Assembly (NCBI GenBank): GCA_018675975.1
Contig: JABGXB010000002.1
Span: forward strand, 192,098-256,097
Source: Candidatus Woesearchaeota archaeon
Lineage (GTDB): Archaea; Nanobdellota; Nanobdellia; Woesearchaeales; JABGXB01
Length of the DNA stretch: 64,000 nt
Direction of reading: 5' to 3'
Shown here piece by piece: positions 1 through 64,000 of the stretch. A program made the translations under genes and the position numbers. The notes beneath the pieces were generated by a model. It was given only the letters and a program-made list of their open reading frames with translations. It was not told the origin of the DNA and ran no database searches. How positions within the stretch are numbered: position 1 is the stretch's first letter; each line of letters opens with the position of its first letter.

Positions 1-384
1 ATCTACACCACTAAAAAATAAAGTATGCCTTTCATTATGATTAATTTTATCAAAACATTCTTTTATTATTAATTGCCTAATTCTAAAAGGAATATTTGCA
101 TATTTTGATATATTACAATTTAGAAAAGTAACTCTTTTTGTATCAATAAAATATATTTTATCAATTGAATTTGGAACATCATAATTTATATCTGTTTCAG
201 CACCAAATAATTTTGAATGTTTAGATACATCTTTTATTATATTATTTGAAAATTTGCTAATTTCTAAATCATTAGATTTATTTAATATTATATTAATACC
301 AGAAATTAATAAAATTGCGGTAATTGCAATTAATACAATTGCACTAATATATGCAAAAGTATGATTAATTTGAGCCTTTTTCAT
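1..384 (-). CDS. Partial CDS whose C-terminus lies beyond the window start. N-terminus MKKAQINHTFAYISAIVLIAITAILLISG resembles a class III (type IV pilin-like) signal peptide or signal anchor
   Basis: Hand translation of the minus strand from the ATG at 382-384, open to position 1. It is absent from the ORF track because there is no stop in the window. A KKAQ motif is followed by a ~20-aa hydrophobic stretch. Confidence 0.4.
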   Translation of the reverse strand, partial: MKKAQINHTFAYISAIVLIAITAILLISGINIILNKSNDLEISKFSNNIIKDVSKHSKLFGAETDINYDVPNSIDKIYFIDTKRVTFLNCNISKYANIPFRIRQLIIKECFDKINHNERHTLFFSGVD

Positions 385-474
385 AATAATTTTGAGATAT
401 TTTGATTTATAAATACAACGAAAATTTTACGTCGATATATTTATAAATTTGTTTTTGTATATTAAAGTTAAAGG

Positions 475-2970
475 GTGTTTATTATTATATTTGAAAAATT
501 AAAAAAATTTATTGCAAATGATAAGGCAGATGAATTACAAGTTAAATTAAATAGCTCTAAAAAAAATATTAAAAAATTAAAAAAATCTAATTCTAAAAGA
601 AATAATAAAATTAAAAATGATAAATTATTAGATGGTGTTGATAAAGAAAGAAATAAAATAGAAGAAAACAATAAATTACTAAATCAAAAAGAAATTAAAA
701 TTAATAAATTAAAAGAATCAACTCAAAACTATATTCAAAAAGAACATGAAAAATTATTACATTTTAAATCTAGGATATTTCACAAAATTGATCATTTAAA
801 GTCAGAACAGAAAATTGAAGTTGAAAAAATAAATTCAAAATATGAAATTCAAAAAAATAAATTAAATGAAAAAATTAATGAATTGAGTAAATTAGGTAAA
901 GAAGTAAATTCTAAAATTAAAAATAAGAAAAGTGAATATGCTATTGTAATTAATAGGCTAAAACAAGAAGTAAATAAATTAGAAAAAGAATTGATTATAA
1001 AAAGATCATTAATTAATCAAGAATTGAAAAATACAATAAATAAAGAAAAAAAGGCATTTGAAGAAAGAAAAAAAGTAATATTAAAACAAATAAACGATGA
1101 AATTAAAAAAAAAGAATTAGTAAATAGTCAAACTCACACTCAAATTGAAAATTTAAAAAAAGAAAAACTCGCATATAAAAAAGAAATTGATAAATTAAAT
1201 GTTGAAAAAAATACTGTTTCTAATATAAAAGAAAAAATAGAAGAAAAAAATAAAGAACAAAAGAATTTAATTGTTAAAATAAATAAATCAAAAAGTGAAT
1301 TATTTGAATTAAATAAAAGAAATCAATTTATTGCAAATGTAAGGGAGACTAAAACTCAAGAATTAAAAAAGGAAACAAGTCAATTTATTGAACAAAAAAA
1401 AGAGTTTGATAATAAATTAAATGAATTAAATATTGCTAAAAAAAGCAATAAAAGCCTATGTGTGGAAATAGAGTTAAATTTACAAAAAATAGAATATGCA
1501 AAAAAAGAAAATGATCAATTATTAAATAAAATTTCAGAAGATAAAAATACAATATTAAAAAAAGAGAATAATATTGAACAAAAAATTAATGAATCAGAAA
1601 AAATAATGTCAAAAAAAATAGATGGACTTAAAAAATTAATTTCTAGAAAAGAAAATATTGAACAGGATATATATAAAAAACAAAAGGAAAGTGTGGTATT
1701 TTCAGATTCATTAGAAATACAAAAAAATAAAGTAATTGGATTAATTCAAAAAGCAGAAGAAGAAAAACAAAAAAATGTGGATATTTTAAATCGAATAGAA
1801 AGAAAAGAAATAGTTTACCATAATTTAAATGATAGAATTAAACAAAGAGAAACCATTATTGACATAGAAAATAAAAAAATAAAACAAGAAAGAGAAGAAA
1901 TTATTACACTTAGAAAAAAGATTAATTCATATAGAGGAGTTATTTTGTCATTAGAGGGTATGAATGATAAAATAAATAAATTAAATGAAGTTAGACAAAT
2001 TAAAAAAAATGAAATTAATGAATTAAATTTAATAATTGCTAAAGATTTAGGAAATATTAATAAAATACATGAAGCCATAGAAGATTTTAAAATTCAACAA
2101 AAATTAATGGAAGAAAAAGCTGAAAATTTTACAAAAGCAGAAATCCAAATAAAAGAAAAACAATTTAAAATAGTTGAAAAAGAAAAGCAAATCAGAAGTT
2201 TTGAAAAAATATTAATGAAAAAAATAAATGCATATGATAAATTAGTGAATAAAATTCAAATGAATAAAGAACTTAAAGTTAATATTAGTTTATTAAATCG
2301 AAATTTAAGACAATTGAAATCAGAATATAATTCTTATGAAAAGAAATATGATGGATTAAAAGATGAATTATTAGCAAAAAAAATGTATTTAGATGACTAT
2401 AATAGAAATTTACAACAAAAAGAATCTAAAATAATTAAGCAAAGGGAATTGTTAAATAGTGAAAATGAAATTATTGAAAAACAAAAAATGGAATTAGAAT
2501 TTAAATTAAAAAATATAAATTCATTTAAATTTAAACAATATATTGAAGAACAGTTAAATAATAAAGTTAGTGAAGTAGAAAAAGAAAATAATAAATTAAA
2601 TATTCAAAAAGAAATCGAAAGTACAAATAAAATTGATAATAAATTAATTAGTGAAATTGATGCAAAATTAAAAAAAATAGGATCTACTACAATTATTGAA
2701 GAAAATGAAAGATTACATCCTCAATCTAATAATAAAATAATTAATAAAATGACAAAAAATATTGATGAAAAGACATTATTAAAAGATTTATTAAAAAGAG
2801 TTGAAATGGCTAAAGAATTTATTGGAGAGAATGAAATTAATAATGCACAAAAAGCTATTCAAGAATTAAAAAATCAATATAGTAAGGCAGAATTAAATGA
2901 GAGTGAAAAAAATCTAATTAAAAATTATATTAAAGAATTAGATTTAGATATAAAATTAAATGCCCTTTAA
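475..2970 (+). CDS. Large K/E/N-rich coiled-coil protein (831 aa), function unknown
   Basis: Long ORF with heptad-like KxxLxxKxxEL periodicity over almost its whole length; no Walker or other catalytic motifs seen. Confidence 0.5.
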   Translation: MFIIIFEKLKKFIANDKADELQVKLNSSKKNIKKLKKSNSKRNNKIKNDKLLDGVDKERNKIEENNKLLNQKEIKINKLKESTQNYIQKEHEKLLHFKSRIFHKIDHLKSEQKIEVEKINSKYEIQKNKLNEKINELSKLGKEVNSKIKNKKSEYAIVINRLKQEVNKLEKELIIKRSLINQELKNTINKEKKAFEERKKVILKQINDEIKKKELVNSQTHTQIENLKKEKLAYKKEIDKLNVEKNTVSNIKEKIEEKNKEQKNLIVKINKSKSELFELNKRNQFIANVRETKTQELKKETSQFIEQKKEFDNKLNELNIAKKSNKSLCVEIELNLQKIEYAKKENDQLLNKISEDKNTILKKENNIEQKINESEKIMSKKIDGLKKLISRKENIEQDIYKKQKESVVFSDSLEIQKNKVIGLIQKAEEEKQKNVDILNRIERKEIVYHNLNDRIKQRETIIDIENKKIKQEREEIITLRKKINSYRGVILSLEGMNDKINKLNEVRQIKKNEINELNLIIAKDLGNINKIHEAIEDFKIQQKLMEEKAENFTKAEIQIKEKQFKIVEKEKQIRSFEKILMKKINAYDKLVNKIQMNKELKVNISLLNRNLRQLKSEYNSYEKKYDGLKDELLAKKMYLDDYNRNLQQKESKIIKQRELLNSENEIIEKQKMELEFKLKNINSFKFKQYIEEQLNNKVSEVEKENNKLNIQKEIESTNKIDNKLISEIDAKLKKIGSTTIIEENERLHPQSNNKIINKMTKNIDEKTLLKDLLKRVEMAKEFIGENEINNAQKAIQELKNQYSKAELNESEKNLIKNYIKELDLDIKLNAL

Positions 2971-4737
2971 ATAATCAAATATTTTTTTAGATAAAATTTT
3001 ATTTTTAACTATTAAATTAATTTTCAATATAGATGTTTTCTTTAATGTATTAATATCATTAAATTCATTTAATAAATTAAATAAAGTTTTTTGACCAAGT
3101 CCAGATATTTCACTCAATATAGATTTTGTAAATTGTTCATTTCTTTTTTTTCTATGAAAATTAATAACATAATTATGTACACTGTCCCTAGTATAAGTAA
3201 TTAATTTCATAAAATTTAAATTTTTATTAAATTTTAAAGGAATAGGAATACCAGGAAAATAAATTTCTTCTTCTTTTTTTGCAAGTGAAATAATTGGAAT
3301 TTTTAAATTTAAATCATTTAATGCCAAAATCGCCATATTTAATTGTTGTTTTCCACCATCAATTATTATTAAATCAGGCATTAAGACTTGTTTTCGTTTA
3401 TTTTCATCAATTTGATTCAAATGAATTTGCTCATTTTTAAGTCTAGAATAACGACGTGAAATGACTTCTTTAATTGCCTGGAAATCATTTTGTTCACCTT
3501 GCTTTAAAGATTTTATTATAAATTTTCTATATGCACTTTTATATGGATTAGTATCAATAAAACGAACACAAGCACCAACATTAAAATTACCCTGTAATGT
3601 AGAAATATCAAAACAGTCAATTATATCAGGATACGATTTTAATTTTAATTGTTTTTGTAATTCAACTAATACAATATTTTTATTTTGAATATTTAATAAA
3701 ACATTTTCTTTAACTAAATTTAATATTTTTAAATTATCACCCCTCTCAGGCAAAACAATTTTAATTTTATGTTTTGATTTATTTGAAAATAAAGTTTCAT
3801 ATAATTTAAAATTAATATTAAATTCTTTAGACTCTTTTGAAATATAAATGAATCCAGGTATTTCATTTTTATTATAATAATCAAGTAAAAAATGTTCTAA
3901 AACTCCATCAATTAGATCAAAATGAAAATTATCTTTTTTAATTATTATACCCTTTTTCATCCTCATAACCACAATATAAATTAATTCACCAGCAATATAA
4001 TAATTAATAAAATCAGAGTCAAATTTATTTGTTTTTTGCACAATTTGATCTAATGAAATATTTTTTAATGCATAAATTCTATCTCTATATAATTTTGCCA
4101 TTTCAAAATTTTTAATTTTAGAAAATTCATTCATTTTATTTTCAAAATCTAATATAACTTCATCTTTATCCCCTTTCAAAAATTTAATTGCATTTTTTAC
4201 ATCTAAATCATAATTAGATTTAGAAATAAAATTCTGACATGGCCCACTACATTGATTAATATGATATTGTAAACAAACTTTTTTTGGTAATACATTACAA
4301 TTTCTAATTTTAAAAATAGTACGTATTACTTTAATAACTTCATTTCGTGAAAAACCAATTGGAATAGGGCCAAAAAAAATATCTTTATTATTTTTTTTTC
4401 TAGAAATTAATAATTTAGGATATTCATGTTTTGTTATTTGTATATATGCATGCCTTATATTATCTTTAAGATCAATATTATATTTTGGTTTATGAATATT
4501 AATTAAATTATTTTCTAAAATTAATGCCTCCATTTCATTATTTGTTATAATAAAATCTACAGAATCTATTTGATTTGATAATTTTTTTGTTTTTTTATTT
4601 TCAATATTTTTTTGAAAATAATTTGAAATTCTATTTTTAATATTTTTAGCTTTTCCAATATAAATTATTTTTTTACTTTTATTTTTGAATATATATACCC
4701 CTGGATTCGTTGGAGCATTTTCTAATAATTTGTTCAT
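2956..4737 (-). CDS. uvrC: Excinuclease ABC subunit C (UvrC)
   Basis: N-terminal GIY-YIG motif (GVYIFKNK...IIYIGKAKNIKNRISNYF) and C-terminal helix-hairpin-helix (LSEISGLGQKTLFNLL); 593 aa is typical. Confidence 0.85.
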   Translation of the reverse strand: MNKLLENAPTNPGVYIFKNKSKKIIYIGKAKNIKNRISNYFQKNIENKKTKKLSNQIDSVDFIITNNEMEALILENNLINIHKPKYNIDLKDNIRHAYIQITKHEYPKLLISRKKNNKDIFFGPIPIGFSRNEVIKVIRTIFKIRNCNVLPKKVCLQYHINQCSGPCQNFISKSNYDLDVKNAIKFLKGDKDEVILDFENKMNEFSKIKNFEMAKLYRDRIYALKNISLDQIVQKTNKFDSDFINYYIAGELIYIVVMRMKKGIIIKKDNFHFDLIDGVLEHFLLDYYNKNEIPGFIYISKESKEFNINFKLYETLFSNKSKHKIKIVLPERGDNLKILNLVKENVLLNIQNKNIVLVELQKQLKLKSYPDIIDCFDISTLQGNFNVGACVRFIDTNPYKSAYRKFIIKSLKQGEQNDFQAIKEVISRRYSRLKNEQIHLNQIDENKRKQVLMPDLIIIDGGKQQLNMAILALNDLNLKIPIISLAKKEEEIYFPGIPIPLKFNKNLNFMKLITYTRDSVHNYVINFHRKKRNEQFTKSILSEISGLGQKTLFNLLNEFNDINTLKKTSILKINLIVKNKILSKKIFDYLKGI

Positions 4738-4812
4738 AATACAATAAATATATTAGAATATATAAATAATTTGTAAAATAATATTTATAAAATAAATAAA
4801 ACCTTTAATATT

Positions 4813-6072
4813 GTGGAAGCAGAACAAATCAGTCAAATATATAATAAAATAAATGGAAAAATAGTTAATTATGATGATAGTATAAAAGGTTTGACTAATA
4901 TTGCGTTTAGGCATTTTAGGGATGGAAAATATAAGGATTCATATTCTTCTTTTATAGCAGCTAGACAAATGTCTTTAGAAAATATAGTTCACGATAGAGA
5001 AAAAAGAGAAATTACTAAATTTGATATTGATTATGATTCAATTCATAGTTTACCAATAGAATTTGATAGCATAGATGATGAGGAAAATACTTCATTAGAT
5101 ACTTCCAAATTATATTTTTTAAGAGGTTGTTTAGCCTTTATTGAAAAAGATTATAAACGTGCATTTAGAAATTTTAAAATTGCAAATAATAAAAATAATA
5201 ATAAAAATGGCCAATATGATTATTTATTAAATTTAGAAACAGTTAATGTCTTAGATAAATTATATGACTTAGATATAATTAATGAAAGAGAATATTTAGA
5301 AAACAAAGTAAAAAGTTTAAAAATATTAAATGAAATTAATCCAAATAATATTGAACATATGTATAATTTAGGAATAACTAATATACACTTATATACTGAC
5401 GAAAAAGGTAATATTTTAATTAAAAGTGAAATGCCACCTGACTTTTATGAAAGTTTAAATTTATTAGTAGAAGCATATGAAAGTGACACTTCAAATCCTT
5501 TATATTTTTATGATGCATATAGAATGGTTGCACCAAGTAGTCGAAATATTTCTAATGATATTTTAGATTCCTTCCTAGGAATATATTTTGAAAAAAATTC
5601 TACAATAATAAAACACTTAATCAAAGATAAACAAATCACTAGAGGAATTGTTAGTTTATTATATTCTATTGGTGATGAGATGGCAATAGAATGGGGAAAA
5701 TCCACAAAATATCAAACTAAAGAAATAAGTGATTCACTATTAGAAAAAATAAAAAAAATAAAAGAAAGTCAATTTTTTCAAAAATCACAAATTTTAGAAA
5801 ATTGGAGTGTTAAAAATATACCTAAAATGATTAATTTAACATATCTTGAAAAAATAAGAGTAATAAGCAATATTTCTATAGACATATTAAACAAATTCAG
5901 ATTTTTTTTTACAGAGGAAGAATATAATAATGCCATGTCATCTTCAAAATTATTTCTTGAGACAAATATGAATGCATTAAATCAATTATCAATTGTACAA
6001 GAAGAACAAATTGAAGATACTATTTTAGAAGTATGGAGATCTGAAAATCCAAAATCTGAAGACATTAATTAA
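4813..6072 (+). CDS. Hypothetical protein
   Basis: 419-aa ORF with normal composition and no recognised motif. Confidence 0.5.
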   Translation: MEAEQISQIYNKINGKIVNYDDSIKGLTNIAFRHFRDGKYKDSYSSFIAARQMSLENIVHDREKREITKFDIDYDSIHSLPIEFDSIDDEENTSLDTSKLYFLRGCLAFIEKDYKRAFRNFKIANNKNNNKNGQYDYLLNLETVNVLDKLYDLDIINEREYLENKVKSLKILNEINPNNIEHMYNLGITNIHLYTDEKGNILIKSEMPPDFYESLNLLVEAYESDTSNPLYFYDAYRMVAPSSRNISNDILDSFLGIYFEKNSTIIKHLIKDKQITRGIVSLLYSIGDEMAIEWGKSTKYQTKEISDSLLEKIKKIKESQFFQKSQILENWSVKNIPKMINLTYLEKIRVISNISIDILNKFRFFFTEEEYNNAMSSSKLFLETNMNALNQLSIVQEEQIEDTILEVWRSENPKSEDIN

Positions 6073-7168
6073 CTAATTTATGTTTTAACATACCACATGC
6101 TGCATATATATCTGAGCCATGTTCATATCGAATAAATGCTTGAATATCATTATCCATTAATTTTTTAAAAAAATAGGAACATTTTTCTGATTTTTTTAAT
6201 TCAAAATCAGCATAAGCAAATTCATGTTCATTATAGGGGATTAAATTAATAAAAACATATTTTAAGTCTTTGGCAATTGCAATTAACTTTTCTAAATTAG
6301 AGTCATTATCATTAAAACCATCAAACATTACATATTCTATCATTAATTTATTTCGTTTAGAATTTTTATTTAATTCAGTTAAATAGGATTTTAATAAACT
6401 TAAACCAGATTCAAAATCAATTATTTTGTTCACATCCATAATTCTAGTTCTATCATTTTGATTTGTTGCATTTAAAGAATATGCCATTTTAATTCCAGTT
6501 TCTTTTTGTAATTTAATTAATCCAGGTATAAGTCCACTAGTTGAAACTGTTATTTTTTTAGCACTAAAATTAAAACCATGATGATCTTTTAAATTCATAA
6601 TAGAAATTTTTACATTTTTATAATTATTAATAGGCTCACCTTGTCCCATAAAAACAATTGCAGTAGGTTTTACTATTTTTGATAATAATAATACTTGTTC
6701 AATAATTTCACCAGCAGTTAAATTTCTTTTTAATCCATGTAAACCAGTTACACAAAATTTACAAGACATTGCACAACCAATTTGACTACTAATACAAAAA
6801 GTATATTTATCTTTAGTATGTGGAATTATAACTGATTCTATAAATTGATTATCATATGTCTTAAATATTTTTTTAATTGTTCCATCTTTTGAAACTTGAG
6901 ATTTATTTTCAACTAAATTTCCAATATTAGAATTTTGTTTTAATATTTCAATATCATTTTTAGACATTAAATTTCTAAGCTTATTATTATCTTTATTTTT
7001 TTTATCATTTGTAATATTAGAATTTATATTAAAATCTAAGCTATTATTTTTATATATATTGTAATAAATAGATTTTGCATGAATTTGACTTATTTTTAAT
7101 GAATTTAAAAAAGACTTAAGCCCTTCAAAATCTAAATCTAAAATATTAATTTTGTTCATAATTAACAA
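6065..7168 (-). CDS. rlmN: Radical SAM rRNA/tRNA methyltransferase of the RlmN/Cfr family
   Basis: CxxxCxxC radical SAM cluster motif (GCAMSCKFCVTG), GQGEP motif and C-terminal conserved Cys (AACGML). Confidence 0.75.
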   Translation of the reverse strand: MLIMNKINILDLDFEGLKSFLNSLKISQIHAKSIYYNIYKNNSLDFNINSNITNDKKNKDNNKLRNLMSKNDIEILKQNSNIGNLVENKSQVSKDGTIKKIFKTYDNQFIESVIIPHTKDKYTFCISSQIGCAMSCKFCVTGLHGLKRNLTAGEIIEQVLLLSKIVKPTAIVFMGQGEPINNYKNVKISIMNLKDHHGFNFSAKKITVSTSGLIPGLIKLQKETGIKMAYSLNATNQNDRTRIMDVNKIIDFESGLSLLKSYLTELNKNSKRNKLMIEYVMFDGFNDNDSNLEKLIAIAKDLKYVFINLIPYNEHEFAYADFELKKSEKCSYFFKKLMDNDIQAFIRYEHGSDIYAACGMLKHKLVN

Positions 7169-7240
7169 ATTTAATAGTTATTTATAATTATTATGACTCA
7201 TATTCAAAAGATTTATAATAATATAATCTTAATTACCAAT

Positions 7241-8518
7241 ATGATAAATATAAATTTTTTAAGAGAAAATATTGAATTAGTTAAAAAAAATATAAAAAAT
7301 AAATTTAAAGAAGATAAAATAATTCTAATTGATAAAGCACTTGATCTTGATTCTAAAAAAAAAAAGGTTATGAATGAAAATCAAAAATTAAGAGCGGAAA
7401 GAAATAATATTTCAAAAGAAATTTCAAAATTAAAAAAAGAAAAAAAAGATATATCTCAAATTTTAAAAAAAGCAAAAGATATTCCTGAAAAAATTAAAGA
7501 ATTAACTGAAAAAGAAAATAATTTAGATAAAAAGTTAAAAGAAGTTTTAATTAAAATTCCAAATATTATGCATAAAGATGTACCTATTGGAAAAAATGAA
7601 TCCGAAAATGTTGAGATTAAAAAATATTTAAAACCAAAAAAGTTTAATTTTGATGTTAAAGCTCATCAAGAGATTGCTGATAATTTAGGTTTAGCTGATT
7701 TTGATTCATCTTCTGAAACATCAGGAAGTGGATTTTATTATTTAGAGGGAGATTTAGCTCTATTAAATCAAGCTTTAGTTAGATATACCATCGAGCAAAT
7801 GGTTAAAAAAGACTTTACTTATGTAGAAACTCCTTATTTATTGAGAGGAGATATTATTAGTGGCGTTGTAGATTTACACGATCAAAAAAATATGATATAT
7901 AAAATTGACGAAGAAGATTTATATTTAATTGGAACTAGTGAACATAGTTTGATTGGAAGATTTTTAAAAAAAGATATTGATGTTAAAAAATTACCAATAA
8001 AGCAAACTAGTTTTTCTATGTGTTTTAGAAAAGAAAAAGGTAGTCATGGATTGGACGAGAGAGGATTATTTAGAACTCATCAATTTAATAAAGTTGAAAT
8101 GGTAGTTATTTGTGATCCGGAAGATAGTATGAAGTATTTTAAAGAAATGAAAAAAATAACAAATGAAATATTTAACTCCATTGGAATTCCAACTAGAGAT
8201 TTAGCAATTTGTTCAGGAGATCTTGGAGATTTAAAACATATTCAATATGATGTTGAAGGATGGTCCCCTAGAAGAAATGATTATATTGAATTAGGTAGTT
8301 GTTCTAATTTAACAGATGCACAATCATTATTATTAGATATTAGAGTAAAAACTGGAAGTAAAAAGTATTATCCACACATATTAAATAATACTGCAATTGC
8401 AACGAGTCGTGCTTTAGTATTAATTATTGAGAATTTTCAAGACAAAGATGGAAATGTAGTAATACCTAAAATATTAGTACCATATATGTTTGGAAAAAAA
8501 ATAATTAAAAAAATCTAG
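7241..8518 (+). CDS. serS: Seryl-tRNA synthetase
   Basis: N-terminal coiled-coil arm plus class II motifs (GTSEHSLIG, FRKEKGSHGLDERGLFRTHQFNKVE). Start moved to the internal Met (MININFLRENIELV) typical of SerRS. Confidence 0.9.
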   Translation: MININFLRENIELVKKNIKNKFKEDKIILIDKALDLDSKKKKVMNENQKLRAERNNISKEISKLKKEKKDISQILKKAKDIPEKIKELTEKENNLDKKLKEVLIKIPNIMHKDVPIGKNESENVEIKKYLKPKKFNFDVKAHQEIADNLGLADFDSSSETSGSGFYYLEGDLALLNQALVRYTIEQMVKKDFTYVETPYLLRGDIISGVVDLHDQKNMIYKIDEEDLYLIGTSEHSLIGRFLKKDIDVKKLPIKQTSFSMCFRKEKGSHGLDERGLFRTHQFNKVEMVVICDPEDSMKYFKEMKKITNEIFNSIGIPTRDLAICSGDLGDLKHIQYDVEGWSPRRNDYIELGSCSNLTDAQSLLLDIRVKTGSKKYYPHILNNTAIATSRALVLIIENFQDKDGNVVIPKILVPYMFGKKIIKKI

Positions 8519-9233
8519 TTAATACATAAATTAAAATATAAAATACTTGACCACCAAGTAACCATCTATTTTTTATAACTTCTTTATTTACCATATTTTC
8601 TAAGAATATGCTATAAATATAATTACCTGCAACAATTGCAATTAATATTGAAATATCAATAAATTCTAAATTAAAAATTGAACCCATAAATACACCAGCT
8701 AAAACTGCAACAATATTAAATACTTTTAATTCTTTAACTAAAACATTATTTTCCACATTATTTTTTAATAAATTTTTATTATGACGAGTTAAATGACTAA
8801 ATGCACCATGAATGAAAATTGGTGTGAAAAATAAAAACAATTCATAATAATTTAAACTTTTTGAAAATGTTAAAAATAACATACCTAAAAAAAAATGATA
8901 AACACTTGCAGTGACTAAATGTAATACTCGTTCTTTAATTGACTTTTTTTTTACTTGATGTGCCAATACTCTATGAATAATAAATTGAAAAGTGAACATA
9001 AGTAACATTACAATAGGCGCAATTCCTGAAAAATTAGCAATTTTCCCATCAAAAGTAATTAATGTTTCTGGAATTAATATTAACACTAAATATGATGTAC
9101 TAATACCAATTGCAAATGAATTTATTGATCTAATTGTTTCATATTTAAAATTATGAATATATGCATTTGCAAAAATATGTGTAATAAAAATATATAAAAA
9201 TGCTATTATAACTCCAACAAATAAAGGATCCAT
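8505..9233 (-). CDS. Polytopic membrane protein, possibly a metal-cation transporter-like protein
   Basis: Six to eight hydrophobic segments with His-containing motifs (IHGAFSHL); ZIP-like resemblance is weak. Confidence 0.45.
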   Translation of the reverse strand: MDPLFVGVIIAFLYIFITHIFANAYIHNFKYETIRSINSFAIGISTSYLVLILIPETLITFDGKIANFSGIAPIVMLLMFTFQFIIHRVLAHQVKKKSIKERVLHLVTASVYHFFLGMLFLTFSKSLNYYELFLFFTPIFIHGAFSHLTRHNKNLLKNNVENNVLVKELKVFNIVAVLAGVFMGSIFNLEFIDISILIAIVAGNYIYSIFLENMVNKEVIKNRWLLGGQVFYILIYVLTRFF

Positions 9234-9278
9234 AGTATATATTTAACAATTCCCATTTAAATAATTGATGTATGTTAT

Positions 9279-10187
9279 TTAAAATTCTTCTTCTACATGA
9301 AGAATTAAAGTATAACTTCTTTTTGGTTTTTCTTTTTTTGGAAAAACAAAAGGATTATCAAACGATAAATCAGAAAAAGGATTTGGTTTATAATCATAAT
9401 CTTCTAAATACTTTTTAATTTCAAGTAATTCGGATGAAACTCTACGCTCTGGCAATAATTCAGATGTAAATGGATCGAAAGACCTATTGTTTCTGATATT
9501 AAATTCCTCTTCAAACTTTGTAGGTTTAAGACAATCATTTTCTCTCAATGAAAATAAATAATCAGGTTTAGATCCCTCTTCGAATTTTGAACCGTGTTGA
9601 TCCATTAATGAAAATGGTCTTCTTGAAGGAAATCTATCGCCAAGCAGTTCCCCCTCAAAATGTGTAATTCTAGGAAAATAACGATCTCTCAATGAAGATA
9701 AATAATCAGATTTAGATCCTTCGTCTAATTTGGAATCTTGTTGATCTATGAACGAAAATAGTTTTTTTGAAAATCTGTCACTAGGTCGTTCATTTTCAAA
9801 TGGTGAATCTTGTTTTTCAATAAATGGAGATGAATCTCTTAAACCAAATCTACTTGCTCGCTCCCTTTCATGAATTCTTTTTAAAGCCAAAAGGTCTGAT
9901 GTTGAAAACCCAAATTCTTTACCTTTAGAATTTGAATGTGGTTCTTTTTTTGGAAAAACATAAGGTTCATTAAAATCTTCGCCCATTGCATTTTCACATT
10001 CTAAAGTTCCTGTATAATGTAATTCTAATTGACCATGTTTAGTACTTGAGTCAGTTAATACTATACGACCCTCATAAATCGGTTCAGATCCAACACCAGG
10101 GAATCTAAATCCTGGTTTTTTCTTTAAATCAATTAATAATTTTACTCTACTTGCATAATCCAATTCAATCATATTATCCAGATTCAA
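9279..10187 (-). CDS. Internally repetitive, charged or disordered-looking protein of unknown function with atypically GC-rich codons
   Basis: Repeated segments (DQQDSKLDEGSKSDYLSSLRDRYFPR versus DQHGSKFEEGSKPDYLFSLREND; PYVFPKKE at both ends), repeated DNA words at about 9540 and 9683, and visibly higher GC than neighbours. Confidence 0.5.
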   Translation of the reverse strand: MNLDNMIELDYASRVKLLIDLKKKPGFRFPGVGSEPIYEGRIVLTDSSTKHGQLELHYTGTLECENAMGEDFNEPYVFPKKEPHSNSKGKEFGFSTSDLLALKRIHERERASRFGLRDSSPFIEKQDSPFENERPSDRFSKKLFSFIDQQDSKLDEGSKSDYLSSLRDRYFPRITHFEGELLGDRFPSRRPFSLMDQHGSKFEEGSKPDYLFSLRENDCLKPTKFEEEFNIRNNRSFDPFTSELLPERRVSSELLEIKKYLEDYDYKPNPFSDLSFDNPFVFPKKEKPKRSYTLILHVEEEF

Positions 10188-10205
10188 TCAAATTATATAA
10201 TAATT

Positions 10206-10225
10206 TCCCTAGGGAATATTAGGGA
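10206..10225. promoter_or_regulatory. Candidate operator: palindrome TCCCTAGGGA overlapping two TAGGGA direct repeats spaced 10 bp apart, in a divergent promoter region
   Basis: GC-rich dyad standing out in an AT-rich 70-bp intergenic gap between divergent genes 9279-10187 and 10258-10767. Confidence 0.3.
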
Positions 10226-10257
10226 TAATTAAAAAGTTTTTTAAATAAAAAAAAAAC

Positions 10258-10767
10258 TTGACTATTATGTCAAATTTAATAATCGATGAAAGAAAAGTAT
10301 TAGCAGGATGTATTATTTTAAATAAAACATGTGATGAAATTTTACTTTTATATAGAGAGGATATGGGTCATTATGAAACTCCAGGTGGAAAAGTAAAATT
10401 ATCTGATTGCTTAGATCCAAAAAATCCACTTTTAATTGATTGTGAAAGAGCAGCTGAAAGAGAAATATATGAAGAAATAGGTCCCCATTTAAAGATGGGA
10501 AAATTCTGTTATTTTGGAATGGTTCCTTTTCAAATTTCAGAATCTAAAAAATTTTATGCACATAAATTTTTAACAAAAATATTAGATGGAGAACCAAAAA
10601 TAATGGAACCAGAAACATTTCAAAAACTTGAATACATTCCAATAGCTAAATTAGATGATTATCCAATATCTCCTGATCTTAAATTATTTAAAGAAAGATT
10701 ACAAACAGAAGATATAAAGAATATGGTTCATCAATTAGGATTTAAAACACTTCAATTCCAAAAATAA
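10258..10767 (+). CDS. NUDIX hydrolase
   Basis: Nudix box GGKVKLSD...ERAAEREIYEEIG. Confidence 0.75.
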   Translation: MTIMSNLIIDERKVLAGCIILNKTCDEILLLYREDMGHYETPGGKVKLSDCLDPKNPLLIDCERAAEREIYEEIGPHLKMGKFCYFGMVPFQISESKKFYAHKFLTKILDGEPKIMEPETFQKLEYIPIAKLDDYPISPDLKLFKERLQTEDIKNMVHQLGFKTLQFQK

Positions 10768-10775
10768 AATTTATT

Positions 10776-11474
10776 TTATATTTCAAATCTTGCTTCCTTT
10801 GATAAATACTTTTTTATATGTGATGCATCCATTTCTCCAGTCTCTTGAGGATCAAGATAATAAAGACTTTGAGAACCATCAGAATTAGTTCTTAAAAAAT
10901 GTTTATAATCTATAGCTGACAATTCTAAAGATAATCCTTCACTTACATCTTCCATTAACATTGCTCCAATTTCACCATATTGAATTGCACCAATAAAATA
11001 AGGTGCTAAGACTTCTTTTCCTTTTTCAACTCGAGAATTAGTAGAACTTAAAAATAATTTTTGTCTACAAAAAACATTTGCATATTCTGAAATTTGCTCG
11101 ATCATCATATCATTAATTTCATCATCAACATCATCACAAATATAATAACTCGTATCTATTTTTCTAAGTTTTAAAGCTATATGTAATTGATTAGTAGAAT
11201 TTATTGGGTGAGGGATAGATCCAATATTATATACTCTATGTATTTGACCAGAACCTAAAAATAAAACCTCCTTTGGACATTTAATTTCTGGATTAACTAA
11301 ATTATACATTTGATCACATGTATTGTTTTGTGCAGCTGCTAAATAATCAAATATATTTTTTACATTTGTTAAAATTTGTGGATTTTTTAAAACTTCAGAT
11401 TTTACATACAATGTTCTTTGATAATATTCTTCCAATCTATCTAATTCTTCAGAGTTTAATTCTTCACAATACAT
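10776..11474 (-). CDS. Hypothetical protein
   Basis: 232-aa ORF. A weak glycine-loop-like FLGSGQIHRVYN was noticed, but the protein is too short for a kinase domain. Confidence 0.45.
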   Translation of the reverse strand: MYCEELNSEELDRLEEYYQRTLYVKSEVLKNPQILTNVKNIFDYLAAAQNNTCDQMYNLVNPEIKCPKEVLFLGSGQIHRVYNIGSIPHPINSTNQLHIALKLRKIDTSYYICDDVDDEINDMMIEQISEYANVFCRQKLFLSSTNSRVEKGKEVLAPYFIGAIQYGEIGAMLMEDVSEGLSLELSAIDYKHFLRTNSDGSQSLYYLDPQETGEMDASHIKKYLSKEARFEI

Positions 11475-11602
11475 ATTACTATGTCTAATTATAAATTAAT
11501 AAAGATTATTGTTAAGAAAAAATATCAATTAAAAAGCTTTTTAAATACTCAAATTTGCCTTCTGTATAAGTAATCATCGGACCTTATATCCGGGAGAATA
11601 AA

Positions 11603-13369
11603 ATGGAACAAAAAGTAGACTATAAATTAAAATTCAATGAATTTTTTAATGAAATAATTGAATGGATTAAAAATAATGATTTTGATAAAGCTAAACTAGC
11701 AAAGAGAAAAATAGAATTATCAAAAAAATATAAATTAAAAAAAATTCCATCTGATATTGAAATATTTTTAAATTCTGATGAAAAAGATTCTAAATTATTA
11801 TCATGTTTACAAACTAAACCAATTAGATCATTATCTGGTGTGAGTGTGGTTGCAATTATGGGTAAACCTATTGCATGTTCTCATGGTAAATGTATTATGT
11901 GTCCTGGTGGACCTAAAAGCAAATTTGGTGATGTTCCAATGTCATATACTGGAATTGAACCAGCTACAAGAAGGGCAATTAGAAATGATTATGATTCTTA
12001 TTTACAGACTTTTAATAGATTAGAACAATATATTGCATCAGGACATCATCCACAAAAAATTGAAATGATTATTATGGGTGGAACATTTCCTTCATTTCAT
12101 CCTGCATATCAAAATGAATTCATGTATTTTGCTTACAAGGCAATGAATGATTTTGGGGATTTATTTATGAGTGAAGGTAAAGTAAATTGGAAAAAATATA
12201 AAGATTTTTTTGAAATGCCTGGAGACTTTCAAGAAAAAGATAGAGAAGAAAGAGTTAAACAAAAAATATTAGATTTAAAAAATAAAGATGCGAATGCAAA
12301 TGAATTAGAAAAACAAAAAGAAATTAATGAAAATGGACAAGTTAGATTAATTGGACTTACATTTGAAACAAGACCTGATTTTGCATTAGAAGAACATATT
12401 AATGATATGTTAAACTTTGGAGTTACAAGAGTAGAATTAGGAGTTCAAACAACTAAAGATGATGTATTAGAATATATAAATCGAGATCACGATAGTAAAA
12501 GTAGTAAAAATTCTATTGCATTATTAAAAGACGCAGGTTTTAAAATTAATTTTCATATGATGCCTGGATTACCTCTGACAACTAAAGAAGAAGATATAAA
12601 TATATTTAAACAAATTTTTGAAGAAGAGGAATATAAACCAGATATGTTAAAAATTTATCCATGTACAGTTATTATTGGAACACTGTTATATGATTTATAT
12701 ACGGAAGGAAAATTTAATCCAATTACAACTGAAGAAGCAGCAGAAATAATTGCAAAAGCAATGAAATATGTTCCTAAATATACAAGAATAATGAGAGTAC
12801 AAAGAGATATTCCTTCAACTCGAATTACTGCTGGACCAAGTAGAACTAATTTAAGACAATATGTAATTGAAAAACAAAGAAAATTTAATATTAAATCAAA
12901 TGATATTCGTGCACGTGAACCAGGACATCAAAAAAAAGATATAGTTGCTTTTCCAAGAGGAGAAAATGAATCCAAATTTGAAATTTGTGTAGATGAATAT
13001 AATAGTAGTAATGGAAAAGAATATTTTATTTCATATGAAGATGTAAATAATGAGTTATTATATGGATTTATTAGATTAAGATTTTTTGGAAACAGATGTT
13101 TTAGAGAGGAAATAGATCCAATAAATGATGCGATTATAAGAGAATTACATGTTTATGGAGATACATTGAATATTGGTATTAAAGGAGTGCAAAATAAAGG
13201 AGATATTCAACATATTGGAATTGGAAAACAATTATTAAAAAAAGCAGAAGAAATTTGTATTGAAAATAATAAAAAGAAATTATTAGTAATAAGTGGAATA
13301 GGAGTAAAACAATACTACAAAAAACAAGGTTACATAAATGACGGACCTTATGTTTCAAAAACACTATGA
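11603..13369 (+). CDS. elp3: tRNA uridine(34) acetyltransferase Elp3 (radical SAM plus GNAT)
   Basis: Characteristic Elp3 N-terminal Cys cluster (AIMGKPIACSHGKCIMCPGG), radical SAM core and C-terminal acetyltransferase region; carries a K/E/N-rich insertion. Confidence 0.9.
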   Translation: MEQKVDYKLKFNEFFNEIIEWIKNNDFDKAKLAKRKIELSKKYKLKKIPSDIEIFLNSDEKDSKLLSCLQTKPIRSLSGVSVVAIMGKPIACSHGKCIMCPGGPKSKFGDVPMSYTGIEPATRRAIRNDYDSYLQTFNRLEQYIASGHHPQKIEMIIMGGTFPSFHPAYQNEFMYFAYKAMNDFGDLFMSEGKVNWKKYKDFFEMPGDFQEKDREERVKQKILDLKNKDANANELEKQKEINENGQVRLIGLTFETRPDFALEEHINDMLNFGVTRVELGVQTTKDDVLEYINRDHDSKSSKNSIALLKDAGFKINFHMMPGLPLTTKEEDINIFKQIFEEEEYKPDMLKIYPCTVIIGTLLYDLYTEGKFNPITTEEAAEIIAKAMKYVPKYTRIMRVQRDIPSTRITAGPSRTNLRQYVIEKQRKFNIKSNDIRAREPGHQKKDIVAFPRGENESKFEICVDEYNSSNGKEYFISYEDVNNELLYGFIRLRFFGNRCFREEIDPINDAIIRELHVYGDTLNIGIKGVQNKGDIQHIGIGKQLLKKAEEICIENNKKKLLVISGIGVKQYYKKQGYINDGPYVSKTL

Positions 13370-14322
13370 AAATAATAAATCAAATTATAAACATATATTT
13401 ATGTGAAATTAAAAAAATATATGATGGTTTTGAAGATAATACAATAATAAATATAATTTTATTTGAAATGGCTAATTTTAATTATAAAGAAAAAAATTTT
13501 TATTTTCATTTAATAAATAGTAATGACAAATATAAAGAAATTAAAAATCAATTAATTTTATTTAATGATAAAACAAAAATCATGTCCCATATATATAAAG
13601 AAGAAAATGGACAATTATTTGAAGACTTAATAAAAAATAAATTTTCAAAACAGTTAATTAAAAAAATTAAAGACCATTTAAGACATATTTATTTTATGTT
13701 TCAAACAAAACATTATAATAAAATAAATACATTGTTTGAAACTTTTAAAAATGAATTAATTAATAATCAAGAAATCAAATTAAATAATTTATTGTCAGTT
13801 CATAGCTCTACATATGAGAGAAAAAACTTTTATGAAGAATTTTATAATAAAATTAATGAATTTGTAAATCTAAATGAATGTGAGTCAATTATGGACTTAG
13901 GATGTGGATTTAATCCATTTTCATATACATATTTTAATTTAAATAATAAAAAATTATATTTAAATGAATTAAATACTAATGATTTAAATATTTTAAAAAG
14001 ATTATCCCAAGTATATAAATTAAAATTTAATACTAATACTAAAATAATTGAAAAGAATATATTTGAAATTGAAAAATTTGAAAAAGTTGATATTTGTTTT
14101 TTATTGAAAATATTACAAACATTAGAATATACTAAAAGAAATTTCACTAAAAAATTAATTGAAAATATTAATGCAAAATATTTAATTGTTTCATTTAGTA
14201 CTCAATCATTATCTGGAAGAAAAATATATTCTAATAGAGAATGGTTTGAAAAAATAATAAATAAATATAAATATGAAACTTTTGAAATATTTAATGAAAT
14301 TATATATATAATTACAAAATAA
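13366..14322 (+). CDS. Class I SAM-dependent methyltransferase, translationally coupled to elp3; motif I resembles FmrO/Rmt-type rRNA methyltransferases
   Basis: Start overlaps the elp3 stop (ATGA). Motif I IMDLGCGFNPFS and an acidic motif II LYLNELN lie in the C-terminal half, with a helical N-terminal domain. Confidence 0.55.
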   Translation: MKIINQIINIYLCEIKKIYDGFEDNTIINIILFEMANFNYKEKNFYFHLINSNDKYKEIKNQLILFNDKTKIMSHIYKEENGQLFEDLIKNKFSKQLIKKIKDHLRHIYFMFQTKHYNKINTLFETFKNELINNQEIKLNNLLSVHSSTYERKNFYEEFYNKINEFVNLNECESIMDLGCGFNPFSYTYFNLNNKKLYLNELNTNDLNILKRLSQVYKLKFNTNTKIIEKNIFEIEKFEKVDICFLLKILQTLEYTKRNFTKKLIENINAKYLIVSFSTQSLSGRKIYSNREWFEKIINKYKYETFEIFNEIIYIITK

Positions 14323-14961
14323 TTAATAATCCATATATTTTTTAATTAAATTGAATGAATTTTGATCTATTGAATGACCTGAATTAGTTTTTATATATTC
14401 TAAATCATAATTTTTATTTTTTAATTCTTGATATAATTCATCCCCGAATAATGTTTCAGCTCCAAGTAATTTTTTATTTATCACTGGATCTTTTTCATCA
14501 AAAAAATAATATATTTTTATTTTATTATCAATTTTAATAATATCACTTTTTTTGGCATATCCACAAATTCCAAATATCTTTGAAAAATTAAAAGAATTCA
14601 TCATACTAAAACACATAAAACAACCTTGAGAAAATCCAAATAAAATTAATTCTTTGTCAACTAATAAATCCATCTCTATAATTTCTTTTATTGTTTCGTT
14701 TAAATCTAATATACTCTTAGTTATATCATCTATTACTTTATCATATTCAGACGATATAACATCATTCCCCTCTGGAATATAGTGCCAAGAATAACCCCCC
14801 ATATAAAGCGGAATTGGAGCACGTATGCAATAATAATTATAATTAGAATTTATATTTTCAGCTAAATCTACATATGATTCTTCATCATCACCAAAACCAT
14901 GTAACATAAAAATTACTTTTTTACTTTTTTTATTTCCATATTGTCTATATGTCAAAGTCAT
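14323..14961 (-). CDS. Alpha/beta hydrolase of the phospholipase/carboxylesterase family
   Basis: HGFGDDEES oxyanion region and GFSQG nucleophile elbow. Confidence 0.7.
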   Translation of the reverse strand: MTLTYRQYGNKKSKKVIFMLHGFGDDEESYVDLAENINSNYNYYCIRAPIPLYMGGYSWHYIPEGNDVISSEYDKVIDDITKSILDLNETIKEIIEMDLLVDKELILFGFSQGCFMCFSMMNSFNFSKIFGICGYAKKSDIIKIDNKIKIYYFFDEKDPVINKKLLGAETLFGDELYQELKNKNYDLEYIKTNSGHSIDQNSFNLIKKYMDY

Positions 14962-14962
14962 T

Positions 14963-16978
14963 TTAAAAAAAACTAAATAATCTTAAAAAAGTGTCGACGA
15001 TTCTAGTAAATAATCCTTTTTCAACACTAATTACTACTTCATCTTTAACTTGATATTTTTTACCATCAGCATCTTCATAATCAATTAATAATAATAATTT
15101 ATTTTCACCATGTAAAATTTCATTTCCATTAATATATAAATTCATTTTTTGATTTTTATCATAGGTTTCAAAATCCCATTTATTTAAATAATTATTTTTA
15201 TTCCAATTTAAATTATATAATTTAATTTGAACATTTTTAGGATTATTTTCAGATAATTTATTTATTTGAAATGTTATCAAATTATTATTAAGATCATAAT
15301 TAACTTTTTCTTTAACATATAATTTTGGACTTTCTCCTATGTTTAAATAAACTGTATCTTTTGAAATATCTCCATTATTTTTTATAAAAAAATTAATTTG
15401 TTTTCTACCTGGATTACTATTTTCAAAATTAAAAGTCTTTTCTTGAAGTTTATTTTCAGGATAAAGAATAGACTTACAATTATTTTCCGTACAAAATGTC
15501 AATACTGGACTTTCAAGTTTACTACTAATATCACAATTTATTTTAATATCATCACTATCTTTATAATCATATTTTTGACTATAACAATAAAGTTCTAATT
15601 TTCCATTATTTGATGTCTCAACTGAATTACTTGAAATTCTATCAATTACTTTTGATTTTTCTATATTACTAAATGAACTTTTTGCAGTAATTAAAATTTC
15701 AGCTTTATCATTTAATTGTGTATATACCACTAAAGGAATTTTGTATATATAATCTTCATCCAATCCAGATTGAGTTTTTATCATAAAATATACTTTCTTT
15801 TGTTCTAATGGTTTTAATATAACTGCTCTATGATTACCATCAGTTAAATTTAATATATCTGAATATGTTAAATAAACATCATAAGTCCTATAAAAATTAT
15901 CATTATTTTTCACATCAACTTCAATTAAATTATATGAATTTAATCCAACATTTTGTTCCATTGCATTTGCAGTTACACTTACACCATCAATAACAATATT
16001 TCCTTTATCAGAACTATCTACTTGAATTGTCATTGGATCAATTTTTAATTCTACATTATTATTTAACCATTTAAAATTACTTGTACTTTCTGAAGAATCC
16101 ACAGACTCTTTAAATTTTATATGAGTGGCATCTAAAAAACCAAATTCATGATAAGTTATATCAAAAGGAACCCAACCATATTTATCAAAATAAACTTCAG
16201 CCCATGCATGAGGCCCCCAATTATTTAAATCATTAAAATTAGTATAAGCCATACCAGAAATATAACGTGCAGGTACACCTTGACTTCTAAGCATTGCTAT
16301 AAATAAACTTGTAAGTTCATCACAAACACCATTACCATTTTTTAAAACCCAACTACTTTTTTGTGTTGTTTTTTCTGTAAGAGAATTTAATGAATATTCT
16401 ATATTTTCTTCCACCCAAGTTGCAATTTTACTTACAACTATAAATAAATCATCTTCGCCTTTAACTAATTCATTTGCTTTTTTTTTAATAGATTCATCAT
16501 TTGAATCTATATTTTTAGTTTCACGAGTATATTTTAAAATATCAGGATTAGTTACGACAAAAGGAAAAGGTATTTTACTTCTTATTCTTGGTTGAATAAA
16601 ATTAGTTTTTACAACTGAATCAATTCCAACTTGATAATTAGTTTTTTTTATACCTTTAATTTTAAAAATTGCACTTTTATCATCAAAACTTGTTTCAATA
16701 TTATTTGGAAATAAACTAAATTGTTTTATCTCTTGAAAATCTGAGTTTAATGGAATAAATGATTGATTAATTTCCAATAATTCAAGTTTTGGATTATCAC
16801 CTTCTATAATTAAATCAATATTAGTGCTAGTTTTTATATTCAATAACATTGACTCTAAATTAACTAATTCATTAATTAAATCAGGATCTAATTCTTCAGT
16901 AATTCCACTCTCTTCAGCTGAAGAAAAAAAAGCACATAAAAAGGTTATTAAAAATAATAATAAAAATCTCATCTTCAT
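14963..16978 (-). CDS. Secreted transglutaminase-like (Cys-His-Asp) domain protein
   Basis: N-terminal signal peptide; transglutaminase core GNGVCDELTSLFIAMLRSQGVPARYISG...GPHAWAEVYF...WVPFD. Confidence 0.75.
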   Translation of the reverse strand: MKMRFLLLFLITFLCAFFSSAEESGITEELDPDLINELVNLESMLLNIKTSTNIDLIIEGDNPKLELLEINQSFIPLNSDFQEIKQFSLFPNNIETSFDDKSAIFKIKGIKKTNYQVGIDSVVKTNFIQPRIRSKIPFPFVVTNPDILKYTRETKNIDSNDESIKKKANELVKGEDDLFIVVSKIATWVEENIEYSLNSLTEKTTQKSSWVLKNGNGVCDELTSLFIAMLRSQGVPARYISGMAYTNFNDLNNWGPHAWAEVYFDKYGWVPFDITYHEFGFLDATHIKFKESVDSSESTSNFKWLNNNVELKIDPMTIQVDSSDKGNIVIDGVSVTANAMEQNVGLNSYNLIEVDVKNNDNFYRTYDVYLTYSDILNLTDGNHRAVILKPLEQKKVYFMIKTQSGLDEDYIYKIPLVVYTQLNDKAEILITAKSSFSNIEKSKVIDRISSNSVETSNNGKLELYCYSQKYDYKDSDDIKINCDISSKLESPVLTFCTENNCKSILYPENKLQEKTFNFENSNPGRKQINFFIKNNGDISKDTVYLNIGESPKLYVKEKVNYDLNNNLITFQINKLSENNPKNVQIKLYNLNWNKNNYLNKWDFETYDKNQKMNLYINGNEILHGENKLLLLIDYEDADGKKYQVKDEVVISVEKGLFTRIVDTFLRLFSFF

Positions 16979-17010
16979 AATAAAAAAAAGACATTTATTG
17001 ATTATAAATT

Positions 17011-18105
17011 TTAGTATTGTAAATTGTCTAAAATTTTATGAAAATCTTTATTATATGAATTATGTTCTAATATACTTTTTAATTTTTTATCAGAATAAAA
17101 TAAACTTATTTTTTCAAATTCTGATTCTCTATTACTAATTCTTGCTAATTGATCTACCAATATAAGACCATAAGGATATCCTAATATAGCATTATCAATA
17201 CTATTTTGTTTAATTATATTTAAAGCAATATTTATATCATTAGTTTTCTCTTTATGGCTCATCACATCAATTCTAAAAAAATTATTTGAATTTGTATTTA
17301 ATTTAACTAAATAAACTTTTATACATTCATAATTATTTGACAAAATATTTTGATAGCCAAAAAAATCAGATAAAATTAAATTTGAATTTTTAATTTGATT
17401 AAATTTTTCTCCTAATAAATCAAAAAGCCTCATTGACAAATTATTTCCATCTTGATCTACAAATGAAGAATTTTTTGAAATTCCAAATATTGTTGAATTA
17501 ATATTAAAATTACAAATTATATCTTGATCAATTTTATTTTTCATTTCAAAAGAACCATCACGTACAATAATTGAATTTTTATTAGATAATTTTTGAACAT
17601 AAATTAATTCTAATAATTTTAAAATAACTGAACCAGATAATTTTAAATTATTAAAATCAAAGAAATCATAGTTTTCTATATTAAATAATTTTTGATCATT
17701 AAATAAATCAAAATCATAATTAAACAATTTTTGTGTATGTTCTTCACAAAATATTTTATTATATATTCTTAAACGACCATTTGAATTTTTATCTAAATAA
17801 GTAACTAATTTAAAATTATGATTTTCTTTTTTAATAAATTTATTTCCTATAAATTTAACACAAGACACTCTAATTGCATATATATAAACTGAATTAGATT
17901 CAAATAATAAACCAAGCCCCCCATCAATAAAAAAACAATCTTTATTTTGAGAATTAATATTATTATTAATACCATCATTATTATCTAAATCAAATAAATT
18001 ATTAACAAGATTTTTATTATAATTATTAGATAAATTATAATAAGAAATTTTTTCATCTCTTTTTAACTTTAATATTTTTGACTTAACAAAATTTACAATA
18101 TCCAT
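17011..18105 (-). CDS. NurA-like 5'-3' nuclease (orphan, no HerA/Mre11/Rad50 nearby)
   Basis: Two DGS-type motifs (FFIDGG..., IIVRDGSFE) and a C-terminal GYPYGLILVDQLARIS resembling the conserved NurA C-terminus. Confidence 0.4.
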   Translation of the reverse strand: MDIVNFVKSKILKLKRDEKISYYNLSNNYNKNLVNNLFDLDNNDGINNNINSQNKDCFFIDGGLGLLFESNSVYIYAIRVSCVKFIGNKFIKKENHNFKLVTYLDKNSNGRLRIYNKIFCEEHTQKLFNYDFDLFNDQKLFNIENYDFFDFNNLKLSGSVILKLLELIYVQKLSNKNSIIVRDGSFEMKNKIDQDIICNFNINSTIFGISKNSSFVDQDGNNLSMRLFDLLGEKFNQIKNSNLILSDFFGYQNILSNNYECIKVYLVKLNTNSNNFFRIDVMSHKEKTNDINIALNIIKQNSIDNAILGYPYGLILVDQLARISNRESEFEKISLFYSDKKLKSILEHNSYNKDFHKILDNLQY

Positions 18106-18157
18106 AAAAAAAAGTAAAACCTAATATTAATAATCTTTTTGCAATAGAAAAATATAA

Positions 18158-19222
18158 TTAAGAAGCTTTTTCAAGTTCTTTTTTATATTTTTGTTCTAAA
18201 TCATATTTATGAACGTCCACCCTTAAACTTCTTTTTTTCATAAAAGGTTCTTCATACATAATTACAGTACTTGCCAATTTACTTGCTAAACTCCCTGAAT
18301 CTTCATAGGTAAAACCATTTAATAAACCATATAAAAAACCAGCTGCAAATCCATCTCCGGCACCATTAGTATTTTGAAAATAACCATCTTCACAAGAAAC
18401 ACCAGCCTGCGCAGTTAATATTGGATCTGCATTAATACTAAACACACCTTCATTATAAGAAATAATAGCGCCCTTATCACCATGTTTTTTAACATGACAA
18501 CTCAATTCATAATTTACATCTGGTCTATCACCAAATAAATATGTTTCTTCTAATTTAGATGTAAAAAGAATATCAGTATAATTTAACATTTTTCTAAATA
18601 AATCTAAATTGTCTTTAGCTAATTCAGCAGAAGCAACATCAAAAGCAACTATACCGTCAAATTTACTTGCAAAATCCACAACAGGCAATCCAATTTTTCC
18701 AACTTCATAACCTGAAGTAAATAATATTTTTGATTTGGGAACAGGAAAATCTAAATTAATTTGAGGTGTTGCACCAGTATATGCAAAAAATGTTCTTTCC
18801 CCAGTTTCGTCAAATAATACATGTAAAAAAGGATTAGTTTTACTATTAAAATATTGAGCAAATTTTTCAATATTATTATCTTCTAAATGATCAAAAAATA
18901 AATTACCATTATTATCTCCACCTAATGCAGTAATCATACCTGCACTAGCACCTAATTGTCTAATATTAACAGCAACATTTGAAGGACAACCACCAGGAAT
19001 TTTTTTAGTAATAGGGATTTTTCTAATTTTTTCACATAATTTTAAACTATTTTCACAATTTGGATCAAATAAATACCAACCACCTGAATCAATGCCTAAT
19101 TGTTTAAATTCAGCAGTTGAAATAGGTTCATGATAAACATCAACCATAGCTTCTCCTAAAACAAGTAAATCTAACTCATCTGATTTTATTGGTCTACTTA
19201 AAAAACTTCTTAATTCGTCCAT
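18158..19222 (-). CDS. PfkB-family carbohydrate or nucleoside kinase
   Basis: N-terminal GG motif (GGCPSNVAVN) and C-terminal DTNGAGD anion-hole motif. Confidence 0.8.
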   Translation of the reverse strand: MDELRSFLSRPIKSDELDLLVLGEAMVDVYHEPISTAEFKQLGIDSGGWYLFDPNCENSLKLCEKIRKIPITKKIPGGCPSNVAVNIRQLGASAGMITALGGDNNGNLFFDHLEDNNIEKFAQYFNSKTNPFLHVLFDETGERTFFAYTGATPQINLDFPVPKSKILFTSGYEVGKIGLPVVDFASKFDGIVAFDVASAELAKDNLDLFRKMLNYTDILFTSKLEETYLFGDRPDVNYELSCHVKKHGDKGAIISYNEGVFSINADPILTAQAGVSCEDGYFQNTNGAGDGFAAGFLYGLLNGFTYEDSGSLASKLASTVIMYEEPFMKKRSLRVDVHKYDLEQKYKKELEKAS

Positions 19223-19297
19223 TTTAATACCCCTATTAAGAATAGTAAAATTAAATTATCTTATAAAAATTATGTATACTCAAATACTAATATCCAA

Positions 19298-19927
19298 TCA
19301 AAAAAATATTTTAAATAAAATAAAAAATACAATAAATATAATTATTATATAAAAGATTTTAGAATTATTATTAATAGCATTAGTAAAATTATCCAAATAA
19401 GATTCTTCTTTATTAGAAGCTTCCAATTTTTCAACCATATCAATATTATTATTTTGTTCTACATTTACATTTTGAAAATAAATTCCTTTTGCAGATTCAC
19501 AATAAAATCCATAACTACAAAAATAATCTGATATATACTCATTAAAATTTACAATATCAACTCTATCCTTTTTTCTTTCAATATTAAAAGGAGAATTTGA
19601 ATCTAAATTTAAAACTATATCTCTACCAGCCCTAAAAAAATTAAGTTTCATTTCATCAGCCATAATTAAAGCAGGGTCTTCAGTCATTTCACCAATATCA
19701 ATATATTGAATTTTTTCATATTTTTTCCCATCAGGGCTTGCCAAATAATAAGTTATTACATTATCAATATATTCAATTTTAATTATATATAAATCCGAAT
19801 TGATTGAAACTTCAAAAACATCATTATTTGTAATATTTGTAGCCTGATAATTTTTATCAATACTTTCAGCATTAATTGAAAATAAAGAAATCATTAATAT
19901 AAATAAAAACAATAAATATTTTCTCAT
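19298..19927 (-). CDS. Secreted protein with C-terminal membrane anchor, function unknown
   Basis: Signal peptide MRKYLLFLFILMISLFSINA and a hydrophobic C-terminal tail. Confidence 0.45.
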   Translation of the reverse strand: MRKYLLFLFILMISLFSINAESIDKNYQATNITNNDVFEVSINSDLYIIKIEYIDNVITYYLASPDGKKYEKIQYIDIGEMTEDPALIMADEMKLNFFRAGRDIVLNLDSNSPFNIERKKDRVDIVNFNEYISDYFCSYGFYCESAKGIYFQNVNVEQNNNIDMVEKLEASNKEESYLDNFTNAINNNSKIFYIIIIFIVFFILFKIFF

Positions 19928-19964
19928 AATAAAAAATAGATATAATAGTTTTTAAATTTATTTA

Positions 19965-19992
19965 AAAAATGTAATTTTAAAAAATGTAATTT
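19965..19992. repeat. Tandem direct repeat AAAAATGTAATTT x2 (15-bp period) in the promoter region of gene 19298-19927
   Basis: Read directly in the sequence. Confidence 0.5.
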
Positions 19993-20041
19993 CAAACAAT
20001 ATAATATATAAAATAATAAAAAAATAATAAAAAATTAAAAC

Positions 20042-20641
20042 CTATCTTGAAGAATCAGCTTGTCTTTCGATTTCTAATTTTTTTTGAATCGCTGCACTAT
20101 TTGAATTTTTTTCATAAGCAAAAACAATTTCATCAGCAAGTGTCTTTTCAATTGATTTTTTAGAATTAAATGATTTTTGATAACTATTTTGTGTCATTAT
20201 TCTTAATGTTAAATCAATTCTTCTTTGAGGTGCACATTCTACTGCTTTTGGATATTTTGCTCCACCATATTCAATAGTAATTACTTCCTCTCTTGTTGCA
20301 GAATTTTCAATTGCTTTAACTAAAATTCCAATTGGATTCATATTAGTTTTTTTTTCAACTAATTCTAATGCACGTTCAACAATATTATATACTTTAACTG
20401 CCTTACCAGTACATCTCCCACTAGTTAATTTATGTTTTTTTGATCTATGACCTGGTATCATTAATTTATTCATTAATCTTTCAACTATATTATAATAAGA
20501 TTTATGAAATCTACTTTTTGCATTACGCCCACCAGTTTTAATTACAAATCTAGGACTTAAATTAATATAAGGTTTTAAACCAATATCAGAAACTTTAATT
20601 CCATCAACACTCCACTTTCCAAATAATTTAATTTCAACCAT
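20042..20641 (-). CDS. rps7: 30S ribosomal protein S7 (uS7)
   Basis: Conserved uS7 sequence and position downstream of S12. Confidence 0.9.
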   Translation of the reverse strand: MVEIKLFGKWSVDGIKVSDIGLKPYINLSPRFVIKTGGRNAKSRFHKSYYNIVERLMNKLMIPGHRSKKHKLTSGRCTGKAVKVYNIVERALELVEKKTNMNPIGILVKAIENSATREEVITIEYGGAKYPKAVECAPQRRIDLTLRIMTQNSYQKSFNSKKSIEKTLADEIVFAYEKNSNSAAIQKKLEIERQADSSR

Positions 20642-20647
20642 TTTAAT

Positions 20648-21085
20648 CTATTTTCTCGCTTTTTGAATTTTACCGGTTCTCAAACCTAATAAAGATTGAT
20701 CATTAACTTTAATTACAGTTAATCTAACACCTGAAATGTCACCCTTTGAACGACCCATTTTTCCACCGATACATTCAATTAATACTTCATCGTGTTCATC
20801 AATAACTTTTGTTGCACCATCACCAGGTAAATAAGCAGTAACTTGTTTACCATTTTTTACTAATTGAACTTTTGCACACTTTCGCATTGCAGAGTTCGGT
20901 TGCTTTGCTTCTCTTTGAATTTTTTCAATAACAATAGCTTTTGCTTGTGAAGATCCTTTTAATGGATCTGATTTAATTCTAAGACCATAAAATTTTCTTT
21001 TAAAATTTTTATTTTTTAATCTACTTACAGCTCTTTTTTTCATTAATTTTTTTGCTGCATTCATTCCTTGACTTTTTTTACTCAT
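20648..21085 (-). CDS. rps12: 30S ribosomal protein S12 (uS12)
   Basis: Conserved PNSAMRK and LPGDG regions. Start placed at the internal Met (MSKKSQG) to avoid a 20-nt overlap with nusA. Confidence 0.9.
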
Positions 21086-21518
21086 TTTTAACCTCAATTT
21101 GTTGAACTTTTAATTCCTTGATATCAAAATATCGTTTTATTATTTCTTCGCTCAACCTTAAAGATGAAACATCTTTTCCAATTAAATAGCCACGAACTTT
21201 ATAACTGTCCGTTTTCAAAATAATTATTTCATCATTTTTAACTATTTCATTAACTTTATTTGGATGAATTACATTTTTTATAAATTGTATTAATTCATCA
21301 TCAAATTCAATTACTCGAATTTTTTCAACATTTAATTTTTTTGCAAGTATTGGAATATTACCTGCTTTTTTTCCAACTGCTCTTCCTATATCGCCTTTAT
21401 TTACCATAAAGACCAATGTCCCATTAGATTCAAAACAATCTTTTGGCACAATTTTAGACACACTTGAAAAAATTGATAATTTTTTTAATATAAATGGGTC
21501 TAATTTAATTTTCTTCAT
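21078..21518 (-). CDS. nusA: Archaeal NusA-like KH-domain transcription factor
   Basis: KH GxxG motif ([11 protein letters not shown]); canonical position between L30e and S12 in the archaeal rpo operon. Confidence 0.8.
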
Positions 21519-21790
21519 TTTTTAAATGAAATTACTGTAATATTAAAGTTTTTTTTACATAATATACCTAATTCACTACTGTCAATATCTAGATTTTCAA
21601 AATTAATATTTCCAATTTTACAAAAATGTTCTATATCAGATTTTATATTTAAGTCAATATTTTTTGACATATATACTTTTTCAATTAATGAATTCTGAAT
21701 TAATTTTTTAGTAGTCTTACTACCTATATTTAATTTGTTACTTTCTACTGATTTTTTTAATTCGCCCTTAAATAGGTCAATATTTACCAT
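21515..21790 (-). CDS. rpl30e: 50S ribosomal protein L30e (eL30)
   Basis: Size and position between rpoA'' and nusA match the archaeal operon; sequence consistent with the L7Ae/L30e fold. Confidence 0.7.
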   Translation of the reverse strand: MVNIDLFKGELKKSVESNKLNIGSKTTKKLIQNSLIEKVYMSKNIDLNIKSDIEHFCKIGNINFENLDIDSSELGILCKKNFNITVISFKK

Positions 21791-21834
21791 TTTTCTTACC
21801 TAGATTTTGAATGAAAATATATGTTTTTATAAAC

Positions 21835-22986
21835 CTAGCTATCTTCTTTAGCTAAAAGACGCCCCATACCAGTTCCAATTGGTATTGGTTGATTTACCAT
21901 AACATTCTCCATTACACTCTTTAATTTATCTTTTTGGCCTGAAATTGCTGCATTAAATATATGTTTCATTGGAGTTTCAAAACTCGCCTTTGAAATTACA
22001 CTATCTTTATCCAACAATATACCAAATCTTGTAATACCTTTAATTATTCCACTAAGTGACATCGTATCTGCAATTAACATACTATGTCTAATATTAATAT
22101 TTAATCCTTGAACTTCAAGAACTTTATCTGTTTCTTTAATTATTGCAGCTCTTGCAGCTTCAATTCCTAAATGATTGCAAATTTGCCAAATATCATTTGT
22201 AGTAGTTTTATATGGATCAATAAAATCTAATTCTAAAACATGTTTTAAAGAACTACCTCTTGTCAATATTTTATAAGATCCATCATCTTCTTGTACAATT
22301 ACTACTTGACTAATATTTTTAATTCCACTTACAAAAACATTTTTTAATTTATCTTTTAATTTATATAAATCCATTATTTTTTCATCTTTAATTTTCTTTT
22401 TAACAGAAATATATTCTTCTTCTTCTTCAACAATTATACCTTTCATATTTTTTTGTAAGGCTTTTGCAATTGCTTCTTGACTATATTTTTCTTTTTTTAA
22501 TTTATCTTTATTTAAATAACATTTAACAACTTGATTAATAAAATCTAATTGAAATTCTTCAATAAATTCAATTAATTTAGTTTCTTTAATATGCATTGCA
22601 TAATTTTTAACTTCATTTTCTGATAATTTTTTCTTTTTAAAAAAAATTTCCATCATCGGAGTTGAAAGTTCTTTTCTACCATCAAAAATTTCAATAATTC
22701 TTGGAAGTCCACTTGATAATTGAATTGTTGAAGTACCACCACCGTGTTTTTCGTTTAATGTCATCTGTGTACTCTGTTCACCAAAAGATGATGATGCAAT
22801 TAAACCGCACGCTTCACTAGTATCAATTTGAGCATTTTCAAATACAGTAACTGCTCGTTTAAAAATTTCTTCTAATTTTTTTTTATCAATATTTTTTGGA
22901 ACATTTAATTTAATATCACTAATTATTTTACCAGATAATTTTTTTTCGTATTTTTTAATTAAGTCTTCCATTTTAATTACCTGCAA
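21835..22986 (-). CDS. rpoA2: DNA-directed RNA polymerase subunit A'' (Rpo1C)
   Basis: Homology to the C-terminal third of the largest RNAP subunit; downstream of A'. Confidence 0.9.
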   Translation of the reverse strand: MQVIKMEDLIKKYEKKLSGKIISDIKLNVPKNIDKKKLEEIFKRAVTVFENAQIDTSEACGLIASSSFGEQSTQMTLNEKHGGGTSTIQLSSGLPRIIEIFDGRKELSTPMMEIFFKKKKLSENEVKNYAMHIKETKLIEFIEEFQLDFINQVVKCYLNKDKLKKEKYSQEAIAKALQKNMKGIIVEEEEEYISVKKKIKDEKIMDLYKLKDKLKNVFVSGIKNISQVVIVQEDDGSYKILTRGSSLKHVLELDFIDPYKTTTNDIWQICNHLGIEAARAAIIKETDKVLEVQGLNINIRHSMLIADTMSLSGIIKGITRFGILLDKDSVISKASFETPMKHIFNAAISGQKDKLKSVMENVMVNQPIPIGTGMGRLLAKEDS

Positions 22987-25543
22987 CCTCTCTAATTATT
23001 TTTTTAATATCGATTGAACCTTTTTCAGATTTTGAAACATCAATTCCATCTTCACCATATTTAAATTGAATTATTTTTGAATCAATATCCCTAACCGTAC
23101 TATCAGCTTCAACTCTTACATCTTGTAATGCATTAGCTAATCTTCTATACAAATAACCAGACTTTGGAGTTCTTAATGCAATATCCATATAAGCATCTCT
23201 TGATGTTATTGCCCTAAAGAAAAATTCATGTGGTTTTAATCCTTTCTTATATGTAGATTTAATAAATCCACCTTGTTCAGAACCAATATCATATTTTTTA
23301 AAACAAGATAAAGTTCTTTTTCTATAACCAACTTTTATTCTTCCACCTCTACTGTTTTGTTGTCCAACAAAACCAGCCAAAGCAGTTAAATTTGTCTTTG
23401 AACCTCTTGCACCACTATTAATCATAATAGTTGTACCAGTTTCTTCATTAAAATAATCAGAAACACATTTCATTGCTTCATTTTGAGCATTACCTAAAAT
23501 TTTCATAATTTCAGTTTCAGCCTCAATCATTTGATCTTTTGTTGGATGAAAATCTTTTTTATATAATTTATCAGAAATTTTTAAAATTTCACTATCTGCA
23601 TCAATAAAATATTTTGCAATTTTATTTTGGAATTTTGAATCAGTATCAATATCAGAAACAGATGTTGTTAGACCTGATTGTAATAACATTTTTAATCCCA
23701 ACTTAAACATTTTACCAATAAAATCACTAACTAAATCCTCACCATATTTTTGAAGCATACTTCTCAATAATAAACCAGCACCATTACCTAAAGATGAACT
23801 ATCTAATACACCTTCTTTTAGATAACCATTTTCAATAATAACATCACCTGATCTACTCTTCCCATAAAATGTAAATCCCTTTGGAAGTAAAGCTGAAATA
23901 ATATCTTTACCATCTACTTCATCACCTTTTGGAAGTTTAGTAAAATCTTTGTGATCAACTGAATATAATAATTCAATTGCTTCTTTTTTAGTGAAATTTT
24001 CTTTTTTAGTCAATAAATAGTTACCAGATATTGCATCTTGAACACAACCTACAATTGTAAGTCCATTACATGGAGATACTAAAACATTTTTTACACTCAT
24101 TAATAATTCCGCTTCAGCTCTTGATTCTTCAGTTTGAGGAATGTGTAAGTTCATTTCATCCCCATCAAAATCTGCATTGTATGGAAAACATACTGCAGGA
24201 TTAATTCTAAATGTTTTACCAGGAATTACTTTAATTTTATGACATAAAATACTCATTTTGTGTAAACTTGGTTGTCTGTTAAAAATACATACATCCCCAT
24301 TTTGTAAATGTCTTTGTACAACATAACCAGGTTGAATCTCCTCTAAAATTTGTTCTTTAGTTTCATCAGTAATAGTTTTTTTTAATCCATCTGGACGAAT
24401 AACAAAATTTGCACCAGGATATGATTTTTTACCTTTTTCAACTAAACTTTTCAAAAACTTTTCATTATACTTTGTAACTTTTTCCGGAATAGTTAATTTT
24501 TTTGCAACTAGTTCTGGAATTCCAACTTCATCAATTTCAATCATTGGATCTGGAGAAATTACACTTCTTGCACAAAAATTAGTTCTTTTACCTGCTAAAT
24601 TATTTCTAATTCTTCCTTCTTTACTATTAATTCGTTCATAAATAGTTCTTAATGGTTGACCAGTTCTATGTCGTGCTGGCGGAATTTGTGTTACACTATT
24701 TTTAAAAAATGTCGTTACATGATATTGTAATAATTCCCAAAACTCATCAATAATAATTTCAGGTGCTCCCGCATTAATATTTTCAAATAATCTTTGATTA
24801 ATTTTAACAATATCTGCAAGCTTGTGAGTTAAATCATCTTCAGCTCGCTCCCCAGATTCTAATGTCAATGATGTTCTCATTGTTACTGGAGGAATTAACA
24901 TTCTTGTTAATACCAACCATTCTGGTCTAGTAGCTTCTGGATTAATTCCATATAATTCAATATCTTTATCTGGAATTCTTTCAAGTCTTGCTCTTATTTG
25001 AATTGGAGATAATTTTTGTTCATCTTCATAAAATGTATATGGTTTTTCTAATTTTAGTGGCTTTTGTTTTGCACTACAGTGAGGGCATTTAATTATAGTT
25101 TTTAATTTAATTAATAATTTTCTAATTTCTTTTAATTTATTTTCATATCCTCTAAGTGACTCAACTTCTTTTAATTTATCTTTAATTAAATTTAATTTTT
25201 CATCACTAACTAAAACTCTACCACAATTGTGACATGTTGTTTTTAATAAACTAAAAATTAATGCAATACCTTCAATGTGTAAAACTGGTCTTGCAAGTTC
25301 AATATGTCCAAAATGACCTGGACATTCTTTAAATTTATTACCACAAGTTCTACAAGTTAAACCTGGATCAATAACTCCTAATCTAACATCCATTAACCCA
25401 CCGTCAACAGGATATGATTCTTTATCATAAAGTTCTGGAGTAACAACTTTTGCAACTGATACTTCTTGAATTAATTTAGGTGAAAAAAAACCAAATTCTA
25501 TTGATGCTATTTTTTTAAATGTATAATTTGTAGGCTCGTTCAT
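22973..25543 (-). CDS. rpoA1: DNA-directed RNA polymerase subunit A' (Rpo1N)
   Basis: Zn-binding N-terminus, catalytic NADFDGD motif and clamp regions. Confidence 0.95.
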   Translation of the reverse strand: MNEPTNYTFKKIASIEFGFFSPKLIQEVSVAKVVTPELYDKESYPVDGGLMDVRLGVIDPGLTCRTCGNKFKECPGHFGHIELARPVLHIEGIALIFSLLKTTCHNCGRVLVSDEKLNLIKDKLKEVESLRGYENKLKEIRKLLIKLKTIIKCPHCSAKQKPLKLEKPYTFYEDEQKLSPIQIRARLERIPDKDIELYGINPEATRPEWLVLTRMLIPPVTMRTSLTLESGERAEDDLTHKLADIVKINQRLFENINAGAPEIIIDEFWELLQYHVTTFFKNSVTQIPPARHRTGQPLRTIYERINSKEGRIRNNLAGKRTNFCARSVISPDPMIEIDEVGIPELVAKKLTIPEKVTKYNEKFLKSLVEKGKKSYPGANFVIRPDGLKKTITDETKEQILEEIQPGYVVQRHLQNGDVCIFNRQPSLHKMSILCHKIKVIPGKTFRINPAVCFPYNADFDGDEMNLHIPQTEESRAEAELLMSVKNVLVSPCNGLTIVGCVQDAISGNYLLTKKENFTKKEAIELLYSVDHKDFTKLPKGDEVDGKDIISALLPKGFTFYGKSRSGDVIIENGYLKEGVLDSSSLGNGAGLLLRSMLQKYGEDLVSDFIGKMFKLGLKMLLQSGLTTSVSDIDTDSKFQNKIAKYFIDADSEILKISDKLYKKDFHPTKDQMIEAETEIMKILGNAQNEAMKCVSDYFNEETGTTIMINSGARGSKTNLTALAGFVGQQNSRGGRIKVGYRKRTLSCFKKYDIGSEQGGFIKSTYKKGLKPHEFFFRAITSRDAYMDIALRTPKSGYLYRRLANALQDVRVEADSTVRDIDSKIIQFKYGEDGIDVSKSEKGSIDIKKIIREVAGN

Positions 25544-25555
25544 TTTAATTTTCCC

Positions 25556-27358
25556 CTAATATTTTGTAACCAAAGCTATCTTTGGATAAATTCCGTAACT
25601 CATCAGCTCATCTAAAAACAATTTAAATGCATATGCCATATCAACATAATTTATTTTTGAATTTGTTCCATATAATGGGCTAATTGTTCTTTTTTTGAAT
25701 CTGTCATAGAAAGCTATAAGACCACTTCTCTCACAAACAGGAACTGTTGTTTTATCAACATCAAATCTTTCTTTTAATAATAAACTAGTACCGTGAGCAA
25801 CAATACAATCTTTCTCCATCTCTCCAATTCTCAATCCACCTTCTTTGGATCTTCCCTCAGTTGGTTGTCTTGTTAATAATGTAACTCTTCCTGTTGCCCT
25901 TGCTTGAATTTTATTTGCAACCATATGTTTAATTTTTAAGTAAAAAATTGAACCAACAAAAATTCTTGCATCCATTTTTTCACCAGTAAATCCATTATAC
26001 ATTACTTCAGTTCCATCTTCACGAAACCCTAATTCACTCAATTGATTTCTTAAATCAAATTCTTCTTCAGAATTAAACATTGTACCATCAACATATCTCC
26101 CAGAAAGAACTCCTACTTTTTGTGCAATAAGTTCAGTTAAATGTGAAAATGTTTCCCGTGTAGGTATTGAATGCGGTGAAAAAATAATATCAGGTATTAA
26201 ACCACTTGCAGTAAAAGGTAAATCAGCTTGTTCATATAATGCACCAATTACTCCTTTTTGTCCACTTCGTGATGCATATTTATCCCCAACTTCAGGAATT
26301 CTTTGATCTCGTAATCTTATTTGAACTAAATTGTTACCATCTTCATTTTGAGTTAATAAAACCATATCAACTTTTCCTTTTTCTTCATGTTTCATAACAA
26401 TTGAACTTTCTCTTTGAACATTTTGTGTTAAACTATATTCTTCACTACTGTTTAAAAATCGTGGAGGACTTGTTCTTCCAATAACAACATCATCTTCACC
26501 ACATTGTTGATCAAGAGCAATAATACCATCATCTTCTAATAATCTATAATCATGTTCACTTCTATATCCTTTAATTTCTAAATCAGGAATACAAATATTA
26601 TCTTTAAGTCCACCTGCATATCTAATTTCCTCTGCAGATTCAGGTTTAAAAAAATATGATCTTCCCAAACCACGCTCAACACTACTTTTATTCATAATTA
26701 TAGCATCGTCCATATTATATCCTTCATAACTCATAATTGCCATTATTACATTTTGTCCAGCAGGATGTCTTGAATAATCAGAAATATCATGCATTATTGT
26801 TTTCAAAATAGGAATTTGTGGTTGTTCTAATAAATTAACATCAGTATCAATTCTCATTAAATAATTCATAGCATACAAACCAATTGCTTGTTTTTGATTT
26901 TTAGCTCCAAGATAAGTCCTCATCGCAGGAGTTAAATTACCATGTGGAACTAAACTACCAACAAATGCAAACATAGAAAGTGGACTTACTTCCAAATGAG
27001 TATGATTTGAAGTTAAATCACCCGCTTCAAAAGCAATAAAACAATTTTCTTCTTCTGATGCATCAAGATATTCAATAATACCTTTTTTAATTAAATCTGA
27101 CCAAGACAATTGATTACTTTTTAATTTTTCTAAAACATCGTCAGTTAATATACTCTTACCATCCTTTACAACAATTAAAGGTCTTTGTACCCTACCTTCA
27201 CTTGCATATAAAAAAACTGAATCTGATTCTTCTTCAAACATTAAATTAAAATAAGAATTAATTTTACCTTCTTGTCTTGAAATTCTCAAACTATCTACAA
27301 ATTTATTACCATCATCAACAGTTCCAATAAATTTATTATCAAAAAAAACATCCGTCAT
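25556..27358 (-). CDS. rpoB1: DNA-directed RNA polymerase subunit B' (Rpo2C)
   Basis: Conserved C-terminal half of the second-largest RNAP subunit (GDKYASRSGQKG, GEMEKDC). Confidence 0.95.
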   Translation of the reverse strand: MTDVFFDNKFIGTVDDGNKFVDSLRISRQEGKINSYFNLMFEEESDSVFLYASEGRVQRPLIVVKDGKSILTDDVLEKLKSNQLSWSDLIKKGIIEYLDASEEENCFIAFEAGDLTSNHTHLEVSPLSMFAFVGSLVPHGNLTPAMRTYLGAKNQKQAIGLYAMNYLMRIDTDVNLLEQPQIPILKTIMHDISDYSRHPAGQNVIMAIMSYEGYNMDDAIIMNKSSVERGLGRSYFFKPESAEEIRYAGGLKDNICIPDLEIKGYRSEHDYRLLEDDGIIALDQQCGEDDVVIGRTSPPRFLNSSEEYSLTQNVQRESSIVMKHEEKGKVDMVLLTQNEDGNNLVQIRLRDQRIPEVGDKYASRSGQKGVIGALYEQADLPFTASGLIPDIIFSPHSIPTRETFSHLTELIAQKVGVLSGRYVDGTMFNSEEEFDLRNQLSELGFREDGTEVMYNGFTGEKMDARIFVGSIFYLKIKHMVANKIQARATGRVTLLTRQPTEGRSKEGGLRIGEMEKDCIVAHGTSLLLKERFDVDKTTVPVCERSGLIAFYDRFKKRTISPLYGTNSKINYVDMAYAFKLFLDELMSYGIYPKIALVTKY

Positions 27359-27366
27359 ATTATCAC

Positions 27367-28878
27367 CTAAAAAATTGTTTTAAGGCCTGCTTCTCTCATG
27401 TGAGATAACAGTTCTTCTTTATTGGAAACCTTGTTTGAAATTCTTGCTAGTATTGAAAGGTTCTTTTTTAATCCAACATTAGTACCTTCTGGAGTTTCAA
27501 TTGGACATAACCGTCCCATGTGAGTACAATGTAATGATCTTGCATCAAAATTTTCTTGTGTTGTCGATAGTAAACTTACAACTCTTTGTAAACTTGAAAC
27601 ATAATCATGATAATTAATTCTTTGTATTCTTTGACTAATACCTTTTCGCCCAGCTACCCAATTACCAGTAGCCATTGCAGAATTAATTCTTTTTGTCAAT
27701 AATTTGTTTCTAATAATTACTTTAATTGAAGGAAATTTACCCCTCTTCACAATTCTTTGAAAATTAAATAATAAATCATTAATTAAAACTTTTAAATTAA
27801 ATCTAAATAAATCTCCCAATAATGGACCAGCTAGTTTTAATTTTTTATTAGCATAATGATCTTTACTATAATTATCATATTTTTTATTTGCAAGGTCAAT
27901 ATATCTTTTAATATATTTTGAAATATTATATGCTTTGAATATTCTCGCTTGAGGTGATGTACCTAAGTGTGGCAATAATGCCTTGTCTAAAATATCTTGA
28001 GCTCTTATTAATCTTGTTTCTCTTGTTTGATTGATTCCCATTTTTTTAGATAGAAAATCTAATGCATCCTCTTCAGTTTTTAATTCTACAAATTCATATA
28101 AATTAATGAACATTGTATCATTATCTTTTCCAAGATCAATAATTTCAGCAATTTCACTATCTTTTAGAAAACCTAATGATTTTAAAATTGGCACTAAAGG
28201 AATTTTTTTATATCTAGCAAAACTAATTGTTAAAATTCCATCTTTAGAAAGTTCTACTGTATGAGGAATTCTATAATTTGAAAATTCAGAATATAATTTT
28301 CCAACTGCAGCACTACCCGCACCATCAACCATTAATTTATCAGGCGCTAAATCTTCAACAGCAACTAATGTTTTTTCAGTTCCTGCTATAATAAAATATC
28401 CACCTAATTCATAAGGATCTTCATTAACATTTACTAAATCATCTTTATTAAATCCATTTAAATGACAATATTTTGATCTTAACATTACTGGTATTTGACA
28501 CAATTCCGTCGTAAAAGATTCTCTTTGAACTCCATTAATGTGTGCAGAAATATTTGCATAAACAGGAGTAACATAACTTAGTTTTCTAAGTCTTGCTTCA
28601 TTTGGAAAAATTTTTCTTTTTGAACCGTCAGCTTCTACAATTGTTGGACCTTTATCATCAGTGTGTTTATCTACAGGTTCAACCCAAATTTTATCAAATT
28701 TAATTTCAAATTCATCTATATCATGAGGAATAATTGTAGGTTTAATTTCTTGTAATTCACTAATAATATTTGCTAATTCATTTTCAATAAAATTATTATA
28801 TGATGCAATATTACTTGACGCAAAATTATTTTCTTGGAAGTATTTTCTAATTAATATTTCTTGTTTTTTATCATTCAT
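27367..28878 (-). CDS. rpoB2: DNA-directed RNA polymerase subunit B'' (Rpo2N)
   Basis: N-terminal half of the second-largest subunit. Start set to the internal Met (MNDKKQEIL), leaving only an 8-nt overlap with rpoH. Confidence 0.9.
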   Translation of the reverse strand: MNDKKQEILIRKYFQENNFASSNIASYNNFIENELANIISELQEIKPTIIPHDIDEFEIKFDKIWVEPVDKHTDDKGPTIVEADGSKRKIFPNEARLRKLSYVTPVYANISAHINGVQRESFTTELCQIPVMLRSKYCHLNGFNKDDLVNVNEDPYELGGYFIIAGTEKTLVAVEDLAPDKLMVDGAGSAAVGKLYSEFSNYRIPHTVELSKDGILTISFARYKKIPLVPILKSLGFLKDSEIAEIIDLGKDNDTMFINLYEFVELKTEEDALDFLSKKMGINQTRETRLIRAQDILDKALLPHLGTSPQARIFKAYNISKYIKRYIDLANKKYDNYSKDHYANKKLKLAGPLLGDLFRFNLKVLINDLLFNFQRIVKRGKFPSIKVIIRNKLLTKRINSAMATGNWVAGRKGISQRIQRINYHDYVSSLQRVVSLLSTTQENFDARSLHCTHMGRLCPIETPEGTNVGLKKNLSILARISNKVSNKEELLSHMREAGLKTIF

Positions 28879-29104
28879 TTGAAACACCCCTATAATAAAG
28901 TGATATACCATCAGTTTTACTTTCTCTAACAATTTTAATTACATCACCTGGATTAGCACCAAGATCTTCTAAAGCTGGATCATTAAAATTAATTGAAGGA
29001 AGTTGAGAAAAACCAATATTAAATTCATCAAACATTTTTTTTTTTTCATCGTCTGATAACAAAATGTGTTCTGGAATCAGAAAATGTTTCGTTTTTTTTG
29101 CCAT
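28871..29104 (-). CDS. rpoH: DNA-directed RNA polymerase subunit H (Rpo5)
   Basis: 77-aa protein with the conserved RpoH/Rpb5 C-terminal domain, immediately upstream of rpoB''. Confidence 0.85.
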   Translation of the reverse strand: MAKKTKHFLIPEHILLSDDEKKKMFDEFNIGFSQLPSINFNDPALEDLGANPGDVIKIVRESKTDGISLYYRGVSNE

Positions 29105-29125
29105 AATTTTACCCGGATCTTAAAG

Positions 29126-29200
29126 TAGCCTCTGCGGGATTCGAACCCGCGACCCCCACATTAAAAGTGTGGTGCTCTAACCAGGCTGAGCTAAGAGGCC
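29126..29200 (-). tRNA. tRNA-Lys (anticodon UUU)
   Basis: Cloverleaf folded by hand: 7-bp acceptor stem (one G-U pair), D stem GCTC/GAGC, anticodon stem CCACA/TGTGG with loop CTTTTAA, T arm GCGGG-TTCGAAT-CCCGC, discriminator A; CCA not encoded. Confidence 0.8.
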
Positions 29201-29303
29201 AATATACTATCAAGAAAGACAATCATTTTATAAAGTTATCTGGGTAAACAGAACTCATTAATATATTTTTCGAAAAACAAATAGTATATATTAATAATCG
29301 AAA

Positions 29304-29759
29304 CTAAATTTCATCTTCCATTATTTTTTTATATGTATTTTCCAATTCAACCATTGGAATATCTTGATTTTTGAAATTATTCAATTCAATCATATCATTA
29401 GCAGGAACTAAATGTATATGTGCATGATCAATATCAAAACCTATAATAAACTGACAAATATTTTTTTTATTAAAAATTTGTAATTTATTTTTTACAATTT
29501 TTAAAGAATTATTAATTTTTGAAAATAATTCACCCTCTATATCAAAATAATTTTTAATATGTTTTTTTGGTATAATTATAGTATGCCCTTGACTAACAGG
29601 TCTAATATCTAAAAATGCTAAAACATGTTCATTTTCATATATTTTAAAACAAGGTGTTTCTCCTCTTATAATTTTACAAAAAACACAATCACTATTAAGA
29701 TTATTATTATCACAATTACCATTATTTTGTAAATTATTATTATTTTCTTCCATAAACAA
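29304..29759 (-). CDS. HIT-family (histidine triad) hydrolase with an Asn-rich N-terminal extension
   Basis: HIT motif DHAHIHLVP and upstream CVFCKII; N-terminus NNNNLQNNGNCDNNNLN is low complexity. Confidence 0.8.
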   Translation of the reverse strand: MFMEENNNNLQNNGNCDNNNLNSDCVFCKIIRGETPCFKIYENEHVLAFLDIRPVSQGHTIIIPKKHIKNYFDIEGELFSKINNSLKIVKNKLQIFNKKNICQFIIGFDIDHAHIHLVPANDMIELNNFKNQDIPMVELENTYKKIMEDEI

Positions 29760-29874
29760 AGTTTAGATTTACCATTTAAAATTTTTATGTAAAATGTTTA
29801 ATTAAATAATAATCAAATAGTAGTCTATAATAACCAAATGATAGTTTTATAATAAAAAAAACATAAAAATAATT

Positions 29875-30126
29875 ATGACATTTACATCTTGGAGTATAAA
29901 ATTTATAATTTCAATAATATTAGATATTGCTGATTTTTTTATAGGAAGAATACCCATTGCAGGCTCAATTTGGGATGCCATTTTAGGTTTTATTGGGCTT
30001 TTATTATGGAAAAAAGTTGGTGGTATTCAATTTTTAGAATTATTAGATTTTACTGATCAAATTGATGGATTTATACCTAGCCTTACGATTTCTGCAATTT
30101 TTAGTATAAAAGAAATATGGGATTGA
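29875..30126 (+). CDS. Small membrane protein (two hydrophobic helices)
   Basis: 83-aa ORF with non-low-complexity hydrophobic segments. Confidence 0.4.
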   Translation: MTFTSWSIKFIISIILDIADFFIGRIPIAGSIWDAILGFIGLLLWKKVGGIQFLELLDFTDQIDGFIPSLTISAIFSIKEIWD

Positions 30127-30194
30127 ATATACACATTAAAAAATAGGACAAAACAAACACTATGTTTTATAAATAACTATTTTGCTCATATCTA

Positions 30195-30680
30195 ATGAGT
30201 CATCTTAAATTAGTAGTTAATAATACAGAAAAAAATAAAAAGAAATCTCAAAAAAGAAATTCTTCTCAATCAGTTTTAGATTGTGATCCATTTTCAGAGT
30301 TAAATTTAGCTTATTATGATAAGGATTATAAGCGATTAATTAATATGCAACCAGAAACTAGCGGTTTATTAGTATTAGAAAAATTAAATGCACCAGTACA
30401 ATTATATCAAATTCATGATATTTTAGAAGGAACTTTAAATCAAATTTGTATTAATGATTTACAAAGAGAATTTGCTGGAGAGAATAGAACTTATTGTCCA
30501 TTTTTCACTGAATTTAAACAACATAGTGTATTTGATTTATACAAAGATGCAAATAATGAATTTGGACTCCCAAATAAATTTTTTATGTTCATAAAAGATA
30601 ATAATTTAGATGTTTATGAAATTTATGGACACATGCACAGAGCTGGAAAAGTTATGCAGCGACTTTTTCCAGATCGCTAG
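30195..30680 (+). CDS. Hypothetical protein
   Basis: 161-aa ORF, no recognised motif. Confidence 0.4.
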   Translation: MSHLKLVVNNTEKNKKKSQKRNSSQSVLDCDPFSELNLAYYDKDYKRLINMQPETSGLLVLEKLNAPVQLYQIHDILEGTLNQICINDLQREFAGENRTYCPFFTEFKQHSVFDLYKDANNEFGLPNKFFMFIKDNNLDVYEIYGHMHRAGKVMQRLFPDR

Positions 30681-31566
30681 TTTTATACAATAAATGAAGA
30701 AGATATGCAGATTTACTTTTAATCCCATATAAATTTTCTTTAATCAATTTTGAAACATAATCAATATCATGTTCAATAGTTTTATGTTTTAAACTTAAAA
30801 TATTTTCAACTTTTTCACTCAATAAAATAGGAGTTTTTAAAATTCGATTAATTTCTCCAATTAAAAAAATTATTCTAGATTTAACTTGTTTTTCAATATC
30901 AAGTTTAATATTAGAATCTTTAATATCAAATTTGTTAAACAAAAAAATTGATCTTTTGTGACAAAGGTCAATCAAATTATTAATATGTTTTGATCTTTCA
31001 ATTTCTGGATATGAATTTCTATTATTTAATTGTTTTAATTCTACAACATTAATTAATTTATTTAATAAAATTGCAATTGAACTAATATTTGTTTCAAATA
31101 CAAAATGATCAACTAATTTTTCAGGCAATAATTGTGAAAGATTTTTTAATTCTTCTTTAAACTCATTTAATTCCTCTGATTTAGAATGTTTAATTTTTTT
31201 ATTATTATTACATTTATTATAAAAATCTTTTATTATTACATATAATTTATTATTATATTTATCTCTGGATTTTCTCAACTCTTCAGCATATCTCTTTAAT
31301 CTATTAAAATCATCACTTAGAATATAAAAATCATTATCTTCTACAATTAAATTTAATATTTGTTTTGCAGCCCGTTTTGCATTTTCATTATTTAAATGTT
31401 CATATTGTAATAATGCCAAATAGTAATTATATTCCAAAGTATAAATTTTATTTTGGTGTTTTACATTTCTAAAAACAGCTGCTATTTTTGAGATTTCATG
31501 TTCATGAAATTTTTTAGAATCAACAGTTCCACCCCAAATATTAGAATATGATTTTAATACATCCAT
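30652..31566 (-). CDS. Hypothetical protein
   Basis: 304-aa ORF, no recognised motif. Confidence 0.45.
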   Translation of the reverse strand: MDVLKSYSNIWGGTVDSKKFHEHEISKIAAVFRNVKHQNKIYTLEYNYYLALLQYEHLNNENAKRAAKQILNLIVEDNDFYILSDDFNRLKRYAEELRKSRDKYNNKLYVIIKDFYNKCNNNKKIKHSKSEELNEFKEELKNLSQLLPEKLVDHFVFETNISSIAILLNKLINVVELKQLNNRNSYPEIERSKHINNLIDLCHKRSIFLFNKFDIKDSNIKLDIEKQVKSRIIFLIGEINRILKTPILLSEKVENILSLKHKTIEHDIDYVSKLIKENLYGIKSKSAYLLHLLYKTSDLEKVAA

Positions 31567-31610
31567 GATATATTTAAATAAAAAAAGTTTATAAAATTAA
31601 TTAAAAAAAA

Positions 31611-32174
31611 TTAAATTTTACCAACTAAATCTAAACCTGGCTTTAAAGTTTTATCTCCTGGTTTCCATTGGCACGGTGCAACTTCACCTTTATGTTCTCT
31701 CACATATTGAGCAGCTTGAATTTTTCTTATTAATTCATTAATATCCCGTCCAATACTATTTTCATGCAATTCATATGCTTTTAAAATTCCATCTGGATCA
31801 ATAATAAAACTACCTCTCCAAGATAATCCCTCATCATCAATATATGTACCATAATCACGACAAACTTGTCCAGTTGGATCTGCACCCATAAAGAACCTTA
31901 TTTTTTGAATAGTAGGTGAATTATCAAACCAAGCTTTATGCACAAAAGCAGTATCTGTACTTAGAGAAATAACTTCAGTATTCATTTCTTTTAATTTTTG
32001 ATATGAATCCGCCAATTCACCTAATTCAGTTGGACAAATAAAAGTAAAATCTGCAGGATAAAAAAATAATACAACCCATTTTCCTTTAAAATCAGAAAGA
32101 GAAATATTTTTTATTTCATTATTATAAAATGCTTTAATATTAAAATTTGGTGCTAACTTATTTATTTCTACCAT
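31611..32174 (-). CDS. Peroxiredoxin (AhpC/TSA family, 2-Cys type)
   Basis: Peroxidatic Cys motif FTFICPTE and C-terminal resolving-Cys region (EVAPCQW). Confidence 0.9.
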   Translation of the reverse strand: MVEINKLAPNFNIKAFYNNEIKNISLSDFKGKWVVLFFYPADFTFICPTELGELADSYQKLKEMNTEVISLSTDTAFVHKAWFDNSPTIQKIRFFMGADPTGQVCRDYGTYIDDEGLSWRGSFIIDPDGILKAYELHENSIGRDINELIRKIQAAQYVREHKGEVAPCQWKPGDKTLKPGLDLVGKI

Positions 32175-32216
32175 TGTAAGATTGAAAATTTTAATATTAA
32201 TTATAAATTTTATGTA

Positions 32217-32768
32217 TCAATCAAAGACCCATTTTTTAATAAAATAAAAAAGCAAAAATAAAAATGTAATACTAGTAACATAATACATCACATAAGAATA
32301 ATTTTTTTGTTCAAGTAATACCATACCATAAAATAATGCAAGGGCTAAAAAAATCAATACAAAAATTTTTGCATAATTTGCATATGTACTACTAGTTATT
32401 TTTCTATTATTTAGCAAATAAGATAAAACTAATAATGCAACTCCAAACAAAATTGCAGTTTCAAATATACCACCTAAAAAATTAATTAAAAAAATACTTG
32501 GATTAACTACACCAGACAAAAAACCACTTTGATAATATAAATTATCATCTTTAAATGCAATTGAAGGCAATACAAATACTGTAACTAAAATTATAATTAA
32601 AGTCATTATATGACTTTTTTTAATATTTTTTAAACCAGGATATTTTTCATTAGAAATTAAATACATTATATATAAAATAATAAAAAATCCTAAACCAGTA
32701 AGTAAAATTAAGGCTAAAGTTTTATCTGCATTTAATAATGGATTAATTATATCTTCAAACCGTATCAT
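32217..32768 (-). CDS. Small polytopic membrane protein, paralog 1 of a tandem family of four
   Basis: Four predicted TM segments; shares the [YF]Q[ST]GFL[ST]GV[IV]NP loop motif with neighbours. Confidence 0.55.
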   Translation of the reverse strand: MIRFEDIINPLLNADKTLALILLTGLGFFIILYIMYLISNEKYPGLKNIKKSHIMTLIIILVTVFVLPSIAFKDDNLYYQSGFLSGVVNPSIFLINFLGGIFETAILFGVALLVLSYLLNNRKITSSTYANYAKIFVLIFLALALFYGMVLLEQKNYSYVMYYVTSITFLFLLFYFIKKWVFD

Positions 32769-32770
32769 TA

Positions 32771-33379
32771 TTAATCAAAAAAAATATATTTAAATACATA
32801 ATATATTACAATCAATCCCAATATCGATCCAAATATATTTACAAATTCATTTATATTACCAACTATGTTTGTTGCTCTTAAAAATACTAGAACTACAAAT
32901 GCAACCATAAACCAACCAACTATTTCCCAAGTATTAAAACCCTTTACTTTTGTAGCATTTAAATCAAAATTAGTAGTTCCTTTAATTACAATTAATGAAA
33001 ATAATGCAATAATAACTGCAAGTGAAATTGCAGGAAGACTATTCATAACAACATGAACTGGATTTATTACACCAGTTAAAAAACCTTCAACAAATACACC
33101 CTTTCCATTAGTACTAAAAACAAAATTTGGAACAGTTCCAACTAATGCAATAATAACTGAAATTATAGTAGTAAAACGTCCGTAAGCTTTTTCTTTTTCT
33201 GCTTTATTTGTATCATTATCTTCAATTTTCCACAGTTTCATATTAGAAATTAAAACATAAGGAATTATGTAAAATAGGAAAAACGGAATAAAAAAATGAA
33301 GTAAACCCCATTCTTTTGTAAAATAACAAATCCACTCCTTATATAAAGAGTTTGAATCGCAAACTATATCATTTAACAT
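32771..33379 (-). CDS. Small polytopic membrane protein, paralog 2
   Basis: Same topology; motif FVEGFLTGVINPV; C-terminal ...IFFD. Confidence 0.55.
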   Translation of the reverse strand: MLNDIVCDSNSLYKEWICYFTKEWGLLHFFIPFFLFYIIPYVLISNMKLWKIEDNDTNKAEKEKAYGRFTTIISVIIALVGTVPNFVFSTNGKGVFVEGFLTGVINPVHVVMNSLPAISLAVIIALFSLIVIKGTTNFDLNATKVKGFNTWEIVGWFMVAFVVLVFLRATNIVGNINEFVNIFGSILGLIVIYYVFKYIFFD

Positions 33380-34047
33380 TAAACATTACCTCCAGGTGCG
33401 CCAGCAGGTGGAGTTGTTGCAGTTGGAGGTGTATTAGTTTCACCATCAAAAAACATTAAATAAAACATCCATCCAATAAATGCTAAAAATAAGATTCCAC
33501 CAATAAATTCTTGAGTTAAATATTTTGAACTATCTACAGTCTTTCCAATTACACTTGTATAAAAAATGTAAGTTAATGTTAATGCAATAAATCCAGCATA
33601 CCAAGGACTGTCCATTATAGTTTTAACAACATTATTATTATTACCAGAAGTTGCAGATTGTATTGCAATTAATGCTAAAACTGACATTATTAATACTAAA
33701 CTAACTTGAGGTAAAAATAAATAAACAACAGATACAACATCAGGAAAACCAGCTAAAAAACCAGTTTGAAATTCAACACTAGCTACAGTATTTGCATTAT
33801 TTCCCCAAATTACATGAGGGATAACTAATAATAATGCAAAACATAATGAAACTACTGTTCTAAACTTTTTTGCATTTTTACCACTAAGATCACCTTCAGT
33901 TACTTTTGGAATTTCAATAAAAGTAAGTAATGTATAAAATATAATATAAATTAAAAACAAAGGTATAAATAAATCGAATAAACCGTAATCGCCAATTAAA
34001 TCATTTCTTATAAAATTCTGTAAATTAAAATTTTCAAATCCTGCCAA
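33379..34047 (-). CDS. Small polytopic membrane protein, paralog 3, with Thr/Pro-rich C-terminal tail
   Basis: Same topology; motif EFQTGFLAGF; the GC-rich C-terminal tail TNTPPTATTPPAGAPGGNV is unusual for this genome. Confidence 0.55.
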   Translation of the reverse strand: MAGFENFNLQNFIRNDLIGDYGLFDLFIPLFLIYIIFYTLLTFIEIPKVTEGDLSGKNAKKFRTVVSLCFALLLVIPHVIWGNNANTVASVEFQTGFLAGFPDVVSVVYLFLPQVSLVLIMSVLALIAIQSATSGNNNNVVKTIMDSPWYAGFIALTLTYIFYTSVIGKTVDSSKYLTQEFIGGILFLAFIGWMFYLMFFDGETNTPPTATTPPAGAPGGNV

Positions 34048-34119
34048 ACCTTAAACCTCTTTTTTAATATATATATATTTCAGCAATATTGCTTTATAAA
34101 TGTTACCTTATCATTCAGT

Positions 34120-34692
34120 TTATTCTTTATCCCATGCACCATTCATCCATGCAACGGATGCAACTATTAATACAATTAAAATAATACCTGAAACTAAACC
34201 TGTTTGATATTGATAAAATAATTCATTCCAAATTATTGATAATACTGATGCTTGACCTTCTGCAGTTGAAATTGTAATTGCACCTAAGAATATTAATCCA
34301 ATAATAAAAAAAATTATCCAAATAATATATTTTGCACGATTATCTTTATATTTACCATGTTCATCTAATTCAAAATCAAACCAAGTTGATTCTTTTGAAA
34401 ATATACCGGCAGTCATCATGAATGCAATACCAGCAATTACTAATAATATTGTTTTTGCTAAAACTTCTTCTAAAATTCCAACTAAACTTGCACTTGCAAT
34501 AACAAAAAAACCAATACAAAATGCAACAATTGCATTTAGATTATCTTTTTTTTCACCAAGTACAGAAGTCTTTTCTAAAATTGCAAATGTAATTGCAAAT
34601 ACGATTAAGAACGGAAGAACTACATTGAAAAATCCTAAACCATCTAAAAAACTAATTACTTGACCAAAAGCAGTTGGAGCAACGTCTACCAT
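34120..34692 (-). CDS. Small polytopic membrane protein, divergent paralog 4
   Basis: Similar hydrophobicity pattern; YQYQTGLVSGII motif shifted towards the C-terminus. Confidence 0.5.
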   Translation of the reverse strand: MVDVAPTAFGQVISFLDGLGFFNVVLPFLIVFAITFAILEKTSVLGEKKDNLNAIVAFCIGFFVIASASLVGILEEVLAKTILLVIAGIAFMMTAGIFSKESTWFDFELDEHGKYKDNRAKYIIWIIFFIIGLIFLGAITISTAEGQASVLSIIWNELFYQYQTGLVSGIILIVLIVASVAWMNGAWDKE

Positions 34693-34747
34693 GAATAAAA
34701 ATTAGAAAGTGCATTAATAAACATTTCGAATGTTGTATTAAAAATTA

Positions 34748-35026
34748 TTATCCTAAAGCTCGACTAACTCCAGTAATTTCAACACCTCTAACATCTTCAA
34801 TATTAGAAATGTCTTGTTCAATTGGATCAGTTGATCCATTATCTTCATCAATTAAAAAATTAATTATAATAGCGTGAAGTCCAAATGCAATTGGTTCAAT
34901 TTGAAATTGTTCACCTTTTGCATCATACTTATTTAGAATTTGTTTAATTTGATCTTGAACATTAGTCAAATTAGTTTCAGGTGATTCTGGCATCACCTTC
35001 ATTTTAATTATTACTTTGGCTCCCAT
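34748..35026 (-). CDS. ef1b: Elongation factor 1-beta (aEF-1beta)
   Basis: About 90-aa protein with the characteristic KVMPESPE N-terminus and GLHAI segment. Confidence 0.8.
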   Translation of the reverse strand: MGAKVIIKMKVMPESPETNLTNVQDQIKQILNKYDAKGEQFQIEPIAFGLHAIIINFLIDEDNGSTDPIEQDISNIEDVRGVEITGVSRALG

Positions 35027-35211
35027 TATTCATCATCAATTGGAATTTTAAGGCCACAATTTGGACATTCTTTTATTGTTCCAAAAGATCTTTGCATACC
35101 AGTTCTTGTAATTTTTCCTGTATTACATTTAGGACAAACCATTGTAACTGCGGCATGATCATTAGAAAGTTCAGCTCTATACATATTGCTTTGTTCTACT
35201 TTTTCATTCAT
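35026..35211 (-). CDS. Zn-ribbon protein conserved upstream of ef1b in archaea
   Basis: Two CxxC pairs (CPKCN...CPNCG); stop overlaps the ef1b start. Confidence 0.7.
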   Translation of the reverse strand: MNEKVEQSNMYRAELSNDHAAVTMVCPKCNTGKITRTGMQRSFGTIKECPNCGLKIPIDDE

Positions 35212-35309
35212 ATTTTGAAGAATTTCAGTCTGTTTATAAACATTACTTAAATAAAATAATGAAATTTAGTCACCAAATAGTTTAAAAATAAAGAATTTTA
35301 AGAACAAAT

Positions 35310-36176
35310 ATGAAAGAAAACATTAAAGTTGCAATATATACCTTATTATCTATATTATTTTTTAGTATTACATCTTATTTAATTCCATATAAGTTTTCAA
35401 GTTATATTAATCCATTAATTGACACTAATTTATTGATTAGAATATTTTTAATATTCTTTTTTTCAATTTCAATTATAATATTTATTAAAGTAAATAAAAA
35501 ATATAATAGTATAATTAAATTAAATATTAAAGAAGCAACATTATTAATGCAATTTTATAAAATATTTTGTAATTTAGAATATAAAATAAGAGTTAATGCC
35601 AAAGCATTAATTGATAATTATATAATTAAAATTTTAACATTTAAAGCAAATAATTTAGATGCTTTTTTGTATGATGAAATGGATGGTTTTTATAATTTTT
35701 TATATAAAATAAAACCAAAAAATAATACTGAATTAAAATATATGGATAATGGACTTCAAATAACTAGAGAAATTGAAGAAATGAAAAATAATTATATTTT
35801 TTTAAATAATAATAAAATGAATTCTTTTGAAAAAATATTTTTATATTCAACTGGTATATTGTCAATAATTTTAATTAATTTACTTTTGTCATTAAATTTT
35901 GAAATTATTATATTTAAAGTTATGACATCAACTGTAATATTATATATTATGTGGTATTTGAATAGTTTAGATAATTTGACAATAAATACTAATTTATTTA
36001 AATTTGAAATATATGAAAAAGTTTTAGAACAATTAAGTTTATTGAGATATTATCCTGAACATTATGAAAATGAATATCAAATACCAAAAGAAATTAAAAA
36101 ATATAGACTTGGTACTTTAAATTTAGAAACAAAAGAAATTACAATTAAGCAAATCGAATCTGAAGAAAATGCTTAA
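35310..36176 (+). CDS. Membrane protein of unknown function, operonic with trm1
   Basis: Several hydrophobic segments; 8-nt overlap with the trm1 start. Confidence 0.45.
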   Translation: MKENIKVAIYTLLSILFFSITSYLIPYKFSSYINPLIDTNLLIRIFLIFFFSISIIIFIKVNKKYNSIIKLNIKEATLLMQFYKIFCNLEYKIRVNAKALIDNYIIKILTFKANNLDAFLYDEMDGFYNFLYKIKPKNNTELKYMDNGLQITREIEEMKNNYIFLNNNKMNSFEKIFLYSTGILSIILINLLLSLNFEIIIFKVMTSTVILYIMWYLNSLDNLTINTNLFKFEIYEKVLEQLSLLRYYPEHYENEYQIPKEIKKYRLGTLNLETKEITIKQIESEENA

Positions 36177-37404
36177 AAAAATTACTGAATCTAATACAAA
36201 TATTATAATAGATGAAAATTCTTTTAATACAATTAGTAAAGACTTGAATATATTTTATAATCCCTTAATGGAAATTAATAGAACTATATCTATATTATTT
36301 TTAAGATCTATTGAAAAACATTTTCAATTAAAAAATAAATTAAATATATGCCTTCCTTTATGTGCAAGTGGTGTTCGCGGAATTAGAATTTTAAAAGAAT
36401 GCAACAATATTAATTCAGTTAAATTTAATGATATGAGTAAAAATGCAATTAATATATTAATTGACAATTTAAAATTAAATAATATTGATTATATTCAAAA
36501 TAAAGAATTTGAAAATAATTATATTAATAATGAAAATAAAGTAGAGTACAGAAAAAATAAAAATATTGTTTTTAATATGGAAGCAAATAAATTTTTACAT
36601 AATACTTTTTATTCAGATTATATTGATATTGATCCATTTGGAAGCCCAGTTAAATTTATTGATTCTAGTTTACAAAAATTAAATAAAAATGGGTTTTTAG
36701 CAGTAACTGCAACTGATACTGCATCAATTACAGGATCAAGTAAAACAGCATCAATGCGAAGATATGGAAGTCACATATTTAATTGTGAAAATAAAAAAGA
36801 ATTATCACTTAGAGTTCTTGCAACACATATAATAAAACAAGCTGCAAAATTAGATTTAAAATTAACACCAATCATTTCATATACAGTTAAACATTATGCT
36901 AGAATTTATTTTAAATCAGAACCTGGGAAAAAAAAAGTAGATAAACATTTAGAAAAAATAAACTCTTTTTATTTTTGTAATAAATGTAGAAATTATAGCA
37001 TTGAATTAAATAAATGTAATACTTGTCAAAATGAATTAATGAGTTTTGGACCATTATATTCAGAAAAATTAAGTGATATTAAATTAATCAAAATAATGTT
37101 GAGTGAGTTTGAACTATTAAAAAAAGAAATAAATAATTTAAATTTTCAAAAAGAAATTGAATTTATTTTAAATAATCAAATTGAATATAATAGTGTTAAT
37201 TTGCCATTTGGATATAGCATTAGTAAAATTATAAAATATAAAAATATAAATTTTGAATTAAATAAACCTGATGGAAGAACTCCAAAATTAGATGATATTA
37301 TTAATTTAATAAAAGAAAAAGGATATGATGCTTATTGTGTTGATAAAAAATATTTGTTAATTAAAACTAATATGCCATTTAAAGAATTCTATGAATTATT
37401 TTAA
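36169..37404 (+). CDS. trm1: tRNA (guanine26-N2)-dimethyltransferase Trm1
   Basis: Trm1 N-terminus (FYNPLMEINRTISIL, CASGVRGIRI) and C-terminal Zn-ribbon CNKC...CNTC. Confidence 0.85.
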   Translation: MLKKITESNTNIIIDENSFNTISKDLNIFYNPLMEINRTISILFLRSIEKHFQLKNKLNICLPLCASGVRGIRILKECNNINSVKFNDMSKNAINILIDNLKLNNIDYIQNKEFENNYINNENKVEYRKNKNIVFNMEANKFLHNTFYSDYIDIDPFGSPVKFIDSSLQKLNKNGFLAVTATDTASITGSSKTASMRRYGSHIFNCENKKELSLRVLATHIIKQAAKLDLKLTPIISYTVKHYARIYFKSEPGKKKVDKHLEKINSFYFCNKCRNYSIELNKCNTCQNELMSFGPLYSEKLSDIKLIKIMLSEFELLKKEINNLNFQKEIEFILNNQIEYNSVNLPFGYSISKIIKYKNINFELNKPDGRTPKLDDIINLIKEKGYDAYCVDKKYLLIKTNMPFKEFYELF

Positions 37405-38679
37405 TATTTTAATTGCTTGTTTTATAGAAACTTCTCGTTCTTCTCCAGTTTCCATATTTTTCAATTTAAATTTATTTGAAGATAATTCATTTTCACCAAT
37501 AACAATTACATATTCATATTTTTTAGAATTTGCATAATCCATATTTTTCCCAACATTTCTTCCTGTCAAATCAATTCCCGTATTAATACCAGAATCTCTA
37601 AATTGTTCTGCAATTTCTAATGATTTAATATAATTATTTATAGGAATAATAAATAATTTATTTTCATTAACTATTTGATCATCTAATTTTTCAATTAATA
37701 CCATAATTGGTTCAAGTCCAAATGATCCACCAACAGCTGGAAATTCTCTTTTACCATCTAAATAATTTCCAATCATTTCATCAAATCTTCCACCTCCAGC
37801 CAAACTACTACTAATTGTTTTACTATTATCATAAACTTCAAATACTGGTCCTGTATAATAATTAAATCCACGCGCCAATCCTAAATTAAAAACAAGATTT
37901 TTATCTCCAAAGGCATCTAAAAGTAATTTAAATTCATTTAATTTAATGTTTTCATCATCAGTTAATATTTTAGTTAAAAATCCAAATTTTTCTTTATTGG
38001 TTTTAAAATTTAATTTTTGTATTAATTCATCCACTTTGTTTTTATCAAAACCCTGTTCAACTAATTCTGTTTCAAATTGTTTTTTAGATATTTTTTTAAC
38101 TTTATCAATAATTGAAACAAATTTTGGAATATCTTGATCAGGAATTCCACAATATCTAATTAATGCCTTTAAAAAAATAACATTATTTATTTCTATATTA
38201 ATATCAATTCCTATTTTATCAAATGCTCTAAAAAGAATACTTAATACTTCAATTTCACAATCAATTTTTTTAGATCCAACCATATCAAAGTCGCATTGTA
38301 TAAATTCTCTTGTCCGTCCTAATTTAACAGGACCATCACGATAAACTTTACCAACAGCAAATCTTTTATATGGCATTTTAAGTGTAGTATTCATACCTAT
38401 AAATCTAGAAAATGGCACAGTTAAATCATAACGTAAACATAAATCTCTATCTCCTTGATCTTTTAATTTAAATATTTCATTTAAAATTGGTGCATCATCA
38501 CCATATTTGTAAGTTAAAACATCATATCTTTCAATAATAGGAGTATCTAATTCTTCATAAGAATATAATTTAAATACACTTTCTAGCATATTAATTAATT
38601 GCTTCCGCTTAGCCATTGTAGCTCCGCTAAAATCCGTTGTTCCCTTTGCATTATTTAATTCCATACAAGAAGTAATCAA
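37396..38679 (-). CDS. hisS: Histidyl-tRNA synthetase
   Basis: HisRS motifs (GTTDF, RYDLTVPFSRF, AGGGRFD) and C-terminal anticodon-binding domain. Confidence 0.9.
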   Translation of the reverse strand: MITSCMELNNAKGTTDFSGATMAKRKQLINMLESVFKLYSYEELDTPIIERYDVLTYKYGDDAPILNEIFKLKDQGDRDLCLRYDLTVPFSRFIGMNTTLKMPYKRFAVGKVYRDGPVKLGRTREFIQCDFDMVGSKKIDCEIEVLSILFRAFDKIGIDINIEINNVIFLKALIRYCGIPDQDIPKFVSIIDKVKKISKKQFETELVEQGFDKNKVDELIQKLNFKTNKEKFGFLTKILTDDENIKLNEFKLLLDAFGDKNLVFNLGLARGFNYYTGPVFEVYDNSKTISSSLAGGGRFDEMIGNYLDGKREFPAVGGSFGLEPIMVLIEKLDDQIVNENKLFIIPINNYIKSLEIAEQFRDSGINTGIDLTGRNVGKNMDYANSKKYEYVIVIGENELSSNKFKLKNMETGEEREVSIKQAIKILK

Positions 38680-38757
38680 TTATGCTTTATAAAAATTTAT
38701 ACCAAAATTAAATCATATTATCAAAATGCTTTTAAAAAACAAATTTGCCTAAATATT

Positions 38758-39369
38758 ATGAAAACAATATATCAGGGAGCAGAATCAACAATATATTTAA
38801 CAAATTCTAATACTATTAAAAAAATTCGTAATAAAAAGTCATATAGAATTGAAGAAATTGATTCAAAATTAATTAAATCTAGAACTAAAAGAGAAATTAA
38901 TTTACTTACTAAAGCTAAACAATTAGATATTTCCGTACCAAATATAATTGATTCCAATATTAATGAAGGAATTATTGAAATGGATTATATTGATGGAATT
39001 AAATTAAAAACTTATTTAGAAGAAAATTTAGATGACTATAAAAATATAGCTAAATTAATTGCAAATAATATATCTATTCTACATAATAATAAAATAATCC
39101 ATGGAGATTTAACTACATCCAATATGATATTAAAAGATAATAAATTGTATTTTATTGATTTTGGATTAGGTTTTACTAGCCAAAAATTTGAAGATTTTGC
39201 AGTAGATTTACATTTATTAAAAGAAGCTTTAGAATCTACACATTATAAGATTTCAAATGAATTATTTGAATTCATTATAAATGATTATAAAAAAAATACA
39301 AATAATGCAAAATTAGTTCTAAATAAATTAAAAGAAGTAGAATTAAGGGGCAGAAATAAACATAAATAA
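38758..39369 (+). CDS. bud32: KEOPS complex kinase Bud32 (RIO-type atypical kinase)
   Basis: Nucleotide-binding GAESTIY loop and catalytic HGDLTTSN loop; about 200 aa. Confidence 0.85.
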   Translation: MKTIYQGAESTIYLTNSNTIKKIRNKKSYRIEEIDSKLIKSRTKREINLLTKAKQLDISVPNIIDSNINEGIIEMDYIDGIKLKTYLEENLDDYKNIAKLIANNISILHNNKIIHGDLTTSNMILKDNKLYFIDFGLGFTSQKFEDFAVDLHLLKEALESTHYKISNELFEFIINDYKKNTNNAKLVLNKLKEVELRGRNKHK

Positions 39370-39379
39370 AAAAAAAGAA

Positions 39380-39463
39380 TTACTCCTCTGTTTCTTCAGA
39401 ATTTTTAAAAAAATTGTCTAATGTATTGTGCTTTTCAATTGTGGAAAAATTAACTTCTTTCAT
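39380..39463 (-). CDS. Candidate 27-aa small protein (MKEVNFSTIEKHNTLDNFFKNSEETEE)
   Basis: Hand-found ORF in a 283-bp gap; GAGGT about 7 nt upstream of the ATG and a poly-T tract after the stop. Not in the ORF track (too short). Confidence 0.2.
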   Translation of the reverse strand: MKEVNFSTIEKHNTLDNFFKNSEETEE

Positions 39464-39652
39464 TTTTAGTACCTCATAATAAATTGTGAATTTTAAGATT
39501 ATAAATGAATACTAAACAACCATAACTAAATATAATAAAAACAAATTTGATGTTATTATGTTTAATTAATACTAAAAAAAAATAGAGATACGTACATTAC
39601 AATAATAAATTCGCCACAATTTATTTAAAGACAAGAAAAAAACCAATAAAAT

Positions 39653-40153
39653 ATGGAAGAAATAAATGAATTATATCAAAAAATAAAAGAATCTGATGAA
39701 TATAAAGAATTAGTGCAAAATAATCTATACCTAACAAATATATTTATTATGTTAGATGATAGCAATAATTTAATCGATAGAATACAATTTGGATTTTATA
39801 ATAAAGAAAAAGATAAAATAATAACCTTATCAATTCATGAAAATAAAATAATTAAAAGTCTAGAACAAGAAATTGCAAAAAAATCTGATCAAAAATTAGA
39901 AGAATTAAATATTGAAAATTTAAATATAAATTTGAATGAAATTGAAGAAATGTGTGTAAAAGAAATAAAAAAAATAAATGATAAAATTAAAATTAATAGA
40001 AAAATGTTCTTAATTCAAAATCAAGAAAAACCAATATTTCTAAATACATTTTTGGCTGAAGATGGAAATATATTTTCATTAAAAATTGATATTAGTACAA
40101 AAGAAATGTTAGAATTTAAAAAATTTAATGTAAAAGATTTAATTAATAATTAA
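39653..40153 (+). CDS. Hypothetical protein
   Basis: 166-aa ORF, no recognised motif. Confidence 0.45.
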   Translation: MEEINELYQKIKESDEYKELVQNNLYLTNIFIMLDDSNNLIDRIQFGFYNKEKDKIITLSIHENKIIKSLEQEIAKKSDQKLEELNIENLNINLNEIEEMCVKEIKKINDKIKINRKMFLIQNQEKPIFLNTFLAEDGNIFSLKIDISTKEMLEFKKFNVKDLINN

Positions 40154-40219
40154 GTCAAAAAACAAAAGGAAGCTTTATAAATCTAAAAACTCGAATTACA
40201 TTAGGGAAAAGAGGGTATT

Positions 40220-41863
40220 TTGGTAGTCAGAAATAGTTTTAATAGTGAAACTAGAAGTTTAGATAATAATATTAATGAAAGAGTTAAATTTCACTCTGAA
40301 AATATAAAAAAAGCACAAGAATACAAACAACATGTAATTGATAATTGGAATTCTATAGATCATAAAGTAAAAAATCCAAATGAATGGATAAATTATTACA
40401 ATAGTGTAATTTCTTCAAATCAACAAAAAATAAATAATTTAAAACCACAAAATAAAAAAAAACCGGTTTTTGTATTTACTCTCATAGTAGCAATATTATT
40501 TTTTTCATATTTTATTTTACCACAAAATCAATTAACAGGTTCATTAATTGGAGATGAAATTAATTCCCCACTAGAAAATCAAATTGAATTTGAAATTCTA
40601 AACCCTCAATCATATCCAATTACAGGTAGAACTTGGCAAGTTAATTTTAAAACAAAAGGAACTGCAGATTTATTTATTAAAGCATCAAATGGAACAACTT
40701 GGTCTAAAAACAATGAAACTGAGGATTTATTATTTTTAAAAATTCAATGTGGATCAGAAATATTACCATATGAATGGGTTGATGGTGGAATTTTAATTAA
40801 AAATTATTCTTGTAATCAAACAAGTCATGAAACAGTTAAAGTAATTACAGATGGTAAACATACAATAGAATTTAGGTTTGGTAATTTAATTGCATATGCA
40901 AATAATAATGCAACTAATGCCCCAGTAATACATGCAATTAACTTAACTACTTCATACAATAGTGGAGAAAATGGAACTAATGAAAATATAACAGTAAATA
41001 TTTTTTCAAATGATACTGAAGTGCCAGATAATGAAGTAAAAGATATTATTGACTGGAGATTGTCAGGAGAATCTATAGCAATTTTAAATATGCCATTCGA
41101 AGGAGAAAGTAATGTAACTTTTACTAAAGATTATGGTGATTATCAATCAAATGGAACAGTTAATGGTGCAACTAATCAAACTAATACTGGTTTTGATGGA
41201 CAAGGTGCTTATAGTTTTGATGGAATTGATGATTTTATTAATATAAGTGGATTCACAACAGAAAATGAAGTTGTAAGATCAATTGGCTTTTGGTTTAAGC
41301 CTACAGTCGATTATGATACAACAAAAGGATTTGTATCTTTAGTTAATGGAGATGATTATGAAATTGCAATAAATGCAGGAAAAATGTTTTTTAATTTCTC
41401 AGGCGATACTGTTTATTCAACAATTGATAATTGGACTTCAGGTAATTTTTTTCACATCATGACAACAGTTGATATTAATTTAAAATTATATGTAAATGCA
41501 ACATTAGATAATTCAACAAGTGTTACACCTGCATATATAATTCAAAACGATACAAGTTCAAATGTAGCATTATTTTATAGCAGCGGTGATATTGTTCTTT
41601 CAGGATCCTGCTTTACAAACTCATGTGGAGATCCAGGAGTTTCACCATTTATTATACAAAATGCTACAAGTCATAATACAAGTTTTGTAAATCAAACAGG
41701 AGGATTTTGTATTACTGACAATAATTGTAATGATCAAGACTTATCTTGTGGTTCACCTAATGATGGATCATTTTTAATAAAAGATGAAGTTGGAACAATT
41801 GTATCATATATTGATGCAAATGGAACTTTATGCCTAACGGGAAATTTAGTACAAAATAATTGA
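40220..41863 (+). CDS. Type II membrane-anchored surface protein with LamG/concanavalin-like jelly-roll domain and many N-glycosylation sequons
   Basis: About 80-aa cytoplasmic N-terminus, one TM helix (PVFVFTLIVAILFFSYFIL), then LamG-like motifs (AYSFDGIDDFINISGF, SIGFWFKP, NWTSGNFFHIMTTVD, LKLYVNATLDNS) and dense N-x-S/T sites. Confidence 0.6.
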   Translation: MVVRNSFNSETRSLDNNINERVKFHSENIKKAQEYKQHVIDNWNSIDHKVKNPNEWINYYNSVISSNQQKINNLKPQNKKKPVFVFTLIVAILFFSYFILPQNQLTGSLIGDEINSPLENQIEFEILNPQSYPITGRTWQVNFKTKGTADLFIKASNGTTWSKNNETEDLLFLKIQCGSEILPYEWVDGGILIKNYSCNQTSHETVKVITDGKHTIEFRFGNLIAYANNNATNAPVIHAINLTTSYNSGENGTNENITVNIFSNDTEVPDNEVKDIIDWRLSGESIAILNMPFEGESNVTFTKDYGDYQSNGTVNGATNQTNTGFDGQGAYSFDGIDDFINISGFTTENEVVRSIGFWFKPTVDYDTTKGFVSLVNGDDYEIAINAGKMFFNFSGDTVYSTIDNWTSGNFFHIMTTVDINLKLYVNATLDNSTSVTPAYIIQNDTSSNVALFYSSGDIVLSGSCFTNSCGDPGVSPFIIQNATSHNTSFVNQTGGFCITDNNCNDQDLSCGSPNDGSFLIKDEVGTIVSYIDANGTLCLTGNLVQNN

Positions 41864-41872
41864 GGTTAAAAA

Positions 41873-43039
41873 ATGAATCAAAAAATAAAAATAACAAAAT
41901 TAGCATATTTAATTTTTGTATTTATTATTGTGAATACAATCATAATTAGTGCTGCGAATGTTATTGTAAAAAATGGAGAAATTACAGCAAATGATTTAGT
42001 AATTGATACAAGTACTGTATCAGTAGATCCAACAAATAATAGAGTTGGAATAGGAACGACCTCAGCTCAAACAACATTAGAAGTAGCAGATACTAGTTGG
42101 AGTAGTGGCGCACCTTATGGAAATATTTTACAAATTGCAGGTAAAGAAACATTTTTTAATGACAATTGGGGACATTTACTAATTACAGATTCAAATTCAA
42201 GTACCGGTAATGGTGGTATGATTAGTTTTGGTATCGGAAGAACAATAGGGGTTGATGTTGCACCATTTGCAACAATAAAATCATCGTATGATGGATCAAA
42301 TAATGGTTCATTAATTTTTATGACTAGAGGTGCAGGTGTAAATGTAACTGAAAGAATGAGAATTAATAGTGCCGGAGAAATAGGTATCGGCCTTACAGCA
42401 GCTACAAGTAATGCATTAGAAATTGGTGGAAATGGACAGGGTGGTGCAATAGGTGGCGGTTATGCCACAGTAATTAGAGGTTTAACTGCAATAGACGTTA
42501 ATTCAGGTTCAACAGCATTAACTGTTGAACAAGCAAATGTGGGAAATATTGCAACATTTAATGATGCAGGAACCCCTAAAGTAGTAATTTTAGATGGTGG
42601 TAATGTTGGAATTAATACAAGTGCACCAAGTGAATTTTTAGAAATAAATGGAAGATTAAAAGTTAATTTACTTGCAGCTGCAACTGCAAATACACTATGT
42701 TATAATAATACAGGAGTATTAAGTTCATGTACTTCATCCATAAAATATAAAGAAGATGTTCAAAATTTAACTAATGGATTAAATCATTTAAATCAAATGA
42801 GATCTGTTAATTATAAATGGAAAGGAAGAGACGAAAGAGATATTGGTTTTATTGCAGAAGAAATGAATGAAATTGATCCAATTTATGTAACACTAGATAA
42901 AAATGGAGATGTACAAGGTGTTAAATATAATTTATTAACTGCAGTACTCGCAAAAGCAATTCAAGAACAACAAAAACAAATAAATCAATTAAAAGAAATT
43001 GTTTGTTTAGATCACCCAGAACAAGAAATATGTAATTAA
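41873..43039 (+). CDS. Tail-fibre-like surface protein with C-terminal intramolecular chaperone auto-processing domain (Peptidase S74-like)
   Basis: N-terminal signal or anchor; fibre-type repeats (NRVGIGTTSAQTTLEV, GNVGINTSAPSEFLEINGRLKV); C-terminal SSIKYKEDVQNL...DIGFIAEEMNEIDPIYV...GVKYNLLTAVLAKAIQEQQKQINQLKE with a Ser-Lys dyad typical of endosialidase/tail-spike chaperone domains. Confidence 0.6.
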   Translation: MNQKIKITKLAYLIFVFIIVNTIIISAANVIVKNGEITANDLVIDTSTVSVDPTNNRVGIGTTSAQTTLEVADTSWSSGAPYGNILQIAGKETFFNDNWGHLLITDSNSSTGNGGMISFGIGRTIGVDVAPFATIKSSYDGSNNGSLIFMTRGAGVNVTERMRINSAGEIGIGLTAATSNALEIGGNGQGGAIGGGYATVIRGLTAIDVNSGSTALTVEQANVGNIATFNDAGTPKVVILDGGNVGINTSAPSEFLEINGRLKVNLLAAATANTLCYNNTGVLSSCTSSIKYKEDVQNLTNGLNHLNQMRSVNYKWKGRDERDIGFIAEEMNEIDPIYVTLDKNGDVQGVKYNLLTAVLAKAIQEQQKQINQLKEIVCLDHPEQEICN

Positions 43040-43047
43040 AAAAAACA

Positions 43048-43746
43048 ATGAACTATAAAAAAATATTAGGATTTAGTATTTTAATTATATTATTTTTAAC
43101 TCCAAGTATAAATTCATTATTAGTTGGAGGAACAAGTGAAGGATATTATAATGGAATACTTGATGATTTAACCATATTTAATAGAGAATTATTTCCAGAT
43201 CAAATAACTTATTTTTTTAATAATCAAACAAATATATTAGCAAATGATCAAACATTAACAGGACAAAGTTGGAGTGCATGTGCAACACCAAATGATGGTT
43301 TTGTTGATGGTAATCAAAATTGTACAATAAGTATGACAATCCTTGGAATTACAACAGTACTTCAAATGGGAATCGCTAATGCAGATGTAACTTTTGTTGT
43401 AACACATACACAAAATACCAATTCCTCTCCTATGGTTTTATCTAATCAAGGGACAGCAGATATAGATGTAACATTATGTGCCAATGCGCCTCTTTTCCCG
43501 ACCATTGGCCTTAATACATCTAATTTTCAAGCAAATGTAATAACACCGGCAGGAGTTACAGTAAATTCAATTAATGCCAACCATAATTTATTAAATTGTA
43601 CAACACCAGTTCAAATCATTAATAATTTGAGTGCAGGAGTAGGACAATTAATTAATGTTACATTTTATGTATTTGGAAATAAAAGTGAATCTGCAGGAGT
43701 TTACAATACAAGTGTTTTATTCATGGCATCAGCTGCAGCAGGATAA
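43048..43746 (+). CDS. Secreted N-glycosylation-sequon-rich protein beginning with a LamG-closing-strand-like motif
   Basis: Signal peptide; GGTSEGYYNGILDDLTIFNRELFPDQI; at least nine N-x-S/T sites. Confidence 0.5.
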   Translation: MNYKKILGFSILIILFLTPSINSLLVGGTSEGYYNGILDDLTIFNRELFPDQITYFFNNQTNILANDQTLTGQSWSACATPNDGFVDGNQNCTISMTILGITTVLQMGIANADVTFVVTHTQNTNSSPMVLSNQGTADIDVTLCANAPLFPTIGLNTSNFQANVITPAGVTVNSINANHNLLNCTTPVQIINNLSAGVGQLINVTFYVFGNKSESAGVYNTSVLFMASAAAG

Positions 43747-44733
43747 TTATTTTAATTTATCTATAATTTTTTCTTTAAAAAATATACCATCACGATTAAA
43801 TGTAAAATGAAATATATCTGGCTCAATTTCATATTTTATAATTAAATTTTTTTCAAAATTATTTTTTAATAATCCATCACCTAAAAAATAAAATGTTCTC
43901 ATTTTAAAATATTGTTCTAAAAATAATATTTTTTTTTGAATTGATTTTTCACTAAATTGCATTTTTAAACTATTATAAAAATTAACAGCAGAATTAGCAA
44001 CAGCAACATCCATTAAAGGATCGAGTGTAAAAGGTAGTGTATAAAATCTTTTATTTATTATTTGAATTTTTTTATTTTTTAAAGAATGAAAATTTAATAG
44101 AGGATATTTTTTATATTCAAATAAAGATAATAATATTTTTCTCAATGAAGGAATGGATTTAAATAACATCATAAAATAACTTAAAAATAATAGTCTACGC
44201 CTAAATTTAATTAATTTTTTTTCTGTAGGAGTTAAAATAAAAATGTGATTGATCATTTTTTTTAATTTGAGTATAATATCTACATTATTATTTTTCCTGG
44301 CATTAATTAATATATTATATAAAGAATTTATTATTAAATTGGAACCAAAACAATTTGATATAATATGAAAATTATTAATATTTTGATCTTTTAAAATTAA
44401 CATTAACTTATTCCAAAAGTCTTTTGAATAATTTTTTTGATTATTTGAATTTTTATTAAAACTCATTCCAAAGCCCGGCAAATCTAAATAAATTATATTA
44501 TAATCTTTTCTGAATTCGTCTAAAAAATGTGGAGAATCACTTATATTTCCACCTATGCCATTAAATTTAATAAATAATTTTTTTTTTTTGTTATTAATAG
44601 GCCCATTATAAAAAATAGTTGATTTATTGGAAAAAACAAACATAATATATTCAGTTTTATATTTAACTTTTTCAAATTCCCAATATTGACCAAGTTTATA
44701 TAATTTATAAAATATTTTTTTTACAATTCTCAT
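43747..44733 (-). CDS. Alpha/beta-hydrolase-fold-like protein (putative, Cys in the nucleophile-elbow position)
   Basis: FIKFNGIGGN, YLDLPGFGMS and HIISNCFGS resemble HGxGG / DLPGxGxS / GxSxG regions; weak. Confidence 0.4.
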   Translation of the reverse strand: MRIVKKIFYKLYKLGQYWEFEKVKYKTEYIMFVFSNKSTIFYNGPINNKKKKLFIKFNGIGGNISDSPHFLDEFRKDYNIIYLDLPGFGMSFNKNSNNQKNYSKDFWNKLMLILKDQNINNFHIISNCFGSNLIINSLYNILINARKNNNVDIILKLKKMINHIFILTPTEKKLIKFRRRLLFLSYFMMLFKSIPSLRKILLSLFEYKKYPLLNFHSLKNKKIQIINKRFYTLPFTLDPLMDVAVANSAVNFYNSLKMQFSEKSIQKKILFLEQYFKMRTFYFLGDGLLKNNFEKNLIIKYEIEPDIFHFTFNRDGIFFKEKIIDKLK

Positions 44734-45827
44734 TTTTTATTTTTTTTAATAATATCAGTTATTATTTTATTAATTAAAATTAAACTCGTTTGAACTTCAT
44801 AAGTATTATTTGCTTTTAATTTTTTTTCATAGAATTCAATTTTATTTAAAAATAAATTAAATTGTTTTTTATTTATAGATTTAGAAAAAAAACCAAGATT
44901 ATTTTTATTTAAATAATAAGAATTTAATAATTGTTCATATTGATTTTTTACAGGCACAGACATTATTGCCTTATTTAAAAAAATAGCTTCACTAATTAAA
45001 CTAAATCCACCATTTGTAATAATAGCCTTACTAGTAGCTAAATCATTAAAAAATTCAGTTTCATTAAATGATTTAAATTTGATTTTTTTATCTTCAAAAA
45101 TATTTAAACGCTTAATATTTCTTCTATCATTTTTATCCATACCATACACTATAAAATTATGATCTAATAATTTTAATTTTTTAATTAAATTTGGATAAGT
45201 ATTTGACGTTTGATAAACTAAAATATGATTTTTTTTAATTATTTGTCTGTTTTTTAATTTTTTTTTTAATTCAATTAATTTATCTCTAACAATTGGATTA
45301 ATTAATATTGTTTTTTTATTATGTTTTATATCACAAAAAGATAAGATAACATTTAATTCATTATTTGAAACAAAAAATTTTGTATAAATATTTAATTTAA
45401 ACCATTCATAAAAATTTAATTTTTTAATTTTGGCTTTTACACCAAAATGATTATTATCAATAGTAATAAAATTGATTCCTAAAAAGGTTTTAATTAATTT
45501 AGGCCAAATGGAAAAATCTGAAATAATTAAATCTGGCTTTTCTTTTTTAATATAATATTTTAATTTTTTAAATATTTTAAAAATAGAATATAATTTTTTT
45601 AAATTATATAGAATTGTTTTTTTTAAGTTAATTTTATCCTTGATATAAATTAATTCAAAATCTATAACTTTTTTTGCATTAGAAAAATGAGTTTTTAGAA
45701 TTTTAAATGATCTATTTGAACTAAATGGAATTATATTATGATGTTTTTTTAAATAATTAATTATAGGAATTGATCTAGTTGCATGACCCAATCCTTCACC
45801 TGTTACAAAATAAAATATTTTTGCCAT
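44730..45827 (-). CDS. GT-B glycosyltransferase (MJ1255-like / GT1-GT28-like)
   Basis: N-terminal FYFVTGEGLGHATRSIPI and C-terminal NGGFSLISEAIFLNKAIMSVP...EQLLN donor-binding region; 4-nt overlap with the upstream gene. Confidence 0.7.
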   Translation of the reverse strand: MAKIFYFVTGEGLGHATRSIPIINYLKKHHNIIPFSSNRSFKILKTHFSNAKKVIDFELIYIKDKINLKKTILYNLKKLYSIFKIFKKLKYYIKKEKPDLIISDFSIWPKLIKTFLGINFITIDNNHFGVKAKIKKLNFYEWFKLNIYTKFFVSNNELNVILSFCDIKHNKKTILINPIVRDKLIELKKKLKNRQIIKKNHILVYQTSNTYPNLIKKLKLLDHNFIVYGMDKNDRRNIKRLNIFEDKKIKFKSFNETEFFNDLATSKAIITNGGFSLISEAIFLNKAIMSVPVKNQYEQLLNSYYLNKNNLGFFSKSINKKQFNLFLNKIEFYEKKLKANNTYEVQTSLILINKIITDIIKKNKK

Positions 45828-45988
45828 AATTAAAACATCAAAATTCTTAATATAAACATATATATTCTTTGATTATTATAATTAAACAAATAATTAACAA
45901 TTTACCCCGATAAACATAAGATTTATATATAAATCAGAATCTTTCTGTTAATAAGGGTTCTTCTATACAGAACATATTAAGGTGTTAA

Positions 45989-48829
45989 ATGAATATTGAG
46001 TCTCAAGAAAAAAAACTGGTTGAATTTTGGCAAAAAAATAAAATTTTTGAAAAATCTGTAGAGCAGAGGCCAAAAGATAAACAATATATTTTTTATGATG
46101 GGCCACCTTTTGCAACTGGTTTACCTCATTACGGACACATTTTAGGACTTACAGGAAAAGATTTATTTCCAAGATTCTGGACTATGAAAGGACATAGGGT
46201 TGAAAGAAGATGGGGTTGGGACTGCCATGGTCTGCCAATTGAAAATATAGCTGAAAAAGAATTAAAAATTAAAAAGAAAAATGAAATTGAAGAAATGGGA
46301 GTTGCAAAATTTAATGAATTTTGTAAATCAAAAGTATTATTCTTTGCTAATGAATGGAAAAAAACAGTTGACAGAATGGGAAAATGGATTGAATTTGATA
46401 ATTCATATAAAACCATGGATAATAGTTATTTAGAAACTATTTGGTATATTTTTAAAAAATTGTTTGACACAGATTATATTTATGAAGGAAAAAAAGTATT
46501 ATTATATTGTCCTAGATGTGAAACTCCATTATCAAATTCAGAAATTGCAATGGATCAGAGTTACAAAGATGTTACTGAAAAATCCGCAATTGCAAAATTT
46601 AAATTAAAAGATGAAGAAAATACTTTTATTTTGGCTTGGACAACTACACCATGGACTTTAATTGGTAATGTTGCTCTAGCAGTTAATGAAAAATTAAATT
46701 ATGTTAAAATAAAACTAAATGATGAATTTTTAATTTTAGCTAAAGATAGATTAGTTGATATAAAAGATAAATATGAAATTGTTGACACATTTAAAGGAAA
46801 AAAATTATTAAAAAAAGAATATGAACCATTATATCATATTGAATCAGATAAAAAAGGACATTATATTATTAATGGTGGAAAGGATGTTGTTGCTGAAGAA
46901 GGTACTGGTGTTGTACATATGGCAATTTATGGTGAATTTGATTATGAGATGATTAAAAAATTTGATTTGCCAATAATACAACATGTAAGTACTCAAGGTA
47001 AATTAGTTCACGGTCCAAAAGAATGGATAAATTTGTGGTTTAAAAAAGCAGATAAGAATGTAATTGAAGATTTAGAAGATAGAAAATTATTATTTACATC
47101 AAAAGATTATACACACCCTTATCCATTTTGTTATAGATGTGAAACTCCATTATTTTATAATGCAGTAGATTCCTGGTTTGTAAATATTCAAAAAATTAAA
47201 TCTAGATTAATTGAAAAAAATGAAGAAATTAATTGGTATCCGAATCACTTAAAACATGGTAGATTTAAATATATTTTAGAAACTGCACCTGATTGGAGCA
47301 TATCTAGAAATAGATTTTGGGCAACTGCAATTCCTGTATGGAAATGTGATTCATGTAATAATATTGAAGTAGTTGGAAGTATTAAAGAATTACAAGAAAA
47401 AGCTATTGAAGCTGTAAGTGATGATGTTGATTTACATAAACACGTAGTTGATAATATTCATTTAAAATGTAAATGTAAAAGTCAGATGACAAGAATTTCA
47501 GAAGTATTTGATTGTTGGTTTGAATCAGGTAGCATGCCATATGCTGCAAAACATTATCCTTTTGAAAATAAAGAATGGTTTAAAGATAATTTTCCAGCAG
47601 ATTTTATTTCAGAATATGTAGCGCAAGTTCGTGCATGGTTTTATTATATGCATGTAATTTCAGTAATGTTATTTGATAAAGCACCATTTAGAAATGTTGC
47701 CGTTAGTGGAAATGTATTAGCTTCTGATGGAACTAAAATGTCAAAATCCAAAAAGAATTTTCCAGATCCAAATTTAATTTTTGAAAAATATGGTGCAGAT
47801 GCATTAAGATATTATTTAATGGCGTCTCCATTAATGAGAGCACAAGATTTAAATTTTCAAGAAGATGGAGTTCGTGAAATATATAGAAAAGTAATTGTAT
47901 TATTAAATAATGTAAATTCATTTTATAATTTATTTAAAGACGATAATGCAGAATTAAATAAACCTTCACAAAAAAATATATTAGATAAATGGATTGTTAG
48001 TAAAACTCATTTATTAATTAGAAATGTAACAAATGCATTAGATGATTATGATACTATTATACCATGCTCACAATTAGTTGAATTTATTGATGATTTATCA
48101 ACATGGTATGTAAGACGAAGTCGAGACAGATTTAAAAGTCAAAATAAAAGTGAAAAAGAAGATGCAGTAAAAACTTTAGCTTTTGTATTAGACAAACTTG
48201 CAAAATTATTGGCACCAATTACGCCGTTTATTAGTGAAACTATATATCAATCATTAAAAGAAAATAATGATAAATTATTAGAATCAGTTCATTTAGAAAA
48301 ATGGCCAGATTATGATAATGAAATAATTGATCAAACAATAATTGAAAATATGAAAAAAACAAGAGAAATAGTAAGTAAATCATTAGATAAAAGAGTAAAT
48401 GTAAAAATACCAATTAGACAGGCATTAAATAAATTGACAATTCATGGACCAGAATTAAGTGAAGAATATTTAGAATTAATTAAAGATGAATTAAATGTTA
48501 AAAAAGTTGAAATTAAAAAATCAGAAGAATTAAGTATTGATTTAGATACTAAAATAACTCATAAATTATTATTAGAAGGAATTTCAAGAGACATAATTAG
48601 AAAGATTAATGGTTATAGAAAAGAATTAAAATTAACTATTAAAGACAGAATTGAATTATTTATAGAAAGTGATAATAAAGAAATTAATGAAAGTTTAAAA
48701 ACATTTGAAAATGAGATTTCAGTTTCTGTTCAAGCAGATAAAATTGAAAAGAAAATTTATGGAATTGATTCAAAAGAAATTAATGTAAATGAATCCACAA
48801 TAAAATTAGCAATTAAAATTATTAATTAA
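45989..48829 (+). CDS. ileS: Isoleucyl-tRNA synthetase (archaeal/eukaryotic type)
   Basis: PPFATGLPHYGHIL (HIGH region), WSISRNRFWATAIP, KMSKSKKN; 946 aa. Confidence 0.9.
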   Translation: MNIESQEKKLVEFWQKNKIFEKSVEQRPKDKQYIFYDGPPFATGLPHYGHILGLTGKDLFPRFWTMKGHRVERRWGWDCHGLPIENIAEKELKIKKKNEIEEMGVAKFNEFCKSKVLFFANEWKKTVDRMGKWIEFDNSYKTMDNSYLETIWYIFKKLFDTDYIYEGKKVLLYCPRCETPLSNSEIAMDQSYKDVTEKSAIAKFKLKDEENTFILAWTTTPWTLIGNVALAVNEKLNYVKIKLNDEFLILAKDRLVDIKDKYEIVDTFKGKKLLKKEYEPLYHIESDKKGHYIINGGKDVVAEEGTGVVHMAIYGEFDYEMIKKFDLPIIQHVSTQGKLVHGPKEWINLWFKKADKNVIEDLEDRKLLFTSKDYTHPYPFCYRCETPLFYNAVDSWFVNIQKIKSRLIEKNEEINWYPNHLKHGRFKYILETAPDWSISRNRFWATAIPVWKCDSCNNIEVVGSIKELQEKAIEAVSDDVDLHKHVVDNIHLKCKCKSQMTRISEVFDCWFESGSMPYAAKHYPFENKEWFKDNFPADFISEYVAQVRAWFYYMHVISVMLFDKAPFRNVAVSGNVLASDGTKMSKSKKNFPDPNLIFEKYGADALRYYLMASPLMRAQDLNFQEDGVREIYRKVIVLLNNVNSFYNLFKDDNAELNKPSQKNILDKWIVSKTHLLIRNVTNALDDYDTIIPCSQLVEFIDDLSTWYVRRSRDRFKSQNKSEKEDAVKTLAFVLDKLAKLLAPITPFISETIYQSLKENNDKLLESVHLEKWPDYDNEIIDQTIIENMKKTREIVSKSLDKRVNVKIPIRQALNKLTIHGPELSEEYLELIKDELNVKKVEIKKSEELSIDLDTKITHKLLLEGISRDIIRKINGYRKELKLTIKDRIELFIESDNKEINESLKTFENEISVSVQADKIEKKIYGIDSKEINVNESTIKLAIKIIN

Positions 48830-49077
48830 TTTTTTTAATTTATTTATTTCTAAAAGCGTTTAAAAAAATATTTAAAAAAGGATTTGGTTTAGTATGATCT
48901 TTTTCTTCAATATACTCAGCTAAATCATAAGACATCACTTCTTTTGCCCTATTAATCATATGATTAAATTTTAATACTTCTGAAATAATAAATAAAAATA
49001 ATTTTATAAAATCACTAAAAGGTAATATCACAATAAATGACAATAATACTTTTAATTGAATAAAAAACATTTTATTT

Positions 49078-49719
49078 ATGAAACTAAAACAAATTATATT
49101 TGAAGGCCCAGAAGCGTGTGGAAAAAGTACACAACTTCAATTATTGTCCGAGTATTTAGATTCATCAAAGATTAAATATAGTATTACAAAAGAACCAGGT
49201 AGTGGAGGAATATTAGCAGCAAAAATAAGAAATATGTTGTTAGATCCTGAAACTGGAAAAATTACTGAAGATGCAGAATTACTTTTAATAAATGCCGCAA
49301 GGGCAGAATTATATAAGATGCACAGAAGCGAAGAATATAGATACCATTTACAATTAAAAGACAGAAGCTTTGCTTCCACTAGGGCATATCAAGGTTTTGG
49401 AAGAGAAATGGATTTAGATTATATTCAAACGATAACAGATCACATAGTTGGCGATGATTTACCAAAAATACTTTTTTTATTTGATATTGATCCTATTACT
49501 GGTTTAAAAAGAGCTGGAGCAAGAGGAAAATTGGACAGATTTGAATCAGAAAAATTAGAATTTCATAAAAGAGTTAGACGGGGTTATTTATCTTTAACAG
49601 AACATGAAAAGTATAAATCCATAACTCATTTAATTGATGCAACCCGCGATATTAATGACATACATAAAGAAATATGTCAAAAAGTAAAACAAACATTTCC
49701 TGAATACAATTATAAATAA
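49078..49719 (+). CDS. tmk: Thymidylate kinase
   Basis: P-loop FEGPEACGKSTQ, DRSFASTRAYQG and LID-region Arg residues. Confidence 0.85.
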   Translation: MKLKQIIFEGPEACGKSTQLQLLSEYLDSSKIKYSITKEPGSGGILAAKIRNMLLDPETGKITEDAELLLINAARAELYKMHRSEEYRYHLQLKDRSFASTRAYQGFGREMDLDYIQTITDHIVGDDLPKILFLFDIDPITGLKRAGARGKLDRFESEKLEFHKRVRRGYLSLTEHEKYKSITHLIDATRDINDIHKEICQKVKQTFPEYNYK

Positions 49720-49757
49720 TTTTAATTAATAATATTTTATATTATTAATTGAGAATA

Positions 49758-49774
49758 AAGCAAAACTTATAATT
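49758..49774. repeat. Copy 1 of the 17-bp direct repeat AAGCAAAACTTATAATT (BRE/TATA-like)
   Basis: Exact 17-nt match with 50668-50684. Confidence 0.7.
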
Positions 49775-49838
49775 TCTTTTAAGTAGACTAGACAACTTTG
49801 CCCAACTTATATAAATAATAAATAGTTAGTAAAATAGA

Positions 49839-50669
49839 ATGAAAGAAAAAAATAAAATTATTGTATTTCAAGATAAAAATATTAGAAAAATGTGGCATAA
49901 TGACGAATGGTACTTTTCTGTTGTAGATATTATTTCCGTCTTAACTGACAGCCCCACTCCAAGACAATATTGGGGTAAAATCAAAGATAGAGAATTTAAA
50001 GCTTTTGAGTTGTCCCCAATTTGGGTACAACTGAAATTAATATCTCAAGATAGTAAATCTTACTCAACTGATTGTATAAATACAAAAAATGCATTTAGAC
50101 TCATTCAGTCCGTTCCCTCAAAAAAAGCCGAACCCTTTAAACAATGGTTGGCACAAGTAGGACATGAAAGAATAGAAGAAATTGAAAATCCTGAACTAGG
50201 ACAAAATAGAGTAAAAGAATATTATAAACTCAAAGGTTATCCAAAAGAATGGATTGATAAAAGACTGAGAGGAATTTCAATTAGACAAGAATTAACAGAT
50301 GAATGGAAAAATAAAAACATCAAAACACAAAATGAGTTTGCAATTTTAACTAATGAAATATCAAAAGCAAGTTTTGGAAAAACAATTAGTGAATATAAAA
50401 AATTTAAAAATATTAAAAATAACAAACAAAATTTAAGAGATCACATGACAGATTGGGAATTAATTTTAAATATGATAGGAGAAAAAGCAACTACAGATAT
50501 TACAAAATAAATTGATTCTCAAGGATTGGAAGAATGTAAAGACTCAGCCAATAAAGGTGGTAATATTGCAAAAAGAACAAGAAAGGATTTAGAAAAAAAC
50601 ATTGGAAAACAAATAGTTTCAAAAGAAAACTTTTTACCAAAACAAAAAAATAAAAAAAAGCTAAATTAA
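49839..50669 (+). pseudogene. DinD/RhuM-family (Bro-N domain) DNA-damage-inducible-like gene interrupted by an in-frame TAA at 50508-50510
   Basis: N-terminal Bro-N-like region (VFQDKNIRKMWHNDEWYFSVVDIISVL). The 52 codons after the in-frame stop encode ...GGNIAKRTRKDLEKNIGKQIVSKENFL, which matches the conserved family C-terminus as recalled from memory, so the first stop is not the native end. GC content is visibly above the local background. Confidence 0.5.
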
Positions 50670-50684
50670 GCAAAACTTATAATT
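50668..50684. repeat. Copy 2 of the 17-bp direct repeat; it also sits where a leaderless promoter for dtdA would be
   Basis: Exact match to 49758-49774; begins at the stop of the extended DinD-like frame and lies 22 bp upstream of the ATG at 50706. Confidence 0.7.
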
Positions 50685-50705
50685 ATTCTTTATATTAACA
50701 ATAAT

Positions 50706-51593
50706 ATGAATATATTATTATTTTTTGCAAAAGACAATATTGCAAGTAAAAATTTATTTAATTTAATTAATAATAAATATGAATTTAATTTAATTGAAAC
50801 TAAAAATAATTCGGAGTTATATAATGTTAAAGAATTAAATTGTCATGCAATTAATTTTGATTCGAATATGATTAATTGGGATCACATAAAAGATGAATTT
50901 AAATTAGATTATGATTTAATATTAGTTGCAAGTTCTCATAAAGCAGAGAGTGGTACAAAAAGTTTAACATTACATTTTACAGGAAATTTTAATGAAATAA
51001 TGGGTAGTGGAAATGCAAAGGAATTATCTTATGCTCCGGCGTTTATCTGTTCAAAAGGAATTCAAATATTAAATGAAAGAAATGATAAGAATTTTTTAAA
51101 TTTTGAAATCAGTTTAGAAACTACACACCATGGACCAACCTCATTAAATATACCACTTGTTTTTATTGAAGTTGGATCAAGTGAAAATGAATGGAATGAT
51201 ATTAATGCAATTAAAACATTATCTGAGGCAATCATTGACATTATAATTTATTTTTCTAATGAAAAAAATTACAAAGAAGAATTAAATAAAGATTCATATA
51301 TTGGTTTTGGTGGAGGACATTATGCACAAGAATTTTCAAAAATAGCACTTATGGGAATTAATTTTGGACATATCGCACCTAAACATTATATTGATTCGTT
51401 AGATAATAATATGTTAAATCAAATGATAAAAAAAACAATTCCAAAACCAAAAGGTATAATAATTGATTGGAAAAGTTTGAATACTCAGACAAGAGAAAAA
51501 ATAGTACCATTTTTTGAAAAAAATAATTATATAATATTAAAATCAGATAAATTAAAAAAAGAATTAAGAAATGAAATTATTATAAAAGAATAA
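50706..51593 (+). CDS. dtdA: D-aminoacyl-tRNA deacylase, archaeal type (DtdA/DTD2)
   Basis: Conserved SSHKAESG, TTHHGPT and GFGGGHYA segments recalled for the archaeal tRNA_deacylase family; about 295 aa. Confidence 0.6.
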   Translation: MNILLFFAKDNIASKNLFNLINNKYEFNLIETKNNSELYNVKELNCHAINFDSNMINWDHIKDEFKLDYDLILVASSHKAESGTKSLTLHFTGNFNEIMGSGNAKELSYAPAFICSKGIQILNERNDKNFLNFEISLETTHHGPTSLNIPLVFIEVGSSENEWNDINAIKTLSEAIIDIIIYFSNEKNYKEELNKDSYIGFGGGHYAQEFSKIALMGINFGHIAPKHYIDSLDNNMLNQMIKKTIPKPKGIIIDWKSLNTQTREKIVPFFEKNNYIILKSDKLKKELRNEIIIKE

Positions 51594-51640
51594 ATCTAAA
51601 TAATATAAATATTTAAATAAAAAAAGTATCAACAAAATCT

Positions 51641-52021
51641 ATGTTTAATTTAAATGAATATAAAATAATTTTAATACCGATTTTAGCATCATTAATTTGT
51701 CAATTAATAAAAATAATTTTAATAATTTTAAAACAAAAAAAAATTAATTTAAAACAGGCAATGTGGGCAGTTGGAATGCCAAGTTCACATTCTGCATTTT
51801 TTACTTCATTATTAATTACTATTGGAATTGTAGAAGGAATTAATTCTGCTGTTTTTGCAGTTGCATTATTATTTTCTTTAGCATATGTTTATGATATGAT
51901 TTTAGTATTTAATGTAATTAATGATAATATAAAAGAATTGAAAAATCAATTAGGTCATTCGAGTTTAGAAGTAATTGTTGGAATTATAATTGGTATTATT
52001 ATTGCATTAATTTTAAATTAA
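51641..52021 (+). CDS. Divergent PAP2 / DUF212 (YuiD-like) membrane protein
   Basis: Signature GMPSSHSA motif. Confidence 0.7.
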   Translation: MFNLNEYKIILIPILASLICQLIKIILIILKQKKINLKQAMWAVGMPSSHSAFFTSLLITIGIVEGINSAVFAVALLFSLAYVYDMILVFNVINDNIKELKNQLGHSSLEVIVGIIIGIIIALILN

Positions 52022-52026
52022 AAAAA

Positions 52027-52506
52027 TTAATTAAAAGCAGTATCGTGTTTTCCTTCTTTTATTTCTTTAATCATCTTAATTGCTTTAAGACCATTACAAG
52101 TAACACCCATAGCGTTCATTGTACCTAGAATTTCTAATGATTTTGTTTTAATAGTAGCACCTAATAATCCATCAGCTTTCATATTTGCAACTTTTTTTAC
52201 TTGATCTATTGTAAAATCTGCAACAAAATCTGATTGTGGTACTGCCGAACCAGATTTTATTCCTGCCTCTTGTTTAATTAATTGAGATGCAGGAGGAGTA
52301 CCAATTTTAATAGTAAATTCTTTTGTATCAGTATCAACTATAACAGTAACTGGAACTTGCATTCCTTTAAAATCACTAGTTTTTTTATTAATATCTGAAA
52401 CCACTTGACCAATATTAACTTTCAAAGGACCTAATTTTGGACCTAATGGAGGAGCTGCTGTAGCTTTTCCACCTTCTATTAAAACTTCTATAGATTCTTT
52501 TGCCAT
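52027..52506 (-). CDS. rpl11: 50S ribosomal protein L11 (uL11)
   Basis: Conserved GGKATAAPPLGPKLGPLKVN N-terminal domain. Confidence 0.9.
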   Translation of the reverse strand: MAKESIEVLIEGGKATAAPPLGPKLGPLKVNIGQVVSDINKKTSDFKGMQVPVTVIVDTDTKEFTIKIGTPPASQLIKQEAGIKSGSAVPQSDFVADFTIDQVKKVANMKADGLLGATIKTKSLEILGTMNAMGVTCNGLKAIKMIKEIKEGKHDTAFN

Positions 52507-52547
52507 ACAGGCAAGAAAATTATATCTATTTATAAAATTAGCCTAAT

Positions 52548-53177
52548 TTAAAGCAAATTAGAAAGTTCATTTTCCAAATCACTTGAAAATTTTTCTGTAA
52601 ATTGTGAATATAATGAAGGCTCTGATTCAATTACTTTACATCTATACGTTTCTAATAAAGCAAGACCATTTTTTAATTCATCCATATCAAATTCTTTTTG
52701 TTTTAAATCACTACTAAATAAATTTTTATTAAATCTATTATGACCATATAATTCAAACATTTTTTTTAAATTATCAAAATTATCATCAGGGATTTGTCTA
52801 AATTTATTAAAATGTACAAATGACTCGCCATCAAATTGTAATGTACCAAATTCCACAGAATTTAATAATTTAAATGAATCTAAATAATCACTATAAGAAT
52901 CAAAATCATCATGACAAACAGAACCTAATTGTAAAGCTACATTTAAACTTTCAATTTTAGATAAGTAATCAGGATCTTTAAAATCTAATGAAAACATCGC
53001 ATTAAATAATTTTTTTCCTTTTTTTTTCAATTCCAATAAATATAAATTACTTTCTTGAGAAGAAATTAATGGTTCATAAAAATCTGGACTTAAATCACAA
53101 ATTTCATGAGATTTCCCATGAGGAAGTGATTCAACAATACTTAATTTAGTATAATTATTCATATTTATGACATACAA
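52548..53177 (-). CDS. Hypothetical protein (in the NusG/Spt5 position upstream of L11 but not Spt5-like)
   Basis: 209-aa ORF; no NGN or KOW motif. Confidence 0.45.
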   Translation of the reverse strand: MYVINMNNYTKLSIVESLPHGKSHEICDLSPDFYEPLISSQESNLYLLELKKKGKKLFNAMFSLDFKDPDYLSKIESLNVALQLGSVCHDDFDSYSDYLDSFKLLNSVEFGTLQFDGESFVHFNKFRQIPDDNFDNLKKMFELYGHNRFNKNLFSSDLKQKEFDMDELKNGLALLETYRCKVIESEPSLYSQFTEKFSSDLENELSNLL

Positions 53178-53247
53178 TATGTGTTTTTAAACTAATACAT
53201 TGTAGAATATGTAGTTCAAAGATTAACTACTGTGTTGTGGTGATTAT

Positions 53248-54720
53248 TCAATTTATTTGATTTTTATCTAAAGATCTAATTTCACTCTTAAAAAATTCTT
53301 CTAAAAATATAGAAATAGATGAAAATTTGCTTAAAAGCTCAAAATAAGGCCTATTTAGGTTTTTAACAGATTTATCTACATCTAATATAGCCAAACCTAT
53401 TTTGTTTTCATTTATAGCAATATTTTGATTATGTTGAAGTTTTAATTTAGTTTCCATATCTCTAATAAATTTACTTATTCTTAACATATCTTCACTAGCA
53501 GGAATTTTTCTATTTAATATAAAATGAAAATTATTAATTATTAAACTTGCAATTACTTTAGTAGTTTTACTTGATTTGAATATTTTGTTATAATCAGGTT
53601 CCCCTTGTCTATCATAAGCATGTTTTAATATCAATAGTAAATCTAAATAACCAGAACCTTTTGTTTCAGTTCTAAATGGAATATCAATAACTTTAACTGA
53701 TAAAGGCTTTAATTTTTCTAAAAAAATTTTATCATGATCCCTCATTGCTTCATTAAAAAGATTTTCAAACGCCACATTATTAGGCTTAGCCATATATAAT
53801 TTTTGATAATTCATTTCCATTAATTTGTAATATCTTAACATTAAATCCAAATAAATTAAAAAATATACATTTTGATCTAATCTATGTGCACGAATTAATT
53901 TTACAGCAGAAGGCATAACACTCAATGAATTCCACATTCTGCCTAAAATAGTACTTTCAACATTATAACCCTCATGTCTAATTTCAGCATGAAGTTTTTT
54001 TAAATAAATATTTATTTTTCTATCAAATTCAATTGAATCTTTAATTTTATCTAAATTATCTTTAAATAAATTTAAACCAGAATTTAAATTTTCAACTAAT
54101 TGAAAATTAATTTTTGCTCTATCTTTGATATTATTATTATTTGAATTAGAAAATTTAACTATTTGCAAATTATATTCTTCAATTAATTTAGATAAGATAT
54201 AAATTTCTTTTTCTAATTGAATCATATTTAATTCACATTTATTAAATTCGATGTTAATTTCTGTTACTATGTTATTACCACGTGCTATAATGTCTTTATT
54301 TAAATCTTTTTTAATAAAATTTTGATTAGATTCAAAACTGTTTCCAGGAGCAAAATGTTCTGTTAGAAATTCAATTTCTTCTGAATCAATTATTAATATT
54401 GCTTTTGATACGGAATCCAAAATTTCACCAATTTTATTTAATACAAAAAAAATTGAATAAATTTGTTTTGAAAAATTATTTCTTGGCGTACTAATTACTC
54501 CACGATTTTGATCTAAAACATCACCAGATAATTTACTCATTGAAAAATCCATTTTATTTTCTGAATGTAAATATCTTGAAATTTGATCAGATTGTGATCT
54601 TAAAATAACTCCTAATTTTTTTAATTCAGAATCATTTTCTTCAAAATTTTTATTAACAATATGTTGAGTTGAACTAACATCACTTGAAATTTCACTTAAA
54701 TCCATATTTATAAAATGCAT
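53248..54720 (-). CDS. Large hypothetical protein (490 aa)
   Basis: Long ORF with normal composition, no recognised motif. Confidence 0.5.
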   Translation of the reverse strand: MHFINMDLSEISSDVSSTQHIVNKNFEENDSELKKLGVILRSQSDQISRYLHSENKMDFSMSKLSGDVLDQNRGVISTPRNNFSKQIYSIFFVLNKIGEILDSVSKAILIIDSEEIEFLTEHFAPGNSFESNQNFIKKDLNKDIIARGNNIVTEINIEFNKCELNMIQLEKEIYILSKLIEEYNLQIVKFSNSNNNNIKDRAKINFQLVENLNSGLNLFKDNLDKIKDSIEFDRKINIYLKKLHAEIRHEGYNVESTILGRMWNSLSVMPSAVKLIRAHRLDQNVYFLIYLDLMLRYYKLMEMNYQKLYMAKPNNVAFENLFNEAMRDHDKIFLEKLKPLSVKVIDIPFRTETKGSGYLDLLLILKHAYDRQGEPDYNKIFKSSKTTKVIASLIINNFHFILNRKIPASEDMLRISKFIRDMETKLKLQHNQNIAINENKIGLAILDVDKSVKNLNRPYFELLSKFSSISIFLEEFFKSEIRSLDKNQIN

Positions 54721-54736
54721 AATCTGATTTATAAAA

Positions 54737-56197
54737 TTAGCTATCTAATTTTGAAATTAATGACCTCATAACATTAAAATCAAGTCCAATTTGTTCAAAT
54801 TTTGTTGCATGTTTTGAATCAGCTCTTAACATTTCTAAACTTAAATTTGAAACATACCATAAAAATGTTTTTTCTTGTTTACAAAAATCTAATTCACTAT
54901 TTAATATAAAATTAGTATAATCCTTTAAATCAAATTCAAAACCCTTATGCTCAAAATATCTTTTTGAATATTTAAAATAATTTGAAAATATAAACATTTG
55001 ATAATTATAAAAATCATTAAATTGCATTTTTCTAAAATTATCATCACTATAATGTTGCATAAATTCACTTGCACCTTGTTTATAATTTTCAATTGATAAA
55101 AATCGACCTAATGGGGATTTCATTAATTTTTCTTTTAATTTTTTTGAATCAAAATTTTCATTTATATAATCATCTAAATAATCTATAAAATTAGAATCAG
55201 AATTATCTTTACCTTGAATATTCATAATGAATTTTGATAAATCTTTATCACAACCAGATATAATATTTTCATATAACATATTTAATTCAGTTTGAGATTC
55301 AAATTTAAAAAAAGAATTTAAATAATTTTCATTATCAATAATTAAAAATCTAAGTGCATTTAAAAAAATTTCAAATCTCATCTCTTTTTCATTTAAATCG
55401 TTTGGCAAAATCCATTCAAAATTGGTTTTTGAATCAAATAAAAAATTCAATCTATAATTAATTGCAGATGCGCTATATTTGTATAATTTTTCAACTCTTG
55501 ATTTTGATAAAATTGAAAGTGAAGATAATTCATAAATTTGTTTTAAATCTCCACTAACTGAATTATTTTGATTACCTTTAAAAATTGAAAATGATTGTTC
55601 TAAATTATTTTTATCTAATACAAGTGGACGCTCATATAATTTTGAACCAGTTTCAATTGTATATCTAATTATTTTTTCTGCATAACTTTGATATGGTTTT
55701 GAAAAAAAAATATATTGATTTGAATTTTTAAGTGTAGGAGAAAAATTAATATCATATTCCCTTGAAAATAATAAACTAAAATAAATATCCATTTCTTTTT
55801 TTAATTGCTTTAATAATAATTTATTATTTTCAAAATAATCACTATTTAATTCAATATTAATATCAATATCACTTTCGCCCATAGCAATGCCGTTAATAAT
55901 TTCACATAAATCATATTCATTTTTTGATTGTTGAATAGAACCAAAAAAATAAATTGAACTAATATTGGATTTAAATTCATCTAATGAATTAGATGATATT
56001 CGTTTAATGGAAGTTACATAATCCTTAAAGTCAATAGAAGGATTTTGTGATTTAATAAAAATTAAATTATTATCTAAAGAATCACCTAAAGAAAAAAATA
56101 AGTCTAATGCTTTTTTTGTTTGCACTTCATAAAAATTACTTATATTTATTTTTTCTGATGATAAATCACTAGATAAATTAATTTGAGGAAATTCCAT
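54737..56197 (-). CDS. Large hypothetical protein (486 aa) with a possible nucleotidyltransferase-like GS...SDIDINIE segment
   Basis: YFFGSIQQSK...GESDIDINIEL loosely resembles the pol-beta-superfamily hG[GS]x(n)Dh[DE]h motif, but the spacing is atypical. Confidence 0.45.
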   Translation of the reverse strand: MEFPQINLSSDLSSEKINISNFYEVQTKKALDLFFSLGDSLDNNLIFIKSQNPSIDFKDYVTSIKRISSNSLDEFKSNISSIYFFGSIQQSKNEYDLCEIINGIAMGESDIDINIELNSDYFENNKLLLKQLKKEMDIYFSLLFSREYDINFSPTLKNSNQYIFFSKPYQSYAEKIIRYTIETGSKLYERPLVLDKNNLEQSFSIFKGNQNNSVSGDLKQIYELSSLSILSKSRVEKLYKYSASAINYRLNFLFDSKTNFEWILPNDLNEKEMRFEIFLNALRFLIIDNENYLNSFFKFESQTELNMLYENIISGCDKDLSKFIMNIQGKDNSDSNFIDYLDDYINENFDSKKLKEKLMKSPLGRFLSIENYKQGASEFMQHYSDDNFRKMQFNDFYNYQMFIFSNYFKYSKRYFEHKGFEFDLKDYTNFILNSELDFCKQEKTFLWYVSNLSLEMLRADSKHATKFEQIGLDFNVMRSLISKLDS

Positions 56198-56255
56198 TAA
56201 GTTACAAAAATAAATGTTTTTTTTAAAAATATGCTTACTGTATTATATATAAAAA

Positions 56256-57851
56256 TTAAAAATTATTTGACAAATCTGATTCATTACCTTTTAATCTATT
56301 TGCAGCAATTACATCATCAGTTCTTAAAATCATAATTGCAACTTCTGTTGCACTTTTTAATGCTTGTAATTTTACTTTTAATGGTTCTAATATGCCATGT
56401 TCTTTTGCATCAATAATTGAACCATTTTCAACATTTACACCAGGCCACGTTAAACCAGAATATAATTTACTTTTCATATCTGCAATAATATCAATTGGAT
56501 CTAAACCGGCATTTTCTGATAATATGGATGGAATAATTTCAATTGCATTTGCATATGACAATACAGCTAATTGTTCTCTCCCACTCAAAGTATTTGCATA
56601 TTTTTTTAATTCATCTGCAAGTTTAATTTCAACTGAACCAGCACCACAAACAACTTTTTTATATTTTAATGAAACAATAATATCTCTTAAAGAATCATCT
56701 AATGCCCGTTCTATTTCAGATAAAACATGTTCAGTACCACCACGAATTAAAATTGTAGATGATTTTGGATTTTTACAACCAGAAACAAAAATCATTTCAT
56801 GGTCACTTATTTTTTTTTGTTCAACAATATTTGCATAACCCAAACTAGAATTATTTATTGCGTCAATATTATTTACAATTTTTGCACCTGTTGCAAGTGA
56901 TAATTTTTCAATATCATCTTTTGTAATTCTCCTTACTGCAAAAATATTATTTTCAGATAATAAATGTTGAGCATAATCATCAATTCCTTTTTGAACAAAA
57001 ACTACATTTGCACCAGACGATATTATTTTATCCACTTTGTTTTTAATTATAGTTTCTTCTTGATTTAAAAAAGATTGAATTTGTGATGGATCAGTAATTT
57101 GAATTTTTGCATCAAATTCAATATCTTTATGTTCTAATGGACAAGACATAATTAAAATTTTAGCTTCATTAACTTTATTTGGCATTGAATGAAGTAATTT
57201 ATTTTTATCAAGTAAAATTCCATCTATTAATTGAGTATCTTCAATAGAGCCACCAACTTTTTTTTGAAATTTAATTGCATTTATATCAATATCACATTCA
57301 TCATTTTCAACTATATTTTTTACACAATTAACTAAAATTTTACTTAAATGTTCTTTTGAAAATTCTGCACCTTTCCCAGTCATTGCAGTTTGACAAATAT
57401 TAATTAATTTATCAGTATCATTTATTGAAATATCAAAACTCATTTCATTTAAAATTTGATTAGATTTTTTTTGTGCTAAATTAAATCCTTTAACTAAAAT
57501 AGTTGGATGAATTTTTTTATACAATAATTCTTCTGCATTTTTTAAAAATTCTCCTGCAAAAATTACTGCAGTTGTAGTACCATCACCAACTTCAGATTCT
57601 TGTGTTTTTGCAATTTCAACAATCATTTTGGCAGTTGGATGTTCAATTTGCATTTCTCTTAAAATTGTAACCCCATCATTAGTAACAATTATATCTCCTA
57701 ATGAATCAACTAACATTTTATCCATTCCTTTTGGACCTAATGTACTTTTAATTGTTTGTGCAACTAGTTTTGCTGCAAGAATATTATTTCTTTGTGCATC
57801 TCGTCCTTCTTTTCTTTGAGTATTTTCTGATATAATATTTTCATTAGTCAT
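56256..57851 (-). CDS. ths: Thermosome subunit (group II chaperonin)
   Basis: [13 protein letters not shown]-binding GDGTTT and the rest of the Cpn60/TCP-1 architecture; 531 aa. Confidence 0.95.
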
Positions 57852-57852
57852 T

Positions 57853-58401
57853 TTACATAAAATTCCTTTCTTTTTGTAATAATTCTCTTCTTTTTTTCTC
57901 TAACCATTTATATACTGAACTATGTGGTGAACCAGTCAATAAACTCTCAACTGCTCGTCTTGCAATTGACACATTTTCAAGACGTCCTAAAATTGAAATT
58001 GTTTTACCATAAACATTAATATTGCAATCAGCTAATGATTCAATTGTAGTTCTACTTTTTCCATCCTTTCCAATAACTCTACCTTTTAATCTCATAAATT
58101 GAGAAGGTGAAGTTGAACCATAATCACTCAGATATAATATTTCTAATGAAAAATCAGGTTTTAATAGATTTAATGAAATATCTGGATTGAAACCACGGCC
58201 TATAGATTTTATTATATTTTGTGCTGTTAAAATATCTAGGGCATCATTAGAACTAATAGCCACATCCCCCTCTTTTGAGTCAATATCTAATTTAACATTT
58301 AAATTATCTTCAATTTTCTCTTTAACACTACCACCAACACCTATTAATATTGCAATCCTTGCCTTTGGAATTTTTATATCATTCCTAAATTCAAAATCCA
58401 T
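57853..58401 (-). CDS. KH-domain RNA-binding protein (aDim2/Pno1-like)
   Basis: Two KH GxxG loops (IGVGGSVKEKI, IGKDGKSRTTI); about 180 aa; directly upstream of the thermosome gene. Confidence 0.7.
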   Translation of the reverse strand: MDFEFRNDIKIPKARIAILIGVGGSVKEKIEDNLNVKLDIDSKEGDVAISSNDALDILTAQNIIKSIGRGFNPDISLNLLKPDFSLEILYLSDYGSTSPSQFMRLKGRVIGKDGKSRTTIESLADCNINVYGKTISILGRLENVSIARRAVESLLTGSPHSSVYKWLEKKRRELLQKERNFM

Positions 58402-58494
58402 ATTTCCAAAATATTTAGTTTTCTTTTAAATGTTTCGTAAGGGAAAAAAGACTGATAATTTAATAAAAATAAAAATAAATAAAAATTTAATAAT

Positions 58495-59880
58495 TTACAA
58501 ATTTTCAGAAGTAATTATTTGCACTGAATCAGTAGATTTTAATTTACTTGACATACAAACCAATTTTTTCATTCCATTTTTTTCAGCTAATTTAATCAAT
58601 TGTGCATTTACTCCACCATCAAAAATTGCTATTTCAGCACTAGAACTAAATGATTTTAATGCATTTGGAAGCTCCAAAAATGGTACTCTTTTTACTTCTT
58701 TTAAACTTTTATCTAATAATATTGCAGCTCTTGAACCAATTAAATCTTCTAAATATTTTTTAAATTTAGATTTTTGACCATCAGTTAAATCCATTTTACT
58801 TACTTCTTTTGATTTGGATGCTTGAACTGGACTAGCACTAGAACTAATAGTTTTTTTTACAGCCACCGTTTTAGTAGTTTTTTTAACATTTGTATTTGTA
58901 TTTGGTGAACTTCTACTAAATTGATTAAATGCAGTATTTTTTACAATTGGTGATCTTTGATGCACATTATTATTTCTTTGTAAAATTGGTTTTCTTTGAT
59001 TATATGAACTTCTTGGAGCTTCTTTTGTTTTTACACTCCAAGTAGAATTTCCATATTCATTTAACCATGCTTCAACTGCTAATTTTCCTCGTAAAGATTT
59101 ATGAAGTTCTTTTTTAGTCAATTCCTCAACTTCTTTACCATCACTTGCTTTTACAAGAAAATCAATATCACATAATTGAATTAAAGTTTTTATATTTAAA
59201 TCTCCACCTCTATCCCCATCACAAAAAACTGTAACTTCTTTTTGACTTGATAGTTCAATTAATGATTTTGGTACTGAAGATCCATTCATTGAAATTGCAT
59301 TTTTAAAACCATGTTTTAATAAATTAATTACATCTGCCCTACCTTCAACAATTATAATTTCATCAGAGTCTAAAACACCCGGGCCACAATCTAATTTTTC
59401 TGGTCCATAATTAGTAAGTTCCATAACCCTTACTGATTGTGCTACCTCATCAGCCAATTCTTGTGAATCTGGCATATGTGATTCTATTAAATTCTTTAAT
59501 ATATCTTTTGCCCGAGTTACAACTGCTTGTCTTTTTGTAATTCTTACATCTTCGATTTTTTGAACTTTAATTTCTGAATTACATGGACCAATTCTTTGAA
59601 TAACTTCTAAAGCAGCTCCAACTATAGCAGTTTCTGCCTTATCTAAAGAACTTGGAAGTATAATTACACCCGTTGCTTTTCCAAATTTTGATTCTAAATC
59701 TACTTCAATCCTTCCAATTTTTCCAGATCGTTGTAATTCTCTCAATTCTAAATCTGAGCCTAAAAGACCCTCTGTTTGTCCGAAAATTGCTCCAATTACA
59801 TCTGGTCTGTCCACAGAACCTTCAACTGTAATTTTTGCATGAATATTATATTTAGTTGATATTGGACTAATTTTTGCCAT
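58495..59880 (-). CDS. dnaG: Archaeal DnaG-like primase (Toprim domain)
   Basis: Archaeal DnaG N-terminus (IHAKITVEGSVDRPDVIGAIFGQTEGLL) and Toprim acidic motifs (IIVEGRADV, CDGDRGGD). Confidence 0.85.
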   Translation of the reverse strand: MAKISPISTKYNIHAKITVEGSVDRPDVIGAIFGQTEGLLGSDLELRELQRSGKIGRIEVDLESKFGKATGVIILPSSLDKAETAIVGAALEVIQRIGPCNSEIKVQKIEDVRITKRQAVVTRAKDILKNLIESHMPDSQELADEVAQSVRVMELTNYGPEKLDCGPGVLDSDEIIIVEGRADVINLLKHGFKNAISMNGSSVPKSLIELSSQKEVTVFCDGDRGGDLNIKTLIQLCDIDFLVKASDGKEVEELTKKELHKSLRGKLAVEAWLNEYGNSTWSVKTKEAPRSSYNQRKPILQRNNNVHQRSPIVKNTAFNQFSRSSPNTNTNVKKTTKTVAVKKTISSSASPVQASKSKEVSKMDLTDGQKSKFKKYLEDLIGSRAAILLDKSLKEVKRVPFLELPNALKSFSSSAEIAIFDGGVNAQLIKLAEKNGMKKLVCMSSKLKSTDSVQIITSENL

Positions 59881-60151
59881 TTTAACATCCCCACGTTTAT
59901 TTATTTTTTAATTATTTTTTTAACATTTAATACTAAACACTCAAAGAATTAGCTAAATATACAATTAATAAGCCCTTTAAAATAAATTAAGCTTTTATCA
60001 TATAATACATTATTGAATAATTGTGAATTTAATGTGTGTGTGCTAATAATATTGAATATTTGAATATGAATGTTGCCAATTCATCTAACTCCCAACTTCA
60101 TAGCTTGACTTTGTCGTGAACTCCATTGAGTACTCTCAGATCTTGGCAGAT

Positions 60152-60184
60152 ACTAAGTATCAGTTTGATTGAATCATACTTAGT
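60152..60184. ncRNA. Candidate structured RNA element: 9-bp perfect hairpin (ACTAAGTAT / ATACTTAGT, 15-nt loop) within a GC-richer non-coding island
   Basis: Inverted repeat read directly; lies in the 428-bp gap 59881-60308 and is followed by a T-rich tract. Confidence 0.2.
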
Positions 60185-60308
60185 TTATATAGTTTACGAA
60201 AACCTTATTCAGGAAAAATATGGACTTAAAATCAATAAAATTTAAATAAATTAACTGCTTAATATATTATTAGTATTTGATAATATTATTTAAAAAAGCG
60301 GGGATAAA

Positions 60309-60611
60309 ATGATAGAATTAGGTGGAAATATAAGCCTTGAAGGCTTTAAAGATGTGGATAATAGCGAAATGACAATTATAAAAAAAATTGTTGGAAATTC
60401 TACAAAAAAAATAAATGATTATTGTAAATCATTTGAAAAATTTAAAGTAGTCTTAAAAAATATACATTCTACAGAAGGAAGCAAAAAATTTGAATTAAAT
60501 GTTTCTGTTTTAAATGCAGGTCAATTAACTACAAGTCAAGTTGTTGACCGAAATTTATTTATTGGATTATCTTCAGCAATAAGAAAAATTGAAACTCAAT
60601 TAAATAAATAA
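60309..60611 (+). CDS. Possible ribosome hibernation factor-like (HPF/RaiA/YfiA-like) protein
   Basis: 100-aa ORF whose pattern (N-terminal beta strand, central helix, C-terminal ...LFIGLSSAIRKIETQLNK) resembles the YfiA fold consensus; remote. Confidence 0.3.
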   Translation: MIELGGNISLEGFKDVDNSEMTIIKKIVGNSTKKINDYCKSFEKFKVVLKNIHSTEGSKKFELNVSVLNAGQLTTSQVVDRNLFIGLSSAIRKIETQLNK

Positions 60612-60681
60612 TAATTTTTTATTTTTTTTAATAAATATTTCAACATATATATTTATAAACCAATATTGCTCAAAATAAAAT

Positions 60682-61062
60682 ATGGTGTGGGAGACTGAAG
60701 ATACTATAGATATAATATTGAGTGTTGTAATAACAGCATTAGGATTAATTCCATTATTAAATAATTATAATATTATTTCATTTGCACTTCCTGCAATATT
60801 TTCAAACACTATTCTAGTTTATGCAATTACATTAATTGCAATTTATTTAATTATAACAGGATTTAGATATTATTCAGATTCAGTAATGAAATGGCCAACA
60901 TTATTGGTTGGAGGTATTGTATTCTTATTAGGTCTTGCTAATATTTTAGGAAAATTTGATGTTTTAAATTTTGCTGGAGAAGCTAATTTTGCAATTTTTA
61001 TGAATATTATTTATACTTTAGTTGGAATATTTTTATTATTAACTGCATTTACATATAAATAA
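60682..61062 (+). CDS. Small membrane protein (four hydrophobic segments)
   Basis: 126-aa ORF. Confidence 0.4.
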   Translation: MVWETEDTIDIILSVVITALGLIPLLNNYNIISFALPAIFSNTILVYAITLIAIYLIITGFRYYSDSVMKWPTLLVGGIVFLLGLANILGKFDVLNFAGEANFAIFMNIIYTLVGIFLLLTAFTYK

Positions 61063-61066
61063 AAAT

Positions 61067-62254
61067 TCATTCATATCTTAAACATTCTACAATTTTTAAT
61101 TTAACTGCCCTTATTGCAGGAATTAATCCAGCTATCATTCCAACAATAAATGTTCCTATTATTGTATAAAATAATAATGGATAATCAAAAGTAATTGTAA
61201 GTAAATTAAATCCACCTAACTTTGCACCAAAAGAAATTAAAAATGCAAACAAGTAACCAAAAATCACTCCAATAACTCCACCTATTAAACCCATTATTCC
61301 TGAATCAATTAAAATTATTGTAAATATATTTATATTTTTTGCACCCAGTGCTTTCATTATTCCAATTTCTTTTGTTCTTTCATAAACAGATGTAAACATA
61401 GAATTCATAATACCTAATGCACCAACAAATAAACTAATGGATGCAATTGAAATTAAAATTGCTTTTATTATATCTAATATATTATTAATTTGATTCATTA
61501 TAGATTGAGCAGTATAAACTTCAAAATTCTCATCGTCACGGGTTCTTTTTAATTTTTTTATAATTGATTCCGCTAAATCATCATAAAGAATTCCTTTATT
61601 TGCTTTTACAGTTATTAAAGATACAATATTTTTTTGATCAAATTGCCTTTGTGCAGTAAGTAGTGGAATTCTAATGGAATTATCTAATATTTGTGAACCT
61701 GTTTTTTTGTAAATTCCAATTACTTTATATTTTTTACCGCCAATAATTATACTATTTTTTGAATTTATTTTTTTTTCAAAAAAATCATTTGCAACATAAT
61801 ATCCAATAATTGCAACATTATTATCTGAAGGAACTATATGCCGTCCAGAAAGCAATTTAATATTTAAATCTTCATCATCTTTTTTTATTATTTTGGGATT
61901 AACTCCAACTACGCCAATTGATTTTTCTTCTTTTGAAAATTCAATAATAGCATTATTAATTAAAAATTCTGATACATAGTCAACACCAGGTATTCTTTTA
62001 ATTTGTTCTACATCTTTTATAGTTATGTCTTCTCTACCAATAGGTGGACCTTGTAAACTTCCAGGAACTACTCTTAATTTATTCCCAGCTATTTTTAATA
62101 CTTGATCTTCAACTGCATTTTGCATACCTTGCCCTAATGCAATTAATGCTACAATAGTTAAAGTACCTAAAACAATTCCAATTATTGTAAGCCAACTCCT
62201 TACTTTTTTTTTTCTTAAATTGTTTATACTTAATTTAAAAAAATCTAAAATCAT
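61067..62254 (-). CDS. ABC transporter permease, FtsX/MacB-like
   Basis: N-terminal TM helix, large periplasmic-type domain and C-terminal FtsX 3-TM bundle. Confidence 0.8.
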   Translation of the reverse strand: MILDFFKLSINNLRKKKVRSWLTIIGIVLGTLTIVALIALGQGMQNAVEDQVLKIAGNKLRVVPGSLQGPPIGREDITIKDVEQIKRIPGVDYVSEFLINNAIIEFSKEEKSIGVVGVNPKIIKKDDEDLNIKLLSGRHIVPSDNNVAIIGYYVANDFFEKKINSKNSIIIGGKKYKVIGIYKKTGSQILDNSIRIPLLTAQRQFDQKNIVSLITVKANKGILYDDLAESIIKKLKRTRDDENFEVYTAQSIMNQINNILDIIKAILISIASISLFVGALGIMNSMFTSVYERTKEIGIMKALGAKNINIFTIILIDSGIMGLIGGVIGVIFGYLFAFLISFGAKLGGFNLLTITFDYPLLFYTIIGTFIVGMIAGLIPAIRAVKLKIVECLRYE

Positions 62255-63438
62255 TTTTGCAATGCCTCCACCGGTTTTAATTTGGATGCTGAATAAGCAG
62301 GACTTAAACCTGATAAAATTCCAAAAAACATTGCAAATAAAATAGAAAATATAATTAAATTTACATCTAAATTTATTATTATACCAATTGGACTATAAAT
62401 GGATACAATATATTCAATTAATTTTGCTATACTAATTCCAAGTATTGTACCAACAATTCCACCTAATAAACCTATAATACTACTTTCAATTAAAAATAAT
62501 TTTAAAATATCTTTTTTTTGAGCACCTAATGATTTAAAAATTCCAATTTCATATTTTCTTTCACTAACTGCAGTATACATAGAATTTGTAATTCCAATTG
62601 ACCCCACTAATAAACTAATGATTGCAATTCCTATAATAACAGTTTTTATTATACCTAAAACATTATTTGTTTGTTCTAATAATTGATCTGGTGTAATTAA
62701 TGAATAATCAGTTTTCCCTCTAGATTTTTCTAAACGCCTATCAATTTTTTCACTTATTTTTAAAACATCAGAATTTGGATTAACTATAATGTCTGCAAAA
62801 GAAATTTTATCTGGTTTATTAATTAATTCTCTAAGTAAGTTCATAGAAACATAAATTACTTTATCATCTTGATCTGCTCCAACTCTTTCAAAAATACCAA
62901 CAACTTTAAATTTATTTTTTAAAAATTCAATGGAGTTTCCAACATTTATTTTTTTATTAAATGCAGTATTTGAAGTAGCCCAACCTATTATTACATTATA
63001 ATTATCTTTATTTGACAAATATCTTCCATCAGTTAAACTAATTCCATAATCATTAACAAATAAACGCTCCCAATTTTCATAATCCAAACCACGAATTTGA
63101 ATTATATTTTTTTCATTTTTATAATTAACTTCTTCAGTCGAAACTAACATTTTTACAACACTATCAATTCCAGGTGTACGCTCAACAACTTTAATATCTT
63201 TTTCACTCAAACTACTTACTGCAAGATTAGATTCCAATCCACCTTCACTAGTTAAAAAAATTCGGTTTGAACCAATTTTATCAAATTCACTTTCAATTGA
63301 ATTTTCAAGCCCGTTTGAAAGTAATAATAAACTAAGTATTGCAGAAATTGCAACGACAATACCTAAAATGGTAAGAAAGGTTCTTAACTTTCGTTTACTT
63401 ATATTTTTTATCGCAATTTTTAAAAAATCTAATATCAT
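62251..63438 (-). CDS. ABC transporter permease, FtsX/MacB-like (tandem paralog)
   Basis: Same architecture and near-identical N-terminus (MILDF.K..I.N); 4-nt overlap with the downstream paralog. Confidence 0.8.
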   Translation of the reverse strand: MILDFLKIAIKNISKRKLRTFLTILGIVVAISAILSLLLLSNGLENSIESEFDKIGSNRIFLTSEGGLESNLAVSSLSEKDIKVVERTPGIDSVVKMLVSTEEVNYKNEKNIIQIRGLDYENWERLFVNDYGISLTDGRYLSNKDNYNVIIGWATSNTAFNKKINVGNSIEFLKNKFKVVGIFERVGADQDDKVIYVSMNLLRELINKPDKISFADIIVNPNSDVLKISEKIDRRLEKSRGKTDYSLITPDQLLEQTNNVLGIIKTVIIGIAIISLLVGSIGITNSMYTAVSERKYEIGIFKSLGAQKKDILKLFLIESSIIGLLGGIVGTILGISIAKLIEYIVSIYSPIGIIINLDVNLIIFSILFAMFFGILSGLSPAYSASKLKPVEALQK

Positions 63439-63449
63439 ATAAAATCATA

Positions 63450-64000
63450 CTAAGTTTTTTTTGCTATAAAATAATATATTATTGCACCAACAACATTACC
63501 TGCAATTAATAAAAAAATCCATATATATTTTTCTCTTTTATTGAGTTTAATATTATTTAATAAATTAATTAACATAAAAAGCCAAAATGAAAAACATACT
63601 GCAAAAATTGTTAGATTAACAAATAACCAATTTTGTTTTTTTTCAATAATTCCTAAAGTATACGCGTCATCTCTATTATATACTTCAACATTAATTTCTT
63701 TTTGTTCATTATATACTTTATTAAAATCATCTTTAAAAAACAAATTAAACTTAATAGACATATCACCATCCCTATTTGGTTTTATAAAAAATTCTGCTGA
63801 ATCTAAATCATCAGAATCCAAATTACCAATATATTCATTTTGAGATTTGCCTATATCATAATATTCACTCTCTTCAATTTTAATATTTAAAAATTTTAAT
63901 TCACTAATTCCAGTATTACTAATATCTAATATAATAGAACCTAAATTTTCTTCAACCAAACCATTAGTTTCTTTTAAATTTAAAATAAATGATGGTGGAT
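63450..64000 (-). CDS. Partial CDS running off the window end; membrane protein with a C-terminal two-helix anchor
   Basis: The ORF-track start is a TTG; the frame stays open upstream to position 64000, so the true N-terminus is outside the window. Confidence 0.4.
   Translation of the reverse strand, partial: PPSFILNLKETNGLVEENLGSIILDISNTGISELKFLNIKIEESEYYDIGKSQNEYIGNLDSDDLDSAEFFIKPNRDGDMSIKFNLFFKDDFNKVYNEQKEINVEVYNRDDAYTLGIIEKKQNWLFVNLTIFAVCFSFWLFMLINLLNNIKLNKREKYIWIFLLIAGNVVGAIIYYFIAKKT

Follow-up and report, generated by a model that had tools for sequence, protein, structure and literature searches.

Four adjacent genes (D, C, B and A, in order of transcription) in a Candidatus Woesearchaeota archaeon may encode subunits of an integral-membrane complex specific to Woesearchaeota and Nanoarchaeota. 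The subunits would be anciently diverged paralogues of one fold, consisting of an N-terminal amphipathic helix and five transmembrane (TM) helices. In most relatives, three genes in an invariant order, here called pos1, pos2 and pos3, would encode the complex; in this lineage pos1 (D) and pos2 (C) would be retained, and the pos2-derived B and A appear to replace pos3. We propose that, embedded in the membrane, the complex acts as an accessory to a divergent machine that resembles type IV filaments. That machine would also contain a FlaI/CpaF-family ATPase with an N-terminal extension, a platform-like protein of ~730 aa and two coiled-coil proteins of the cytoplasm. To this reading as a whole, a hetero-oligomeric accessory of such a machine, we assign a probability of about 40%.

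The window, the whole stretch of DNA analysed, covers 64 kb of contig JABGXB010000002.1 from a tiny marine archaeon with a genome of ~23% GC. ORF calling returned all four genes as real, co-directional and closely packed on the minus strand: D (34120..34692, 190 aa), C (33379..34047, 222 aa, with a TTG start), B (32771..33379, 202 aa) and A (32217..32768, 183 aa). The start of B overlaps the stop of C by one base and 2 nt separate B from A, while D and C are separated by an A/T-rich spacer of 72 nt (34048..34119, minus strand) with TTTATAAA and ATATATATATA stretches. Reading the spacer sequence also revealed a GAGGT 9 nt 5' of the TTG start of C, and the spacer may contain an internal promoter or ribosome-binding site. 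JGI and NCBI annotations contain the identical four genes, each as a "hypothetical protein" (NCBI MBT3408527-30, locus tags HOK68_02440-55); together with the ORF coordinates, they bear out an earlier note on this DNA that had described four same-strand genes for proteins of 183–222 aa, in tight pairs as now measured for C/B and B/A. The neighbours of the array in the window are housekeeping genes (EF-1beta, a zinc-ribbon protein, peroxiredoxin and RNA polymerase). C was identical in five further contigs compared.

The earlier note had taken the four proteins for paralogues, which holds at different depths for different members. B is plainly paralogous to C (BLASTP 4e-14, phmmer 1e-14), whereas all-vs-all BLASTP and phmmer comparisons detected no pairwise similarity of D to A, B or C. 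Kinship of D emerged from a family profile (A4) built from sequences outside the window, which was matched in hhalign by D (1.5e-12), C (2.1e-16 over 181 columns) and B (5.6e-13). HMMs of the subfamilies from relatives gave concordant assignments, with D matching pos1 (1.7e-44) and both C (3.6e-18) and B (6.4e-13) matching pos2. Thus D, C and B each significantly match a profile or HMM built solely from non-window sequences, and their homology is demonstrable by sequence comparison. By the same comparisons D is the pos1 orthologue, holding the first slot of the conserved three-gene array, C is the pos2 orthologue and B is a lineage-specific extra copy of pos2 type. With C as the only query, a word-index search for homologues retrieved nothing beyond C itself.

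The placement of A, in the slot held by pos3 in relatives, is marginal. A was not detected by the outside profile (E 0.38) or the subfamily HMMs (E 0.025–3), and alone it matched a profile of B, C and P0005, the B orthologue of one relative (L090), at a marginal hhalign value of 2e-4. In that relative, P0005 is followed by an orthologue of A (5.6e-16), as B is followed by A here; the A type was found in these two places only, and near-identical sequences were all that the A-type alignment retrieved in a search. An A-type profile combining the two orthologues aligned with the B/C/P0005 profile in register (hhalign 6e-5). When an A-type HMM was searched against 4,669 ORFs, the best eight non-self matches were pos2-slot members (E 0.03–0.6), none of which was among the best eight in a reversed-database control. 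A also shares the length class of the family and has five hydrophobic segments. At the profile level, these data marginally place A as a pos2-like copy that has diverged very far. We rejected A as a pos3 orthologue, as its sole alignment to pos3 covers a short, out-of-register segment (residues 27–83 of A against 85–142 of pos3) and the A-type HMM favours pos2 proteins. A pos3 HMM run against the ORFs of the 64-kb window found family cross-hits only and no canonical pos3, and the ORF at 19298–19927, another pos3 candidate, is a signal-peptide surface protein outside the family. The window therefore departs from one gene per slot, holding pos1, pos2 and two pos2-like genes. Tandem amplification, as first suggested for the whole array, fits B and A as extra pos2-type copies but not the D/C split, which is, by sequence, ancient and orthologous throughout Woesearchaeota.

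To place the array in its family, we examined synteny at 82 loci fetched from relatives. Exactly three same-strand members in the order pos1-pos2-pos3 were found at 73 of the 82 loci, with median intergenic distances of 11 and 9 nt and frequent overlaps. Four members were found at three loci (L006, L010 and L060); of these, L010 clearly has two pos2-type genes and keeps a recognisable pos3. Fewer than three members were present at six loci, five of which are truncated by a contig end. The three subfamilies are homologous to each other (hhalign 6e-38, 6e-22 and 2e-27), yet pos1, pos2 and pos3 each have their own conserved signature, which fits non-redundant subunits. D bears the family TM1 signature GLGFFNVVLPFLIVFAITFAILEKTSVLG and C retains the pos2 signatures VIPHV and FPDVV. 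The family was confirmed in at least 554 stretches of species-representative genomes, and the three-gene set is apparently single-copy per genome. Named lineages among the listed records (80 kept loci and at least 360 protein matches) were Woesearchaeota or Nanoarchaeota, except for some TPA records titled "uncultured Methanosarcinales". A viral or mobile origin of the array was dismissed, since no relatives were found in IMG/VR or among GenBank phages. Because the set comprises three diverged paralogues in fixed order, 1:1:1 and tightly spaced, the comparative data favour a hetero-oligomeric membrane complex, as the earlier note had supposed, and proteins of the pos1, pos2 and pos3 types probably assemble with one another.

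Hydropathy of all four proteins and AlphaFold2 (AF2) models of C and D revealed an N-terminal helix and five TM helices, rather than the four TM helices first counted. The two models, of moderate confidence (pLDDT 72–74, pTM 0.54–0.59), have identical helix order, with helices at residues 8–18, 21–42, 50–66, 68–98, 119–138 and 165–185 in D and at 9–20, 22–43, 56–81, 104–133, 148–168 and 180–200 in C (pLDDT 72.5). We infer an N-out/C-in orientation, in which loops 2 and 4 would face outward and the cytoplasm would contain the C-terminal tails together with the TM1-TM2 loop, which is rich in Lys.

A [YF]Q[ST]GFL[ST]G motif had been proposed to unite all four proteins. In three of them it lies in the TM2-TM3 loop: as YYQSGFLSGVVNP in A (32499..32537, minus strand; residues 78–90, between hydrophobic segments 2 and 3), as FVEGFLTGVINPV in B (33056..33094, minus strand; residues 96–108, placed by alignments and hydropathy) and as EFQTGFLAGF in C (33745..33774, minus strand; residues 92–101), where this loop, predicted to be extracytoplasmic, forms a small beta hairpin in the AF2 model. 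The look-alike in D, YQYQTGLVSGII (34180..34215, minus strand; residues 160–171), is instead at the boundary of loop 4 and TM5; its YQYQTGLVSG precedes TM5, a position non-homologous to that of the motif in A, B and C, and the TM2-TM3 loop of D is nearly absent in both the hhalign alignment and the AF2 model. Neither the wider family nor the closest orthologues of B and A carry the motif. C ends in a low-complexity tail, GETNTPPTATTPPAGAPGGNV (33382..33444, minus strand), which has low AF2 confidence and is predicted to be disordered and, by the positive-inside rule, cytoplasmic. The impression that this Thr/Pro tail is compositionally foreign did not survive codon analysis. Its GC content of 0.51 equals that expected for the peptide under local housekeeping codon usage (0.51) and its GC3 is 0.05, so the GC content is an effect of Pro, Thr, Ala and Gly content and not a sign of foreign DNA. 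Other pos2 proteins have variable tails too, either charged or Pro/Gly-rich.

The family was as unrecognisable in database searches as it had been by eye. Pfam and NCBIfam searches with the four proteins, 10 homologues and 83 family members yielded sub-threshold hydrophobic noise only, and the family matched nothing among PDB sequences by profile or among PDB and BFVD folds. In particular, no characterised transporter scored above the curated Pfam/NCBIfam thresholds and no fold match to a solved transporter was significant; likewise, no Pfam/NCBIfam homology to named type-IV-filament (TFF) components (FlaF/G/H/J, PilM/N/O, TadB/C or class III pilin) was found. Literature searches found no description of the pos1/pos2/pos3 family. 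The nearest likeness was to DUF2070 (PF09843), an uncharacterised, predicted membrane family of archaea whose proteins are ~3x longer than those of the array. Matches occurred in 18 of the 83 members (best E 5e-4), all below the curated cutoff and all within the N-terminal ~150 of 561 model positions. Distant homology of the 5-TM module to DUF2070 is possible on this sequence evidence; since DUF2070 is itself uncharacterised, such a match would bring no functional information. Three other candidates were set aside. First, a prepilin/preflagellin peptidase (Peptidase A24; FlaK/PibD) would show an A24 model match and two catalytic Asp in a GxGD-type motif, neither of which was found. Second, inspection of the N-termini argued against pilins, as they lack a basic n-region with a cleavage motif and D has no Lys/Arg before TM1. 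Third, one JGI label "EscS" and sub-threshold Bac_export_2 matches in 4 of 83 members do not constitute evidence of FliP/Q/R-type homology.

The proposed tie to a filament-like machine comes from the genes directly downstream of the array in most relatives, which encode first two coiled-coil proteins (cc215 and cc150) and then a FlaI/CpaF-type ATPase with a large polytopic partner. cc215 was present at 61 of 71 loci with enough downstream DNA and the ATPase at 44 of 61 loci with enough flank. Unbiased neighbour clustering ranked them likewise, with cc215 at 63 loci, cc150 at 41 and the ATPase at 38 plus 4, compared to at most 31 for every housekeeping neighbour (AspRS 31, translin 28, an MBL-fold protein 21), and cc215 is still near the array at five rearranged loci (L014, L015, L046, L056 and L079). 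The ATPase, which bears a long N-terminal extension, matched Pfam T2SSE (1.5e-13), NCBIfam FlaI (8e-36) and TadA (6e-34), both under curated cutoffs, and the PDB entries of GspE (2oap, 3e-26), CpaF (1e-21) and FlaI (3e-12). For the polytopic partner (~730 aa), 6 of 14 members matched T2SSF weakly, a faint pointer to a platform-like protein; it has no PDB or NCBIfam match. cc215 and cc150 gave generic coiled-coil matches only, and no relatedness between the two was detected. No pilin, FlaH, FlaF/G or peptidase genes were among the recurrent neighbours. Because the coiled-coil genes run towards the array in convergent orientation, the two do not form one operon. Moreover, synteny in this clade also covers unrelated housekeeping genes, so part of the linkage between array and ATPase may be historical. 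We hold a functional link between the array and the ATPase module only tentatively.

If the ATPase adjacency is inherited gene order and nothing else, the array could encode a hetero-oligomeric transporter or channel that works on its own, for instance a 15–20-TM permease of paralogous 5-TM subunits for nutrient or ion uptake by a metabolically dependent DPANN cell. The array does move as a unit and can stand alone: homologues of cc215, cc150, the ATPase and the platform are all missing from the 64-kb window, and no ATPase genes are nearby at four loci of relatives (L032, L040, L052 and L085). The preservation of unrelated housekeeping neighbours suits this explanation as well, and a binding site could be built from the polar residues that pos2 conserves close to the outer face of the membrane (PH, D and N in PHV...DVVxIIN). 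We regard a transporter as somewhat unlikely.

The housekeeping flanks, seen in the window and on the upstream side in relatives, would also suit a core factor of the cell envelope or of membrane biogenesis that has no tie to filaments and acts in S-layer anchoring, lipid uptake or scrambling, or protein insertion. So would the breadth of the family and its apparently single-copy set, and the outward loops of pos3 proteins, rich in Thr, Gly and Ser, resemble those of glycosylated envelope proteins. We consider such a factor unlikely, as the family lacks similarity to YidC/DUF106, flippases and other known biogenesis families, and it would leave cc215, cc150 and the ATPase unexplained as the most conserved neighbours.

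Lastly, a rapidly diversifying surface family, tandem-amplified for variation or host interaction, would accommodate the three strongly diverged pos2-type copies here (C, B and A), their common lineage-specific outward loop motif and the narrow distribution of the A type, but this "diversified surface component" of the earlier note is highly improbable given that copy number is nearly always three across the 82 loci, that each slot is strongly conserved as one orthologous subfamily across many genomes, that the bulk of each protein is membrane-buried by hydropathy and AF2, and that no relatives were found in viral or phage collections.

The reading we prefer remains a hetero-oligomeric accessory of a type-IV-filament-like machine. 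More speculatively, and with distinctly less confidence, pos1, pos2 and pos3 might make up the membrane-borne core of a previously unrecognised apparatus that is confined to Woesearchaeota and akin to type IV filaments, with the two coiled-coil proteins, the ATPase and a highly diverged platform completing it. Such an apparatus could serve cell contact or uptake in these host-dependent DPANN archaea, and D-C-B-A would be a remodelled version with extra pos2 copies in place of pos3. Woesearchaeota are abundant, uncultured and metabolically dependent archaea whose genes are mostly unassigned. Here, four anonymous ORFs have become part of a defined family, so far without a Pfam or NCBIfam model, with three orthologous slots, a conserved architecture and reproducible genomic partners that include a secretion-type ATPase. 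The array is a testable candidate for a lineage-specific envelope machine and an example of subunit turnover, in which pos2 duplicates apparently stand in place of pos3. Even if the ATPase link is historical, the family would still rank among the better conserved membrane complexes specific to this group.

Among known systems, the array invites comparison with the type III export gate, in which FliP, FliQ and FliR (SctR/S/T) are small, related polytopic proteins encoded by tandem genes in fixed order that assemble as one hetero-oligomeric membrane complex and work with a secretion ATPase. The analogy would extend to the small related polytopic proteins and the fixed gene order; the systems differ in that no homology is detectable, the TM numbers are not the same and the ATPase is of the T2SSE family here compared to FliI there. 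VirB6/TrwI, the polytopic stalk protein of type IV secretion systems, is also among the closest known systems. Archaeal TFF loci differ from the array in three respects: its proteins have no sequence or fold similarity to named TFF components, they lack a consistent class III signal peptide, and the T2SSE-family ATPase and platform genes are absent from the 64-kb window. The accessible parts of a preprint describing such loci (bioRxiv 10.64898/2026.04.22.720090) and of Makarova et al. 2019 (PMC6393860) do not mention the array family; Makarova et al. report that divergence often defeats recognition of TFF components in DPANN archaea. The likeness to TFF loci such as "system 2", as described in the accessible parts of the preprint, lies in the position of the array in relatives, beside an N-terminally extended ATPase and a single large platform-like gene.

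The four minus-strand genes are arranged in the order D (34120-34692, 190 aa), C (33379-34047, 222 aa, with a TTG start), B (32771-33379, 202 aa) and A (32217-32768, 183 aa), in a window of ~23% GC. C and B share one base, with 2 nt separating B from A and 72 nt separating D from C; the array lies between a peroxiredoxin gene (31611-32174) and an aEF-1beta gene (34748-35026, minus strand). JGI and NCBI gene calls agree for all four genes, each labelled "hypothetical protein", and exact-sequence look-ups recovered the window sequence from MAGs of Candidatus Woesearchaeota archaeon and from contigs of Saanich Inlet metagenomes, the latter including one of 1.03 Mb. On the minus strand at 35026-35211, abutting aEF-1beta on its upstream side, is a gene for an HVO_2753-like zinc-ribbon protein of 61 aa. 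Both genes directly precede D and share its strand, so that D may have a transcript in common with translation-factor genes.

The earlier note's finding of a tandem array of related membrane proteins proved real, with several details mis-described. Among the four, only B and C matched each other significantly (BLASTP 4e-14); A and B were marginally similar, and D had no pairwise match to A, B or C. An exhaustive HMMER search of 1.84 billion cluster representatives with an A+B+C profile retrieved 17 relatives, exposing a wider family of 190-240-aa proteins with a strong TM1 signature (G-L-L-D-V-x-L-P-F-L-L-I-F-T...L-Q-K-T-K-V-L-G) that is better kept in D than in B or C. A profile built from outside sequences only detected C (2.1e-16), B (5.6e-13) and D (1.5e-12) and did not detect A (0.38). 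The one orthologue of A follows directly on that of B (P0005), on a relative's contig of 31% GC. A alone aligned to a B/C/P0005 profile at 2e-4, and the A-type profile did so in register at 6e-5. The eight best non-self matches of the A-type HMM among 4,669 ORFs were all second-slot family members, none of which appeared among the eight best matches in a reversed-database control. By these comparisons, D, C and B can be placed securely in the family and A is probably an extremely diverged copy.

Each protein has five hydrophobic segments by hydropathy, and in the AF2 models of both C (pLDDT 72.5) and D (74.2) five long helices come after an N-terminal one, so the 4-TM topology first proposed is wrong. 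The loop between TM1 and TM2 is rich in Lys and Arg, which suggests that the proteins are oriented N-out/C-in; loop 2 of A, B and C would then face the outside of the cell, and the C-terminal tails the inside. The motif [YF]Q[ST]GFL[ST]G, described as common to all four proteins, holds for loop 2 of A, B and C; D almost lacks loop 2 and its look-alike, YQYQTGLVSG, lies before TM5, so the four-way match is coincidental for D. GFL[ST]G is conserved neither across the family nor in the B and A orthologues. The Thr/Pro/Ala/Gly tail of C had been considered compositionally foreign. Its 51% GC, with 5% GC3, equals that expected for the peptide under local codon usage, ruling out foreign DNA, and second-slot proteins often end in variable, low-complexity tails.

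A profile word search yielded at least 360 related proteins, and a scan of species-representative genomes confirmed at least 554 stretches. Nearly all matches listed in the word search had no name or were called "hypothetical protein" (EscS and YajC are the labels of two JGI records), and their organism names, where given, were Woesearchaeota or Nanoarchaeota; among the loci from the genome scan, some TPA records are titled "uncultured Methanosarcinales archaeon". Many loci under the latter title (L018, L020, L023, L028, L031 and many other TPA loci) carry a typical Woesearchaeota array and neighbours, and the taxonomic label of these bins looks unreliable.

For 82 fetched loci we called ORFs ourselves and applied HMMs of our own. 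In 73 of them the family genes, all on one strand, numbered exactly three; three loci had four, the extra gene in one (L010) being clearly a second pos2-type copy, and six had fewer than three, five of them cut by a contig end. The three slots, pos1, pos2 and pos3, correspond to separate orthologous subfamilies, each marked by a signature of its own, that are mutually homologous (hhalign 6e-38, 6e-22 and 2e-27) and separated by median spacers of 11 and 9 nt. By slot HMMs, D and C are the orthologues of pos1 (1.7e-44) and pos2 (3.6e-18), and B is a duplicate of pos2 type (6.4e-13); A is nearest to pos2-type proteins, and no pos3 gene lies within the 64-kb window. The window array is a remodelled variant: pos1, pos2, pos2', pos2''.

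The family genes keep a fixed order and 1:1:1 stoichiometry, are tightly spaced and belong to subfamilies that diverged long ago, as would the subunits of an obligate hetero-oligomeric membrane complex; this is the reading we favour (probability about 0.6). Among the rival readings, an autonomous transporter or channel is rather unlikely, a core envelope or biogenesis factor is somewhat less probable still, and a diversifying surface family is very improbable. The proteins do not form a transporter of any known family.

Unbiased clustering of every flanking ORF ranked as neighbours of the array a ~215-aa coiled-coil protein (cc215, 63 loci), a ~150-aa coiled-coil protein (cc150, 41), a ~760-aa ATPase (38, plus 4 intein-containing versions), AspRS (31), translin (28), a ~735-aa polytopic protein (28) and an MBL-fold protein (21). 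Counting loci with enough downstream sequence, 61 of 71 have cc215 and 44 of 61 have the ATPase. The usual layout is the three-gene array, then cc215 and cc150 on the opposite strand, then the ATPase and its polytopic partner in the array's orientation; none of these four neighbours is in the window. Of the non-family genes near the array in the window, one alone is also found close to arrays in other loci: it encodes a 166-aa protein without a Pfam match (39653-40153, plus strand), with homologues no more than a few kb from the three-gene array in four other Woesearchaeota loci (L037, L043, L046, L064). About ten relatives (L017, L019, L024, L028, L036, L058, L067 and others; e.g. L067 10029-11384) encode a ~450-aa P-loop protein, in most of them between cc215 and cc150/ATPase, with a Walker A-like GKRGGGKS motif and a HerA/DUF87-like appearance by eye only. 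The ATPase reaches 1,260-1,410 aa in some relatives (L006 10560-14348; also L042, L075, L080), in L006 because it contains an intein bearing a LAGLIDADG homing endonuclease (Pfam).

Elsewhere in the window, three successive plus-strand genes (40220-43746) encode proteins of 547 aa (weak Laminin_G_3/ConA-like lectin domain), 388 aa (Peptidase_S74, a domain that serves endosialidase and tail-fibre proteins as intramolecular chaperone) and 232 aa (no match); in this archaeal genome they resemble a surface adhesin or tail-fibre-like module. A 671-aa transglutaminase-core protein (14963-16978, minus strand) and an Asn-rich protein of 209 aa that begins with a hydrophobic, signal-like segment and ends in a TM anchor (19298-19927, minus strand) are likely envelope proteins. 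Two large adjoining minus-strand ORFs of 490 and 486 aa (53248-56197), beside a thermosome gene, had no Pfam match at E <= 1e-4.

In the literature searched, we found no published description of this family, which is a lineage-specific, uncharacterised group of membrane proteins with a striking conserved three-slot organisation. Its association with a secretion-type ATPase module is suggestive and unproven. The ATPase belongs to the T2SSE/FlaI/CpaF family and 6 of 14 members of its polytopic partner have weak T2SSF matches. The most frequent neighbours point tentatively to a diverged type-IV-filament-like machine as functional partner. We regard this link as less likely than not because the linkage is convergent rather than operonic and is broken in the window and several relatives, because unrelated housekeeping synteny is also conserved in the clade, and because no homology to known filament components was found. 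Woesearchaeota are reported to carry and express fla-type genes (PMC11606122), and DPANN type-IV-pilus components are described as often diverged beyond recognition (PMC6393860).

What the first reader, a model, noticed from the sequence alone, without database searches (positions are those of the whole stretch)
40220..45827. Surface-glycoprotein and tail-fibre-like gene cluster with dedicated glycosyltransferase: candidate undescribed cell-surface or attachment module
Three consecutive + strand genes encode exported proteins dense in N-x-S/T sequons. The first is a type II anchored protein with a LamG/concanavalin-like jelly-roll. The second has tail-fibre-like repeats and a C-terminal intramolecular chaperone auto-processing domain. 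The third starts, after its signal peptide, with what looks like the closing strand of a LamG domain. They converge on an operon of an alpha/beta-hydrolase-like protein and a GT-B glycosyltransferase. No capsid, terminase, portal or integrase gene is present, so this is not a prophage. It reads as a cellular adhesin or fibre system assembled from phage-fibre parts. In a small-genome, possibly episymbiotic archaeon it is a plausible host-attachment apparatus (inference).
Basis: partly seen in the sequence, partly recalled or inferred. Interest (0 to 1): 0.78.

Follow-up and report, generated by a model that had tools for sequence, protein, structure and literature searches.

The report
Split surface adhesin flanking a fibre gene
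In a tiny marine archaeon, one cell-surface sugar-binding (LamG) module is encoded in two exactly complementary pieces on either side of a phage-tail-fibre-like gene, which suggests, but does not prove, a surface attachment complex assembled from separately exported parts.

Summary
Genes at 40220-41863 (g1), 41873-43039 (g2) and 43048-43746 (g3) encode exported proteins in the chromosome of a marine Candidatus Woesearchaeota archaeon. They lie between housekeeping genes, and the window contains no viral structural genes.

g2 is a tail-fibre-like protein with a Peptidase_S74 self-cleaving chaperone domain. Its Ser288/Lys293 pair is conserved, and its closest solved relatives are the Bdellovibrio MAT surface fibres.

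The main new finding is that g1 and g3 are two halves of a single repeat unit of the DPANN LamG-repeat adhesin family. Against a 300-position profile of that unit, g1 covers positions 1-223 (E 1e-41) and g3 covers 223-300 (E 3e-27).

The 1.56 kb between the halves carries three things: the family's usual C-terminal cap, fused to g1; the fibre gene; and a new signal peptide for g3.

- Codon composition is fully host-like.
- Both halves are as well conserved as intact units.
- One other protein shares g3's unusual start.

These points favour a functional split, possibly reassembled by strand complementation. That step is inferred, not shown.

The "dedicated" glycosyltransferase rests on adjacency alone. 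No syntenic relatives were found. I rate it a new variant of known kinds, of moderate interest.

The parts
40220..41863 (+). g1, 547 aa: membrane-anchored N-terminal half of the split adhesin (N-terminal region, TM, N-proximal domain, LamG unit positions 1-223, family C-terminal cap)
   Evidence: ORF. TM at residues 80-103. Identical gene call in 8 places. Sequon excess z 3.5.
40457..40528 (+). g1 transmembrane segment (residues 80-103), preceded by KKKP
   Evidence: Kyte-Doolittle window score 2.57. The topology is an inference.
40529..40921 (+). g1 N-proximal beta-rich domain (residues 104-234), shared with giant LamG-repeat proteins
   Evidence: phmmer E 3.7e-36 to P0153 and 1.4e-35 to P0143, matching their N-proximal regions.
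40922..41554 (+). LamG-repeat unit, first part: profile positions 1-223 (g1 residues 235-445)
   Evidence: Local 300-position unit HMM built from 822 unit instances gives E 9.8e-42. Pfam LamG_3 positions 20-115. BLASTP to P0126 residues 9-219, E 1e-26. Score lies at the 18th percentile of intact units.
41555..41863 (+). g1 tail (residues 446-547): three roughly 30-aa Cys-containing repeats, the usual C-terminal cap of the LamG-repeat family, here joined at unit position 223 instead of after position 300
   Evidence: phmmer to the extreme C-termini of P0149 (E 4.9e-12), P0210 (8.7e-8) and P0231 (4.6e-6). In P0149, P0210 and P0231 the cap follows a unit that runs to profile position 300; P0207 (E 0.008) has the cap at its extreme C-terminus too, but no unit adjoins it. 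No match to unit positions 224-300.
41873..43039 (+). g2, 388 aa: exported tail-fibre-like protein with a C-terminal S74 intramolecular chaperone
   Evidence: PF13884 at 44.2 bits. PHROG tail-fibre families to E 2.4e-18. AlphaFold2 mean pLDDT 74.7. Foldseek hits to Bdellovibrio MAT fibres, MyRF ICA and the K1F chaperone.
41885..41974 (+). g2 N-terminal hydrophobic segment (residues 5-34; signal peptide or anchor, possible SAA/N cleavage site), absent from the phage homologues
   Evidence: Hydropathy. Alignment A3 shows phage homologues starting MALTK... with no hydrophobic segment.
42734..43039 (+). g2 S74 domain (residues 288-388), with predicted self-cleavage before Ser288 (motif S288-S-I-K-Y-K293); a Cys276-Cys286 loop would become the distal tip
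   Evidence: S288 and K293 are invariant in 16 sequences and at least 90% conserved in 120. pLDDT 92-97. 56% identity to the S74 part of a secreted bacterial protein in L010. Cysteine positions.
43048..43746 (+). g3, 232 aa: secreted C-terminal half of the split adhesin
   Evidence: ORF. Hydrophobic residues 5-29. 950 hits in the exhaustive search, mostly to repeats in giant proteins. Sequon excess z 2.1.
43048..43110 (+). g3 signal peptide (residues 1-21, ...TPSINS/LLVGG)
   Evidence: Hydropathy. The cleavage site is inferred. The same SP-then-L-x-V-G-G junction occurs in P0252.
43111..43341 (+). LamG-repeat unit, second part: profile positions 223-300 (g3 residues 22-98), comprising the two closing strands, a helix and the C-x-TPNDG linker
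   Evidence: Unit HMM E 2.9e-27. BLASTP to P0126 residues 244-308, E 9e-17. Pfam LamG_3 positions 118-150. Score lies at the 22nd percentile of intact units.
43342..43746 (+). g3 C-terminal domain (residues 99-232), beta-rich, sequon-rich, function unknown
   Evidence: Only one weak relative, P0277 (E 1.6e-4). No Pfam, PHROG or NCBIfam hit.
43747..44733 (-). g4, 328 aa: weak alpha/beta-hydrolase-like protein. A neighbour; its functional link to g1-g3 is unproven
   Evidence: Abhydrolase_1 at 17.2 bits, below the 25.8 cut-off. EstV lipase E 3.7e-6, far below its cut-off. Its stop codon abuts the g3 stop.
44730..45827 (-). g5, 365 aa: GT-B glycosyltransferase of the MurG/MJ1255 type with a G10-E-G-L-G-H15 loop. 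A neighbour; its functional link to g1-g3 is unproven
   Evidence: PF13528 at 207.5 bits. TIGR00661 at 146.4 bits, below the 195.9 cut-off. Motif read from the translation and compared with PMC8993221.
39653..40153 (+). g0, 166 aa: upstream same-strand ORF with no TM, no sequons and no family hit. Its membership of the module is unknown

Best explanation
This is a long-resident chromosomal three-gene surface operon of a marine Woesearchaeota (DPANN) archaeon.

Shown:
- g1 and g3 are the two exactly complementary halves of one repeat unit of the LamG-repeat adhesin family. That family forms giant surface proteins in DPANN-like organisms.
- The unit is interrupted at profile position 223, just before the two closing beta-strands of the LamG sandwich, by about 1.56 kb (41555-43110).
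- That DNA supplies, in order: the family's normal C-terminal cap in frame with g1, a stop codon, a complete fibre gene (g2), and a start codon plus signal peptide in frame with the rest of the unit (g3).
- g2 is a phage-derived fibre. It has gained an N-terminal export or anchor segment and keeps an intact S74 Ser-Lys site.

Inferred:
- All three products are exported from one transcript; the gaps between genes are 9 and 8 nt.
- g1 and g3 are N-glycosylated.
- g2 trimerises with the help of its C-terminal chaperone and then cuts it off before Ser288, exposing a Cys-loop tip, as in phage and Bdellovibrio MAT fibres.
- The membrane-anchored g1 holds the otherwise unanchored g3, because g3's N-terminal two strands insert into g1's open LamG sandwich (beta-strand complementation in trans).
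- Together they form a glycan-binding attachment complex used for contact with a host cell.

The neighbouring glycosyltransferase operon may contribute to glycan synthesis, but nothing ties it specifically to these proteins.
For: Complementarity of the halves:
- Unit HMM: g1 residues 235-445 cover positions 1-223 (E 1e-41), and g3 residues 22-98 cover 223-300 (E 3e-27). There is no gap or overlap.
- Pfam LamG_3 independently gives positions 20-115 in g1 and 118-150 in g3.
- BLASTP to the single-unit protein P0126 gives residues 9-219 for g1 and 244-308 for g3.

Family context:
- The g1 tail is the family's C-terminal cap, which in three of the four capped relatives follows a unit that runs to profile position 300.
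- The g1 N-domain is the family's N-proximal domain.

Signs of function rather than decay:
- GC3 of every piece is 0.05-0.15, against 0.092 +/- 0.018 for the genome, so none is a recent arrival.
- Both halves score within the normal range of intact units, at the 18th and 22nd percentiles, although they were not in the training set.
- All ORFs are intact and identical across independent assemblies.
- Both halves are routed outside the cell and carry a sequon excess.
- All 11 family members with a clear signal peptide in the 60 rows printed (proteins whose first unit starts earliest) start the unit at position 1-3. Only P0252, from another AT-rich organism, shares g3's 'signal peptide then position 224' start, at 46% identity.
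- P0149 carries a 551-aa insertion inside one unit at positions 230-239, so this loop region tolerates interruption.

g2:
- PF13884 scores above its cut-off, and S288/K293 are conserved.
- The structural model is confident over the S74 domain.
- Foldseek probability is 0.96-1.0 to Bdellovibrio MAT fibres and the MyRF ICA domain, and phmmer to 8OND gives E 1.6e-5.
- Phage homologues lack the hydrophobic N-terminus.

Chromosomal context.
Against: - No structural or experimental evidence shows that g1 and g3 associate. The only model of g1 failed (mean pLDDT 35.5), and complexes could not be modelled.
- The g1 tail begins with beta-strand-like sequence (NVALFYSSGDIVLSG). It might close the sandwich in cis, which would leave g3's N-terminus vestigial.
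- No population variation exists to measure selection; contigs are 99.97-100% identical.
- No syntenic relative was found in 65 related genomes or in a metagenome scan.
- The one protein sharing g3's start (P0252) sits on an 872-bp, low-coverage contig. It has an in-frame stop and no S74 gene within the 360 nt upstream.
- g2 shows no sequon excess.
- How g2 would be attached to the cell, or to g1/g3, is unknown.
Confidence: 0.5

Rival explanations
1. Evolutionary scar. An ancestral LamG adhesin gene was broken by a rearrangement or insertion that brought in the cap, the fibre gene and a leader. g1 and g3 are now independent or functionless leftovers that do not reassemble. Only g2, and perhaps g1 as a truncated adhesin, still matter.
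For: - Split and degraded genes are common in reduced DPANN genomes (PMC6349945).
- g1's Pfam LamG score falls below the gathering cut-off.
- The g3 C-domain is almost an orphan.
- No relatives with the same arrangement were found.
Against: - Both halves keep family-typical conservation, at the 18th and 22nd percentiles of intact units, despite full codon amelioration that implies long residence.
- g3 has a proper leader that ends exactly at the strand boundary, and P0252 has the same.
- There are no frameshifts or stops in any of 8 places.
- The sequon excess is retained in both halves.
Confidence: 0.27
2. g1 closes its own LamG fold in cis. The first strands of its tail (residues 446-465) replace the missing closing strands. 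g3 is then a separate secreted lectin-like protein whose N-terminal LamG fragment is vestigial or serves as a flexible linker.
For: - The tail begins with two beta-like stretches (VALFY, DIVLSG).
- The hmmsearch envelope for g1 extends to residue 464, beyond the aligned end at 445.
- MAFFT aligned some tail residues to the closing region of homologues.
Against: - hmmalign places none of the tail on positions 224-300.
- In three of the four capped relatives the same tail is a separate module after a unit that runs to profile position 300 and a Cys-rich linker, not part of the LamG fold.
- g3's closing strands keep the core consensus (Y-N-G-x-L-D-D-L-x-I-F-N-R-x-L), which is unexpected for a vestige.
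Confidence: 0.18
3. Remnant of an integrated virus or of a phage-tail-like injection system (eCIS). On this view g2, and perhaps g1 and g3, are virion or particle receptor-binding proteins rather than cellular surface proteins.
For: - g2's N-terminal domain is 40-50% identical to fibres on viral contigs.
- One homologue, P0017, sits in a clear phage tail and lysis module.
- A Bro-N gene with a strong PHROG hit lies 6 kb downstream.
- eCIS fibres can carry S74 domains (PMC12923769).
Against: - No capsid, portal, terminase, integrase, sheath, tube or baseplate gene was found among the window ORFs scanned. Immediate flanks are Trm1, HisRS, a Bud32-type kinase, IleRS and Tmk.
- GC3 is the same as the genome's.
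- g2 has an export or anchor segment that phage fibres lack.
- g1 and g3 belong to a cellular adhesin family.
- No flanking repeats were found, and the nearest tRNA is 11 kb away.
Confidence: 0.05

Closest known systems
Bdellovibrio bacteriovorus MAT (mosaic adhesive trimer) fibres, S74 subgroup (e.g. Bd3182; PMC10769870)
   Same: - A cellular, non-phage, exported fibre with phage-fibre ancestry.
- A C-terminal S74 chaperone-protease with the S-x4-K motif.
- Best sequence and structure matches in the PDB: 8OND at E 1.6e-5, and 8OND, 8ONC and 8OML at Foldseek probability 0.96-1.0.
- Made by a small organism that lives by attaching to other cells.
   Different: - g2 is far shorter: 388 aa against about 1,000 aa.
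- It is archaeal.
- Its N-terminal domain resembles marine phage fibres. It was not shown to match the conserved roughly 130-aa MAT N-domain.
- It is encoded inside a split LamG adhesin gene, which has no MAT counterpart.
Phage tail fibres and spikes with a C-terminal intramolecular chaperone (K1F endosialidase 3GW6, T5 pb1 4UW7/4UW8, S16 gp37 6F45)
   Same: - PF13884 domain and a conserved Ser-Lys pair.
- VGIGT-type fibre repeats.
- PHROG tail-fibre families match to E 2e-18.
   Different: - There is no virion to attach to.
- It has an N-terminal hydrophobic export segment.
- It lies in a chromosome with host-like codon usage.
LamG/concanavalin-like repeat adhesins of DPANN archaea (arCOG07813-type; noted in Undinarchaeota, PMC7414124) and the giant multi-unit proteins recovered here (up to 7,794 aa)
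   Same: - g1 plus g3 contain the family's N-proximal domain, one complete 300-residue unit and the C-terminal cap.
- All match at E 1e-12 to 1e-41.
   Different: - Only one unit is present, and it is cut at position 223 into two genes.
- The cap is joined to the first half.
- The second half has its own signal peptide and an unrelated C-domain.
- An unrelated gene sits between the halves.
Split protein genes of Nanoarchaeota and other DPANN (reverse gyrase, AlaRS, Dph1/2; PMC6349945)
   Same: One protein or domain is encoded as two genes whose products are thought to reassemble non-covalently, in a reduced DPANN genome.
   Different: - The known cases are cytoplasmic informational enzymes, usually split between domains.
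- Here an extracellular beta-sandwich is split within the fold, each half has its own export signal, and another gene lies between them.
Non-covalent strand retention or donation in extracellular beta-sandwiches (GAIN/GPS and SEA autoproteolysis; donor-strand complementation in chaperone-usher pili). Cited from general knowledge, as an analogy only
   Same: A terminal beta-strand supplied by a separate polypeptide completes a sandwich and holds two chains together at the cell surface.
   Different: - In those systems the strand is separated by proteolysis, or the subunit is built with a missing strand.
- Here the separation is at gene level, and complementation is untested.

Membership tests
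Peptidase_S74 / intramolecular chaperone domain | Profile match above the curated cut-off | tested here: met
   PF13884 at 44.2 bits against a cut-off of 22, residues 288-336.
Peptidase_S74 / intramolecular chaperone domain | Catalytic Ser and Lys in an S-x-x-x-x-K motif at the start of the domain | tested here: met
   The motif is S288-S-I-K-Y-K293. Both residues are invariant in 16 sequences and at least 90% conserved in 120.
Peptidase_S74 / intramolecular chaperone domain | Fold like solved chaperone domains | tested here: met
   pLDDT is 92-97 over residues 290-380. Foldseek gives 7DC3 MyRF ICA at probability 1.0 and TMt 0.56, and 3GW6 at probability 0.91. Whole-chain TM-scores are low because a monomer model is being compared with intertwined trimers.
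Peptidase_S74 / intramolecular chaperone domain | Trimerisation-dependent self-cleavage | not testable with these tools
   Needs expression of wild type against S288A.
Bdellovibrio-type MAT fibre | Signal peptide and surface display | tested here: inconclusive
   Hydrophobic segment at residues 5-34 with a possible SAA/N cleavage site. No signal-peptide predictor or experiment was available.
Bdellovibrio-type MAT fibre | Conserved roughly 130-aa beta-rich N-terminal domain after the signal peptide | not tested
   No MAT N-domain sequence or structure was available for comparison. g2 residues 45-176 instead match marine phage fibres at 40-50% identity.
Bdellovibrio-type MAT fibre | Trimeric beta-helix shaft with capping-loop motif V-G-G/N-pi-x-x-P-x-x-x-L | tested here: inconclusive
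   g2 has three related motifs (VGIGTTSAQTTLEV, IGIGLTAATSNALEI, VGINTSAPSEFLEI), but only one has the Pro, and it is shifted by one position. Foldseek probability to Bd3182, Bd2133 and Bd1334 shafts is 0.96-1.0.
LamG / concanavalin A-like domain (Pfam Laminin_G_3) | Profile match above the curated cut-off within one protein | tested here: not met
   g1 scores 26.1 bits and g3 16.2 bits against a cut-off of 27.6. Each gene holds only part of the domain.
LamG / concanavalin A-like domain (Pfam Laminin_G_3) | A complete set of strands, including the two closing strands | tested here: met
   Met only for g1 and g3 together. Pfam positions 20-115 plus 118-150, and unit HMM positions 1-223 plus 223-300.
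DPANN LamG-repeat adhesin family (defined here by a 300-position unit profile built from 822 instances) | Unit, N-proximal domain and C-terminal cap all present | tested here: met
   Unit at E 1e-41 and 3e-27. N-domain at E 4e-36 and cap at E 5e-12.
DPANN LamG-repeat adhesin family (defined here by a 300-position unit profile built from 822 instances) | Usual architecture: signal peptide, then units starting at position 1, with the cap after a complete unit, all in one polypeptide | tested here: not met
   All 11 relatives with a clear signal peptide in the 60 rows printed start the unit at position 1-3, whereas g3 starts at 223. In P0149, P0210 and P0231 the cap follows a unit that runs to profile position 300, whereas in g1 it follows 223.
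Integrated virus / prophage | Capsid, portal, terminase or integrase genes nearby; atypical composition; attachment-site repeats | tested here: not met
   None appears in the Pfam or PHROG scans, which covered 44 and 15 of the window's 57 ORFs of at least 100 aa. GC3 equals the genome's. No meaningful flanking repeats were found.
Extracellular contractile injection system (eCIS) | Sheath, tube and baseplate genes next to the fibre | tested here: not met
   No such families appear among the window ORFs that were scanned.
MJ1255/VC2487 glycosyltransferase family (g5) | NCBIfam TIGR00661 score above its cut-off | tested here: not met
   146.4 bits against a cut-off of 195.9. The broader Pfam PF13528 is met at 207.5 bits against 25.
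MurG / Alg14-13 / Agl24-type lipid-linked-sugar glycosyltransferases (g5) | N-terminal Gly-rich loop ending in a conserved His (GGxGGH / GGH) | tested here: met
   The loop is G10-E-G-L-G-H15 in the translation. The motif is described in PMC8993221. The MurG profile hit is only E 1.8e-6, far below its cut-off, so this is a resemblance and not membership.
Alpha/beta hydrolase (g4) | Profile match above the cut-off and a nucleophile elbow | tested here: not met
   Abhydrolase_1 scores 17.2 bits against a cut-off of 25.8. The candidate elbow is S-N-C-F-G, with Cys rather than Ser.

The most novel reading that the evidence does not exclude
The split is functional. A LamG sandwich is encoded in two genes and rebuilt outside the cell. 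A secreted subunit (g3) donates the two closing strands to a membrane-anchored subunit (g1), so the cell tethers an exchangeable lectin or tip subunit by gene-level strand complementation. The co-encoded self-cleaving fibre (g2) would be part of the same attachment organelle. This would be a natural extracellular split-domain assembly in archaea, and a route by which giant DPANN adhesins become modular.
Probability: 0.3. Interest if true: 0.7.

Novelty: new variant of a known kind. Interest (0 to 1): 0.5.

Why it matters
How DPANN archaea recognise and hold on to host cells is largely unknown at the molecular level, and LamG-repeat proteins are the usual suspects.

This locus offers a small, tractable version of that system: one unit rather than dozens. 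It is paired with a Bdellovibrio-like self-processing fibre, which would extend cellular use of phage fibres from a predatory bacterium to a likely episymbiotic archaeon.

If the two LamG halves really do reassemble, it would be a natural example of an extracellular domain split at gene level and rebuilt by strand donation. It would also show how these adhesins can swap tips.

If they do not, the locus is still a clean record of how a surface gene was rearranged around an acquired fibre gene.

Tried and rejected
1. AlphaFold2 of full-length g1 with the 8 available homologues failed (mean pLDDT 35.5). It could not tell whether the LamG in g1 is open or closed. Complexes and fused constructs could not be submitted.
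2. A genome-contig scan with the g2 alignment found no confirmed relative.
3. An IleRS-anchored scan returned 65 genomes, the best at 66-68% identity. Local tblastn found no g0-g5 homologue near IleRS in any of them, so it gave no synteny information.
4. A metagenome scan with the g3/P0252 N-terminal alignment confirmed nothing.
5. A search for direct or inverted repeats bounding the 1.56-kb interruption returned only AT-rich chance matches. By eye, the two junctions share only weak similarity (TSSNVALFYSSGD against PSINSLLVGGTSE), too weak to call a target duplication.
6. Bacterial-type promoter and terminator scans were at background level and do not apply to archaea.
7. Recent horizontal transfer of g2 or of the tail was rejected because GC3 matches the genome. 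The higher overall GC of 41-44 kb comes from codon positions 1 and 2, that is, from amino-acid composition.
8. Population variants for a selection test do not exist. Contigs are 99.97-100% identical, and the cluster members differ by only 1-2 residues.
9. Hidden pseudogene fragments of the missing unit parts in other reading frames were not found.
10. A specific link between the glycosyltransferase operon and the three surface genes has no evidence beyond adjacency.

Full report
**What is at the coordinates.** Six ORFs fill 39653-45827.
- g0: 39653-40153, + strand.
- g1: 40220-41863, + strand, 547 aa.
- g2: 41873-43039, + strand, 388 aa.
- g3: 43048-43746, + strand, 232 aa.
- g4: 43747-44733, - strand.
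- g5: 44730-45827, - strand.

g1, g2 and g3 are separated by only 9 and 8 nt. The stop codons of g3 and g4 abut. g4 and g5 overlap by 4 nt.

**Organism and context.** The window has about 22% GC. The exact g2 protein is named by NCBI as 'tail fiber domain-containing protein [Candidatus Woesearchaeota archaeon]' and lies on a contig of up to 1.03 Mb. Eight places in JGI, ENA, Logan and NCBI assemblies show the same gene order. These include Saanich Inlet at 200 m and two GenBank MAGs. The seven with DNA available are 99.97-100% identical to the window.

The flanks are housekeeping genes: Trm1, HisRS and a Bud32/RIO-type kinase upstream, and IleRS, thymidylate kinase and D-Tyr-tRNA deacylase downstream. 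The other window ORFs with a family hit encode RNA polymerase subunits, a thermosome subunit, Elp3, SerRS, UvrC and similar proteins; several larger ORFs have no family hit at all.

**Checking the observation.**
- LamG: Pfam finds Laminin_G_3 in g1 at residues 354-445 (profile positions 20-115, 26.1 bits, just under the 27.6 cut-off). It also finds the last part of the same profile (positions 118-150) at residues 23-53 of g3.
- Fibre: g2 has Peptidase_S74 above its cut-off (44.2 against 22 bits) and hits tail-fibre PHROG families down to E 2e-18.
- Neighbours: g5 is a clear GT-B enzyme (PF13528, E 4e-61). g4 is only weakly hydrolase-like.
- Export: hydropathy gives one segment in each of g1 (residues 80-103), g2 (5-34) and g3 (5-29), and none in g0, g4 or g5.
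- Sequons: N-x-S/T sites exceed composition-matched shuffles in g1 (22 against 11.5, z 3.5) and g3 (9 against 5.0, z 2.1). These are the two highest densities of 57 ORFs. g2 shows no excess (6 against 6.0).

The description is therefore correct, apart from the sequon claim for g2 and the weak evidence for the hydrolase.

**The main finding: g1 and g3 are one LamG unit cut in two.** Word-indexed searches found few relatives of g1 and none of g3. An exhaustive HMMER search with g3 then found 950 proteins. Most are giant (up to 7,794 aa), and g3 residues about 22-140 match them up to 15 times per protein.

Reading the g1 homologues shows a repeating unit of about 300 residues:
- a small N-terminal part (…ENLT…DWR-NGSSIAVLNMPFEGGSN);
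- a LamG domain;
- closing strands (F-N-G-T-I-D-E-V-R-I-Y-N-R-x-L-S);
- a C-x-TPNDG linker.

I built a profile of this unit from 822 instances in 156 proteins and searched the three proteins with it.
- g1 residues 235-445 cover positions 1-223 (E 9.8e-42).
- g3 residues 22-98 cover positions 223-300 (E 2.9e-27).
- g2 does not match.

The two halves meet at the same profile position, with no loss or overlap. hmmalign places none of the g1 tail on positions 224-300. BLASTP against the single-unit protein P0126 gives the same picture: residues 9-219 for g1 and 244-308 for g3. So does the Pfam profile. A six-frame search of the window finds no other copy and no hidden fragment.

**What lies between the halves.** The interruption spans 41555-43110 (1,556 nt).
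- Its first 102 codons continue g1 as three Cys-containing repeats of about 30 residues. These are homologous to the extreme C-termini of family members P0149 (E 5e-12), P0210 (9e-8), P0231 (5e-6) and P0207. In the first three of these the cap follows a unit that runs to profile position 300 and a Cys-rich linker. So the tail is the family's normal C-terminal cap, here joined at position 223.
- g2 comes next.
- The last 21 codons are the signal peptide of g3.

The g1 N-domain (residues 104-234) is also a family domain (E 4e-36 to P0153). g1 plus g3 therefore contain every standard part of a family member, rearranged around a foreign gene. Only the g3 C-terminal domain (residues 99-232) is nearly an orphan.

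**Scar or working arrangement?** Several results argue against simple decay.
- GC3 of every piece (0.05-0.15) matches the genome (0.092 +/- 0.018). The rearrangement and the fibre gene are therefore old residents.
- Despite that age, sub-profiles for positions 1-223 and 224-300 score g1 and g3 at the 18th and 22nd percentiles of intact units. Those intact units, unlike g1 and g3, were in the training set.
- Both halves are routed outside the cell and keep their sequon excess.
- All 11 relatives with a clear signal peptide in the 60 rows printed start the unit at position 1-3. Only P0252 shares g3's start. P0252 is from a different AT-rich organism and is 46% identical to g3. Its leader ends …SVYS/LTVGG, against …SINS/LLVGG in g3.
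- P0149 carries a 551-residue insertion within one unit at positions 230-239, so this loop region tolerates interruption.

Together these favour a functional split in which g3's two N-terminal strands complete the sandwich of membrane-anchored g1. I could not test this. The g1 model failed (pLDDT 35.5) and complexes could not be submitted. P0252 sits on an 872-bp low-coverage contig with an in-frame stop and no S74 gene within 360 nt upstream. There is no sequence variation for a selection test. The alternative that g1's tail closes the fold in cis remains open.

**The fibre gene.** An alignment with 15 homologues shows S288 and K293 invariant, in the motif S-S-I-K-Y-K. Both are at least 90% conserved in 120 sequences.

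The nearest full-length homologues are only 31-38% identical. They start MALTK… with no hydrophobic segment. One of them, P0017, lies in a marine phage tail and lysis module with several S74 fibres, a holin and an M15 peptidase. g2 residues 45-176 are 40-50% identical to fibres on IMG/VR contigs. The S74 part is closest (56%) to a secreted protein of a 55% GC bacterium that lies near RHS genes. g2 is thus a mosaic fibre of phage ancestry that has gained an export or anchor segment.

With a 120-sequence alignment, AlphaFold2 gives mean pLDDT 74.7, and 92-97 over the S74 domain. The best Foldseek matches are:
- the Bdellovibrio MAT fibres Bd2133, Bd3182 and Bd1334 (probability 0.96-1.0);
- the MyRF ICA domain (probability 1.0, TMt 0.56);
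- the K1F intramolecular chaperone (probability 0.91).

phmmer also finds 8OND (E 1.6e-5) and phage S16 gp37. The MAT paper (PMC10769870) describes what g2 resembles: cellular fibres with a signal peptide and a trimeric beta-helix. Thirteen of the 21 MAT proteins also carry an SDxxxK S74 domain whose self-cleavage exposes the binding tip. After cleavage, g2 would end in a Cys276-Cys286 loop.

**The glycosyltransferase operon.** g5 matches PF13528 strongly. It matches TIGR00661 (MJ1255/VC2487) below its cut-off and MurG weakly. It carries a G-E-G-L-G-H15 loop like the GGxGGH/GGH loop of MurG, Alg14 and Agl24, which act on lipid-linked sugars (PMC8993221). That fits general glycan assembly at least as well as a dedicated role. 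None of the 65 related genomes anchored on IleRS has any of g0-g5 nearby. The association therefore rests on adjacency in one species.

**Not a prophage or injection system.** Pfam and PHROG scans of the flanking and other large ORFs find no virion, integrase, sheath or baseplate families. The only phage-associated gene is an isolated Bro-N protein at 49839-50510. No bounding repeats were found, and the only tRNA is 11 kb away.

**Comparison with known systems and novelty.** Each component belongs to a known kind.
- LamG adhesins are already noted in DPANN (PMC7414124).
- S74 fibres occur in phages and in Bdellovibrio (PMC10769870).
- Split genes are known in DPANN, but the examples that review lists are informational-processing and translation-related enzymes (PMC6349945).

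I found no paper containing both 'Peptidase_S74' and 'DPANN'. The papers containing 'Peptidase_S74' and 'archaeal' were judged from their titles and abstracts only, which concern phages and eCIS fibres. What appears new is the arrangement: one extracellular LamG unit split within the fold into two separately exported genes, with the family cap moved to the first half and a phage-derived, self-cleaving fibre gene between them. I rate it a new variant of known kinds. Interest is moderate (0.5) because the functional reading is plausible and testable but rests on one poorly sampled lineage.

Noticed in passing
window 49839-50510 (+): An isolated Bro-N domain protein (223 aa) sits between thymidylate kinase and D-Tyr-tRNA deacylase. 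It matches phrog_15286 over its full length (E 2e-74) and anti-repressor Ant families weakly. It is the only phage-associated gene seen in the window.
   Followed up: partly
protein P0149 (2571 aa), residues 1826-2376: A family member has one LamG unit interrupted within a single polypeptide at profile positions 230-239 by a 551-residue insertion. The closing strands then resume and the C-terminal cap follows. The inserted domain was not identified.
   Followed up: partly
L012 (ENA ERZ4201062, 872 bp), gene 360-836: P0252 is the only other protein found with 'signal peptide then unit position 224'. It ends at an in-frame TAA, after which the reading frame continues as ITVLNMP…, the normal next-unit sequence. 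This is either a sequencing error at 0.9x coverage or a pseudogene. The upstream 360 nt is low-complexity ATA-repeat DNA.
   Followed up: partly
window 43744-43749: The stop codons of the convergent genes g3 and g4 abut with no intergenic base. Neither transcript has room for a terminator outside the other gene.
   Followed up: no
loci L045, L046, L057-L068: The archaeal IleRS of this window is 43-51% identical to IleRS genes in many Patescibacteria (Saccharibacteria, Paceibacterota, Nomurabacteria and others) and 36-40% identical to genes in Wolbachia and Rickettsiales. This suggests archaeal-type IleRS has been transferred into those bacteria.
   Followed up: no
window 475-2970 (+), 53248-54720 (-), 54737-56197 (-), 17011-18105 (-): Large ORFs of 831, 490, 486 and 364 aa have no Pfam family at E <= 1e-4. 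The tandem 490 and 486 aa pair lies next to the thermosome gene.
   Followed up: no
window 14963-16978 (-): A 671-aa transglutaminase-like protein has the strongest sequon depletion in the window: 2 observed against 9.3 expected, z -2.8.
   Followed up: no
window 32217-34692 (-) and 35310-36176 (+): Five consecutive small-to-medium ORFs (183, 202, 222, 190 and 288 aa) just upstream of the cluster have no convincing Pfam, PHROG or NCBIfam match. The 288-aa protein looks multi-pass membrane by eye.
   Followed up: partly
window 40220: g1 has no ATG before residue 291. All gene callers start it at a TTG, and one source writes the first residue as L. The true start, and so the length of the cytoplasmic tail, is uncertain.
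   Followed up: no

What the first reader, a model, noticed from the sequence alone, without database searches (positions are those of the whole stretch)
52548..56197. Three consecutive uncharacterised proteins (209, 490, 486 aa) wedged between ribosomal protein L11 and the thermosome operon
The canonical archaeal neighbourhood of L11 (secE-nusG upstream, L1-L10-L12 downstream) is absent. Instead three co-oriented ORFs of unknown function sit here. The 486-aa protein contains a YFFGS...GESDIDINIEL segment reminiscent of nucleotidyltransferase-fold active sites, so it could be a divergent NTase (a CCA-adding-like or cyclic-nucleotide-synthase-like enzyme are possibilities I cannot separate). 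Three large same-strand unknowns in a row are candidates for a lineage-specific system.
Basis: inference. Interest (0 to 1): 0.5.

Follow-up and report, generated by a model that had tools for sequence, protein, structure and literature searches.

The report
Three orphan genes, one nucleotidyltransferase-like
Three real but almost relative-less genes sit between the chaperonin and ribosomal protein L11 genes of a marine Woesearchaeota genome; the first probably encodes a very divergent nucleotidyltransferase, the other two stay unidentified, and nothing shows the three work together.

Summary
Three co-oriented minus-strand ORFs (486, 490 and 209/204 aa) lie between the thermosome gene and L11 in a roughly 23% GC Woesearchaeota genome from oxygen-minimum-zone water.

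They are near-orphans. An exhaustive HMMER scan of 1.84 billion representative proteins found one distant relative of the 486-aa protein (P0008, 34% identity), one close relative of the 209-aa protein (P0005, 70%), and none for the 490-aa protein.

The NTase idea is supported by sequence only:
- Sub-threshold Pfam Polbeta/NTP_transf_2 hits for both the window protein and P0008.
- G86-S87, D110-x-D112 and D149 are invariant between the two.
- A profile built from verified Woesearchaeota NTases picks P0008 as its only extra hit among 5,013 ORFs (E = 3e-4).

AlphaFold models were poor (pLDDT 38 and 44), and fold searches returned no NTase, so the fold is unproven.

The CCA-adding and cyclic-nucleotide-synthase readings failed their membership tests. 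A conserved three-gene system is not supported: P0008 sits next to an FKBP gene, 80 thermosome loci lack all three proteins, and runs of unknown ORFs are common in this window.

The 209-aa gene evolves very fast (dN/dS 0.76, against 0.03 for the adjacent L11), yet its frame is clearly kept open by selection.

Overall: lineage-specific, fast-evolving genes of modest interest.

The parts
54737..56197 (-). 486-aa protein. It has an N-terminal helical lead (about residues 1-75), a putative Pol-beta-type nucleotidyltransferase core (about residues 76-155) and a C-terminal region of about 330 residues of unknown fold.
   Evidence: ORF. Pfam Polbeta E = 0.0028 at residues 76-151. One distant homolog, P0008, at 34% identity and E = 6.5e-18. 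Identical 486-aa gene calls in other assemblies.
55736..55963 (-). Putative NTase catalytic core (residues 79-154): strand-GS, a 13-residue lineage-specific insert, strand-DxD, a helix, and strand-D.
   Evidence: Translation. Secondary-structure order H-E-H-E-H-E in both AF2 models, at low confidence. hhalign against verified NTases aligns GS with GS and DID with DID, P = 4e-4.
55937..55942 (-). G86-S87 of the hG[GS] motif.
   Evidence: invariant in P0008.
55862..55870 (-). D110-I-D112, the putative metal-binding DxD.
   Evidence: invariant in P0008.
55751..55753 (-). D149, the putative third catalytic carboxylate (E147-x-D149-I-N-F-S block).
   Evidence: The DINFS block is invariant between the window protein and P0008. 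Its assignment as the third carboxylate is inference.
55874..55912 (-). 13-residue insert (DLCEIINGIAMGE) between the GS and DxD motifs. It is absent from P0008, which has the canonical GS-x10-DID spacing.
   Evidence: Alignments.
53248..54720 (-). 490-aa protein (485 aa if translated from Met6). Soluble, pI 8.2, with no detectable relative, domain, repeat or paralog.
52548..53177 (-). 209-aa protein (more likely 204 aa from the ATG at 53162). Acidic and soluble. It evolves very fast, but the frame is maintained.
   Evidence: The ortholog P0005/L006 is 70% identical and also lies directly upstream of L11. dN/dS is 0.76 against 0.03 for L11. Frame-maintenance test.
54721..54736 (-). 16-bp spacer between the 486 stop and the 490 start (31 bp if Met6 is the start). 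The two genes are probably co-transcribed.
   Evidence: co-transcription is inferred from spacing only.
56198..56255 (-). 58-bp intergenic region after the thermosome stop codon. It carries an oligo-T run and a TTTATATATA element about 45-55 bp upstream of the 486 ATG. This could be an archaeal terminator plus a TATA box.
   Evidence: Sequence; the functional reading is inference, not tested.

Best explanation
These are three genuine protein-coding genes restricted to one lineage and diverging rapidly. They belong to a marine oxygen-minimum-zone Woesearchaeota (DPANN) genome and are not a demonstrable conserved system. The 486-aa protein, together with its single distant relative P0008, forms a tiny and very divergent branch of the Pol-beta-type nucleotidyltransferase superfamily, closest to the 'minimal' NTases (Pfam Polbeta / NTP_transf_2). 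Inferred mechanism: G86-S87 position the NTP triphosphate. D110, D112 and D149 bind two Mg2+ ions. An NMP is then transferred onto a hydroxyl group of an acceptor held by the unique C-terminal region of about 330 residues. The acceptor is unknown. The 490-aa gene follows 16 bp later and is probably co-transcribed, so it may be a partner or target. The 490-aa and 209-aa proteins are soluble and probably helix-rich (inferred only from their low glycine and proline content). Their lack of relatives is best explained by very fast sequence evolution, as measured for the 209-aa gene. Shown here: the ORFs are real, they are orphans, the motifs are conserved, the 209-aa gene evolves fast, and the protein is not a CCA-adding or CD-NTase family member. 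Inferred only: the NTase fold, catalytic activity, co-transcription and any functional link.
For: The ORFs are real and identical in several assemblies, including Saanich Inlet metagenomes and two NCBI Woesearchaeota MAGs. Orphan status: only 6 hits in 1.84e9 representatives, of which only P0008 and P0005 are not the same genes; word-index searches agree. There are no hits in PDB sequences, NCBIfam, PHROGs, phage records or IMG/VR. NTase signals: Polbeta E = 0.0028 for the window protein. P0008 gives NTP_transf_2 E = 0.0054 and Polbeta E = 0.013, and PADLOC PDC-S09 E = 0.0014 and 0.0026 over residues 58-141. GS, DxD and D are invariant at 34% overall identity, and P0008 has canonical spacing. 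hhalign against three Pfam-verified Woesearchaeota NTases gives P = 4e-4 with the motifs in register. An HMM of those NTase domains retrieves P0008 as the only additional hit among 5,013 ORFs (E = 3e-4), and the window protein in the next round. Fast evolution: dN/dS 0.76 for the 209-aa gene against 0.03 for L11 on the same contig pair. Only 0.05% of simulations keep that frame open. All three proteins lack transmembrane segments.
Confidence: 0.6

Rival explanations
1. None of the three is an enzyme of a known fold. The GS/DxD resemblance is chance in a low-complexity, AT-rich proteome, and all three are fast-evolving structural or interaction proteins of unknown type.
Against: Two proteins only 34% identical both hit NTase-clan models at the homologous segment. 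The three motif positions are invariant. A verified-NTase HMM singles out P0008 among 5,013 ORFs at E = 3e-4. The predicted order of secondary-structure elements matches the minimal NTase core.
Confidence: 0.2
2. The 486-490 pair, possibly with the 209-aa gene, is an NTase-based conflict module: toxin-antitoxin, abortive infection, antiviral, or host interaction in a DPANN symbiont. In this reading the NTase nucleotidylates its partner or an RNA, as MNT-HEPN and AbiE systems do.
For: The 486 and 490 genes are 16 bp apart. The best matches are to minimal NTases and to the archaea-enriched candidate defence family PDC-S09. DPANN genomes are reported to be enriched in AbiE and single-gene PDC candidates (PMC12988326). 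The very fast evolution of the adjacent 209-aa gene and the patchy distribution are typical of conflict genes.
Against: The window proteins have no PADLOC hit. There is no HEPN Rx4-6H motif in the 490- or 209-aa proteins. No AbiEii model matches. P0008 has no 490-like neighbour. The block sits among housekeeping genes with no repeat or island boundary. There are no viral homologs.
Confidence: 0.12
3. The 486-aa protein is a cyclic (oligo)nucleotide synthase (CD-NTase, SMODS or cGAS-like) that signals to the downstream proteins.
For: Only the generic GS/DxD/D NTase motifs and the presence of two downstream unknown genes.
Against: No SMODS, CD-NTase or Mab-21 Pfam hit at E <= 1. No CBASS cyclase hit in PADLOC. 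By contrast, canonical CCA enzymes in relatives do cross-hit SMODS. No recognisable effector or sensor domain lies downstream.
Confidence: 0.03
4. The 486-aa protein is this organism's highly diverged class I CCA-adding enzyme.
For: The size (486 aa) is similar to archaeal CCA enzymes. The one tRNA gene in the window lacks an encoded CCA, so the organism needs such an enzyme. In two other Woesearchaeota a CCA-enzyme gene lies within about 6 kb of the thermosome gene.
Against: Woesearchaeota CCA enzymes are easily recognised, with tRNA_NucTransf2 and CAA_C in all three examples and BLAST E values of 1e-29 to 1e-34 to my recalled A. fulgidus sequence. The 486-aa protein and P0008 have neither domain at E <= 1. 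hhalign of the A1 alignment against those CCA enzymes gives 0.14% probability over 20 columns.
Confidence: 0.02

Closest known systems
Minimal Pol-beta-type nucleotidyltransferases (Pfam PF18765 Polbeta and PF01909 NTP_transf_2; MNT-type proteins, including the roughly 270-aa NTase-plus-helical-domain proteins of other Woesearchaeota in L014, L074 and L080)
   Same: The hG[GS] ... DxD ... D motif set is in the same order. The predicted helix-strand alternation matches. The best, though weak, profile matches are to these families.
   Different: All scores are below the family thresholds. There is a 13-residue insert between GS and DxD in the window protein. An N-terminal lead of about 75 residues and a C-terminal region of about 330 residues have no counterpart. 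No HEPN partner is present.
Archaeal class I CCA-adding enzyme
   Same: Similar overall length. The NTase motifs lie near the N-terminus. The genes sit near the thermosome gene in some Woesearchaeota.
   Different: It lacks the tRNA_NucTransf2 and CAA_C domains, and there is no profile-profile similarity beyond the DxD.
PADLOC candidate defence family PDC-S09 (single-gene, unvalidated, enriched in Archaea; PMC12988326)
   Same: P0008 residues 58-141 match two PDC-S09 profiles weakly, at E = 0.0014 and 0.0026.
   Different: The PDC-S09 profiles are about 100 positions long, against a 426-486-aa protein. The window protein itself gives no PADLOC hit. The hit probably reflects only the shared NTase core.
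MNT-HEPN and AbiE (AbiEii) NTase toxin-antitoxin modules
   Same: An NTase gene is tightly followed by a second gene, and distribution is patchy.
   Different: The downstream proteins have no HEPN motif. No AbiEii or AbiEi models match. The proteins are three to four times larger than MNT and HEPN proteins.

Membership tests
Pol-beta-type nucleotidyltransferase superfamily | hG[GS] motif at the end of the first core strand | tested here: met
   YFFG86S87, invariant in P0008 (HYFGS).
Pol-beta-type nucleotidyltransferase superfamily | [DE]h[DE]h metal-binding motif on the next strand, normally 9-13 residues after GS | tested here: met
   D110-I-D112-I is invariant. The spacing is canonical (10 residues) in P0008 but 22 residues in the window protein because of a 13-residue insert.
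Pol-beta-type nucleotidyltransferase superfamily | Third catalytic carboxylate (h[DE]h) on a following strand | tested here: inconclusive
   E147-x-D149-INFS is invariant and predicted as a strand. Without a reliable structure, its role as the third carboxylate is an assignment by position.
Pol-beta-type nucleotidyltransferase superfamily | Profile match above the curated family threshold | tested here: not met
   Polbeta 18.2 bits against a cut-off of 26.9. For P0008, NTP_transf_2 scores 17.5 bits against 21. Indirect support comes from hhalign (P = 4e-4) and from a verified-NTase HMM reaching P0008 at E = 3e-4 in 5,013 ORFs.
Pol-beta-type nucleotidyltransferase superfamily | Alpha-beta-alpha-beta-alpha-beta palm fold | tested here: inconclusive
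Archaeal class I CCA-adding enzyme | tRNA_NucTransf2 (PF09249) neck domain and CAA_C (PF21133) body/tail domains | tested here: not met
   Neither domain is hit at E <= 1, whereas 3 of 3 CCA enzymes from fetched archaeal loci have both.
Archaeal class I CCA-adding enzyme | Full-length profile similarity to CCA enzymes of related organisms | tested here: not met
   hhalign of A1 (486-aa protein plus P0008) against A5 (the three CCA enzymes) gives probability 0.14% over 20 columns around the DxD only.
CD-NTase / SMODS cyclic-nucleotide synthases (CBASS-like) | Match to CD-NTase, SMODS or CBASS cyclase profiles | tested here: not met
   No such Pfam or PADLOC hit at E <= 1 for the window protein or P0008.
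CD-NTase / SMODS cyclic-nucleotide synthases (CBASS-like) | Adjacent effector with a recognisable nucleotide-sensing or killing domain | tested here: not met
   The 490-aa and 209-aa proteins have no recognisable domain.
MNT-HEPN toxin-antitoxin | Adjacent HEPN protein with an Rx4-6H motif | tested here: not met
   No Rx4-6H in the 490- or 209-aa proteins. The single RADSKH in the 486-aa protein is not conserved in P0008.
   P0008 is followed by an FKBP gene. None of 80 thermosome loci from GTDB genomes holds any of the three. The 490-aa protein has no relative. Only the 209-L11 adjacency recurs, in one close relative. The sample of relatives is too small for a strong negative.

The most novel reading that the evidence does not exclude
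The 486-490 pair, perhaps with the 209-aa gene, is a previously unseen NTase-based conflict module of a DPANN archaeon, acting in antiviral defence, toxin-antitoxin control or host manipulation. The divergent NTase would nucleotidylate its co-transcribed partner or an RNA. An arms race would explain the near-neutral evolutionary rate and the absence of relatives among 15 billion proteins.
Probability: 0.12. Interest if true: 0.55.

Novelty: new variant of a known kind. Interest (0 to 1): 0.27.

Why it matters
If the NTase assignment holds, the 486-aa protein and P0008 define a very small new branch of the Pol-beta NTase superfamily with a unique large C-terminal region, in a group of archaea (DPANN) whose biology is largely unknown. 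The measured contrast between a nearly neutrally evolving but clearly maintained gene and its ultra-conserved neighbour L11 shows concretely why much of the DPANN proteome has no detectable homologs. Beyond that, this is the ordinary 'dark matter' of a reduced archaeal genome, and no evidence points to a new multi-gene system.

Tried and rejected
- **Homolog searches.** Word-index searches for each protein returned only the same genes or fragments, plus P0005.
- **Exhaustive HMMER.** A search with the three proteins concatenated added only P0008.
- **Profile libraries.** NCBIfam, PADLOC, PHROGs and PDB sequence or profile searches gave nothing for the window proteins.
- **Genome scans.** The GTDB scan with the 486-aa protein found nothing. 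The thermosome-anchored synteny scan fetched 80 loci, none with relatives of the three.
- **Metagenome scans.** Two scans aimed at orthologs from the 70%-identity relative were both empty. dN/dS could therefore not be measured for the 486 and 490 genes.
- **Viral and phage searches.** All negative.
- **Paralogy and internal repeats.** None among the three proteins.
- **Island boundaries.** A repeat search found only chance AT-rich matches.
- **Apparent polymorphisms.** Three differences in contig L001 all lie at the contig end and were dismissed as assembly errors.
- **Archaeal primase (PriS/PriL) reading of the DxD.** Considered and dropped from inspecting the sequences: I saw no SGxGxH motif in the 486-aa protein, and the 490-aa protein has a single cysteine, too few for a PriL Fe-S cluster.
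- **Literature.** A search on Saanich Inlet Woesearchaeota gave nothing relevant.
Full report
**Observation**

The region holds three co-oriented minus-strand ORFs exactly as reported:
- 54737-56197, 486 aa.
- 53248-54720, 490 aa.
- 52548-53177, 209 aa with a TTG start.

Pfam confirms the neighbours. On the same strand, reading downstream, the gene order is DnaG-like Toprim protein, two-KH-domain protein, thermosome, 486, 490, 209, L11. The next genes beyond L11, a DUF212 protein and D-aminoacyl-tRNA deacylase, are on the opposite strand. So L11 lacks its textbook neighbours here.

Gene calls on identical public contigs use internal ATGs for two genes, giving 485 and 204 aa. GC content is 18-30% throughout, with no compositional break and no flanking repeats. 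Intergenic gaps are 58 bp (thermosome to 486), 16 bp (486 to 490), 70-85 bp (490 to 209) and 41 bp (209 to L11).

**Source**

The 490-aa protein is identical to NCBI HOK68_00205 of a 'Candidatus Woesearchaeota archaeon'. The same DNA occurs at 100% identity in two NCBI MAGs and in Saanich Inlet oxygen-minimum-zone metagenomes.

**Are the genes real?**

At this base composition about 9% of random codons are stops, so open frames of about 490 codons are not chance (my arithmetic).

For the 209-aa gene there is a direct test. Contig L006, from a related strain, carries an ortholog directly upstream of an L11 gene. That L11 is 99% identical at the protein level to the window's L11. The 209-aa ortholog differs at 81 of 486 nt with no indel and no stop, and only 0.05% of random-substitution simulations keep the frame open.

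Its dN/dS is nevertheless 0.76 (dN 0.18, dS 0.23), against 0.03 for L11 on the same pair of contigs. This is not significantly different from 1 (Fisher p = 0.34). The gene is therefore maintained but evolves extremely fast.

**Orphan status**

- Word-index searches of 5.8 billion clusters returned only the same genes, fragments of them, and P0005, which is 70% identical to the 209-aa protein.
- I concatenated the three proteins (1,185 aa) for the single exhaustive HMMER job against 1.84 billion representatives. It gave six hits. Only two are not the genes themselves: P0005 and P0008, a 426-aa protein 34% identical to residues 43-415 of the 486-aa protein (E = 6.5e-18).
- The 490-aa protein has no relative at all.
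- NCBIfam, PADLOC, PHROGs, PDB sequences, GenBank phages and IMG/VR gave nothing for the window proteins.
- The three proteins are not paralogs of each other and have no internal repeats.
- None has a transmembrane-like segment, and all are poor in glycine and proline.

**The NTase question: sequence evidence**

- The window protein gives a sub-threshold Pfam Polbeta hit (E = 0.0028, 18.2 bits against a 26.9-bit cut-off) at residues 76-151.
- P0008 independently gives NTP_transf_2 (E = 0.0054) and Polbeta (E = 0.013) at the homologous segment. It also gives weak hits to two roughly 100-position PADLOC PDC-S09 profiles.
- In the pairwise alignment G86-S87, D110-I-D112 and E147-x-D149-INFS are invariant.
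- P0008 has the canonical hGS-x10-DID spacing. The window protein carries a 13-residue insert between the two motifs.
- I extracted three Woesearchaeota proteins with above-threshold NTP_transf_2 and Polbeta matches from the fetched loci. hhalign of the 486/P0008 pair against them aligned GS with GS and DID with DID (P = 4e-4, probability 35%). This comparison is biased, because I chose those three by a motif regex.
- Less circular: an HMM of their NTase domains, run over all 5,013 ORFs of the fetched DNA, found P0008 as the only additional hit (E = 3e-4). The window protein entered in the next iteration, but was not reached directly.

**The NTase question: structural evidence**

This is inconclusive. 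AF2 on the two-sequence alignment gave pLDDT 38 for the full length and 44 for the N-terminal 240 residues. The core elements scored 55-76 and follow a helix-strand-helix-strand-helix-strand order.

I put the probability of a Pol-beta NTase fold at about 0.8, on sequence grounds only.

**Which kind of NTase?**

The CCA-adding reading was tested directly.
- The window's single tRNA gene lacks an encoded CCA, so the organism does need such an enzyme.
- Using my recalled A. fulgidus CCA sequence as a probe, I found three canonical CCA enzymes in the fetched loci. Two are in Woesearchaeota, both within about 6 kb of the thermosome gene.
- All three carry tRNA_NucTransf2 and CAA_C domains. The 486-aa protein and P0008 have neither at E <= 1.
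- hhalign against the three gives 0.14% probability.

For the other readings:
- Cyclic-nucleotide synthase: no SMODS, CD-NTase or CBASS model matches, and no effector-like domain lies downstream.
- MNT-HEPN: neither downstream protein has an Rx4-6H motif.

The closest known relatives are therefore the generic minimal NTases. The N-terminal lead of about 75 residues and the C-terminal region of about 330 residues are unique to this pair.

**Is it a three-gene system?**

- P0008 lies on a 2.3-kb contig (26% GC). It is followed by an FKBP-type isomerase gene and preceded by a divergently oriented gene, with no 490- or 209-like neighbour.
- Eighty thermosome-anchored loci from GTDB genomes, about 35 of them Woesearchaeota or Nanoarchaeota, contain none of the three proteins. 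The best thermosome identity was only 60%, so no close relative was sampled.
- In L022, the one locus with thermosome and L11 about 2 kb apart, the intervening genes are unrelated small ORFs.
- Runs of unknown ORFs are common in this window: 32217-34692 holds four co-oriented ORFs with no Pfam hit, and there are several others.
- The only positive hint is the 16-bp gap between the 486 and 490 genes. TATA-like elements upstream of 486, 209 and L11 suggest separate promoters for those three, which is sequence-based inference.

**Interpretation**

Most likely (0.6), these are lineage-restricted, fast-diverging genes of a DPANN archaeon. The first encodes a divergent Pol-beta-type NTase with an intact catalytic motif set and an unknown acceptor, and is probably co-transcribed with the 490-aa gene.

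The rivals are:
- No NTase at all (0.2).
- An NTase-based conflict module (0.12). This is compatible with the fast evolution, the patchy distribution and the reported enrichment of single-gene candidate defence families in DPANN (PMC12988326), but no defining feature of a known system was met.
- A cyclic-nucleotide synthase (0.03).
- A CCA-adding enzyme (0.02).

**Verdict**

Novelty is limited to a small, divergent NTase branch plus two true orphans. Interest is modest.

Noticed in passing
window 30652-34692 (-): Another run of co-oriented ORFs with no Pfam hit at E <= 1e-3: 304, 183, 202, 222 and 190 aa, interrupted only by a peroxiredoxin gene at 31611-32174. Runs of unknown genes are common in this genome.
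   Followed up: partly
window 41873-43039 (+), with neighbour 40220-41863 (+): A 388-aa protein with a Peptidase_S74 domain (intramolecular chaperone of endosialidase or tail-fibre type, E = 2.3e-11). This domain is typical of phage tail fibres and is unexpected in a Woesearchaeota chromosome. It may be a surface fibre or a viral remnant.
   Followed up: no
window 49839-50510 (+): A Bro-N domain protein (E = 5e-11), a domain typical of viruses and mobile elements, between the thymidylate kinase and D-aminoacyl-tRNA deacylase genes. It is not among the genes listed for the identical NCBI contigs.
   Followed up: no
window 29125-29200 (-): The tRNA-Lys(UUU) gene is followed by CTT rather than CCA, so the organism depends on a CCA-adding enzyme. 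That enzyme is not encoded in the parts of this window that I scanned.
   Followed up: partly
L039 about 6.1-7.4 kb; L023 about 3.0-4.1 kb: In two other Woesearchaeota genomes a canonical CCA-adding enzyme gene lies within about 6 kb of the thermosome gene. This could be loose linkage or coincidence.
   Followed up: partly
L006 compared with window 52027-53177: Synonymous divergence is higher in the 209-aa gene (dS 0.23) than in the adjacent L11 gene (dS 0.14) for the same strain pair. This suggests stronger codon or sequence constraint on L11, or a locally raised mutation or recombination rate.
   Followed up: no
P0006 (ENA, 119 aa): A predicted protein that joins an ACT-domain N-terminus to 52 residues matching the middle of the 209-aa protein (96-100% identity). 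It is most likely an assembly chimera.
   Followed up: no
L022 10143-10910 (+): L11 of another Woesearchaeota MAG is 255 aa long. It carries a C-terminal extension of about 95 residues, charged and rich in Lys, Ala and Pro, that the window's 159-aa L11 lacks.
   Followed up: no
window 4813-6072 (+) and 10776-11474 (-): Further sizeable ORFs (419 and 232 aa) with no Pfam match.
   Followed up: no
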